IMG/VR virus record: IMGVR_UViG_3300032257_000069 | Location: 1 to 35,316 of that record | DNA: 35,316 nucleotides | Strand: one strand, 5' to 3' | DNA from: a virus | Taxonomy: Duplodnaviria > Caudoviricetes | In this document: positions 1 to 35,316 of the stretch, piece after piece | Position numbering within the stretch: position 1 is the first letter of the stretch | Layout: every line of letters begins with the position of its first letter | Program-made: the position numbers and the translations under genes | Notes under the pieces: generated by a model | Told to the model about the DNA's origin: nothing | The model's input: the letters and a program-made list of their open reading frames with translations, nothing else | Database searches by the model: none

Positions 1-127
1 TCGCGCAGGAAAACGCACGCGACCGCAGCCAGCATCCATTTGTGCGCCGATCCTTTACCGGCACACCGCAGCGCACTGATGGCGCAATGGTGCGGTTCGC
101 AGATGGCAGTTATGCGGTGATCGATAA
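1..127. repeat. Terminal direct repeat (assembly overlap) identical to 35190-35316; indicates a circular or circularly permuted 35,189-bp genome
   Basis: TCGCGCAGGAAAACG...GGTGATCGATAA occurs at both ends. 127 nt is a common assembler k-mer length, and a reading frame runs straight through the junction. Confidence 0.95.
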
Positions 128-3100
128 CACTGCGATCAATCCACCAGGTACGGTGCGCGCCCTGTTCCAAGATGGTCTGAAAAAACGCTGGTATCATCTG
201 ATAAAAACCAAGCGCAAGGCATGGCACGGCACCCCGAAAAAGACGGCGTTCACACAGTTCGATACGCAATATATCGGTACAGGCGAAGGCGTTCAGGCGT
301 TTGGCTGGGGTCTGTACTATGCTGATGGTCGTCACACATCTGAATATTATCGAAAGGGTGATCAACGCATTGAAGATCGTGACTATAAAGATCATGAACT
401 TCAATGGACGTTCCTGAACGACAGAAACCGCACCCGCAACTGGAAAGATCGCGCCTTCATCCTGAAAACAATCGTTGGCAATGCTGTCCGCGAAGAAACG
501 CATCGAAATCTGACATCGCAATCACTGCGCAAAGCGGCATCAATCCTGATCAGTGATCGCACAGGCAAGCCAGCGACAGAGGCCGCTATCGATGCCCTGA
601 TCAAGCGCGAAACCAACACAGTGATCCGCGCAGACCATGCGATGCCGCGATCCAGCACGAAAGAAGATCAATATGCTGTATTGCGGCGGCTGGCCCATGA
701 AGCGCGCGATGCCCTGATCCACGAAAGAAAAACAAACGATCTGCGCCGCAACCGGATGCGCGCGGCCAACAACGCCCTGCGCGATGCCCTGACGGTGGGC
801 GATCCTGCTGTGGTTCGCCGCGCGATGCGCCGGGTGATCAGGATCGACGGGCAAGAAAACGCTGCGCTGTTTTCGGCGCTCTATGTGCATCTGCCGACAA
901 AGGCCGAAAAGGGCCGTCTGTATCGCGTGGACCTGCAGAATGGTCCGTGGCTGGTCTGGGATGATCGCGTTGACAGTTATTCGATGGCCGCTGTCAAAGA
1001 GGCCATGAAGAAAGCTGGGCGGCTGGCGACGGACAACCAGCGCCAAGCATGGGATTGGCTCGAACGCCAGTCTGGCGGTGCCAATGGCAGCGCCCTGTAT
1101 CACACACTGCAGATGATCAATGGATCAGATCGCGCTGCATCACTGTTCTTGGCGGGCATGGGCTATCGCGGGATAAAGTTCGCAGATGGCAACACGCGGG
1201 ATCGCAAACTTCGCCGCACTTGGAACTATGTGGTGTTCTCCGGTGAAGATGTCACGATCCGCGAAGTTCACCAGCAGCGCCGGGGATCGCTCACAATCCC
1301 GGTTGAAGGCGTCCTGTCTGCCAACAGCGTTGTGATGCGACTGGGCAAGGCGGCTGATAAATCAACCGTGATCCATGAGTTCGGCCACATCTTTCTGGAA
1401 CTGGAACGCGAACTGTCCAAGGAAAGCCCTGCGGTCGCGCAGCGCTATGCGCAGACAGCCGCATATCTGGGTTTCGATCCTGCCGGGACTATTCCAACAG
1501 ACGCGCACGAGGCGTTCGCGGAAAGTTTCGAAACGTGGACCGCGACGGGAAAAGCGCCAACACCAGGATTGGCCAAAGCGTTCCAAGCCTTCGCCAACTG
1601 GATGCGCGAAGTCTATCAGTCGCTGCGCAAAATGACGCGCCTGACACCCGAACTGCAGGCGACATTCGAAAGCATGTTTGGGGCGCAAAATGCGGCCGCA
1701 GAAGAAAAGGCCGGCACTGGCGTTTTCCCGTCATCATCTGGTGATCGCGGATCACGAAACCGCGATGTCGTGCAGCAGAAGCCGATCCTGAAAGACGAAC
1801 GGGTTTCACGCATACGCGACATCGAACGGCGGCTGGCCAAACTGTTTGGTGTCACCGAGCGCGAACGCCGCATGACATCGAAACGCTATCTGGGTGTTTA
1901 CTATCCGAAAACAGGCGTCATTCGCCGCAATAAGGGCGTGATCGAAGAACTGGAAACACTGGCGCATGAAATCGGCCACGCATGGCAGTTCAGGCACGAT
2001 GCCGCCTATCAGAACTGGGTGGGTGCAGATGGCGCGCTGGTCAAAACATGGGCCTATCCCGGCGCTCGCAAAGGCAGCGAAGAAATCGAGGGTTTCGCAG
2101 AGTTTTTCCGCTGGTTCATGACGAACCCGAACTATGCGCTGGGCGAAAGCCGGGAAAAGTTCGCACAGCTTGAACGCGCGCTGGAAGCCACGATGGGCAA
2201 GAACATCATGGCGGAAGTCGAAGCGATCCGCGCTGAATATGAACTATGGCTGACAGCGCCAGATTACGATGTCGCCAGTACGCGCGTCGTGAAAACGCTG
2301 CGCAACCCTATCGAACAGATCAGCGAAGATGTCCGCAGATCAGGCGCTGTTGGCGTCGTGTCCCAGATGGCCAATGATACCTATCGCGTGATCATCGATC
2401 AGCAGAACCCGCTGGGGCAGCTTACAGACGCATTGCAGCGCGCCATCGAACAGAACACGAAGGAACAGACGGGTGTGAACAAGCCCGCTGAAATCCGGCC
2501 ATCTGAAAACCCCTACATCTTGTCACGGCTGGCACTTGATAGCGGCGCGGCTGGCCAGATGGATATTGTTCACGGCGTTTCTGAATATCGCGGCACAGAC
2601 GGCACTGGTCCGTCACTGGCTGATGCGGTCGAAGTCGCGCTGGGCAAGAACATCATGCAAAGCTGGAACGATGCCGATCTGCAGGACTTCGGTGTTTATC
2701 TTGTCAGTCGCCGGATGGAGGAAGAATGGCAGCGCTTCAAAGATGGCAAAATCCCGAACCGGCCTGATCAGCTTTCACTGCCCGCGCATGAAAAGATCAT
2801 CGCTGATCTGGAACAGTCTGAACGCGGTGCGCGATACCGCGAAGCCGCGCAAATGATCTATGAGTGGAACAACAACCTGCTGAAAAAATCCTATGATGCG
2901 GGTCTGATCACGAAAGACACATATCAGTATCTGCTGGCCGAACGCACCGCCTACGTCCCAGTGATGCGCGAACGGTCTGATGAAAACGTGCTGCAGACTG
3001 TGAACGGCGCAGCCACGCCATCGCGGCGCAACAAAATGAAACTGATCACCCGCTTTCAGGGAAGCAATCGCGCGATCATCAATCCCCTCGAAAGCATGAT

Positions 3101-5426
3101 GGCCCGCGCCTATCATGTGAATGCAATCATTGCCCGCAATGACGCGATCAATGCCGCGTGGCGGCTGGCCACGCGCGCCGGAAAGCGCGGCGGTGCCTTC
3201 ATCGAACGGGTGCCACCCAAGACGCTGACAGCCGACACAGTGCCGTTCGAAAAGTTCAAGGAAGGTTTCAAGTCAGAGAACGGCATCGATCTGGATCATC
3301 TGTTCAACGATGATGTGAACATCGAGGACTTGAACGAACTGAATGCGCTGCTGTTCAAATGGGTGGAAAGCCCTGAAGGCAATGAGCCGATCCTGTATGC
3401 ATGGCGCAATGGCGAGCGCCACATGCTGCGCCTGCCTGATGCAGAGTTCGGCAAAACCGTGTTCGAGGCGTTCGCCGCCATCGGCACGGACCAAAGCAAC
3501 GCCATCGAAAACCTTCTGTCTTTCCCCACAGCCGTCCAGCGTTTGAGCATCACAACAGAATGGGCATTCCTGATGGCGAACTTTGTGCGCGATCAGTTCA
3601 CAAGCTGGATATTGACAGAGGACGCCACGCCAATCGTCACCAGTGTTGGCGGCATGGTGTCCGAGATACGACAGGACGAATGGTCAAAGCGCTACAATCG
3701 CGCTGGGGGGCTGATGGGCGGTGCCAATGTCGGTGCGCTGCGCAAAGGCCAGATTGCCCGCGACATGAAGTCAATGCGCAAGAAGGGCTGGTTCATCCGG
3801 CGCTTCAAAAGCTGGACCGGCGTGATGCAACTGTCTGAACTATCCGAGACTGGCACGCGGCTGGGTCTGTTCAGAAACGCCTTCAAGCGCCTGAAGCGCG
3901 ACGGCATGTCAGACCATGACGCGATGGTGCAGGCCGCATTCCAAGCCCGCGATTATATCGATTTTGGCCGCTATGGCTCGCGCATGAACTTCGCGCGTCG
4001 TCTGATCACATTCCTGAATGCGATGCTGCAGGGTACTGACAAGGCGGTGCGGGTGGTGTTCGCCAACAAGGCAGTTCGCCGCACGCTGCGCGAAGCCATG
4101 ACTGGCGAGAAAACGCAATACACAGTCGAGGAAGCACGCCAACGGCGGGTGGGCATCAAGGCATTTATGAAACTGATGTCCACCGGGTTCATCGGATACC
4201 TGGTGCATCTGCTTTACTCGGATGAACCGGAATATCAGGAGTTCAGCGCATACCTTCGCGCGACACACTGGATGGTGCGGATCAATGGCCAGTGGGTCAG
4301 CGTTCCCAAGCCGTTTGAACTGGGCATGATTTCCAACATTGTCGAACGCGCAATGGAAGCGCGCGACTTTGATGATCCGACTGCTTGGAACCGGCTTCTG
4401 ACAGATGCGCGCTACACGATGCTGCCACCTAATCAGGCACCGATCATCACAGTGCCAATGGAGTTGTGGGCTAATCGCCGCTCGTTCGACGATGCCCCGA
4501 TAGTTTCCCCGTCACTGGAAAGACTGCCGCCCCAGATGCAGCACGATGCATTCACGTCGCGCCTCGGTCTGGGTGTGTCCTACGCCCTGTCACCGATCAG
4601 CCGCATGTTCGGCGGCGAAGGTGTGTCACCTGAAAAAGTCGATCACGCGCTGGCAGGGTTTGGCGGATCATGGATGCGCAATGCGCAGGGCTTGTCCAAC
4701 ATCATCTGGGGCGATGCATCAGCCAACACGCTGGCTGACACACCAGTTCTGCGCAGGTTCTTCCGCGACAGTTCGCGCGGATCGCGGGTGCGCGGCGATT
4801 TCTATGATTATGCAAGCGAACTGCGTGGCCGGTTTGAAAACGCGCGGGCGGGTTATCGTGAACAGGTTCGCCGCAATGACATCGAACGGGCTGTGCAACA
4901 TCTTCAACAGTTAGATCCAATAGAACGCGATTATGCGCTGCTGTTCACAAATGGAGAAACCGCAGACCGGCGATTGCACCCGCTGGATCGATCCCGGCGC
5001 GCGATGGCCGCGAACCGGGGGCTGCAGGACCAGCTTCGTCGCAGGGCGGTGCGCAGGCTTCGCACAGAAACCCTGATCGCCAGCGATCTGACACAGCGCC
5101 AGCGCGGCGATCTGATTGGCCTGTTGAACAACCTGTCCAGCTATGAAGCGCGCTGGGCGCTGACAACAATCGGCGTGGGTGGGTACAATGACAGCCAACC
5201 GCAATATGACCGCACGGCGATCCTGCAGCAGATCAGGGATATTTCGCCCGCAATCTATACCGAACTGGCGCGGCGCTATCGCATTAACCGGGTTACGAGC
5301 GAAGAAGCATCAAATACCTGGTGGATGCGCCGACAACCATTGATCCAGTCCGACATCGAAGAACGGATTTATCAAATAGAGGCACAACGCACGCGGCAAA
5401 ACATGATACCCCGCGAACCAAACTAG
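3..5426 (+). CDS. C-terminal part of giant polyvalent virion/ejection protein (continues from 30440 across the junction): ART-like domain, two HExxH metallopeptidase-like domains, LPD38-like C-terminus
   Basis: The frame is open upstream of the GTG at 42. ART-PolyVal-like pattern AWHGT..F..FD..IGTGEG.QAFGWGLYYA...LYRVDL...GYRGIKF...NYVVF. HEFGH at 1374 followed by HEAFAESFE..GKAP; HEIGH at 1965 followed by EGFAEF. LPD38-like DFGRYG..FLNA.LQG, PKPFELG, ELWANR.SF, SPEKVDH. Confidence 0.85.
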   Translation, partial: AQENARDRSQHPFVRRSFTGTPQRTDGAMVRFADGSYAVIDNTAINPPGTVRALFQDGLKKRWYHLIKTKRKAWHGTPKKTAFTQFDTQYIGTGEGVQAFGWGLYYADGRHTSEYYRKGDQRIEDRDYKDHELQWTFLNDRNRTRNWKDRAFILKTIVGNAVREETHRNLTSQSLRKAASILISDRTGKPATEAAIDALIKRETNTVIRADHAMPRSSTKEDQYAVLRRLAHEARDALIHERKTNDLRRNRMRAANNALRDALTVGDPAVVRRAMRRVIRIDGQENAALFSALYVHLPTKAEKGRLYRVDLQNGPWLVWDDRVDSYSMAAVKEAMKKAGRLATDNQRQAWDWLERQSGGANGSALYHTLQMINGSDRAASLFLAGMGYRGIKFADGNTRDRKLRRTWNYVVFSGEDVTIREVHQQRRGSLTIPVEGVLSANSVVMRLGKAADKSTVIHEFGHIFLELERELSKESPAVAQRYAQTAAYLGFDPAGTIPTDAHEAFAESFETWTATGKAPTPGLAKAFQAFANWMREVYQSLRKMTRLTPELQATFESMFGAQNAAAEEKAGTGVFPSSSGDRGSRNRDVVQQKPILKDERVSRIRDIERRLAKLFGVTERERRMTSKRYLGVYYPKTGVIRRNKGVIEELETLAHEIGHAWQFRHDAAYQNWVGADGALVKTWAYPGARKGSEEIEGFAEFFRWFMTNPNYALGESREKFAQLERALEATMGKNIMAEVEAIRAEYELWLTAPDYDVASTRVVKTLRNPIEQISEDVRRSGAVGVVSQMANDTYRVIIDQQNPLGQLTDALQRAIEQNTKEQTGVNKPAEIRPSENPYILSRLALDSGAAGQMDIVHGVSEYRGTDGTGPSLADAVEVALGKNIMQSWNDADLQDFGVYLVSRRMEEEWQRFKDGKIPNRPDQLSLPAHEKIIADLEQSERGARYREAAQMIYEWNNNLLKKSYDAGLITKDTYQYLLAERTAYVPVMRERSDENVLQTVNGAATPSRRNKMKLITRFQGSNRAIINPLESMMARAYHVNAIIARNDAINAAWRLATRAGKRGGAFIERVPPKTLTADTVPFEKFKEGFKSENGIDLDHLFNDDVNIEDLNELNALLFKWVESPEGNEPILYAWRNGERHMLRLPDAEFGKTVFEAFAAIGTDQSNAIENLLSFPTAVQRLSITTEWAFLMANFVRDQFTSWILTEDATPIVTSVGGMVSEIRQDEWSKRYNRAGGLMGGANVGALRKGQIARDMKSMRKKGWFIRRFKSWTGVMQLSELSETGTRLGLFRNAFKRLKRDGMSDHDAMVQAAFQARDYIDFGRYGSRMNFARRLITFLNAMLQGTDKAVRVVFANKAVRRTLREAMTGEKTQYTVEEARQRRVGIKAFMKLMSTGFIGYLVHLLYSDEPEYQEFSAYLRATHWMVRINGQWVSVPKPFELGMISNIVERAMEARDFDDPTAWNRLLTDARYTMLPPNQAPIITVPMELWANRRSFDDAPIVSPSLERLPPQMQHDAFTSRLGLGVSYALSPISRMFGGEGVSPEKVDHALAGFGGSWMRNAQGLSNIIWGDASANTLADTPVLRRFFRDSSRGSRVRGDFYDYASELRGRFENARAGYREQVRRNDIERAVQHLQQLDPIERDYALLFTNGETADRRLHPLDRSRRAMAANRGLQDQLRRRAVRRLRTETLIASDLTQRQRGDLIGLLNNLSSYEARWALTTIGVGGYNDSQPQYDRTAILQQIRDISPAIYTELARRYRINRVTSEEASNTWWMRRQPLIQSDIEERIYQIEAQRTRQNMIPREPN
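1687..1719 (+). repeat. 33-bp exact direct repeat, copy 1 (AAAATGCGGCCGCAGAAGAAAAGGCCGGCACTG)
   Basis: Identical to 13509-13541. Confidence 0.9.
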
Positions 5427-5436
5427 GAGAACGAAC

Positions 5437-7842
5437 ATGGCGTGGAGTGGTGGAACATTCACACTGAACCAAGACTTCCCAGCAGACCGCGATGCGGGTG
5501 CGCCTGATCACTTCATCGATGCCGACAAGGTGGATGATGAACTTCAGAACATCAAATCAGGTCTGGAAGCCTGCCTGCACCGGGGCGGCAACAATGGCAT
5601 GACCGGCGCGCTTGATCTGGACGGGAATGATCTGGTTCTTGACGCAGACGGCGATAGCATCCTGCACGCCACCGCAGATGATCAGATCGATCTGGACATA
5701 GGCGGCACGAACCTGTTGCGCGCGACAGCCGCCCTGCTGGCTCTGACAGGGGCCATGACGATTTCTGGCGCCCTATCTGTGTCTGGTGCGCTGACCGCTG
5801 GGGCCAATCTTGATCTGAACGGTTCTGATCTGGTGATCGATGCAGATGGCGATAGCATCCTGCACGCCACCGCAGATGATCAGATCGATCTGGACGTGGG
5901 CGGTTCGAATGTCTGGCGAACGACAACAACCGGCTTCGCAGTCACCGGCACGATCAGCGCAACTGGGAACATTTCCACATCAGGCGGCACGATTGGCGGT
6001 CTGACATCGGCTGAACTGGGCGAACTGGCCAACATCGACAGCGTAACAATCACGAACGCGCAATGGGGCTATGTCGGTGCCACGTCCAGTTTCGGCGGGT
6101 CTGTCATGGCCGCGTCTGAAATCACAGAAGCGATGCTGTCCAGCGCCCTGCAGACGAAAGTGAACAATGCAGCCGCGTCCAAACTGGACGCGACCAGCGC
6201 GCCAGATGCCAATGACGATGACAGCAATACTGGCGGCAACGGCACGTTTGCAGAAGGATCGCTGTGGATCGATCAAACTGGCAATGAAGCCTATCGGTGT
6301 GTGGATGCATCGACCGGCGCGGCGATCTGGATCAACACGACGCTGACGACTGACGAACTGGGAACCATTGCCACCCAGAACGCCAATGCAGTGACGATCA
6401 CAGGCGGATCGATCAGCGGCATCACTGATCTGGCTGTTGCAGATGGCGGCACCGGGGCCGGGACCGCAGCGGGTGCCAGAACGAACTTGGGCCTTGGCAC
6501 TATCGCCACACAGGCCGCAAGTTCGGTCGCTATTACAGGCGGCGCGATTGACGGCACAGCGATTGGCGGTTCCACCCCAGCAGCGGGCGCGTTTACCACG
6601 CTGGCGGCTTCGGGTGATGTGGCGTTCGATACGACTGGTTTTTTCTTCGACCAGTCAGCGGGGCGTGTTGGTATTGGGACTGCTGCACCAGCTGGACCGC
6701 TCCACACTGTCTTGGGAACACATGCTGTCGGCACTTGGGACGGCAATGCCGCCGTTTTTGGTGTGGCTGGGGCGTCTGGCTCTGCCTTTGGTATCGCACA
6801 TGACGCGACAAATGGTTCGCGCCTGATCTCCTTGGAACCCGGTACATCTTGGCGCAAAATGACGTTTATCGCGTCCGATTTTGGCTTCTCCATCAACAAT
6901 GCCACGGATGCAGTTACTATCACCCCCGGTGGTGATGTCGGCATTGGCAACACTTCCCCCGCCGCCCCGCTGGAAGTTACCGGCGCGATCCTGTCGGGTC
7001 AGGCAACCGTCGACCATGAAGGCGCTTTACAGGTTGGGATCGGCTCTGGTGCTGCGGCTTCATCCACATCGGGATCAACGGACAGCACACAGGCCGCGGT
7101 TTTTTACGCCACCAATGTCGGCGCGGCTGGCTATGGTGTTCATGTCGGCGTGGGCAATGGCGGCGTCGGCTGGATACAAAACCGAGCCGTTGACGATTTT
7201 TCCGCTCTTGCCAACCTCATTTTGCAACCGAACGGCGGCGATCTGGATATTGGCGGCAGCGGTCTATATTGGGACGCTAGTGCATCTAGTGTCGGTATTG
7301 GCACCGCTAGCCCCTCGCGCACCTTTCACGTTGCCGCCAGTGGTGGCCCTGTCGCGCTTTTCGAGGGTGATGGTTCAAACATCGCAGACATTACCATTCA
7401 GTCCGACCTAACAGGCGGCAACTATGGCTCTGCGATTAACTTCACAGCGGTTGCAGGGGCGACACAATCTGCCCGGATTATATCAATCGCGTCGGGCGGA
7501 CTTCGCATGGGGTCAGGGTCAAACGATCATCTGACTATTACGGCGGCGGGCAATGTCGGTGTTGGCGTCACTAATCCCGGCAACCTTCTCACCATTGGGG
7601 GCGTTGCCACGCCTGTCATCCAGATTGCACCAAGCGGGGCGGCAGGAAGCGGGATGCAGATTTATGGGTCCGGCGCTACAATGTATATCAACAACACTGA
7701 AAACGGGCCGCTTGCTTTTTATGTCAATGGCTCGTCCCGGCTGGTTATCGCAGCAAATGGTGAGATTACCGCAAACCTGCCCACATCAGCCGGAACAGCC
7801 GGAACACTTTGGAATGACAGCGGGACCGTCAAAGTCGCATAA
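5437..7842 (+). CDS. Tail fibre / receptor-binding protein (801 aa)
   Basis: AGGAG RBS. G/A/T/S-rich, with repeated GxVGIGT.xP motifs, an ADGGTGA..AAGARTNLGLG motif and LGTIATQ...ITGG repeats. Follows the ejection genes. Confidence 0.85.
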   Translation: MAWSGGTFTLNQDFPADRDAGAPDHFIDADKVDDELQNIKSGLEACLHRGGNNGMTGALDLDGNDLVLDADGDSILHATADDQIDLDIGGTNLLRATAALLALTGAMTISGALSVSGALTAGANLDLNGSDLVIDADGDSILHATADDQIDLDVGGSNVWRTTTTGFAVTGTISATGNISTSGGTIGGLTSAELGELANIDSVTITNAQWGYVGATSSFGGSVMAASEITEAMLSSALQTKVNNAAASKLDATSAPDANDDDSNTGGNGTFAEGSLWIDQTGNEAYRCVDASTGAAIWINTTLTTDELGTIATQNANAVTITGGSISGITDLAVADGGTGAGTAAGARTNLGLGTIATQAASSVAITGGAIDGTAIGGSTPAAGAFTTLAASGDVAFDTTGFFFDQSAGRVGIGTAAPAGPLHTVLGTHAVGTWDGNAAVFGVAGASGSAFGIAHDATNGSRLISLEPGTSWRKMTFIASDFGFSINNATDAVTITPGGDVGIGNTSPAAPLEVTGAILSGQATVDHEGALQVGIGSGAAASSTSGSTDSTQAAVFYATNVGAAGYGVHVGVGNGGVGWIQNRAVDDFSALANLILQPNGGDLDIGGSGLYWDASASSVGIGTASPSRTFHVAASGGPVALFEGDGSNIADITIQSDLTGGNYGSAINFTAVAGATQSARIISIASGGLRMGSGSNDHLTITAAGNVGVGVTNPGNLLTIGGVATPVIQIAPSGAAGSGMQIYGSGATMYINNTENGPLAFYVNGSSRLVIAANGEITANLPTSAGTAGTLWNDSGTVKVA
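5650..5895 (+). repeat. Internal duplication in tail fibre: identical 48-bp blocks at 5650-5697 and 5848-5895
   Basis: Peptide LDL.G.DLV.DADGDSILHATADDQIDLD.GG occurs twice, 66 aa apart. Confidence 0.9.
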
Positions 7843-7856
7843 CAAGGAGGCCAATC

Positions 7857-8174
7857 ATGGCTATTGACTACACATGGACTTTCAACCCTCTTGAGTTTGA
7901 GGACAACGGCGACCTGCCGAAAAGCGTGAGCGTTGTTCACTGGCAATGCTCCGGCACTGACGGGACGCACAGCGCGCGATCTATCGGCACTGAAGCGATG
8001 TCTGATCCTGATCCAGACAGTTTCACCGCGTGGGATGACCTCACACCAGAAATCGTCAAAGGCTGGCTTCCTCCCGCAGTGATCAGCGCAGCAGAAGCCA
8101 ATATCGCGGCCAGTATCGCGCGCATGGTTGAAGAAGCTGCGGCCAACAAAGGCACTGGGGTGCCTTGGGATTAA
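7857..8174 (+). CDS. Small tail-fibre-associated protein (probable assembly chaperone)
   Basis: AAGGAGG RBS. Acidic 105-aa protein (V..VHW...GTDG...F..W.DLT...V.GW...G.PW) of a type commonly found directly after phage tail fibres. Confidence 0.6.
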   Translation: MAIDYTWTFNPLEFEDNGDLPKSVSVVHWQCSGTDGTHSARSIGTEAMSDPDPDSFTAWDDLTPEIVKGWLPPAVISAAEANIAASIARMVEEAAANKGTGVPWD

Positions 8175-8176
8175 AG

Positions 8177-8204
8177 CAGGGGTGTTCATTCATGCACCCG
8201 CCTG
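8177..8204 (+). terminator. Possible weak hairpin after the tail genes
   Basis: CAGG-GGTG...CACC-CG-CCTG imperfect stem; the T-run is displaced. Confidence 0.3.
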
Positions 8205-8390
8205 ATCGATTTTGTGGAAAGTGTTTATAACCCAGCGCGGTTTTGAACACTTTCTGCACAGGCTCTAACCGCATCAGCAAAAGGAATGGCTCTATTTGTC
8301 CAAGTTTTCCACGGCACCACAACAATCTCAAAACTTAAAAAAAGATTATTGGGACTGTGGACATGTGGATAAGTAGAACCGGAAAAGGGA
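8205..8390. other. Putative oriC-like replication origin: DnaA-box cluster in an AT-rich intergenic spacer
   Basis: Perfect TTATCCACA on the - strand at 8364-8372, overlapped by ATGTCCACA (8356-8364). Single-mismatch boxes against TTWTNCACA at 8213-8221(-), 8222-8230(-), 8241-8249(+), 8252-8260(+) and 8305-8313(+). AT-rich core at about 8320-8350. Confidence 0.75.
8335..8349 (+). promoter_or_regulatory. CtrA-like binding site (TTAA-N7-TTAT)
   Basis: One mismatch to the alphaproteobacterial CtrA consensus TTAA-N7-TTAA. It lies in an AT-rich tract, so chance is possible. Confidence 0.4.
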
Positions 8391-8398
8391 AAAACATC

Positions 8399-8863
8399 AT
8401 GGCAGTTCGCACGACAGAAACGCACATCGAAGCAGATCACTACACCGACATCGATGCATCCGACCGGGTTCTGTGGCCGTGGAAGAACTTCCCCCCTCAT
8501 GAAATGCAATGCAGGCACTGCGGCGCGGTAAAAGTTCGCAAGTCAGCGATGGATCGTCTGACGCTGCTGCGATCCCATGCTGGCGATCTGCCAATGCATG
8601 TGAACAGCGCCTATCGATGCCCTGCCTATAACCAACAGATCAGTTCGACCGGACCAACAGGCCCGCACACACTGGGCGGATCATTTGATCTGCAGGTGCA
8701 TCGCGGTCGCGCGTGGACCGTCATGCGTGCGGCCATGAATGTCGGCTTTTCTGGGATTGGCGTGGCGCAGAAAGGTGCCACCAGGTCACGCTTCCTGCAC
8801 GTCGATGATGAAGAACATGATCCAGACAATCGGATGATCCGCCCGACAGTGTGGAGTTACTAG
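8399..8863 (+). CDS. Endolysin, peptidase M15A family (Zn-dependent)
   Basis: NF...EM.C.HCG, V.SAYRC..YN, GPHT.G.SFDL, GIGV, FLHVD motifs. ATG at 8399 follows a purine-rich RBS and is preferred over GTG 8357. Confidence 0.85.
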   Translation: MAVRTTETHIEADHYTDIDASDRVLWPWKNFPPHEMQCRHCGAVKVRKSAMDRLTLLRSHAGDLPMHVNSAYRCPAYNQQISSTGPTGPHTLGGSFDLQVHRGRAWTVMRAAMNVGFSGIGVAQKGATRSRFLHVDDEEHDPDNRMIRPTVWSY

Positions 8864-8866
8864 CGC

Positions 8867-9124
8867 ATGGCCGATTTGATCAGCATCGTCGCCAGTCTGG
8901 AAGGGTTCGGCATTGCCGGTCTGCTTCTGGTCGCGTGCGCGCTGCTGATCAGGGCATGGCACAATGAGCGCGCGGAAACCCAGCGCGAGCGAGAACGCAC
9001 GATTGAACTGTATCAGGTGATGGCCGACGACGCGCGCACGAACGGGGCGCAGATGGCCGAAATGGCGCAGCAGTTAAACCGTGCGATCGATTACATCTCA
9101 ACAGCGCCAAGGGGGGCAAAATGA
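8867..9124 (+). CDS. Holin-like membrane protein
   Basis: N-terminal transmembrane segment and charged helical tail; directly after the endolysin. Confidence 0.5.
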   Translation: MADLISIVASLEGFGIAGLLLVACALLIRAWHNERAETQRERERTIELYQVMADDARTNGAQMAEMAQQLNRAIDYISTAPRGAK

Positions 9125-9300
9125 GCGGTCGCCAAAGAGTGCAGGCCACAGCCAATGAACCAAGTGAGCCAACCGCGAAAACGGCGCTGGAACGAATGCG
9201 CTACGAACGGTCTGTATTGGCGGCAAACACTGCGCGCCTGTCAGAAGAACTGGATAAACTGATACACGGATCGAAAGACAATGTTCCTGCTAAGTCTTGA
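9121..9300 (+). CDS. Hypothetical protein, 59 aa (not in ORF track)
   Basis: ATGA overlap with the upstream stop, AAGGGGG RBS, reads MSGRQRVQAT...NVPAKS*, and fills the gap. Confidence 0.6.
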   Translation: MSGRQRVQATANEPSEPTAKTALERMRYERSVLAANTARLSEELDKLIHGSKDNVPAKS

Positions 9301-9721
9301 AGCACTATCGATGGCGCTGGGCGTCGTTGCGATAGGTTTTTCAATCTGGGTGATCCGGCACTTTCTTGGAACAGTCGGCTGGCTTCGCTGGACTGAACAC
9401 CGGCACTGGCAACCGCGCGACTGGATCGCGGTGGGCATCGTTACGGGTTTTGCGGGCGAAGTTCTGGATGGCGTTTACTGGTCAACGGCATGGGCGGCGC
9501 ATTATTTTGATCTTCCAGTTTCTTCATCGCTGATGAACTGGGGCGTTGTGGCCAATATTCCATTCCGGCACGTTCTGGTGATCGCGGCGGCATACTGTCA
9601 CATTCGCGCGGCTGGTTCGCTGTCTGGCGCGAAGTTCAGCGAACGCATCAACCAGATCGCACTGGTGGCTTTGAGTTTTGGCGGCTTGCTCACGGCTTTG
9701 TTGGTCTTTGCCGCGCTATAG
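9281..9721 (+). CDS. Multi-pass membrane protein in lysis cassette
   Basis: About four hydrophobic segments; overlaps the preceding ORF. Confidence 0.6.
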   Translation: MFLLSLEALSMALGVVAIGFSIWVIRHFLGTVGWLRWTEHRHWQPRDWIAVGIVTGFAGEVLDGVYWSTAWAAHYFDLPVSSSLMNWGVVANIPFRHVLVIAAAYCHIRAAGSLSGAKFSERINQIALVALSFGGLLTALLVFAAL

Positions 9722-9735
9722 GAAGGAAGCACACC

Positions 9736-10311
9736 ATGATTTCATCGATTGCTTTAACACTGGCCAGCCGGTTCGCACCCGGTATCGTGCGCCGCCTCGC
9801 TGGGGATGGCGCAGGCGACATCGCAGAACGCTTGCTGGGCATCGCTCGAACTGTCACCGGGGCGGAAAGCCCTGAACAGGCTGTTGAACGCCTGATGGCC
9901 AATGACGAAATGCGCCATGAGTTTGAACTTCAGGCGGCATCGCTAGATGTCGAACTGGAACAAGCCTATTTGGCAGATCGCCAGAATGCGCGATCCCGCG
10001 AACTTGAAATGGCCAGACTGGGCAAGGGCGATCTGATGATGGACATCATCGGCGTCGTCACGGTGCTGGGCTTCATTGCAACGGTGCTGGCGGCGTTCTT
10101 TGTCCCGGACATGACATCATCCCAGCAAAATCTGATCTTCGCACTGGCGGGCATCCTAGGCGCTGGGTTCACCGGCATCATCGGATACTATTACGGTTCA
10201 TCACGCGGTTCCGCGATGAAGAATGATCTGCTGCGCAGTCAGGCACCGCCTGCCCCAGCGCGGCGCGAACGACAGGACGATGGCGATGCCCGTTCACGAC
10301 AGCCCGCGTAA
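9736..10311 (+). CDS. Holin-like protein (3TM/GTA-holin-like type)
   Basis: N-terminal amphipathic region, coiled segment ending ADRQNARSRE, two TM helices and IIGYYYGSS.GS..K motif. Confidence 0.7.
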   Translation: MISSIALTLASRFAPGIVRRLAGDGAGDIAERLLGIARTVTGAESPEQAVERLMANDEMRHEFELQAASLDVELEQAYLADRQNARSRELEMARLGKGDLMMDIIGVVTVLGFIATVLAAFFVPDMTSSQQNLIFALAGILGAGFTGIIGYYYGSSRGSAMKNDLLRSQAPPAPARRERQDDGDARSRQPA

Positions 10312-10531
10312 AACGCCAATGACACCGCAGCAGAAGGTGATCGCTGCTGCTGCGGTCGCCAGCGCGCTGGGTGTTCTGGCCAGTGCCGTGAACTTTGGAT
10401 ACATCGCGCTGCATGACCGCGAACATCGCGTGATGACACTGAACGAACTGTGCGGTGCAGAACTGTCTGGCGATCCTGAAAAGGATGATCCATTGATTAC
10501 GGCGCGCAATGCGATGGGGGGGTGTCGATAG
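10286..10531 (+). CDS. Small membrane-anchored hypothetical protein (possible lysis accessory)
   Basis: One TM segment and two Cys. Start is uncertain (10280, 10286 or 10319). Confidence 0.5.
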   Translation: MPVHDSPRKTPMTPQQKVIAAAAVASALGVLASAVNFGYIALHDREHRVMTLNELCGAELSGDPEKDDPLITARNAMGGCR

Positions 10532-10569
10532 AATAAACCCGCCGCGCTGGTGTTAGGGCGCGACGGGTT
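10532..10569 (-). terminator. Intrinsic terminator oriented for a minus-strand transcript
   Basis: On the - strand: AACCCGTCGCGC-loop-GCGCGGCGGGTT followed by TATT. Confidence 0.6.
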
Positions 10570-10620
10570 CAGGGGGGGACCGTGAGGGTCGGATGTTGCT
10601 GGCTGGGGAGACAACAACCC
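10532..10620 (-). ncRNA. Predicted ~88-nt leftward small RNA with anti-Shine-Dalgarno motifs (AbcR/alpha-r15-like)
   Basis: 5' hairpin GUUGUUG-UCUCCCCAGC-CAGCAAC, then GGUCCCCCCCUGAA, then a terminator hairpin. Both stems have G-U pairs on the - strand that would be A-C mismatches on +. Upstream promoter-like TTGACT-17-CAGAAA. Confidence 0.6.
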
Positions 10621-10623
10621 GAT

Positions 10624-10653
10624 TTTTCTGGGCCGGTTTTTCAGAAAAGTCAA
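10624..10653 (-). promoter_or_regulatory. Leftward sigma70-type promoter overlapped by inverted repeat TTTTCTG-N11-CAGAAAA (candidate operator)
   Basis: -35 TTGACT (10653-10648), 17-nt spacer, weak -10 CAGAAA (10630-10625). Inverted repeat spans 10624-10648. Confidence 0.5.
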
Positions 10654-10659
10654 ATGTGG

Positions 10660-10689
10660 TTGCACCCTCTGGGCGAAAGGCGCTAGAAC
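10660..10689 (+). promoter_or_regulatory. Rightward early promoter, probably giving a leaderless mRNA
   Basis: TTGCAC-18-TAGAAC. GCTAGAAC fits the Caulobacter-type -10 GCTANAWC. The ATG lies 4 nt downstream with no room for an SD. Confidence 0.55.
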
Positions 10690-10693
10690 TGTC

Positions 10694-10939
10694 ATGGGCG
10701 AAACAGTGAAAACATTCAGGCAGTGGCTTTCAGAAAACGACATATCCCAGAACAAGGCATCGAAGCGCTTAGGCGTTTCGCAGCAGTGGGTTTGCATGTT
10801 GTGCGATCCTGCCGATCCATCCCGTCCCAGTGTCCAGTTGCTGATGGAAATCGAGGAATGGACAGACGGCGCTGTTTCGCTCGCCAGTTGGCGAGACAAA
10901 GGAGCATTGCCGCATGAAAGTCTGGAAACTGATCCGTGA
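10694..10939 (+). CDS. Cro-like helix-turn-helix regulator
   Basis: WL...ISQ..ASKRLGVSQQWV......RPS..L...IE..T.GAV...W, typical of Cro/YdaS-like proteins; first gene of the rightward operon. Confidence 0.8.
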   Translation: MGETVKTFRQWLSENDISQNKASKRLGVSQQWVCMLCDPADPSRPSVQLLMEIEEWTDGAVSLASWRDKGALPHESLETDP

Positions 10940-11216
10940 CTGGTGGGCGAAAACGCATTCACCAGGTCAAAACATACTGCACGAGCGACAGCACAAAGCA
11001 GCCCGCCGCGCACAGATTGGCGACGATCTGAAAAACCTGTCTGCGCAGTTGCGCAAAAGCCGACAGTTAGAACACGACTATGCCCACGGACGCGCTGCGC
11101 GCCGGGGCAATCAGTCATGGGAGAATGCGACTACAGCAGTCGCACAGGCAGACCGTTTCCGGTCTGCGCAACATCTTGCGAAACGCAAGAAACAACCGAA
11201 AGGGAAACCCGCATGA
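10914..11216 (+). CDS. Basic hypothetical protein
   Basis: AAGGAG RBS before the ATG; coupled to both neighbours. Confidence 0.65.
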   Translation: MKVWKLIRDWWAKTHSPGQNILHERQHKAARRAQIGDDLKNLSAQLRKSRQLEHDYAHGRAARRGNQSWENATTAVAQADRFRSAQHLAKRKKQPKGKPA

Positions 11217-11602
11217 AAATGAACTTTGCAAGGAAACTGTTCACAGAAGATCGTGAACCAATGCGCGAGAGGGTGAAGCCAGATGGATCACCAGACCCGT
11301 CTAGCGACGTTCTCACGCTGCGCAAGGCGGTGGGCATCATTGGGCGGCGCTCGCACCCAGATGCCGATAAGACCGACACACAGGACAAGTCAGATTTACG
11401 GTTCCATCTGGTTCTGAAAATCAACCCGCACCCGGTCGGCGTCGACGTGTTTGATGTCACCGTGGAAGAATGCGCGGCCATCAAGGAGCGCGCCCATTAT
11501 TTCTTCGACGCATGGGTGTCTGGGCAGGTTCGTCAAATGCTGGATGATCCAGAATGGACACTGGACCCAGCGCCAAAGAAAGCCACCACGTCCGAAAAAT
11601 AG
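11213..11602 (+). CDS. Phage hypothetical protein (129 aa)
   Basis: ATGA coupling at 11213. LTL..RF.L.LKI....D.T.EE.A.IK...V.G....ML pattern resembles a common small phage protein family. Confidence 0.65.
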   Translation: MKMNFARKLFTEDREPMRERVKPDGSPDPSSDVLTLRKAVGIIGRRSHPDADKTDTQDKSDLRFHLVLKINPHPVGVDVFDVTVEECAAIKERAHYFFDAWVSGQVRQMLDDPEWTLDPAPKKATTSEK

Positions 11603-11605
11603 AAC

Positions 11606-11631
11606 CGGGCGAAACACACGGCCATTCAGGA
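11606..11631. repeat. Inverted-repeat arm in the leader/RBS of ORF 11642, complementary to 15513-15540
   Basis: CGGGCGAAACACACGGCCATTCAGGA versus TCCTGAATGGCCGTGTGTGTTTCGCCCG: 26 matches plus a 2-nt insertion. Confidence 0.9.
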
Positions 11632-11641
11632 GGGCCAATCT

Positions 11642-12052
11642 ATGAGCAATATTAAAACCGCCGAAAAAGTCGCGGCTGACATTCAGTCGATGATCACACT
11701 GCTGAAAGACAGCAGCGAAATCGAAGGACTGCCAACCTTGTCAGACGACGATCTGAACCGGCTGGCCACGGACCCGATCACAGCCGCCCTGCAGTTCAAG
11801 GCGTCCAGATTGAAGTTCATCAAGGAGATAATCGACCAGCAGGCGGCACATGGAACATCTGTTGTCATCATGGGCTTTATCCCAGCAGTCGAAGGCGAAC
11901 ATCACGCGACGACATGCATCACGCCGGGATTGGCGTCAGAAGTGCTGGCGCGCGGTCTGTTTGAACTTGTCCACGGCAATGCATCACTTAGCGCGGAGTT
12001 CAGCGCGCTGGCGATTGAAGCTGCCACGAATATGATGGGGAAGGGCAAGTGA
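11642..12052 (+). CDS. Hypothetical protein (136 aa)
   Basis: Strong AGGAGG RBS; no recognisable motif. Confidence 0.75.
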   Translation: MSNIKTAEKVAADIQSMITLLKDSSEIEGLPTLSDDDLNRLATDPITAALQFKASRLKFIKEIIDQQAAHGTSVVIMGFIPAVEGEHHATTCITPGLASEVLARGLFELVHGNASLSAEFSALAIEAATNMMGKGK

Positions 12053-12477
12053 TGGGACAGCCAAGCTACAAGCGCGTTGAAAAACCAGAACCAGACCCGC
12101 GCCAGATCGAAATGTTCGAGGGACCGGCAACGGTCGCAGAAACCCCGGCATGGTGCAGGTCGCAGGCGTTCAAGGACGCACTGAAAAAGATGCCCGCCAC
12201 CCAGCGCGACATCTGGGAAGCCATCGCCAGATCAGAAGCCAGCTTCCCCGGTCGCGGCATGACCTGTGAAGAACTGGTCTGGGCGGTCTGTGAAATCCGC
12301 CAGTTGCCGGAAGGCACAGGGCCGGGGCTTCTCACGATCCGCCCGAATGTCACCCGCATGAAGCAGGCCGGTCTGATCGAACCCGTCAAACGCCGCGGTA
12401 AAACAGAAAGCGGGAAAGCCTGCACGGCCTACGCGCTTGTTGACCCGGCGAAGAAGAAGGAAGCACGCCATGACTAA
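12049..12477 (+). CDS. Winged-helix DNA-binding protein
   Basis: GMT.EEL...TIRP.VT.M..AGLI.....KT.SGK....Y pattern. Start is 12049 or 12052. Confidence 0.7.
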   Translation: MMGQPSYKRVEKPEPDPRQIEMFEGPATVAETPAWCRSQAFKDALKKMPATQRDIWEAIARSEASFPGRGMTCEELVWAVCEIRQLPEGTGPGLLTIRPNVTRMKQAGLIEPVKRRGKTESGKACTAYALVDPAKKKEARHD

Positions 12478-12829
12478 ACACCGCCACATGAAAACCTACC
12501 GAGGGCCGGAAGGCGAGGACTTGCGTGTTGCAGAACGCATCAGGATCGCCCGCAATCACGCCGGGGTGTCGCAGGAAAAAATAGGCAGGGCGCTGGGGAT
12601 CAGCTTCCAGCAGGTCCAGAAGTACGAGAGCGGCAAGAACCGGATCACCGTGGGCAAGCTGTCGCGCTGGTCCATCGCGGTTGGCGTTCCATTAACCGTT
12701 CTGCTTGATGGTCTGGGATACCTACCCCAGCGCAAACAGGCGAAACCTGGTGGATTGGAATATGATGATACACAGGCGAACAAGCGTTCACCGGAGACAT
12801 GGGAGGGCTTTATCGATGGCACACGATGA
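12470..12829 (+). CDS. XRE-family HTH transcriptional regulator
   Basis: RIRIAR...GVSQEKIG.ALGISFQQVQKYESG.NRI, the XRE subtype typical of alphaproteobacteria. No S24 peptidase domain. Confidence 0.9.
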   Translation: MTKHRHMKTYRGPEGEDLRVAERIRIARNHAGVSQEKIGRALGISFQQVQKYESGKNRITVGKLSRWSIAVGVPLTVLLDGLGYLPQRKQAKPGGLEYDDTQANKRSPETWEGFIDGTR

Positions 12830-13022
12830 CAAACTGCTGGTGTTCGGGACTTTGGAAACACCGAAAATGCCGAACTTTTTGAGAGCAAAACTGCACGGCG
12901 TCGATGTTTCGATCAATGTGGGAACGCTGACACCGGAACAGGCGGAAGCATTCGCGGCGATCTGGACGGAAGCATTCACGCATCACTGCGCCAAGCTGCG
13001 GGAGGTATTGGGCAATGGCTAA
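12816..13022 (+). CDS. Hypothetical protein (68 aa)
   Basis: GGGAGG RBS before ATG 12816; coupled to neighbours. Confidence 0.65.
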   Translation: MAHDDKLLVFGTLETPKMPNFLRAKLHGVDVSINVGTLTPEQAEAFAAIWTEAFTHHCAKLREVLGNG

Positions 13023-13305
13023 GGCATCACAAGTGTTCGAAACCGCCACCGCGCACCCAGATTGGAACGCGGACCAGATCGCAGAAGCGCTGGATTGTTC
13101 GCCATCCTATGTGCGCACGACATTCTATCGCGCTGGTCTGCCTGTCCCAAACAAACAGGATCGCGCAGCGTTCAAGCCAGTCACCCGCTGCGCACTGGCG
13201 CTGGCATCCATCGCAGAAAAACAGGACGTGAACAGTCCCGCATTTCATAAGGCTTATGCTGAACTGGAATGCGCTATCGAAAAGGAACAGATACATGCCC
13301 CATAA
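13015..13305 (+). CDS. Small HTH protein
   Basis: HPDWNADQIAEALDCSPSYVRTT..R.GL helix-turn-helix pattern; GGAGG RBS. Confidence 0.65.
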   Translation: MAKASQVFETATAHPDWNADQIAEALDCSPSYVRTTFYRAGLPVPNKQDRAAFKPVTRCALALASIAEKQDVNSPAFHKAYAELECAIEKEQIHAP

Positions 13306-13591
13306 AAAAAAGACCCCGCTTTTTCTGGTGATGCAGCGCGCGGCGCTGGTTATCCTTGTTCTCGGTGCCGTCCAGCTTGTCGCCACGGTTAGTTTGATCG
13401 CTGGCGCCCTGCTTGGCACCGCAGTGCTGACCTTCATCGTCGGCATCCTGCTGGAAGATAAACACCGCGCTGATGTCAGTCGCGCGTTCGATCACAACCC
13501 GTTCACTGAAAATGCGGCCGCAGAAGAAAAGGCCGGCACTGCGCAGCGCGCACCGCGACCAAAGCGCGCGACGGAAGGTTCAGACGAATGA
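13295..13591 (+). CDS. Two-TM membrane protein
   Basis: AAGGA RBS; long hydrophobic hairpin. Confidence 0.65.
   Translation: MPHKKKTPLFLVMQRAALVILVLGAVQLVATVSLIAGALLGTAVLTFIVGILLEDKHRADVSRAFDHNPFTENAAAEEKAGTAQRAPRPKRATEGSDE
13509..13541 (+). repeat. 33-bp exact direct repeat, copy 2
   Basis: Identical to 1687-1719. Confidence 0.9.
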
Positions 13592-13914
13592 TCCGGCGCA
13601 CAGGGATCATGGCCGCGATGCTGGCGGCTGGTGGGGTGCTGGGGCTTGGCCCCGGCATCGCGTCGGTCGGCGGTGACACCCAGACGACGCGCACCGCATC
13701 TGCAGAACAGCAGCAAGGCAAACAGAACAAACAACGGCCTGCGGTTCGAATACAGCGCCAGCAGGTGCGCTATAACCCAGACGGTTTTCGTCGTCGCCAT
13801 GATGGCATTCATCGCAGTTCAGGCTGGTGGAACAAACGGCGCTGGAAACTATCAAAGCAGACCGGCAAAAAGTCCGGTCGCGGAAACCGCAAAACAGGAG
13901 GTCGCGCACGATGA
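13588..13914 (+). CDS. Highly basic hypothetical protein with hydrophobic N-terminus
   Basis: ATGA coupling at both ends; R/K/G-rich C-terminus. Confidence 0.6.
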   Translation: MIRRTGIMAAMLAAGGVLGLGPGIASVGGDTQTTRTASAEQQQGKQNKQRPAVRIQRQQVRYNPDGFRRRHDGIHRSSGWWNKRRWKLSKQTGKKSGRGNRKTGGRAR

Positions 13915-14102
13915 CACATTCAACAGGTAGTGACGGGTGTGGCGGCTGCGCCATTGTCGTTTTCTTTGTCGCATTCGCGGCATGGCTCACTCATGTTGTG
14001 ACCTGTTTCCAAACAGGCGCATGGGGTTTTCTGATTGGCGGTGCGCTGTTCTTCCCGGTCGCCATTGTTCACGGCGTTCTGATTTGGCTGGGGGTGGCGT
14101 GA
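13911..14102 (+). CDS. Small membrane protein (63 aa)
   Basis: AGGAGG RBS; AWLTHV..C....W.FLI.GALFFP..IVHG..IW hydrophobic pattern. Confidence 0.7.
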   Translation: MTHSTGSDGCGGCAIVVFFVAFAAWLTHVVTCFQTGAWGFLIGGALFFPVAIVHGVLIWLGVA

Positions 14103-14908
14103 TGACTAAGGCTCCCGATAGCCTCCGCATGGCGATCAAAACGGCGCTTCTGGAAGAAGTCGCCTTCGAGCATTCCGACGAGGACGGCACACACCTGACG
14201 GGATTGGACGAGGCGACATGGCGCATCCTTGCTCTTATCCAACAGCCAGCCGTGAAGGTTAAGGCGCTGGAGTGGAAAGAGCCGAGCCAGCTTACGAACG
14301 GATGTTGGGTCGCAGACACGCCGTTCACCGGATACAGTATTTGCCACGAAGATTGTCGGTTTCATGTCATTTGCGAAGGCTGGAATATCAGCGGTGACGA
14401 TCAAGACGTAGCACTTGATTGCCCCACCCTAAAAGCCGCCAAAGCCGCAGCACAGGCTCATTACGACAAAGCAATCCGTGAAGCACTGGAGCCCATCCCT
14501 GACGGGTGGGGTGTGTTCCCGCTTGAACCAACAGAGGCGATGCTCGAAGCTTCATGGCGCGATACGCAAGAGGTATCGGCCAGCGAACGAATGGCCGCAG
14601 AACTTGGCGATGCTCGGGCGGCTCATCGCCACAAAATGCGCCGACGATACCGAGCCATGCTCTCCGCCGCTCCTGTCCCTGACGGTATGGTGATGATTGA
14701 GGCGCTTCGCCCGCGTTCAGGCGGCAACATAATCCACGCGCGACGTGCAAACTGCACCATATCTGCTGGCCGTACTTTGTGCAGTCGCTACTCTGTCGGC
14801 TGGCCCCCGTTGACGGAGAAGTTTGACCCTCTGAACGCCATGTCTTGCGTGCAGTGTGTCAACGGATACCGCAACATGATCGCCAACGGCCTGCAGGTGA
14901 CAACATGA
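14102..14908 (+). CDS. Mosaic accessory protein (268 aa)
   Basis: Contains common phage mini-modules VKVK.LEW...TL.AAKAAAQA.Y and VP.EPTEAML.A...YRAML.AAP-like, plus a C-terminal H..C..CxxC cluster. Confidence 0.65.
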   Translation: MTKAPDSLRMAIKTALLEEVAFEHSDEDGTHLTGLDEATWRILALIQQPAVKVKALEWKEPSQLTNGCWVADTPFTGYSICHEDCRFHVICEGWNISGDDQDVALDCPTLKAAKAAAQAHYDKAIREALEPIPDGWGVFPLEPTEAMLEASWRDTQEVSASERMAAELGDARAAHRHKMRRRYRAMLSAAPVPDGMVMIEALRPRSGGNIIHARRANCTISAGRTLCSRYSVGWPPLTEKFDPLNAMSCVQCVNGYRNMIANGLQVTT

Positions 14909-15126
14909 CTGAACAGCGTGAACGCCACCGCCTGAAGGCCAGCTATGCGGGCCAGCCGTTGGCTGTTCTGCGCGCTGAATATCGAAACTGGAAGGAAGTG
15001 CGGGATCGCCACGTTCGGGCATCCCGCGATACACTGGCGGCTATGGCGCAGATGCGCCTGACCGTGATCACCGAGGAAGTCGAAATCCAGAAAGGGAACA
15101 AACACAATGACCGACAGACCAGATAG
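14905..15126 (+). CDS. Hypothetical protein (73 aa)
   Basis: ATGA coupling; AGGTG RBS. Confidence 0.6.
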   Translation: MTEQRERHRLKASYAGQPLAVLRAEYRNWKEVRDRHVRASRDTLAAMAQMRLTVITEEVEIQKGNKHNDRQTR

Positions 15127-15478
15127 CACTGAAGCGCTGGCGATCCAGACCATGCGCGACACAGCTGCATTGGCGTTTCGCTACAAACAGGAACTGGACG
15201 CCATCAAGAAACCCGCTTCATCCCGGCGCGTGGAACAGGCAGAACTGGCGACACATGAAGCAGAAGAAGCGCTGCAGGCGCTGGCCACACGACTGCGCGA
15301 AGCCATTGGCCAGACCATGATGGGCATGACACTGCGCAACAGATTGAACGAAATCATTGATGACCTGGTGCCGCGCAAAGACAGCCTGTCCGACTTCCTA
15401 GCGCGGGAACAGACACCCCTTGGCAACAATGTATTGAACACCGAGGCGCAGTTGCACAGATGCGGGCCTTGTCCCTGA
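15107..15478 (+). CDS. Hypothetical helical protein
   Basis: AAGGGA RBS; coiled-coil-like composition. Confidence 0.6.
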   Translation: MTDRPDSTEALAIQTMRDTAALAFRYKQELDAIKKPASSRRVEQAELATHEAEEALQALATRLREAIGQTMMGMTLRNRLNEIIDDLVPRKDSLSDFLAREQTPLGNNVLNTEAQLHRCGPCP

Positions 15479-15498
15479 TCGCAGGGCGATGATAGACC
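15469..15498 (+). promoter_or_regulatory. Promoter-like element containing palindrome CCCTG-ATCG-CAGGG
   Basis: TTGTCC-18-TAGACC has the same geometry as the 10660 promoter. Palindrome at 15473-15486. Confidence 0.4.
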
Positions 15499-15502
15499 AC
15501 TC

Positions 15503-15593
15503 TCACGGTTGTTCCTGAATGGCCGTGTGTGTTTCGCCCGAAACGCCGCGTCATGCCCTCGCACCCTCCCGGTTGCGGGGGCATTTCGTTTTT
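15503..15593 (+). ncRNA. Predicted ~90-nt antisense small RNA
   Basis: Lies between a promoter-like element and a terminator; complementary to the leaders of ORFs 11642 and 22795. Confidence 0.55.
15553..15593 (+). terminator. Intrinsic terminator ending the early region
   Basis: ATGCCCTCGCACC-CTCCC-GGTTGCGGGGGCAT followed by TTCGTTTTT. Confidence 0.75.
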
Positions 15594-15638
15594 GGATCAA
15601 TCGCGGCATATACTGTCCGCAATCGGGAGAAATAACGA

Positions 15639-16250
15639 ATGGCACAGCTTCGCAATACACGCTGGGAAAAGTTCGCGCAGCAGATCGCAAAAGGCATGTC
15701 TATCGTGGACAGCTATCAGGTCGCTGGGTACGCCGCGAAAACATATTCTGCGAGCGCGACACTCGGTTCCAGATTGTTCAAAAAGGTTGAAATCCAAGAA
15801 CGGGTGGATGAACTGCGGCGCGCTGGGGCAACACGCGCTGAAATCTCCGTCGAACGGGTTCTGCGAGAACTGGCAGGCATAGGGTTTGCGAACATGTCCG
15901 AGTTCGTGCGCATCGATGACAATGGACACCCGCAGGTCGATCTATCCACACTGACACCGCATCAGGCCGCAGCCATCAGCGAAACCCGCACTGAATGCGT
16001 TCTTCCCGGCGTCTTGAAAGATGGGAAGAAGGCGGGCGATCCTGACTGCTGGCAGTCACCGCCTGAATACAAGATCATGATCAAGCTGCATCCGAAAATC
16101 CCGGCGCTGGTCAAACTGGGTGAACATGTCGGCGCATTCGATGGTGAAGGCGGCAAGCAGCAGCCGGTTCAGTTCTTCTTTTCAGACCAGCCGATGTCAG
16201 AAGCCGACTGGATGGACCAGCACGGCATCGATGACGATCAGGGCGACTGA
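15639..16250 (+). CDS. terS: Terminase small subunit
   Basis: L.N.R.EKFAQ....G.....SY..AGY...RL.....I..RV.EL; VLREL..IGFAN; AL.KLGEH.G.F. Directly upstream of terL. Confidence 0.9.
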   Translation: MAQLRNTRWEKFAQQIAKGMSIVDSYQVAGYAAKTYSASATLGSRLFKKVEIQERVDELRRAGATRAEISVERVLRELAGIGFANMSEFVRIDDNGHPQVDLSTLTPHQAAAISETRTECVLPGVLKDGKKAGDPDCWQSPPEYKIMIKLHPKIPALVKLGEHVGAFDGEGGKQQPVQFFFSDQPMSEADWMDQHGIDDDQGD

Positions 16251-17728
16251 TGCACCCAGCGCCCCGCAAAGCGCTCTGGTGTCCGCAGGCAGGGCCACAG
16301 TCCGCGCTTCTATCCTGTCCATTCCCTGAAATCCTGTTCGGCGGCGCACGAGGCGGCGGCAAGACAGATGCCGCATTGGGCCGGGTGATCAAACGCCAGA
16401 AGCAGCTTGCCAGTCGCTACAACGGCGTACTGTTTCGCCAAGCGATGCCCCAGACCGATGATGTCATTGAGCGCAGCAAGGAACTGTTTGAACCGCTGGG
16501 GGCGAAGTTCAACGGCAACACCGCCACATGGCGCTTTCCAATGGGCGGGCGTTTGCGGTTCCGGCCACTCGCCACGACAAAGGATGCTGACAAATATCAG
16601 GGCCAGAACCTGACTGATGCCACGTTCGAGGAAGCAGGCAACTATGCAGACCCAGCGCCCATAGATCGCCTGTTTGGTGCGCTGCGCGGTGTGAACCCGC
16701 AGATGGTGATGACAGCCAATCCGGGCGGCGTGGGACAGCACTGGCTCAAGGAACGGTTCGTCGATCCGTGTCCACCAGGTATGAAGCCAATCAGTGTGGA
16801 ACTGCCGAACGGCGCGATCCACAAACGCATATTCATTCCATCCAAAGTGCAGGATAACAAAATCCTGCTGGAAACTGATCCAGAGTATGTGAACCGGCTC
16901 TATCTGGTTGGATCGCGTGAACTGGTGCGCGCATGGCTGGATGGAGACTGGAACGCCATTGAAGGCGCATTCTTCGACTGCTGGACACAGAAGATGGTTC
17001 TGGAACCTTTCGATGTGCCTGCAGACTGGTCGCGTTTCAGATCAGGCGACTGGGGGTCTGCATCGCCTGCATCATTTGGCTGGTGGTCTGTTGTGCCGGA
17101 TGAATACCAGTTACCAAACGGGGTCTGGCTCCCACGCGGCGCAATGGTCCGCTATCGTGAATGGTATCTGCGCGATCCATCCAAGACGAACACCGGCCTG
17201 AAGTTCACGGCTGAACAGGTCGCAGAAGGCATTCAGGCACGCGAGGAAGCCAGCGAAGATGCGAAGTACACCAGTCTGGACCCGTCTGCCTTCGCAGAAG
17301 ATGGCGGGCCATCCATCGCTGAACGGATGGAAAACACCTACAAGCGGCTGCGCCTGCAGCGCGCTGACAACAAACGGGTGGGCGGTGGCAAGGGCGCAAT
17401 GGGCGGCTGGGACCAGATGCGGTCACGCATGATTGGCACCGATGATGGCAGGCCGATGATCTATTGCTTCAATACCTGCAAGGACAGCATTCGCACGATC
17501 CCGGCGCTTCCCCACGACGACCGCAGACCAGAGGACGTGGATACATCGATGGAAGATCACGCTGCAGATGAATGGCGCTATGCCTGCATGTCGCGGCCAT
17601 TCACCGCGTCCGCCAGACGGGCCGCAGCAGGGGTTACAAGTCAAACTGATACCGTGACGCCCAAACAGAAAACATTTAGCCAGCTTGTGAAGGAAAACGC
17701 GAAGCGCGCGACCGACACAAGGATTTAA
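16250..17728 (+). CDS. terL: Terminase large subunit
   Basis: Walker A GGARGGGKT, Walker B-like TFEEA, TANPGG.G..W.K.RF, nuclease-domain DWG and EDHAADEWRY. Confidence 0.95.
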   Translation: MHPAPRKALWCPQAGPQSALLSCPFPEILFGGARGGGKTDAALGRVIKRQKQLASRYNGVLFRQAMPQTDDVIERSKELFEPLGAKFNGNTATWRFPMGGRLRFRPLATTKDADKYQGQNLTDATFEEAGNYADPAPIDRLFGALRGVNPQMVMTANPGGVGQHWLKERFVDPCPPGMKPISVELPNGAIHKRIFIPSKVQDNKILLETDPEYVNRLYLVGSRELVRAWLDGDWNAIEGAFFDCWTQKMVLEPFDVPADWSRFRSGDWGSASPASFGWWSVVPDEYQLPNGVWLPRGAMVRYREWYLRDPSKTNTGLKFTAEQVAEGIQAREEASEDAKYTSLDPSAFAEDGGPSIAERMENTYKRLRLQRADNKRVGGGKGAMGGWDQMRSRMIGTDDGRPMIYCFNTCKDSIRTIPALPHDDRRPEDVDTSMEDHAADEWRYACMSRPFTASARRAAAGVTSQTDTVTPKQKTFSQLVKENAKRATDTRI

Positions 17729-17729
17729 C

Positions 17730-19808
17730 ATGGCAACGGGCATCCAGTCTGACGGATTTGAAAACCAGACGGCGGCGATGCGCGATCCTGTGAAGTTCTT
17801 CCGGTCTGAACTGAAAGACAGCAAGGATCGATATAAAAAATGGCGGGATCGATGCCGCACCCTCGATCTGCTGTTCCGCGATGAAGCGCGATCCAATGAC
17901 ACTGGCGACACGTCCCAGACCGTCAACATTCTGTTTTCCAATACCGTCACCACCCTGTCAGCCGTTTACCAGCGCGTGCCGCGTCCAGATGTCCGCAGGC
18001 GCTATTCTGAAACCAAGCCCCTGACACCAGAAGCCCCTGAACAGAAGCAGGCGCGACTGGCGCGTGATCGTCTGTTCTCAACAGTTTCAATGGTGATTGA
18101 GCGCGGCCTGAACTGGCTGAATGAAGATTACGACTTCGATAGCGAGTTCAAGCCAGTCGTTCACGACGCGCAACTGTTTGGCCGGGGTGTGGGCCGTGTT
18201 CGATACGAGGCCGAAACAACCGGCGAAGGTGAAAGCACTGAACTGGCTGCGCAGTCGGTTCAGCATGAATGGGTGCATTTCGATGATGTCGAGATTGGAC
18301 CGGGCCGATCTTGGAAAGATGTGTCATGGATCGCGTTCAGGCACCGGCTGGAAGCCGACAAGGTGCGCGCCCTGATGCAAGGCGTGGAAAACGTCGATGC
18401 CGTCATGGCCAGCTTGAACTTCGAAGCCAATGCGCAGGACGATGGCGATGTGGACGCTGAAAAGATCGACACGGCGATCAAGCGCTGCGAATGCTGGGAA
18501 GTCTGGGACAAGTCCACCCGCACCGTGAAGTGGCTGGCTGCAGGCTGTGACCAGGTGATTGCCGAACTGGATGATCCGTTGGGCCTGAAAGACTTCTTTC
18601 CATGCGCCAAGCCGCTCTTTGCGACGAAATCGACAGGAACGCTGGTTCCTATCCCGCCCTATAAAATCTATCAGGATTTGGCCGACGAACTGAACCGGAT
18701 CACCACCCGCGTTTCACGGATCGTTGAGGCCATCAAGGTGCGCGGTCTGTATGATAGCGCGGTCGAAGAAATCCCAGACATTCTGACACTGGACGACAAC
18801 ACACTGTTGCCAGTCGATAACACCGAGCGCTTGAAGCAGGCAGGCGGTCTGGAAGGCGCGATCTGGATCATGCCGGTCGAAAAGCTGATCACAGTCGTCC
18901 GCGAACTGATGTCTGCACGCGAAGCCGTGCGCCAACTTATCTATGAAATCTCCGGTCTGTCCGACATCTTGCGCGGTGCATCTGATCCGAACGAAACCGC
19001 ACAGGCGCAGAAGATCAAGGCGCAGTTTGGCACGATGCGGTTTGACGAACAGAAACGCGAAGTCCAGCGCTATGCCCGCGACGTGATGCGGATCAAGGCA
19101 GAACTGCTGGCCGAACGATTTGAACCGGCGATCCTGTCCATGATTACCGGCGTTCCGGTTGATGAACAGATGATCGAAATCATGCGGTCTGATGTCATGC
19201 GATCGTTCCGCATCGATATTGAGACAGACAGCACCATTGCGGCTGATGAACAGGCTGAACAGGAAAGCGTGACAGCGCTGCTGACTGCCCTGATCCAGTC
19301 CATCACCCAGATCATGCCAATGGTGGCATCTGGTGACTTGCCCAAGGCGGCTGCAGCCGAACTGATCCGCATGGCCATCAAGCCATTCAGGGGTGCGCGC
19401 CAGATCGAAGCCCTGCTGGATGAACTGCCTGATGATGAAGATGGTGGCCAGCCACAGGCTGAACAGCCCCCAGACCCGGCGACAATGCGAGCGCAGGCGC
19501 AGATCGAAGCGATCAACACCAGGTCACAGGCTGATATGCAAAAAATGCAGGCCGAACTGCAGAAGATGCAGACAGAACACCAGATGGACATGGAGCGCAT
19601 TCAGGCGGCTGCAGAAGCGGATCGCGCTGAACATCAACTGCGCATGGCCGAAATAGCGGCAAAGATGCAGGCGGCAATGCAGAAGAATATCGCTGTGGCG
19701 GCTGACCCTTCCCTGTCTGCCCCCAGTGATGTCGGTGATGCCCCTAACCCCGGCTCGCCGCCTCTTGCCGGAAACGGGGGCGTCATTCGCCCGATGCGAG
19801 CGCTTTAA
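17730..19808 (+). CDS. Portal protein (podovirus type)
   Basis: 692 aa directly after terL. NIL.SN, DPL.L..FFPC, IYEISG.SDI.RG....ETA.AQ..K motifs and a Q/M-rich C-terminal barrel-like region. Confidence 0.88.
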   Translation: MATGIQSDGFENQTAAMRDPVKFFRSELKDSKDRYKKWRDRCRTLDLLFRDEARSNDTGDTSQTVNILFSNTVTTLSAVYQRVPRPDVRRRYSETKPLTPEAPEQKQARLARDRLFSTVSMVIERGLNWLNEDYDFDSEFKPVVHDAQLFGRGVGRVRYEAETTGEGESTELAAQSVQHEWVHFDDVEIGPGRSWKDVSWIAFRHRLEADKVRALMQGVENVDAVMASLNFEANAQDDGDVDAEKIDTAIKRCECWEVWDKSTRTVKWLAAGCDQVIAELDDPLGLKDFFPCAKPLFATKSTGTLVPIPPYKIYQDLADELNRITTRVSRIVEAIKVRGLYDSAVEEIPDILTLDDNTLLPVDNTERLKQAGGLEGAIWIMPVEKLITVVRELMSAREAVRQLIYEISGLSDILRGASDPNETAQAQKIKAQFGTMRFDEQKREVQRYARDVMRIKAELLAERFEPAILSMITGVPVDEQMIEIMRSDVMRSFRIDIETDSTIAADEQAEQESVTALLTALIQSITQIMPMVASGDLPKAAAAELIRMAIKPFRGARQIEALLDELPDDEDGGQPQAEQPPDPATMRAQAQIEAINTRSQADMQKMQAELQKMQTEHQMDMERIQAAAEADRAEHQLRMAEIAAKMQAAMQKNIAVAADPSLSAPSDVGDAPNPGSPPLAGNGGVIRPMRAL

Positions 19809-20035
19809 TGGGCCAGCGCACAACATACGTTTTCCGCGATGGCAAGATCGTCGATAAGGCGCAGGCCGCGCCACGCTCCCGCGTTGCGCCTGCCTTCCCC
19901 TGTCCCGCGATCCAGTCCGACATTCAACCATATCAATCGCCAGTATCCGGCGAAGTTATCGGATCTCGTTCCTCGCGCCGCGATGATCTGAAACGCCACA
20001 ACTGCATCGATGCGCGCGAACTAGGGAAAAACTGA
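19808..20035 (+). CDS. Small head-module protein
   Basis: DI.PY.SP..G.VI.SR..RR.DLKR.NC pattern; lies between portal and scaffold. Confidence 0.65.
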   Translation: MGQRTTYVFRDGKIVDKAQAAPRSRVAPAFPCPAIQSDIQPYQSPVSGEVIGSRSSRRDDLKRHNCIDARELGKN

Positions 20036-20036
20036 C

Positions 20037-21161
20037 ATGAACGATTTCACAGACACGAACAGCGAAGCCCCGGCAACAGACGATGTTGCCCCTGTGGCTG
20101 ATGCTGATGGGCCTGCAGCAGAAACATCGATGGAAGATGATCTTAGCGCTGCCTATGACAAACTAGCCGCTGGTGAGGACATCAGCGACGATGCCGATGG
20201 CGAAGGTGCCAGCACTCCCCCAGAAGGGGAACAAGCGACCGACGCCATCAAACCCGACGACAGTACAGAAGTTGACAGCACTCAACCGGCGAAAACGCCG
20301 GATGAACAAGCGGACGTGTCTGCATACTGGTCGGATGAAACGCGGGCGAAGTTCGCCGGTCTGGATGAAAAGGCGCAGACGTTCGTGAAGGACGTGATCG
20401 CTGACCAGAACGCCGACTATACCCGCAAGGCTCAAGAACTGGCCGGTTTCCGACAGGAGGCAACGCAGGTTCACGAAGCCATTGCACCGTTCACGCAAAA
20501 CATTCAGGCATCTGGGGCAACGCCGGTTCAAGCGATCCGCGCGCTGTTTCAGACTGAACATGTGATGCGTCACGGAACACCGGAAGAAAAGGCGCAACAA
20601 CTGCAGGCTCTGGCCGATCAGTATGGCGTCCAACTTCCTTCATCCAACCAAGACGATCTGGACATCGATGATTTCGATGCTCCGACCGTCGCACCGCTCA
20701 AACGCGAACTTGATGAAATGCGATCCAAGCTGGCGCAATCGAACCAGCAACTGCAGCAGTTTCAGAACCAGTTCCAACAGCAGCAGTCACGCCAGTTTGG
20801 CGAGGCACAGACGAAGGCGCAGGCTTTCATCGATGCCAAGGCAGACGATGGCACACTGAAACACCCGCACGTCGAAAAGGTCGCGCCTCAAATGCGCGCC
20901 CTTCTGATGTCTGGCGATCTTTCTTTAGAGCAAGCCTACAACACCGCAGTTCAGGCGAACCCAGAACTGGCGGCACAGGTGAGCAGGGAAGCGCAGGCGC
21001 GGGAACAGGCAAAGAAAGCCGCAGCCGCGAAGCGCGCTGTTGGTGATCGACGCTCACAGGTGCGCCAGTCTCGTGATGAAAGCACAGGGCGATACATCGC
21101 CCCGGACAACGTGGAACAGGCCGCTGCAGACGCCTACGATCAACTGGCATCGAATGGATAG
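20037..21161 (+). CDS. Capsid scaffolding protein
   Basis: Acidic disordered N-terminus, ADYTRK.QELA motif and coiled coils; directly upstream of the capsid gene. Confidence 0.85.
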   Translation: MNDFTDTNSEAPATDDVAPVADADGPAAETSMEDDLSAAYDKLAAGEDISDDADGEGASTPPEGEQATDAIKPDDSTEVDSTQPAKTPDEQADVSAYWSDETRAKFAGLDEKAQTFVKDVIADQNADYTRKAQELAGFRQEATQVHEAIAPFTQNIQASGATPVQAIRALFQTEHVMRHGTPEEKAQQLQALADQYGVQLPSSNQDDLDIDDFDAPTVAPLKRELDEMRSKLAQSNQQLQQFQNQFQQQQSRQFGEAQTKAQAFIDAKADDGTLKHPHVEKVAPQMRALLMSGDLSLEQAYNTAVQANPELAAQVSREAQAREQAKKAAAAKRAVGDRRSQVRQSRDESTGRYIAPDNVEQAAADAYDQLASNG

Positions 21162-21198
21162 CGTTTGAATGGTGTCAGCCAGACACAGGAGATAGAAA

Positions 21199-22149
21199 AT
21201 GGCTGAACCAAACATTGGCGAACTGATCACCTACACTTTGCGCAATCGCAAAGGGAAGGTTGCAGACAACGTGTCGAACTCGAACGCGCTGCTGTATCAT
21301 CTTCGCAAGAAAGGCAACATGAAGTCAGTACCTGGTGGGCGCGTTTTGACTTGCCCGCTCGAATACGGCGAAGGCGACTATCAGCGCTATTCTGGCTTTG
21401 ACACTCTGTCCATTGAGGCCGCACAGGTCCACGATGCGGCGGAATACACGCCAGTACAGTCTGCTGTCCCGATTGCCATTTCAGGCCGGGATCGCCGCAT
21501 GAACCGAGGCAAGGCACAGGTGATCAATCTGGTTTCTGCCAAGGTGAAAAACGCTGAACGCACGATGGCGAACAATGTTTCATCTGACATCTATTCAGAT
21601 GGATCAGCATCCAACCAGATTGGTGGGCTGCAAGCCATTGTGGCTGACGATCCGACAACCGGCACAGTGGGCGGTATCAATGCCGCCACCTATGACTGGT
21701 GGCGCAACAACATGGTTGACGTGTCATCCGAGGTTGGAACCGTCAACGCTGCGAACGTGAAGCTGGGCATGAATAAGCTGTGGCTCGAATGTATCCGAGG
21801 CCGCGACAAGCCTGATCTGATCGTCGCAGATGCCAACTATTACGACTACTATGAGCAGACGCTTCAAGCGCTGCAGCGTTACGCTGACAGCGACAAAGCG
21901 GCGGTGGGTTTCACATCGCTGAAATACAAGTCTGCTGATGTCGTTTATGATGGCGATAGCGGGATGCCTGCAGATGGCATGTACTTCCTGAACACCGAAT
22001 ATTTGAAGCTGGAAGCCTATGCAGGTGCCAACTTTGAAGCCACGGCTGAAAAGCTATCGGTCAATCAGGATGCAGATGTTCGCCATCTGTTGTTCATGGG
22101 CAACCTGACCTGTTCCAATCGGTCACTTCAAGGACGCCTTAAATCATAG
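21199..22149 (+). CDS. Major capsid protein
   Basis: 316 aa. ADNV..SNALL..L, YSG.D.L, YSDG, GTVGGI..AT..WWRN, MYFLN..YL, GNLT.SN...QG. AGGAG RBS. Confidence 0.9.
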   Translation: MAEPNIGELITYTLRNRKGKVADNVSNSNALLYHLRKKGNMKSVPGGRVLTCPLEYGEGDYQRYSGFDTLSIEAAQVHDAAEYTPVQSAVPIAISGRDRRMNRGKAQVINLVSAKVKNAERTMANNVSSDIYSDGSASNQIGGLQAIVADDPTTGTVGGINAATYDWWRNNMVDVSSEVGTVNAANVKLGMNKLWLECIRGRDKPDLIVADANYYDYYEQTLQALQRYADSDKAAVGFTSLKYKSADVVYDGDSGMPADGMYFLNTEYLKLEAYAGANFEATAEKLSVNQDADVRHLLFMGNLTCSNRSLQGRLKS

Positions 22150-22164
22150 GCGTCTGACATAAGC

Positions 22165-22191
22165 GCGGGGAAGCCGGAACAGCTTCCCCGC
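22165..22191 (+). other. Perfect 10-bp stem-loop after the capsid gene (mRNA stabiliser or attenuator)
   Basis: GCGGGGAAGC-N7-GCTTCCCCGC with no U-tract. Confidence 0.6.
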
Positions 22192-22222
22192 ATCTGAAAC
22201 TTGGAACATGATGGAGGTATCA

Positions 22223-22708
22223 ATGACTGTTCCTAACATGGTTGCCCCGATTGGGGCGAATGCGAACCTGACCCACACGGAAGCACAGTTCTCCGTTGGT
22301 GATCGTGCGCAAGGAAAAGACGGATCGATCTGGATTTATGTTCAGGCGAACGGCGCGATTGCTGCCGGTGATGTCGTCCTGCTGGACGAGGACTGGCAGG
22401 CCGATGGCATCGATCTGACGAACTCGGCATCTGCATTTGGCCAATCTTGCGGGGTCGCTGCTGCGGCGTTCGCAGATAATGAATACGGCTTTGTGCAGGT
22501 TTATGGCGTCTGTGACGCGATCACTTGCGGATCGTCCTGCGCAGCCAATGCGACGGTGAACAGCACCGCCACGGCTGGCCAGCCTGATGATGATGCAACG
22601 GCTGGATCAGAGGACATCGATGGTCTGATCCTGACGACTGCAGAAACGTCCGGTAACACGGCACCAGGTCTGCTGAACTATCCCACGGTGGGCGCTACGA
22701 ACTCGTAG
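22223..22708 (+). CDS. Capsid decoration/cement protein
   Basis: GGAGG RBS before ATG 22223. A/G/T-rich, with G.DG..W.YV.A and YGFVQ.YG motifs; follows the capsid gene. Confidence 0.7.
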   Translation: MTVPNMVAPIGANANLTHTEAQFSVGDRAQGKDGSIWIYVQANGAIAAGDVVLLDEDWQADGIDLTNSASAFGQSCGVAAAAFADNEYGFVQVYGVCDAITCGSSCAANATVNSTATAGQPDDDATAGSEDIDGLILTTAETSGNTAPGLLNYPTVGATNS

Positions 22709-22724
22709 CATTCCACAATGGCTG

Positions 22725-22766
22725 AACTGGGGGGCGCTCCCGTCCCGCGCTCCCCGGTTTTCATTC
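22725..22766 (+). terminator. Intrinsic terminator after head genes
   Basis: AACTGGGGGGCGC-loop-GCGCTCCCCGGTT followed by TTTCATT. Confidence 0.7.
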
Positions 22767-22794
22767 TGGACGGAACACACACGCGAGGCACACA

Positions 22795-23424
22795 ATGGCG
22801 CGATCTGACGACTACAAGAACAACAAGGTGAAGTTTTTCATCAAACTGGTGAAAAACGAAGTGGCATCACGCGATGCCGATCAGCCGGTGTTCAATGAAG
22901 TGGAATACATTCACATTCTGAAACCCGGTGATAAAAACCTCGAAATCATCCGTGCGGTGAAAGACGAGGACCGCGAAATCTATGAGCCGATCTATAACCG
23001 CTTCCTTGCCAAGATGAAGGCAGGCGAACCGCTGGACGGCACACCGCTTGATGTGTTCCCGGCTGCTGAAAGCCACGATGTCGAAGTGCTGCGCAATGTC
23101 GATATTCACACGGTCGAACAGCTTGCTGAACTGTCAGACAAGAAGTCAGCCACGGCTGGCCCTGCGATTGAACGCCTGCGGGAAAAGGCGATCATCTATC
23201 TGCAGAATGCTGCAGGTGGGAACAGCGCAGAAACCATCACCGCCCTGAAATCCGAAAATGAACAGCTTCGCGCTGAACTGGACGAGTTCAAAACCGCTGC
23301 CGCTGCAGAAATCGCGGCACTCAAAGGCGAGATTGAAGCGATGCAGAACGCCGCTGCAGGGAAAAAACCGGGTTCAGCCGCATCCAAGACTGGACGACAG
23401 ACCAAAGGCAGAAAAGCCGCATAA
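22795..23424 (+). CDS. Phage protein with HhH-like motif and C-terminal coiled coil
   Basis: GTPL....L....IHTVEQLAELSD motif, coiled coil and basic tail. Confidence 0.7.
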   Translation: MARSDDYKNNKVKFFIKLVKNEVASRDADQPVFNEVEYIHILKPGDKNLEIIRAVKDEDREIYEPIYNRFLAKMKAGEPLDGTPLDVFPAAESHDVEVLRNVDIHTVEQLAELSDKKSATAGPAIERLREKAIIYLQNAAGGNSAETITALKSENEQLRAELDEFKTAAAAEIAALKGEIEAMQNAAAGKKPGSAASKTGRQTKGRKAA

Positions 23425-23461
23425 GGCGCACGCTTTTTGCCAATAACGGAGTGAACGCGCT

Positions 23462-24163
23462 ATGAGCCTGCTAACCATCATCCAGACCGCAGCTTCTGAT
23501 CTGACGCTGCCGCAGCCTTCATCTGTGATCAACAACAACGATCCGAACGTGAAGCAACTGCTGGCGTTCAGTCGCCGCTGCGCGCTGGACATTGTGGGAG
23601 ACTATGACTGGCAGGCTCTGACCAAAGAGGCGACATTCACGACTATCGCAGCCGAAACACAGGACGCGCTCACTGACATCGCGTCTGACTATGACCGCAT
23701 GGTGAACCAGACCGCCTATAACCGCACCCGCAAATGGCCGGTGTTCGGTGGGCGATCCAGTCGCAGCCGTGCAGCCGAAAAAGGTCTAAGCGTTTCGAGC
23801 CTGCGCGATACGATGGCGATCAGGGGCGGGAACATTGTCATGATCCCCGCCCCTACCGCTGGCGACACAATCGCGTTTGATTACATTTCGAACCAATGGT
23901 GTCAGTCAGAAGCAGGCACAGATCAGTCAGACTGGGCGGCTGACAGCGACGTTTTCAAACTGGATGATGAAGTTCTGGCGCTGGGCATCATCTGCCGCTT
24001 CCTGCGGCGCAAAGGCTTCGCATACGTCGAAGAACTGCGCGATTATGAAACCCGGCTGCAGCGCGCCAAGAACCGTGATCGTGCGCGTCCGCCTGTGGAC
24101 ATGTCCGGTCCATCGATGCCGCGTCATCACCGCGTCCCAGAAGGCGATTGGAACCTATCGTGA
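23462..24163 (+). CDS. Head-tail adaptor (tail tubular protein A-like)
   Basis: MSLL.II......L..P, YDW..L, FDYIS..W, LG...RF...KGF.Y motifs; synteny. Confidence 0.75.
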   Translation: MSLLTIIQTAASDLTLPQPSSVINNNDPNVKQLLAFSRRCALDIVGDYDWQALTKEATFTTIAAETQDALTDIASDYDRMVNQTAYNRTRKWPVFGGRSSRSRAAEKGLSVSSLRDTMAIRGGNIVMIPAPTAGDTIAFDYISNQWCQSEAGTDQSDWAADSDVFKLDDEVLALGIICRFLRRKGFAYVEELRDYETRLQRAKNRDRARPPVDMSGPSMPRHHRVPEGDWNLS

Positions 24164-25680
24164 GGCAAGCACTGGCATCACCAGGTCAACGCGGAATGAA
24201 CAAATCCGCCACGCACCAAATCCCGGCGCCAGTGGGCGGCTGGAATGCGCGCGATGCACTGGATCGCATGTCGCCTGAATATGCGCTGGCTCTGGACAAC
24301 CTGTTTCCGCGTGAAAACGATGTCGTCACCCGCGACGGGTACACATCGCATTGCGACACTGGCGAGAGCGCACAGACCATCGAAAGCATTCACGCGCTGG
24401 AAGTCACGACCACCTGCAAGATGCTGGCAACGGCCAATGGCAAGCTGCTCGATGTGACAACCAGCAGCGTTTCAACAGTCGGCACTGGCTTTTCAGAAAA
24501 CCTTTGGAACAGCGTTGTGTTCTCCGGTCGCATCTTCCTGATGAACGGCACAGATGCCCCGCAAGACTGGGATGGCACGACGCTGACAGCAACGGCATGG
24601 ACTGGATCAGGCTTGACCATTGCCAACCTGCTGAAACCGACCGCGTTCAAGAACCGCATCTATGCGGTCGAAAAGGACAGTCTGAACCTGTGGTATGGCG
24701 GTGTGGATGCCGTGACAGGGGCCATGACGAAGTTCGATCTGGCGGCTGTTGGCCGGTTCGGCGGCGTGCTGCTGGGTAGCGCTACAATCTCGCGCGATGG
24801 CGGCAACGGTCCAGACGATCTGTTCTGCATATTCATTTCGACCGGCGAAGTTCTGGTCTATTCCGGCACTGATCCGTCATCATGGTCTATCGTCAACAGA
24901 TACCGGATGGCACCGCCCCTGAACCCGCAATCCATTCTCGAATATCAAGGCGATGTGATCTGCATCACCCGCGAAGGCTACCTGTCACTGGCACAGCTCA
25001 TGGCAGGGGCCGGCACTCAACCCGCCATCAGTGATATGATCAGGGGAGAGGCCAACCGCGCCGCCCGCGTTTACGCCGCGAACGATGGCTGGAACATGTG
25101 CTTCTATCCATCAAAGCAGATGCTGCTTTTCAACGTGCCGCGCTCCACAGGATCATTTGATCAGCATGTGATGAACACCCGAACTGGCGCATGGTGCCGG
25201 TTCCGCAAACTGCCTGCAGCGTGCTGGGTCGTCTGCAACAATGAAATATTTTTCGGATCGACAGACGGCGTTGTTTACAAGTTTGACGATGGCGAGAACG
25301 ACAATGGCGCTGAAATCATCGTCGATGGCCAGCTTGCATGGAACTTCCTGAACAATGGCGGATCGCAGAAGTATTTTGGGCTGGTGCGCCCGATTTTCAC
25401 GGCACAGAACGCGCCACCCGTTGCCATTGGCATCGCCTGTGATTTTGATCCAAAGATTTTGGTTTCCGCGTTCAACTTCGATCCAGATGATCCGGTGGGT
25501 GTCTGGGATGAAGCGATCTGGGATCAGGCGGTTTGGGGCGCGGCTGATGGCGTCCATTCTGACTGGCTGGTGATTGGCGCGGTGGGCTATAACATGTCTT
25601 TGCGCATCCGGTTTGGCACGAAGGAACGCACGCGCTGGCAGTCGTCCATGATCCGGTATGAAAGCGGGAGCGGTTTGTGA
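24160..25680 (+). CDS. Tail nozzle / DNA stabilisation protein (beta-propeller; tubular protein B-like)
   Basis: PAPVGGWNARD, LDN.FP, GEV.VY.GTDP, MNT.TGAWC.F, WD...WD..W motifs. GTGA coupling at 24160; start uncertain. Confidence 0.8.
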   Translation: MRQALASPGQRGMNKSATHQIPAPVGGWNARDALDRMSPEYALALDNLFPRENDVVTRDGYTSHCDTGESAQTIESIHALEVTTTCKMLATANGKLLDVTTSSVSTVGTGFSENLWNSVVFSGRIFLMNGTDAPQDWDGTTLTATAWTGSGLTIANLLKPTAFKNRIYAVEKDSLNLWYGGVDAVTGAMTKFDLAAVGRFGGVLLGSATISRDGGNGPDDLFCIFISTGEVLVYSGTDPSSWSIVNRYRMAPPLNPQSILEYQGDVICITREGYLSLAQLMAGAGTQPAISDMIRGEANRAARVYAANDGWNMCFYPSKQMLLFNVPRSTGSFDQHVMNTRTGAWCRFRKLPAACWVVCNNEIFFGSTDGVVYKFDDGENDNGAEIIVDGQLAWNFLNNGGSQKYFGLVRPIFTAQNAPPVAIGIACDFDPKILVSAFNFDPDDPVGVWDEAIWDQAVWGAADGVHSDWLVIGAVGYNMSLRIRFGTKERTRWQSSMIRYESGSGL

Positions 25681-26159
25681 TGCTGATGCTGAACGCTGAC
25701 AATGTAGGGCAACAATATCTGGCGGAAGCATTTGGCCCTGACAATCCCCTGAATGGCGATGAACCTGTGATCCTGTCTGTAGGCCGCGACGGGTCAATCA
25801 TGGGCGCGTGCGCCTATCAGAACTATCGCGGCACCAGCATCGAAATGTCGGTGGCTGGCTTTGGTCCGTGGCTGTCACCCGGCAACATCGCGGGCTTCCT
25901 GTCCTATCCATTCAACCAGTTGGGAGTGAACCGCATCACTGTGTTCACCCGGCGCACAAACACGCGCTGCATCAAGCTGGTGGAAGGGCTTGGGTTTCAG
26001 CATGAAGGCACCCTACGCGGATCGACGCCAGACGGCGCTGATCTTCTCATGTTTGGGCTATTGCGCGACGAGGCGGCGCGTTGGCTCAAACTTTCACTGC
26101 GAACGAAATGGATGAAAAACGATGGGCAAGAAATCCCCAAGTGCGCCCCCGCCCCCTGA
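25677..26159 (+). CDS. GNAT-fold acetyltransferase-like virion-module protein
   Basis: YPF.QLGV.RIT......N....KL.E.LGF..EG.LR pattern; between nozzle and ejection genes. Confidence 0.85.
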   Translation: MMLMLNADNVGQQYLAEAFGPDNPLNGDEPVILSVGRDGSIMGACAYQNYRGTSIEMSVAGFGPWLSPGNIAGFLSYPFNQLGVNRITVFTRRTNTRCIKLVEGLGFQHEGTLRGSTPDGADLLMFGLLRDEAARWLKLSLRTKWMKNDGQEIPKCAPAP

Positions 26160-29100
26160 TCCTTATCAGGCCGCGAATGCGCAATCACAGGCAGATCGTG
26201 CAGCCGTGCGCGAAAGCACTGCGGTCAATCGCTACAATGTCGTAGGGCCGTGGGGTTCCGTCAAATGGGAAGGCGGGCGCGGTTTCGCGCCACCCGGCAC
26301 CTATACAGGCGGCGGCAATGGTGGCGGCGGCAATGGTGGCACTACGCCTGATCCGAACGTGCCGCGCATTCCCGATGAAAGCCGGGGCGTGGATTACAAT
26401 CCCGGCAACTATGATCCGAACTATTTCAACGGCGGTTCTCCCGGTGGCAATGGTGGGCATGGCAATGGTGGCAATGGCGGGAATGATCCGAACATTGGCA
26501 TCATGCACCAGCCGCCTGCGACTTCATCACGCGATGGAAGCGCTGGGATCGACCGCGCTGCAGTGATGCCCCAGACAGGCGGCGGATCGCCACAGCAACA
26601 GGGCCAGTTTTTCGGGTCTGCAGTGATGCCCCAGACGGGCGGCGCATCGCCACAGCAAAAGGGCCAGCTTTCTGCGCCAACAGTGATGCCCCAGACCAGT
26701 GCCGACCAGCCAGTGACGAGTGGCGAACAGCCCTATCCAAACATCACGGATGGCGCGGGCAATATGACAGAGTGGGACTATCGCCGGGAAAACCAGAACA
26801 ACCCGAACTATAACCCCTATCTGGACCCTAACAGCGATCACTTCATCAATGCCGGTGATCCGCTCCACAACATGACGCAAGTGATCACGCTGAACGATCA
26901 GCAACAGCGCATCTATGATCAGCAGAACAACATCAGCGAACGCCTTGGCAATCATGTCGGCGGGCTGATGGATCAGCTTCCACAGGGCGCGCTGAACTTC
27001 GATGGCCTGACCCAGACCCGCAGCGGGCTGGACACATCGATATTGCCGCGCGTGCGCGGCGCTGAATGGCAGACCGGCCTGAACGATGTCGGCCAGATGC
27101 AGAATATGCGTTCACCAGGTCAACTTCGAAACGGGGTGTCACCTGCTGCGATAAATGCAGGATCAAACAGTTTCTGGGGCGATGTTGACCGATCAAAAGT
27201 TCAACAGCCGGGGCAGTTCTTTGGCCAGAACACGACGATCAACACAGGCGATGCCAGTGGCGAACGCGCGTTCAACACGCTGCAGAACAACGCAGGCGGC
27301 ATTGACACCCAGCAGCAGGCGGCTGGCCAGTATGGTGCAGTGCAGGGCGCTGGTGCAGGCATCGACGCGCGACAGCAGGCGGCTGGCCAGTATGGCGCAG
27401 TGCAGGGCGCTGGTGCAGGCATCCAGCAGGGCATCAACGCTGCGGGTGTGGGCAACACGTCCGTTCAGGGCGCTGGGGCGATCAACCGTGCAACACCGAG
27501 CGGTGCGCCACAGCTTCAAGATCAACTGAACACCTCGAACTTGCCGGGTCTGAACACTGACTTTTCTGCAGAACGCGACCGCGTTGAAAAGGCGACTTTC
27601 GACCGGGCCAACAGCCTGATGACACCGCAGTTCGAACAGCAGCGTGACGATCTGATTGCAGACCTTCGCAATCGCGGGCTTCCCCTGAATGGCGAACAGG
27701 CGATGGACGAACTGAACCGGCTGGACCGGATGCAGGGCGAACAGCGCGACCGCCTGTCACAGTCAGCGATCCAAGCAGGCGGCGCTGAACACTCGCGTCT
27801 GTTTGGCATGTCGAGCGCAGCACGCGGGCAGATGTTCAATGAAGCCAGCACTGGTGGAACCTTCGCAAACACAGCCGCGCTGCAGCAGTTTGGCGCGGGT
27901 CTGGACAGTTCAGCGTTCGGAAACCAAGCACAGGAACAGGCGTTCAGGCAGGGTCTGGACAACGCGCGACTGGGCAACAGCGAACAGCAGGCCGCATTTG
28001 AACGCCAACTGGCCTCTGGCCAGTTCGGCAATCAGGCACAAGCGCAGTTCTTTGGCCAGAAACTTGCAGCGCAGAACCAGTCCAATGAAGCGCAGCAGTC
28101 TGGTTTCCAGAACCGGATGGCATCGCAGCAAGCGGGCAATCAGGCGCAGGCGCAACGGTTTGGCCAGCAGCTTGCTGCGCAGGGCCAGTCCAACGACGCG
28201 CAGCAGTCCAGTTTTCAGAACCGGCTGGCATCACAGCAAGCGGGCAATCAGGCGCTGGGGCAACAGTTTGGCCAGAACCTGCAGGCATCCCAGTATGGCA
28301 ACCAGACGACAGGTCAAAACAACCAGACCAATCTGGACTATATGCGCCAGAACGATGCACGCAGGCAGGCCGCATTCGATCAGCGCTACCAGAACACCGA
28401 CCAGCGCGAACGTGCGATGCAGGATCGCTTTGGAATGGACCTGCAGGGCCGCGAATACGGCATCAACGCCGCACAGGCTGCGCAGGGTCTGAACCAAGAC
28501 GCGATGGGCTTCAACAACCAGTGGAACCAGCAGGGCTTCCAGAACCGGATGGATCAGGCCGGATTGTTCAATGACGCCAACAGCCGCCAGTTCGCGCAAG
28601 AAATGGCTGCGACACAGATGAACAACCAGACCCAGAACCAGCGGTTCAGCCAAGACCTGCAGCGTGCCAACTTTGGCAACCAAGCCCGCATGGGGCAGAT
28701 GGGTGCAGATCAGGCATCGCGCGAAGCGATCATGGCGGAATATCTCACAGATGCGCAGCTTCGATCTGCAGACCGTTCACGCGGGATGCAGGAGCGCATG
28801 ACACTGCGCGCCAACCCGTTCAATGAAGCCTCTGCGATCATCCAAGGTGCGCCATCGATGCAGATGCCATCACCGATGCAAGCGCCTGCAGTGAACATGC
28901 AGGGGCCGAACATCAGCGGTATGATCTACCAGTCAAACGCGATTGCGCAGCAGCAGGCACAACAGCAGGCCGCAGCACACAATGCGGGCATGTCCGCGTT
29001 CGGCAACATGGCCGGTTCGCTGGGGTCCGCAATGATCATGTCCGACCCTGCCACGAAATATGATGTGGGTGCGCCCACGCGCATTCTTGATGCGGTGAAG

Positions 29101-29367
29101 CGCCTGAAAATCATGTCGTGGCGATATAAGCCAGAACACGGAATGGGCGATCAACTGCGCATGGGGCCGATGGCCGACGACTGGGCCGACAAGTTTGGCG
29201 GGGATGGCCACACCATTGACGGTCCAACGGCGATTGGCGTGTGTCTGCAGTCCATTCAGGACGTGTCTGCAGAAGTCGATAAACTGGCGCAATCCATCCA
29301 CCAGGTATTTGCTGAAATCGGGGCGCTTCGCCGCGATGCCGTGATGAAGGAGGCCCGCAGTGTTTAA
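26122..29367 (+). CDS. Ejection/pilot-like protein (1081 aa), Q/N/G-rich, with C-terminal peptidase S74-like chaperone domain
   Basis: MGK..P..P..PDP...A.AQ N-terminus and 18-residue repeats. C-terminal SD...K...L....WRYK...GPMA.D...IG.....IQ pattern. Confidence 0.75.
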   Translation: MGKKSPSAPPPPDPYQAANAQSQADRAAVRESTAVNRYNVVGPWGSVKWEGGRGFAPPGTYTGGGNGGGGNGGTTPDPNVPRIPDESRGVDYNPGNYDPNYFNGGSPGGNGGHGNGGNGGNDPNIGIMHQPPATSSRDGSAGIDRAAVMPQTGGGSPQQQGQFFGSAVMPQTGGASPQQKGQLSAPTVMPQTSADQPVTSGEQPYPNITDGAGNMTEWDYRRENQNNPNYNPYLDPNSDHFINAGDPLHNMTQVITLNDQQQRIYDQQNNISERLGNHVGGLMDQLPQGALNFDGLTQTRSGLDTSILPRVRGAEWQTGLNDVGQMQNMRSPGQLRNGVSPAAINAGSNSFWGDVDRSKVQQPGQFFGQNTTINTGDASGERAFNTLQNNAGGIDTQQQAAGQYGAVQGAGAGIDARQQAAGQYGAVQGAGAGIQQGINAAGVGNTSVQGAGAINRATPSGAPQLQDQLNTSNLPGLNTDFSAERDRVEKATFDRANSLMTPQFEQQRDDLIADLRNRGLPLNGEQAMDELNRLDRMQGEQRDRLSQSAIQAGGAEHSRLFGMSSAARGQMFNEASTGGTFANTAALQQFGAGLDSSAFGNQAQEQAFRQGLDNARLGNSEQQAAFERQLASGQFGNQAQAQFFGQKLAAQNQSNEAQQSGFQNRMASQQAGNQAQAQRFGQQLAAQGQSNDAQQSSFQNRLASQQAGNQALGQQFGQNLQASQYGNQTTGQNNQTNLDYMRQNDARRQAAFDQRYQNTDQRERAMQDRFGMDLQGREYGINAAQAAQGLNQDAMGFNNQWNQQGFQNRMDQAGLFNDANSRQFAQEMAATQMNNQTQNQRFSQDLQRANFGNQARMGQMGADQASREAIMAEYLTDAQLRSADRSRGMQERMTLRANPFNEASAIIQGAPSMQMPSPMQAPAVNMQGPNISGMIYQSNAIAQQQAQQQAAAHNAGMSAFGNMAGSLGSAMIMSDPATKYDVGAPTRILDAVKRLKIMSWRYKPEHGMGDQLRMGPMADDWADKFGGDGHTIDGPTAIGVCLQSIQDVSAEVDKLAQSIHQVFAEIGALRRDAVMKEARSV
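26558..26700 (+). repeat. About 2.4 copies of a 60-bp coding tandem repeat (AVMPQTGG.SPQQ.GQ)
   Basis: CAGTGATGCCCCAGAC at 26561, 26621 and 26681. Confidence 0.85.
27298..27423 (+). repeat. Two copies of a 60-bp coding tandem repeat (GID..QQAAGQYGAVQGAGA)
   Basis: Near-identical consecutive 60-mers. Confidence 0.9.
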
Positions 29368-30427
29368 CCCGTATCTGATCAACCCGGCGATTGCCCAAGC
29401 CGGGATGCAGCAACAGGGCATGGGCTTCCAGCCGGTGCAGGCGACACAATCAGCCAGCCCGCAATCACCCGCAGGCGATATGATGGGCCAGCGCGACTTT
29501 GCGGCACAGCAGGCACTGGCAGAAGCCATGATGCAGCGCGGTGCCAATGCACCGCCCGCACAGTCCAATCTGGAAGGCTTGTCAAATATCGGTTCACAGA
29601 TCGCAGGCGCGCTGATTGCACGCGGTGCGCAGCGCAGTGAAGCGAAGCAACAGGCGCTGGGTGATCAACTGATCAGTTCGGCAATGGCGATGGATGCCGA
29701 CAGTCCAAAGCGTGACAGCGCATTGCTGTCAGCCGCACAGCGCGGTGGGCGCGACGACATCGCCAACGCCCTGATTGAACGCGAACTGAACCGCACCCCT
29801 GCTGAATGGGCATCCATGACATCAGACGAAATGGCTGAACGCGGTTTCGCACCCGGCACCGCAGCCAGCCGCAACAACCGCACTGGCCAGATCGATGTGC
29901 ATCAACAGCCGCCGCGCCCCGGTCGCGGATCACGCCGCCAGTCCAGCAGGGACGCCAATGGCATTCTTAGGTGGGTGGACAATGGCGAGCCAGTGCCGGG
30001 TTTCGAAACACCGCGCAGTGATCGTTCAGGCCGCGCAACGAGTGAAGGCGGTCTGCGCGCTGACATTCAGGCACGCTATCTGGCCGGGGAACCGCTCAAC
30101 AACCGAGAACTGGAATATCTGAACGCAGGACAGGATGAAGGCGCATACGGTCTGGACGCTGCAGGCGGGCAAGCTGACAGGTACGAAAACGCCGCGGTTC
30201 CGAGTGGATGGACGCCGCAGGAGCAAAACGCCCTGTCCAGTGATCCAGAGCGCGGTGTAAACCGGGCCTATCCAGTTCATTCCAGCGCAGATGATGTGGA
30301 AGCCGTTCTGAACGGGCCGCTCAATCTGGACGAACTGCCAGACGATGCAGCCCGCCAGCGTGCCGTGGATCGACTTCCCCCCGGTTCATGGGTCTGGTTC
30401 GAAGGCCAAATGCAGCGGATCAACTAG
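29360..30427 (+). CDS. Second ejection/internal virion protein (355 aa)
   Basis: AAGGAGG RBS before GTG; A/Q/R/G-rich; position between ejection genes. Confidence 0.65.
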   Translation: MFNPYLINPAIAQAGMQQQGMGFQPVQATQSASPQSPAGDMMGQRDFAAQQALAEAMMQRGANAPPAQSNLEGLSNIGSQIAGALIARGAQRSEAKQQALGDQLISSAMAMDADSPKRDSALLSAAQRGGRDDIANALIERELNRTPAEWASMTSDEMAERGFAPGTAASRNNRTGQIDVHQQPPRPGRGSRRQSSRDANGILRWVDNGEPVPGFETPRSDRSGRATSEGGLRADIQARYLAGEPLNNRELEYLNAGQDEGAYGLDAAGGQADRYENAAVPSGWTPQEQNALSSDPERGVNRAYPVHSSADDVEAVLNGPLNLDELPDDAARQRAVDRLPPGSWVWFEGQMQRIN

Positions 30428-30439
30428 GAGCGCAACACT

Positions 30440-33400
30440 GTGCGGCGACATCTTCAAAACACCACAGCCCTGAACTTTCGTTCGCGGCTGGTGCCAGTCG
30501 GCGGCGATCCGGCGCGAGAGGAAGAAGCCCCTCAAACGCCCGCACAGCCGCGTTTCAGTTTTCGGGATCGTCTGACGCCTTACACACCGCCCGCCGCGCC
30601 TGATGCCTCACCAGCGCCGCCGCGTGTGCGCCTTTCGCGTCCAGACGCGGCACCCGTTCCCGCGCCTGAAGCCGATCCGGCACCAGAAAGGCCGGCACCA
30701 GGTCCGACACGCCCACAATGGGAAACCCCAGAAGGTTCTGGCCCTGTCGGTTCTGGCTTCGACATGTTTGGCGCAGCGCGCCGCGAAGTGGGCCGCAGGC
30801 TCACCAATGCGTTCACGATGTCGGAAGAACGCCAAGCGCGCCATGACCGCGACAACCTTGCAGGACAGGAGCGCAGAACGCAGCGCGCCGACCGTCGCGC
30901 GAACTATCGAAACGCTGATGTCTATGATCGATCGATGCGCGCCATGCGGGAGGTGCAGCAGCAAAATCTGACCGCTGGGTTCCCGCTCACAGAAGATTTG
31001 GATGCGACAATCGCACGCGGTCGCAGCGATGCGCAGCGTGAACAGAACCGTTCGCACGGATTGCTGAATGAAGCGCGCCGGATCGTTCGCGGTGAACGCG
31101 AAGGCGCAACGCTGGGGCCGATTTATTCCGGCACTGCAGGCGCATTGGGACGCGCGTTTGAAGTGCCAGCGCAGGTTTCTGATGCCGTGGTTGCCCCGGT
31201 TGCGGGCCTGTTTACTGGACAAGCGCCATCCCAGACCGGCGCTGCGCGCTTCGCGGAAGATTGGCGCGAAGGCACGCGCGAACTGCTCCCAACTGATCCT
31301 GTCCGATCAGAGTTTCAGGAGTTCGGGCAAGCTGCAGGCGAAGGCATTGGCTCAACGGTTCCGTTTCTTGTCACTGCTGCGGCAACGGGCGGCAATCCTG
31401 TGGCGCTGGCCACGATGGGCGCGGTCCAAGGCGGTGCTGAAACTATCCGCGATGCGCAGGATCACGACGCGACTGGCGCGCAGGAATATCAGGCACTGTT
31501 GGCGGGGTATCTGGGCGGTGTCACCGAGGCCGCGCCATTTGCCCGGTTAATGCGCCGGGTGGACGCCGCCCGCAAGGCACATCGCCAAGGACGGGTGAAC
31601 TGGTCGCAGGTGATCCGCGACACGGCTGAACAGTCTGGTGAAGAAGGTTTTCAGGAAAGCATTCAGACCGCCATTCAGAACATCGCTGCAGATCAGATTG
31701 GCTATGATGAAGGCAGGCCGCTGGCGCAAGACATGGCGCAGGCCGCAGCGATTGGCGCGCTGACAGGCGGTCTGATGGGCGGGGGTGGCAGTGCAGCCGG
31801 TCAAGCCTTAACGCCCCCTGATCCAACTATCGATGAAATCACAGTCCCGCCATCGCCCGGTTCTGATGCCGCCGCGATCCTGAACGCTGCGCCATCTGGC
31901 CAGCCGCAGGAAATACCTGGTGGAAGCATTCAGCTACCCGATGCGTTCGATACGAGCCTGCAGGTGGACATCGATCCGCGCACCCGCGAAGCGCTGCAGG
32001 ACGTGACAGACCTGTATAAGCAACAGCGCGCTTTGGAGCGTTCAGAAGCCGCTCGCGCACGCCCTATCCTGTCATGGCTGCGCAGCGAAGGTGTCACGCC
32101 AACCGATCAAAACGCCAGCGATCTGCGCGCCATTCTGGACACAGGTGCGCTGGGGATATTCCGGCATGGTGGCAAGACTTTAGACGATATAGGTCTATCA
32201 GTAAGTGAACACCTGCCCGATCTGTTCCCGAATGGACGCCCTGCAGTCAATGAACTGTTGAACATGATCCAGCAGGAAGAAGGCAACCGCGCTGTTGGTG
32301 TCCAGTCCGACGAACTGCGCGAAGTCAACGACCTGATCAGCCTGTTCGAGCGCGAAGGGTTCGATCTGGGCGGTGACGCACTCGCCAATATCGATGTGAT
32401 CCGGCGCATCCAACTGCGCGAAAGTCTTGAGCCGGTCCAGCCAGATGCCGCCCCTGAACAAAATCCTCAACTTCCCCAAGGGGAACTTGAGACACACCAG
32501 CAACAGGACCGCGCCAGCGATCCAGTCGCAGACCTGAATGCGCGCATGGATGAACTGCAGGTGCAGGCAGATCAGGGAAGCGAGGCGGCACTAGAACAGC
32601 TTGATGCACTGGCCAGCCAACTGGAAAGCGCGGGCCTGAACAATGCCCCGATTATCGACGCACCCGCGATCTTGGCGAACGAAAACCGCCCCGGCTACAT
32701 CGCTGCAGAAGTGCGCAGGCAGATCAGCCAGTCTGAACAATCGGTCGAAGGTGCAGACGCGATCTTTCAGGCGATCTGGAACAATGAGGCGCGCACTGAA
32801 AGCGAAGCCGCACTGGCGCAGGGCATCATCTATGCCGCCGCAGATCAGATCGAACACGAACAGGGCCGGTTTTTCGAGCCAGATAGCGCACTGGATGAAC
32901 TTCTGCTGGACCAACAGGGTCTGGGCCGACCGGCAACGCGAGTGTCAGAGGACATCAGGCGCTTGCCAGAAGATGACCTGTTCAGGCTGGGGCTTCCGCT
33001 GCAACAGCGCATGGATCGCGCACAGCAGGCGATGGACGAACTGACAGCAGGCAGGCCGCGCACAGACCTGTCACTGATGGAACAGGGCCAGCTTGAATAT
33101 TATGAACGCCGCCAGCGTTACTATTCGCAACTGCGCAATGACCAGCGCCGCGCGGTGATCATTGCCAATAGCCGCCCTGATGCCCGCGCTGGCGATCTGA
33201 CCTATTGGGACAGTCAGCGCCGGGAATGGACCGTGTGGAAGGTTCTGCCGTCACAGGAACAAGAAGGCAAATGGGCGGTGGCAAGCATTCACGCCAACCA
33301 CATTCTGCCAGACAGAGTTGATCTGTCGCTGGACAACTTCATTCGCTATGCCCCAGTGCGCGAACACTACAAGTTCGACACAGAGGAAGAAGCGCGCGAA

Positions 33401-35316
33401 GCGCTGAAAGACAATGGCCGCAACGGGTTCAATCCGGTGGGCTATGCGCAATCGACTGGATCGCCGCAGGCCGTGTTCGAGCCGCACGAATATGAAGAAC
33501 GTCTGGCGCTGGGTGATCCCGGTATGATGGCCGACGCAACCGCGCTGGTCCGCGAACGCTTCAAGGCACATGAAGCTGGCGAAGATCGTGATGTGTGGAA
33601 GTATGAGCCTACAAACCCGGCACCAGGTCCGCACAGTTTCGCGCGCAACATGGCCGCACAGCGCGGTGAAGATGTTTCACTAATCGATCTGCCAGACACG
33701 ACCGTTGCCGATGAAATCGCTGCAGAACGCCGCGCACGCGCACGCGGCGAAGGCAAGCCAGAACAGAAGCCAGTCGGATCAGATGGCGGTCTGTTCGACA
33801 CTGACGCACACAAGCAGGACGAACTATTCCACGCTGTCAGCGAAGCCACCCCGATCACCCGCGTTGACGAGATTGCAGGTGATGTGTCCGCGATGCTGTC
33901 TGATCTGGATTATGTCGGCAATGAAGAAGCCGGTTATCTGGGCGAACTGATGCAGGGCTATTTCAGCGCGCTGGGCAAAACTGATCCGTCCATCGATCCG
34001 GTCGATGCCTACCGGCGTCTGCTGCTGTCCATCATCCGTGACGAACCCGGCGCCCGGTATGGCGAACTGGCGCAGTTCATTGGCGAGCGTGGCGCAGACA
34101 ACATGATGCTGATGGCGCTGGGTGATGCGATGGCGCTGGAAAACAACGGCGCAGATGCTGAAACAATCGAGGCGAAAACAGGCTGGTTCCGCAACCCGCT
34201 GGATGGTTTCTGGCGTCATGAAATCAGCGATGCCGGTGCAACATGGCGCACTGATGCCGCTGGGGCGGTGCCTGCCAACTATAGAACCGCCAAACAGTTC
34301 ACTGTCGATGGCGCACTGGAACGTGTTCTGCGCCATCCAGACCTATATGCCGCCTATCCGTGGCTGCGCGATGTCCGCGTGATCATCCAGATCGATCCCA
34401 AAGCGCCAAACGGTAGCGAAGGCTATGCGCAAGTGCTGGGTAATGCGACCAAAGAAGGGCGCGGCGGTCGTATCGAAATGGACCACGCTGTTCGCTCGCC
34501 ATCAACGCTGATCAAGGTTCATGCGCGCACGATGAAAGATGCGCGATCTACGCTGCTGCACGAAATCCAACATCTGATCCAGTATGATGAAGGGTTCGCA
34601 ACCGGCGATGGACGAGAGTTCACACAGAAAAATCTCACGCGGGCATCACAGCAACTGCAGGTCACGCTGGACAACCTCAAGGCATCAGATGCCGGAATGG
34701 ATGCCCTGCATTCTGACTTCATGTCAGCGCTCTGGGCCGAACAGAAAACCCGCACACCCACGCCAATCTATAAATCGGCATTTATCGAAGCCATCGCTGC
34801 GCATGGCCGACATCTGGAAGCGGGCGAGAATGAAGCCAATGTGGCGTTTCACACCGCCCTGCGTCGATCTGCAGGCATCCGATCTGCCGCGATCCAGTAT
34901 GCCATCGATCAGGGCCATGATCCGAAGGAATACACCCAGCTAAGCGCTTTCGATGATGCCGTGGCTGACTTCTTTCAGTCGGTGCAGACATTCGTGGAAG
35001 AACATCACGCCTATGCCGATCTGCGCAAAAAGATCATGGACGGGGCGCGTGCGCACTGGCGCAACCTTCCCGGCCACATGTCTGCATTCCAAAGCTATCA
35101 ACTGTCTGCAGGCGAAATCGAGGCCCGCGCTACGGGTGGGCGCGATCCATCCCAGACCGGACTGGAAGCCATCGCCCATGAACTGAACATCGCGCAGGAA
35201 AACGCACGCGACCGCAGCCAGCATCCATTTGTGCGCCGATCCTTTACCGGCACACCGCAGCGCACTGATGGCGCAATGGTGCGGTTCGCAGATGGCAGTT
35301 ATGCGGTGATCGATAA
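30440..35316 (+). CDS. N-terminal part of giant polyvalent ejection protein (3,391 aa in total, ending at 5426); LPD23-like and metallopeptidase-like domains
   Basis: Manual translation from GTG 30440 (AGGAG RBS at 30426) shows no stop to the window end and is in frame with 3..5426. KTGWFRNPLDGFWRHEISD...HPDLYAAYP.L at about 34175-34370; STLLHEIQHLIQ..EGFA.G at 34559 and Y..SAGEIEAR. Missing from the ORF track. Confidence 0.88.
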   Translation, partial: MRRHLQNTTALNFRSRLVPVGGDPAREEEAPQTPAQPRFSFRDRLTPYTPPAAPDASPAPPRVRLSRPDAAPVPAPEADPAPERPAPGPTRPQWETPEGSGPVGSGFDMFGAARREVGRRLTNAFTMSEERQARHDRDNLAGQERRTQRADRRANYRNADVYDRSMRAMREVQQQNLTAGFPLTEDLDATIARGRSDAQREQNRSHGLLNEARRIVRGEREGATLGPIYSGTAGALGRAFEVPAQVSDAVVAPVAGLFTGQAPSQTGAARFAEDWREGTRELLPTDPVRSEFQEFGQAAGEGIGSTVPFLVTAAATGGNPVALATMGAVQGGAETIRDAQDHDATGAQEYQALLAGYLGGVTEAAPFARLMRRVDAARKAHRQGRVNWSQVIRDTAEQSGEEGFQESIQTAIQNIAADQIGYDEGRPLAQDMAQAAAIGALTGGLMGGGGSAAGQALTPPDPTIDEITVPPSPGSDAAAILNAAPSGQPQEIPGGSIQLPDAFDTSLQVDIDPRTREALQDVTDLYKQQRALERSEAARARPILSWLRSEGVTPTDQNASDLRAILDTGALGIFRHGGKTLDDIGLSVSEHLPDLFPNGRPAVNELLNMIQQEEGNRAVGVQSDELREVNDLISLFEREGFDLGGDALANIDVIRRIQLRESLEPVQPDAAPEQNPQLPQGELETHQQQDRASDPVADLNARMDELQVQADQGSEAALEQLDALASQLESAGLNNAPIIDAPAILANENRPGYIAAEVRRQISQSEQSVEGADAIFQAIWNNEARTESEAALAQGIIYAAADQIEHEQGRFFEPDSALDELLLDQQGLGRPATRVSEDIRRLPEDDLFRLGLPLQQRMDRAQQAMDELTAGRPRTDLSLMEQGQLEYYERRQRYYSQLRNDQRRAVIIANSRPDARAGDLTYWDSQRREWTVWKVLPSQEQEGKWAVASIHANHILPDRVDLSLDNFIRYAPVREHYKFDTEEEAREALKDNGRNGFNPVGYAQSTGSPQAVFEPHEYEERLALGDPGMMADATALVRERFKAHEAGEDRDVWKYEPTNPAPGPHSFARNMAAQRGEDVSLIDLPDTTVADEIAAERRARARGEGKPEQKPVGSDGGLFDTDAHKQDELFHAVSEATPITRVDEIAGDVSAMLSDLDYVGNEEAGYLGELMQGYFSALGKTDPSIDPVDAYRRLLLSIIRDEPGARYGELAQFIGERGADNMMLMALGDAMALENNGADAETIEAKTGWFRNPLDGFWRHEISDAGATWRTDAAGAVPANYRTAKQFTVDGALERVLRHPDLYAAYPWLRDVRVIIQIDPKAPNGSEGYAQVLGNATKEGRGGRIEMDHAVRSPSTLIKVHARTMKDARSTLLHEIQHLIQYDEGFATGDGREFTQKNLTRASQQLQVTLDNLKASDAGMDALHSDFMSALWAEQKTRTPTPIYKSAFIEAIAAHGRHLEAGENEANVAFHTALRRSAGIRSAAIQYAIDQGHDPKEYTQLSAFDDAVADFFQSVQTFVEEHHAYADLRKKIMDGARAHWRNLPGHMSAFQSYQLSAGEIEARATGGRDPSQTGLEAIAHELNIAQENARDRSQHPFVRRSFTGTPQRTDGAMVRFADGSYAVID
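35190..35316. repeat. Terminal direct repeat identical to 1-127
   Basis: Exact match. Confidence 0.95.

Follow-up and report, generated by a model that had tools for sequence, protein, structure and literature searches.

A Cluster of DnaA Boxes Between Tail and Lysis Genes

The window, that is the whole stretch of DNA analysed, is the complete record IMGVR_UViG_3300032257_000069 of an uncultured podophage (35,316 nt), and holds between a DUF7936 gene and an endolysin gene a non-coding spacer of 224 bp (8175-8398) with a GC content of 0.44 as compared with 0.58 genome-wide. The order of elements in this spacer is two leftward DnaA boxes, two rightward boxes, a rightward module of the host type, an AT tract and a strong leftward pair (Table 1), such that two box sets converge on a single AT tract. 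The least stable windows of 30, 50 and 100 bp in the genome begin at 8321, 8330 and 8279, and the tract is predicted to serve as an unwinding element common to both box sets. The left and right tandem pairs together make a 16-bp inverted repeat (8217-8232/8239-8254). The hairpin following the DUF7936 gene is a possible terminator insulating the spacer; its T tail is weak and a terminator scan did not list it. The CtrA-like site differs at one position from the CtrA motif, of which no perfect copy occurs in the genome.

Table 1. Features of the spacer and its flanks, and the winged-helix gene
Feature	Position	Strand	Remarks
DUF7936 gene, left flank, downstream of tail fibre gene	7857-8174	+	PF25590, E 3.9e-21
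Hairpin after DUF7936 gene	8176-8204	+	RNA fold -11.5 kcal/mol, without shuffle control
Two tandem DnaA boxes (8213-8221, 8222-8230), leftward	8213-8230	-	One mismatch each to TTWTNCACA
Two tandem DnaA boxes (8241-8249, 8252-8260), rightward	8241-8260	+	One mismatch each to TTWTNCACA
Weak box 8296-8304 (three mismatches) and box 8305-8313 (one mismatch), head of plus-strand module	8296-8313	+	
Triplet run GCA, CCA, CAA, CAA, TCT, CAA; no central-adenine trio	8314-8331	+	
AT-rich tract	8321-8350	.	AT-richest 30-mer in genome, 25/30 against 21/30 for the runner-up
CtrA-like site, one mismatch, within AT tract	8335-8349	+	One of two such sites genome-wide; may be chance
Four weak NAN trios of minus-strand box pair	8338-8349	+	
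Perfect DnaA box 8364-8372 and overlapping box 8356-8364, facing AT tract from the right	8356-8372	-	
Peptidase M15 endolysin gene, right flank; start 27 bp past perfect box	8399-8863	+	PF08291, E 1e-10; phrog_894
Winged-helix protein, 142 aa	12049-12477	+	phrog_1123 (function unknown); Atlas structure neighbours are winged helices, TM ~0.5

The initial annotation had described here one perfect and five single-mismatch boxes in both orientations, and this count holds for the degenerate consensus TTWTNCACA (six boxes, 8213-8372), whereas against the strict TTATCCACA the same five boxes have 2-3 mismatches each. The cluster also withstands the significance check proposed for it, since at least six boxes arose in one of 20,000 dinucleotide shuffles of the spacer and in none of 200 genome shuffles (best 5), while the exact overlapping box pair was found in none of 20,000 spacer shuffles.

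The ends of the record overlap by 127 bp, fusing both open end frames into a single gene of 3391 aa, and the record therefore assembles as a circle of 35,189 bp, for which CheckV gives a completeness of 71% despite the end repeat. All annotated genes lie on the plus strand and comprise terminases, portal, capsid, tail proteins, a giant polyvalent protein (LPD23, LPD38), a tail fibre, the endolysin and small early genes. The polyvalent protein of 3391 aa (30440-35316 joined to 128-5426) carries LPD23, LPD38 and a metallopeptidase motif as well as a weak match to a virion RNA polymerase PHROG (E 1.6e-4); neither half matches any PDB sequence. Parts of the genome are present in four public runs, three labelled microbial mat and one marine, and no RNA dataset is among the listed runs carrying them. 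Comparison of public contigs and reads over 5000-16500 yielded in one run (X1, the probable source) a contig covering 5866-13538 with zero differences and even depth, and in a run of a second study (X4) a 234-bp contig (depth 2.4) covering 8317-8550, which links 8317-8398, unaltered, to the endolysin gene, both of its two differences lying within that gene.

The host is likely an alphaproteobacterium, as judged from sequence matches: a helix-turn-helix protein encoded at 12470 has matches in 719 plasmid records; the ten genera most frequent among them are all alphaproteobacterial, with Rhizobium, Sinorhizobium, Agrobacterium, Pseudosulfitobacter, Phaeobacter and Azospirillum at the head. GANTC does not occur in the phage genome (64.5 expected); however, the loss is by itself not diagnostic of the host, because AATT and at least 12 6-mer palindromes are likewise wholly avoided (1-35316). 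Such avoidance suggests that restriction pressure acted over a long lytic history. The GC skew of the whole sequence merely tracks the single coding strand. At four-fold sites the best of 71 split points is 8500, where the sign agrees with bidirectional replication, and the contrast is not significant (Fisher p 0.23). Elsewhere, an inverted repeat (11606-11631/15513-15540; 26/28 bp, 18 bp perfect, chance expectation 0.05) flanks the early block 11642-15478. Its left copy overlies the ribosome-binding site of gene 11642, so that the right copy could be an antisense RNA (duplex -58 kcal/mol); alternatively, the two copies could be a pair of recombination sites.

A Host-Type Module and a Facing Box Pair

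The comparison with host origins made use of hemE, which was searched in 121 genomes of one class; 69 upstream regions were taken (29 of 30 loci, excluding G480, plus 40), and 14 were dropped (GC under 0.40 or too short), leaving 55 for training. In all six loci checked the neighbouring frame has a motif of the DUF299 type. Because of this motif, because one locus matches the Azospirillum row in the available part of Table S1 of PMC8287927, and because hemE-duf299 is described in the accessible text of two papers as the chromosome origin site of Caulobacter and Azospirillum (PMC6393856, 10.64898/2026.09.14.751567), we infer the class to be Alphaproteobacteria. A common module, consisting of a box, a triplet run and an AT tract, was found in 45 of the 55 regions about 100-200 bp ahead of hemE (loci L126-L195), and at 176 triplet positions in 44 host origins the leading triplets were CTA (55), CAA (41) and CCA (38).

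The likeness of the phage spacer to these origins was noticed by eye before a profile was built, and both the seed and the training of the resulting 46-position profile were free of phage sequence, drawing on the 55 hemE-adjacent regions only. Its top match in the phage genome is 8299-8344 on the plus strand at 21.6 bits, with the next at 9.5, and this score was attained by none of 5,000 spacer shuffles and none of 200 genome shuffles. On leave-one-out scoring 33 of the 55 host regions lie above the phage value and 22 below it. Likewise, nhmmer with an HMM made from 29 anchored modules gave 8295-8355 as its sole match (E 0.022). L209, an hemE-duf299 origin that was not used in training, aligns with the phage at 29 of the first 36 columns; since it was found by a pattern partly drawn from the phage, it is an illustration rather than a test. 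Minor pattern scans were set aside: one yielded ten loci, all with 0-1 boxes nearby and eight within long frames, and its companion none; another matched 15 of 401 genomes, among them three duf299-linked origins (two already in training) and 12 others, against seven for the reversed pattern.

The phage thus has the box, a triplet run of the CTA/CAA/CCA kind and the AT tract that define the hemE-type module as derived here from the 45 of 55 regions. It departs from these origins in the upstream box layout (about -290, -143, -77 and -34 in hosts versus -91, -82, -63 and -52 in the phage) and in genomic position, its flanks being DUF7936 and the endolysin rather than duf299 and hemE. GANTC, absent from the phage, is present in 41 of the 44 host origins; a box placed opposite, beyond the module, occurs in just 5/44 and a one-mismatch CtrA-like site in 6/44. 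We regard an oriC-type element on the phage, suited to its likely alphaproteobacterial host, as real. In B. subtilis, according to the available text of PMC10721633, DnaA prefers a central adenine in the trio, and G or T at this position lowers origin activity. The triplets of the plus-strand module have no central adenine, as is the case for about half of the host triplets, and the published NAN rule scores alphaproteobacterial origins weakly (3-8 among the Table S1 rows listed in the accessible part). The host profile suggests that alphaproteobacterial origins have a trio variant of their own (CTA/CAA/CCA), and the triplet run of the phage is predicted to form a track for single-strand DnaA binding.

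The initial annotation had placed the unwinding module on the minus strand, with a B. subtilis-type order of box, overlapping box, spacer and trios. Its reading of the letters of 8372-8330 was correct, and the overlapping 9+8 pair does have the geometry of the B. subtilis row in Table S1 of PMC8287927. Its 'AAT-AAT' trios, in contrast, were mis-stranded, since the table, in the part available, reads trios on the strand opposite TTATCCACA. Correctly read, the trios are TAT, TAG, AAA and AAA (3'-5'), separated from the box by a 14-bp spacer, and they score about 5 as compared with 25 for B. subtilis and 7 for E. coli, on weights deduced from the accessible rows of that table. Judged as a basal unwinding system (BUS), the pair has the boxes expected (up to two mismatches, usually in tandem), one being perfect, and four NAN trios at 14 bp where at least three within 16 bp are asked for; draws from the spacer composition give three such trios in 32% and four in 11% of cases. 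GAT-type trios lie beside the box in neither module, and on the hemE-origin profile the minus-strand module scores just 3.8 bits.

The same 14-bp register recurs in a box-rich intergenic stretch (L070, 2780-3020) of a MAG labelled Francisella; the stretch lies away from dnaA, is possibly the oriC of that MAG, and was left out of the host prediction. The exact box pair is found in repeated, often inverted elements near the contig ends of several proteobacterial genomes (L112, L114-L119, L121-L125), two of these elements adjoining IS3-type transposase frames, a non-origin use of the pair.

Replication Genes, Relatives and Similar Modules in Other Phages

In agreement with the claim that no replication genes are recognisable in the genome, an initiator, helicase, primase, polymerase, recombinase and integrase all went undetected in PHROG, Pfam, NCBIfam and six-frame searches. 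The nearest sub-threshold matches were to a single-strand-binding family (E 0.12) and a replication-protein family (E 0.19), and six-frame searches for DnaB_C, the O-like PHROG, AAA_25 and HTH_36 were empty. The sole candidate found for a cryptic phage initiator is the predicted winged-helix protein of Table 1, for which no relative besides itself and no initiator family match was found; single-sequence folds of this protein and of that encoded at 11213 (pLDDT 50 and 39) were too poor for a structure search. An early protein of 268 aa has 160 relatives, and both it and four of these match only families of unknown function.

Close relatives of the phage are lacking among the matches: the best protein matches are 39-50% identical, the closest relative reaches at most 50% identity in the capsid and 40% in the portal protein, the endolysin has zero relatives in viral contigs and only its own record in metagenome contigs, and the spacer gave short chance matches only against plasmids. 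For calibration we used 18 of 64 capsid relatives (26-50% identity); none matches the BUS pattern, and their profile scores do not exceed 12.5. A replication-type family is present in nine of the 18. Coverage in depth extended to 11 of them, comprising six that match one of the four families (DnaB_C, O-like PHROG, AAA_25, HTH_36) and five further ones scanned by PHROG, where three have primase and helicase, one an integrase only and one nothing in 12 proteins. By these counts a total absence of replication genes is uncommon in the group, yet not unique. Since the last of these relatives (G021) has neither a replication gene in the 12 proteins tested nor a module, the absence needs no oriC; its perfect DnaA box sits within a coding region.

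Modules of this kind are found in other phages. The strict B. subtilis-type pattern occurs in IMG/VR at 28 loci (L224-L251) in 12 groups, 11 of which have at least four boxes within 300 bp, and as dnaA was found in none of the 24 searchable records the loci are not simply chromosome origins. These loci have a canonical box pair with CTA trios, and belong to a group of 17 members, mostly phages of 33-35 kb and with G827 among them, and to others including records of 109 and 275 kb. A low-GC phage of 37.5 kb (G825), whose capsid is distantly related, has an array of five perfect boxes that closes with the same box-GCA-CAA-CAA module as here, which on the profile scores 14.0, below the best background value of its own genome (15.5), so that the profile is unreliable in AT-rich genomes. 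Its array and long AT tract (L221, 9950-10230, minus strand) lie upstream of the terminase genes, with two further boxes 4 kb off at about 14370-14420. Together, this phage and the IMG/VR loci make the oriC-type feature a recurrent one among phages. A separate pattern search gave four loci, three of them within coding regions and attributable to chance, and one a real-looking array on an 8.5-kb viral contig (L069, 2009-2138), where two perfect boxes, a box pair and a repeated AT-rich tract lie upstream of a gene.

Four of the six near-complete phages with such modules encode replication-type proteins, namely an O-like/DnaD-like protein in G825, an HTH_36 protein beside the module in G836 (E 1.5e-6, under the cut-off), DnaB and HTH_36 in G827 and DnaB in G844; G831 and G835 match none of the four families, nor do six partial module records. 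An oriC mimic therefore often accompanies phage replication proteins, and this is the main argument against host DnaA as sole initiator. Hence, of the original proposal of a bacterial oriC-like origin initiated by DnaA alone, the origin-like element is supported, albeit through the plus strand at 8299-8344 rather than through the minus-strand module, whereas the sole-initiator part goes further than is shown, given the initiator-like or helicase genes in these four phages.

Proposed Initiation by Host DnaA and Its Relation to Known Origins

The reading that we favour, with a probability of roughly one half, is that the spacer is the replication origin of the phage and is opened by host DnaA with no phage initiator. 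Its support consists of the cluster statistics, the host-like plus-strand module, the facing box pair, the least stable duplex of the genome and the lack of any detectable replication gene. On this scheme the genome would circularise after entry, DnaA-ATP would load on the boxes and extend from the box at 8305 across the triplet run, the strong opposite pair would assist, the tract at 8321-8350 would melt, and host helicase, primase and polymerase III would replicate the circle as a minichromosome. As it has no GANTC and no perfect CtrA site, the origin would be expected to fire outside the cell-cycle control of the host. A wider proposal, which we advance tentatively and at somewhat less than even odds, is that a lytic tailed phage has shed all genes for replication, recombination and integration and replicates as a minichromosome by way of a compact, double-sided mimic of the host oriC that, devoid of GANTC, fires at any stage of the cell cycle.

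The main rival, which on balance we think unlikely, is that host DnaA merely helps to open the spacer, an unrecognised phage protein being needed for opening or for helicase loading. Iteron plasmids work in this manner, with assistance from host DnaA and a required initiator of their own, and the replication-type proteins of G825, G836, G827 and G844 are as this reading would expect. The candidates would be the winged-helix protein, another small early protein (the early genes are mostly without annotation) or a domain within the injected protein of 3391 aa. The 16-bp inverted repeat could then be a dimer site; against this, the repeat exists because the DnaA boxes are mirrored. Iteron-like direct repeats were found nowhere within 7800-8800, and the winged-helix protein is small, 3.7 kb away, and without relatives or an initiator family match.

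Two further readings have much lower probabilities. It is improbable that the boxes act as a sink or decoy, titrating host DnaA so as to stall replication of the chromosome, with the phage itself using a different route; during infection the perfect box and the roughly eight sites of each genome copy would indeed multiply, but a sink needs neither the triplet run nor the melting tract, both of which are present, and no other replication route was detected. The more specific suggestion of a datA-like locus fares poorly, as datA needs an IHF site among its boxes and the genome has no match to the single IHF consensus tried. Equally doubtful is control of transcription as the main function, in which bound DnaA would be a roadblock or repressor ahead of the endolysin and would time lysis. 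The perfect box precedes the endolysin start by 27 bp, and its TTATCCACA lies on the template strand, which is the orientation that terminates transcription, and the exact pair occurs away from origins in the repeated elements of some proteobacterial genomes; this reading, however, leaves the host-type plus-strand module unexplained, and no sigma-70-like promoter was found in the spacer. Such control could nevertheless be an additional function of the element. A chance cluster, or an artefact in which host origin DNA was spliced into the assembly or false circularisation removed a replication module, is very improbable, for although completeness is put at 71% and no close relative is at hand, the shuffle tests on cluster and profile match speak against chance, and the difference-free X1 contig, the X4 junction to the endolysin and the single frame restored by the end overlap speak against faulty assembly.

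If initiation by host DnaA alone were confirmed, it would constitute a new phage replication strategy and explain part of the many phage genomes without a replication module; phage and chromosome would compete for DnaA-ATP, and the origin sequence could become both a determinant of host range and a predictor of the host. The 224 bp would also serve as a substrate for testing an alphaproteobacterial trio code (CTA/CAA/CCA) that is apparently undescribed, and an element of this size can be cloned, which puts the question within reach of direct testing.

Among known systems, P1, F and RK2 use DnaA boxes together with a Rep of their own. Iteron plasmids and plasmid prophages of this type, including the secondary replicons of Azospirillum, share with the phage an extrachromosomal circle with host DnaA boxes, whereas the phage, as compared with iteron and lambda-type replicons, has no detected rep gene or iterons and copies the unwinding module itself. 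In tailed phages that lack a helicase, an initiator, integrase or recombinase is usually still present, according to the available text of PMC4889955. The pelagiphages of the HTVC010P type are, in the accessible part of PMC8477408, small alphaproteobacterial podoviruses without polymerases that are said to rely on host replication, with no origin described there; most of them, however, encode a protein with the DnaA DNA-binding domain, and all an exonuclease, neither of which was detected here. In the literature searched, largely outside subscription journals, we found no phage described as replicating from a host-type oriC and no description of the CTA/CAA/CCA run; the Ori-Finder 'origins' reported for two cultured phages are, in the text available, software predictions (PMC13299392, PMC11512268), the phage of PMC11512268 encoding a primase and a polymerase.

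Two comparisons are with bacterial origins. With the incC BUS of B. subtilis, as far as it is presented in the available parts of PMC8287927 and PMC10721633, the phage shares the 9+8 minus-strand pair, a short spacer, four weak, putative NAN trios and the AT tract, in accordance with the published search rule; it differs in having no GAT trio, a score of about 5 instead of 25, a spacer of 14 instead of 12, its other boxes on the trio side, and a plus-strand module without central adenines. With the hemE-duf299 origins (Caulobacter Cori and Azospirillum oriC, in the accessible text of PMC6393856 and 10.64898/2026.09.14.751567) it shares the succession of box, C(T/A/C)A triplets and AT tract and at least six boxes in both orientations, while the phage element is confined to 224 bp between tail and lysis genes, spaces its upstream boxes otherwise, has a strong opposite pair past the AT tract and lacks GANTC. 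The element resembles an oriC unwinding module, yet by strict criteria it belongs neither to the B. subtilis BUS nor to the hemE origins.

Follow-up and report, generated by a model that had tools for sequence, protein, structure and literature searches.

A predicted two-seed antisense RNA that may cap translation of the early block in a podovirus-like phage genome

We propose that the intergenic region closing the early block of a circular podovirus-like phage genome encodes a short RNA, here named S, that would act in trans as a two-seed antisense RNA and cap translation of the early genes. Judging from sequence and structure modelling, we give this reading a probability of about 0.65. S most likely works in a C4-like manner yet lies outside the C4 family. 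The window, by which we mean the whole 35,316-nt stretch of DNA analysed, is one phage genome with direct terminal repeats of 127 nt, and its CheckV completeness is 71% despite these repeats.

Genome and early block

All recognised genes lie on the + strand, namely terS, terL, portal, capsid, tail, two giant proteins, endolysin and the early block (10694-15478), and the closest capsid matches are to Bradyrhizobium phage ppBjS10J-1 (47.5%) and to Mx8/Mx9-like phages. Family and profile scans of the genome's ORFs recognised no integrase, cI, antirepressor or replication protein, with the large ORF 30440-35188 compared with NCBIfam only. In run X1, possibly the source, a single unbranched contig covers 10000-13538, the part of the circle compared with reads, and the absent cI arm therefore does not correspond to a visible assembly break. 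The two giant proteins are of virion type (42-5426 and 30440-35316), the second with LPD38 and a metallopeptidase motif. An exact 33-nt direct repeat (1687-1719 and 13509-13541), which is coding in both copies, one in a giant protein gene and one in early ORF 13295, breaks the contigs of run X1; at ORF 14102 (14220-14700), short segments recur in other contigs of each of the three runs, which marks a mosaic hot spot.

Over the whole genome, AATT is observed 0 times against 96 expected and GANTC 0 times against 131, and besides these two at least 13 other palindromic words have been purged; many palindromic 6-mers are missing. GANTC is also very scarce in several terL relatives (L005-L012). The absence of GANTC, together with the RpoD-like promoters described below, suggests an alphaproteobacterial host. 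An oriC-like site is found at 8175-8390, ahead of the endolysin gene and at the genome's lowest G+C. The most AT-rich stretch of the genome, 8201-8373, contains six DnaA-box-like sites including the genome's sole perfect one, scored against what we take to be the DnaA-box consensus, and 1/200 simulated genomes reached six. Here too are a palindrome (8217-8254) and a tandem pair of boxes, which precedes a short C run, trio-like triplets and a T run on the - strand.

The features that open the early block and its main coupled part are as follows.

10660..10689, + strand: predicted early promoter; -35 at 10660-10665, 18-bp spacer, -10 matching 8/8 positions of the RpoD consensus given in PMC8144410
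10694..10939, + strand: Cro/YdaS-like HTH gene, the first early gene, assigned from ESM Atlas feature matches and HTH profiles
11642..12052, + strand: ORF 11642, a 136-aa orphan and the first of 11 early ORFs that overlap one another as far as 15478

The product of ORF 10694 gave ESM Atlas feature matches of 0.92-0.94 to YdaS_toxin/P22_Cro and XRE clusters, with weak HTH profile matches. Across the 14 early ORFs, stop and start overlap at 12 of the 13 junctions (starts 12816 and 13911 were read from the printed sequence for this count), the exception being the 39-nt gap before ORF 11642, and ORFs 10694 and 11642 are the only early starts without overlap with a preceding gene. Since several of the overlapped genes have an SD of their own, the coupling is possibly partial. 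An alternative GTG start at 10943 was rejected on its codon score (-0.27). Inside the block, 12470-12829 encodes an XRE/HTH_3 protein without cI features, which presumably resembles host-type alphaproteobacterial XRE regulators.

A long-range inverted match between two intergenic regions

By self-BLAST, 15540-15513 aligns with 11606-11631 at 26/28 identical columns with one 2-nt gap (E 0.002, 40.1 bits), and the reverse-complement match that the preliminary description had reported is real. The pair tops the 19 inverted matches listed, the next of which score 33.7 bits (a local palindrome) and 32.8 bits. As controls, a long-range inverted match at E ≤ 0.01 was found in 0/64 capsid-related loci. 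Among 80 terminase-related loci, ten had a long-range inverted match at E ≤ 0.05 and three reached at least 40 bits; these three are a dispersed repeat, a partly palindromic element and IS ends.

Both arms are intergenic, as originally described, with 11603-11641 and 15479-15638 each lying between a stop and a start. Frames across the downstream arm score as non-coding (-0.10 to -0.51), and ORF 11642 scores as gene-like (+0.26). The AGGAGG SD of ORF 11642 occupies 11628-11633, and the 26-nt match takes in four of its six bases, which bears out the earlier statement that the pairing enters the SD.

S as a predicted promoter-to-terminator RNA

The downstream arm falls within a unit composed of four predicted elements.

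15469..15498, + strand: predicted RpoD-type promoter of S; -35 at 15469-15474, 18-bp spacer, -10 at 15493-15498, predicted start near 15505
15504..15527, + strand: hairpin 1 of S, 10 bp with three consecutive G-U pairs; its CCUG loop is the putative anti-SD (b') seed
15529..15546, + strand: hairpin 2 of S; its GCCC loop is the putative upstream-specificity (a') seed
15553..15593, + strand: intrinsic terminator of S, a GC-rich stem and T run directly before the terS leader

The promoter-like hexamers and the terminator hairpin with its T run are present as first described. Against the Caulobacter RpoD consensus given in PMC8144410, the S promoter is exact in the -35 and matches 6/8 positions of the -10, and with the early promoter it has in common the 18-bp spacer and the RpoD-like boxes. 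It was absent from the output of a sigma-70 scan of the genome. The two promoters are the sole genome-wide matches to a strict pattern built from them post hoc.

The region 15500-15593 folds at -43.8 kcal/mol (z -5.1), with 0/200 shuffles as good, compared with a z of -2.1 for the opposite strand, and the predicted + strand fold consists of the two hairpins and the terminator. The hairpins amount to -17.3 kcal/mol as RNA versus -7.8 as DNA, and the three consecutive G-U pairs in hairpin 1 favour RNA over DNA and suggest a stem that is easily displaced. Both loops have a predicted unpaired probability near 1 and are complementary to two target boxes, one over the SD and one upstream. S is a predicted RNA of about 90 nt running from promoter to terminator. 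With Rfam, all matches to S stayed below the gathering threshold, the best being anti-hemB (20.5 bits versus 49.5). The original suggestion of a trans-encoded antisense RNA on the RBS of ORF 11642 is supported by the strand-specific fold, the G-U stems, the loop position of the seeds and a net binding energy predicted at about -33 kcal/mol.

Two further observations concern this region. A strong -10-like hexamer without a -35 lies at 15609-15614, between the S terminator and terS, and is a candidate activator-dependent late promoter. We also considered hairpin 2 as a parS site and rejected this, as it has three mismatches to what we take to be the parS consensus, the genome holds four such sites, and no ParB match was found.

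The two arms might instead work only in cis, the 3' end of the early mRNA folding back on 11606-11631 to give an RNase III site or a delayed self-shut-off, or the S region serving as an attenuator in which a read-through cloverleaf hides the 5' arm of the terminator and transcription enters terS. Both arms do lie on one predicted operon, RNA from 15478 to 15565-15580 forms a closing stem over both hairpins using the terminator 5' arm (-39.0 versus -38.8 kcal/mol at 15580), and the order of promoter, short RNA, terminator and late genes resembles the PR'-tR' arrangement described in PMC7547250. However, several sites carry the same two boxes while a single molecule pairs with one at a time, S has a promoter-like site of its own, and the terminator is kept in every low-energy full-length structure listed. 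We regard action in cis alone as quite unlikely; cis pairing is compatible with action in trans and does not exclude it.

Target sites and the two-box pattern

The sites on which S is predicted to pair are these.

11606..11631, + strand: main target, the leader and first four SD bases of ORF 11642; the predicted pairing can stretch towards the AUG
10696..10720, + strand: second target, in the Cro/YdaS-like gene, which lacks an SD and has both boxes within codons 1-9; from cofolding and the two-box pattern
10556..10588, + strand: T1, a third site with both boxes, which precedes the early promoter and pairs with S by many G-U pairs
10945..10961, + strand: weak two-box site in codons 11-16 of ORF 10914, from the two-box pattern
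22771..22783, + strand: leader of late ORF 22795, with 13 nt complementary to S; a weak candidate target, second of 37 starts

The preliminary description had placed the two arms correctly and had missed the further two-box sites at 10696-10720, 10556-10573 and, weakly, 10945-10961. Pairing of S with the ORF 11642 leader has a predicted net energy of -31.6 to -34 kcal/mol, the best of 37 start regions in a ranking that placed starts 12819 and 13920 3 and 9 nt off. The Cro-like start, at -12 to -14.5 kcal/mol, is third of the 37, and T1, at -9.6 to -17.8 kcal/mol depending on the 5' end of S, ranks directly behind the main target in sets of 929 and 1016 windows once S itself is set aside. At 10945-10961, the equilibrium energy gives almost no net binding (-0.2 to -1.5 kcal/mol). 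The 13-nt complement at 22771-22783 compares with 0.08 expected per strand, and there is one 13-mer on the - strand too. In a genome-wide two-seed scan, the top two + strand sites, at 11606 and 10695, are those of the two early starts that overlap no preceding gene, and three - strand sites outscore the Cro-like site. On energy alone, then, the Cro-like site is not exceptional in these models, the - strand sites and the ORF 22795 leader ranking above it. The codons of the Cro-like gene that form the boxes, including a rare AGG, have a joint codon-choice probability of 1.3e-3, computed post hoc.

Two two-box patterns, also written post hoc, each matched four times, where shuffled sequences averaged 0.00 and 0.49 matches; two of the four are the arms themselves. 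The sense copies are all on the + strand within 10556-11631 (1.1 kb), and the sole reverse copy is S; under a Markov model, 0.022 would be expected in 1.2 kb of one strand. For comparison, among the matches listed for 119 viral loci chosen for having one two-box match, in a scan that covered about half of the viral collection, 110 loci had one site, seven had two, two had three and none had five.

The same boxes could instead be bound as DNA by a phage HTH protein of Cro-like or XRE type, or be recognised by an RNA-binding protein, with 15513-15540 an inverted copy. This would suit the presence of the first box within the spacers of both promoter-like sites, the palindromic nature of hairpin 2 as DNA and the several HTH genes in the genome. 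It fits poorly with a box spacing that varies from 7 to 15 nt across sites, with stems that need G-U pairs and fold on one strand only, and with sense copies that sit on translation starts, and we hold it to be very unlikely.

We give a very small chance to the segment 11632-15512 being invertible, as had been raised earlier, or to the arms being the scar of an old inverted duplication without current function. The 26-bp inverted repeat brackets 11 early genes, and 10555-10590 likewise resembles S inverted. Nevertheless, no recombinase was recognised among the ORFs scanned, in agreement with the earlier remark that no invertase is encoded, and the contigs of three runs contain no strand-changing joint, although only X1, possibly the source, covers both arms and contigs drop rare forms. 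The arms also differ by a 2-nt gap, and inversion leaves the loop-placed seeds and the site in the Cro-like codons unexplained.

The gene behind the main target

The product of ORF 11642 is an acidic protein of 136 aa (pI 5.1) without a hydrophobic segment, its top 19-residue hydropathy being 1.14. It matched no family in Pfam, PHROG, NCBIfam or PADLOC, among them no toxin, Ant or defence family, its ESM Atlas matches were all under the bar, and its structure model (pLDDT 46.7) is too poor to use. Type I toxins are small and hydrophobic, under about 60 aa, and the ORF 11642 product is not of that type. Trans-encoded antitoxins have long near-perfect complementarity over the target SD. An extended match of this kind to a strong SD, also described for C4 and sar (PMC12197685), is what would speak for type I toxin-antitoxin or antirepressor silencing with ORF 11642 itself dangerous, a reading with only a minute chance given the size and composition of the protein, its lack of a toxin, Ant or defence family and the lack of a recognised cI on which an antirepressor could act. 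The claim that ORF 11642 encodes a toxic or lytic-switch protein is likewise unsupported, although toxicity could coexist with a limiting role of S in the early phase. We suggest that ORF 11642 would be targeted because it heads 11 overlapping genes: with ORFs 10694 and 11642 as the only free entries, control by S would extend over both coupled blocks, and this does not require ORF 11642 to encode a toxin or an antirepressor.

A leftward unit in the cI slot

Two features lie on the other side of the early promoter.

10525..10620, - strand: candidate leftward small RNA, L, with three hairpins and a T-rich tail, in the cI slot of lambdoid phages; from its fold
10621..10651, strand not assigned: imperfect inverted repeat between divergent promoter-like sites, a candidate Cro operator

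On the - strand, 10525-10620 folds with a z of -4.9, versus -1.4 on the + strand; its last element is a hairpin followed by a T-rich tail, and the inverted repeat is overlapped by a -35-like hexamer at 10653. L contains both S seeds, mostly buried in its last stem, and its single-stranded stretches are C-rich in the predicted fold. Its best Rfam match was Atu_C7 (11.6 bits versus a gathering threshold of 45). That L is a paralogue of S was unsupported, as it ranked outside the top 12 of 727 windows by plain similarity and its net energy with the ORF 11642 leader is only -4.5. The segment may encode a second RNA, be targeted by S on its + strand, or do both.

Search for relatives

No relative of the S module was found in viral, metagenome and genome collections. 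ORF 11642 found only itself among 24 candidates, itself and one repeat-type 1365-aa match among 1.84 billion representatives, and nothing in 68 viral stretches; the search with ORF 11213 recovered no other sequence. For the Cro-like protein a single relative (72%) turned up, on a 518-nt contig without DNA. The alignment of the Cro-like protein gave 0/74 viral stretches; among 427 metagenome stretches it recovered the window's own contig alone, and in 56 genome stretches a single weak HTH, which is unrelated. The search with terS gave 0/8, and 80 terL and 64 capsid loci contained no S homologue and no shared early gene except one XRE. A pattern common to S and L occurred in 0 viral stretches, and when 10450-11700 was compared with 50,697 phages by blastn, the matches were all at E=5. 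Runs X2 and X3, neither of which covers S, hold only short pieces identical to the window and no arm variant. A look-alike of S at locus L211 was rejected because it lies within a terminase gene, and an 18-nt arm pattern had one match, in a coding region of an unrelated contig. Other repeats were seen in these loci: L078 (1623-2779) has an IS-like element with 26-nt inverted ends inserted directly before terS, and L050 (690-12570) has 60-90-nt palindromic repeats dispersed between genes. In the mostly open-access literature searched, with the original C4/CI papers outside its scope, we found nothing on an S-type RNA or on a lytic-phage RNA directed against block-head starts.

Comparison with known RNAs

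In C4, b' covers the RBS and a' pairs with upstream sequence (PMC5320573). Like C4 of P1/P7 (RF01695), S is trans-encoded and of similar size, with two seeds, b' and a', and more than one two-box target (PMC5320573, PMC12197685, PMC8198154). In S, the predicted b' over the RBS and a' upstream are both in loops, and the additional two-box targets, found with post hoc patterns, are in the regulated operon. The C4 model RF01695 found no match, whether over the window (E ≤ 1), over 15430-15640 (E ≤ 10) or when used alone (E ≤ 10). C4 is an RNase P-processed three-stem RNA with closing stem P1; S is predicted as a promoter-to-terminator unit with two free hairpins, and a closing stem is predicted for it only in the shortened read-through RNA, the terminator winning at full length. 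C4 heads its operon, upstream of icd/ant, whereas S lies 3.9-4.8 kb downstream of its targets, which are a Cro-like gene and an orphan instead of icd/ant, and no C1-type repressor was found. As for antirepressor control upstream of icd/ant, S is downstream and no Ant or cI family match was obtained among the ORFs.

P4 CI RNA silences without a protein repressor. Like it, S would silence by pairing with two sites on the early transcript (PMC4825925). P4 CI, however, is cut from between its own targets and acts by premature termination, whereas S is separate, all of its targets being 3.9-5 kb upstream, and these targets are translation starts; the sequences of S and P4 CI were compared through Rfam models only.

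P22 sar overlaps ant. S is like sar and lambda OOP in being a phage antisense RNA that would lower an early regulator, and the table of one review lists sar as trans and OOP as cis (PMC12197685); sar and OOP lie opposite the genes they target, whereas S is remote and has several targets. S also resembles StxS and lambda PR'-tR' as a short terminated RNA that heads the late genes and has a regulatory role, in S a predicted one (PMC7547250). StxS acts through Hfq on stx1AB and host rpoS according to the same source, whereas in this genome we recognised no Q-like antiterminator, and beyond the terminator there is a second -10-like hexamer.

Discussion

In the mechanism that we propose for the trans-acting cap, S would be transcribed from a host-type promoter of its own where the early operon ends, and host RpoD would fire the early and S promoters together, giving a pulse and then a cap. 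The CCUG and GCCC loops would kiss the boxes, after which the wobble-weakened stems could unzip into a duplex of at least 26 bp that RNase III might additionally cut. S would pair in this way with the RBS of ORF 11642 and, more weakly, with the Cro-like start codon. A blocked head start lowers the genes behind it through translational coupling and polarity, and initiation lost at the two block heads would spread to the 12 downstream ORFs via their stop/start overlaps and polarity. A stable S would accumulate with genome copy number, early proteins would be made in a pulse and then capped, and later-arriving genomes would be dampened. With an S promoter active from the first minute, such a cap needs a relief or a race so that ORF 11642 gets made.

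As to what the cap would serve, we tentatively favour a limiter or timer in lytic growth, at somewhat less than even odds, over a role in maintaining dormancy, which seems rather improbable. The lytic limiter is favoured because no integrase or cI was recognised and because palindromes are purged from this genome, restriction-site avoidance being a trait stronger in lytic than in temperate phages (PMC8410138). By analogy with P4 CI (PMC4825925), the oriC-like origin would also fit a plasmid-like resting state with S as an immunity RNA. In a fuller version, which we consider unlikely, RNA would stand in place of CI: the phage would rest as a DnaA-driven minichromosome that needs no phage protein, S and L would silence the Cro-like gene and the ORF 11642 block, and Cro would repress L at the inverted repeat, making an RNA-versus-Cro toggle within a control region of lambdoid style.

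If S acts as predicted, one short RNA would gate a 14-gene early operon through its two free starts, one of them a Cro-like start codon, in a phage where no repressor is recognisable. This would mean that recognition by two seeds, as in C4, has also evolved outside that family, for the control of early genes rather than of an antirepressor. S would also be a compact natural toehold riboregulator and a candidate for early-gene timing or for superinfection exclusion in phages that lack a repressor.
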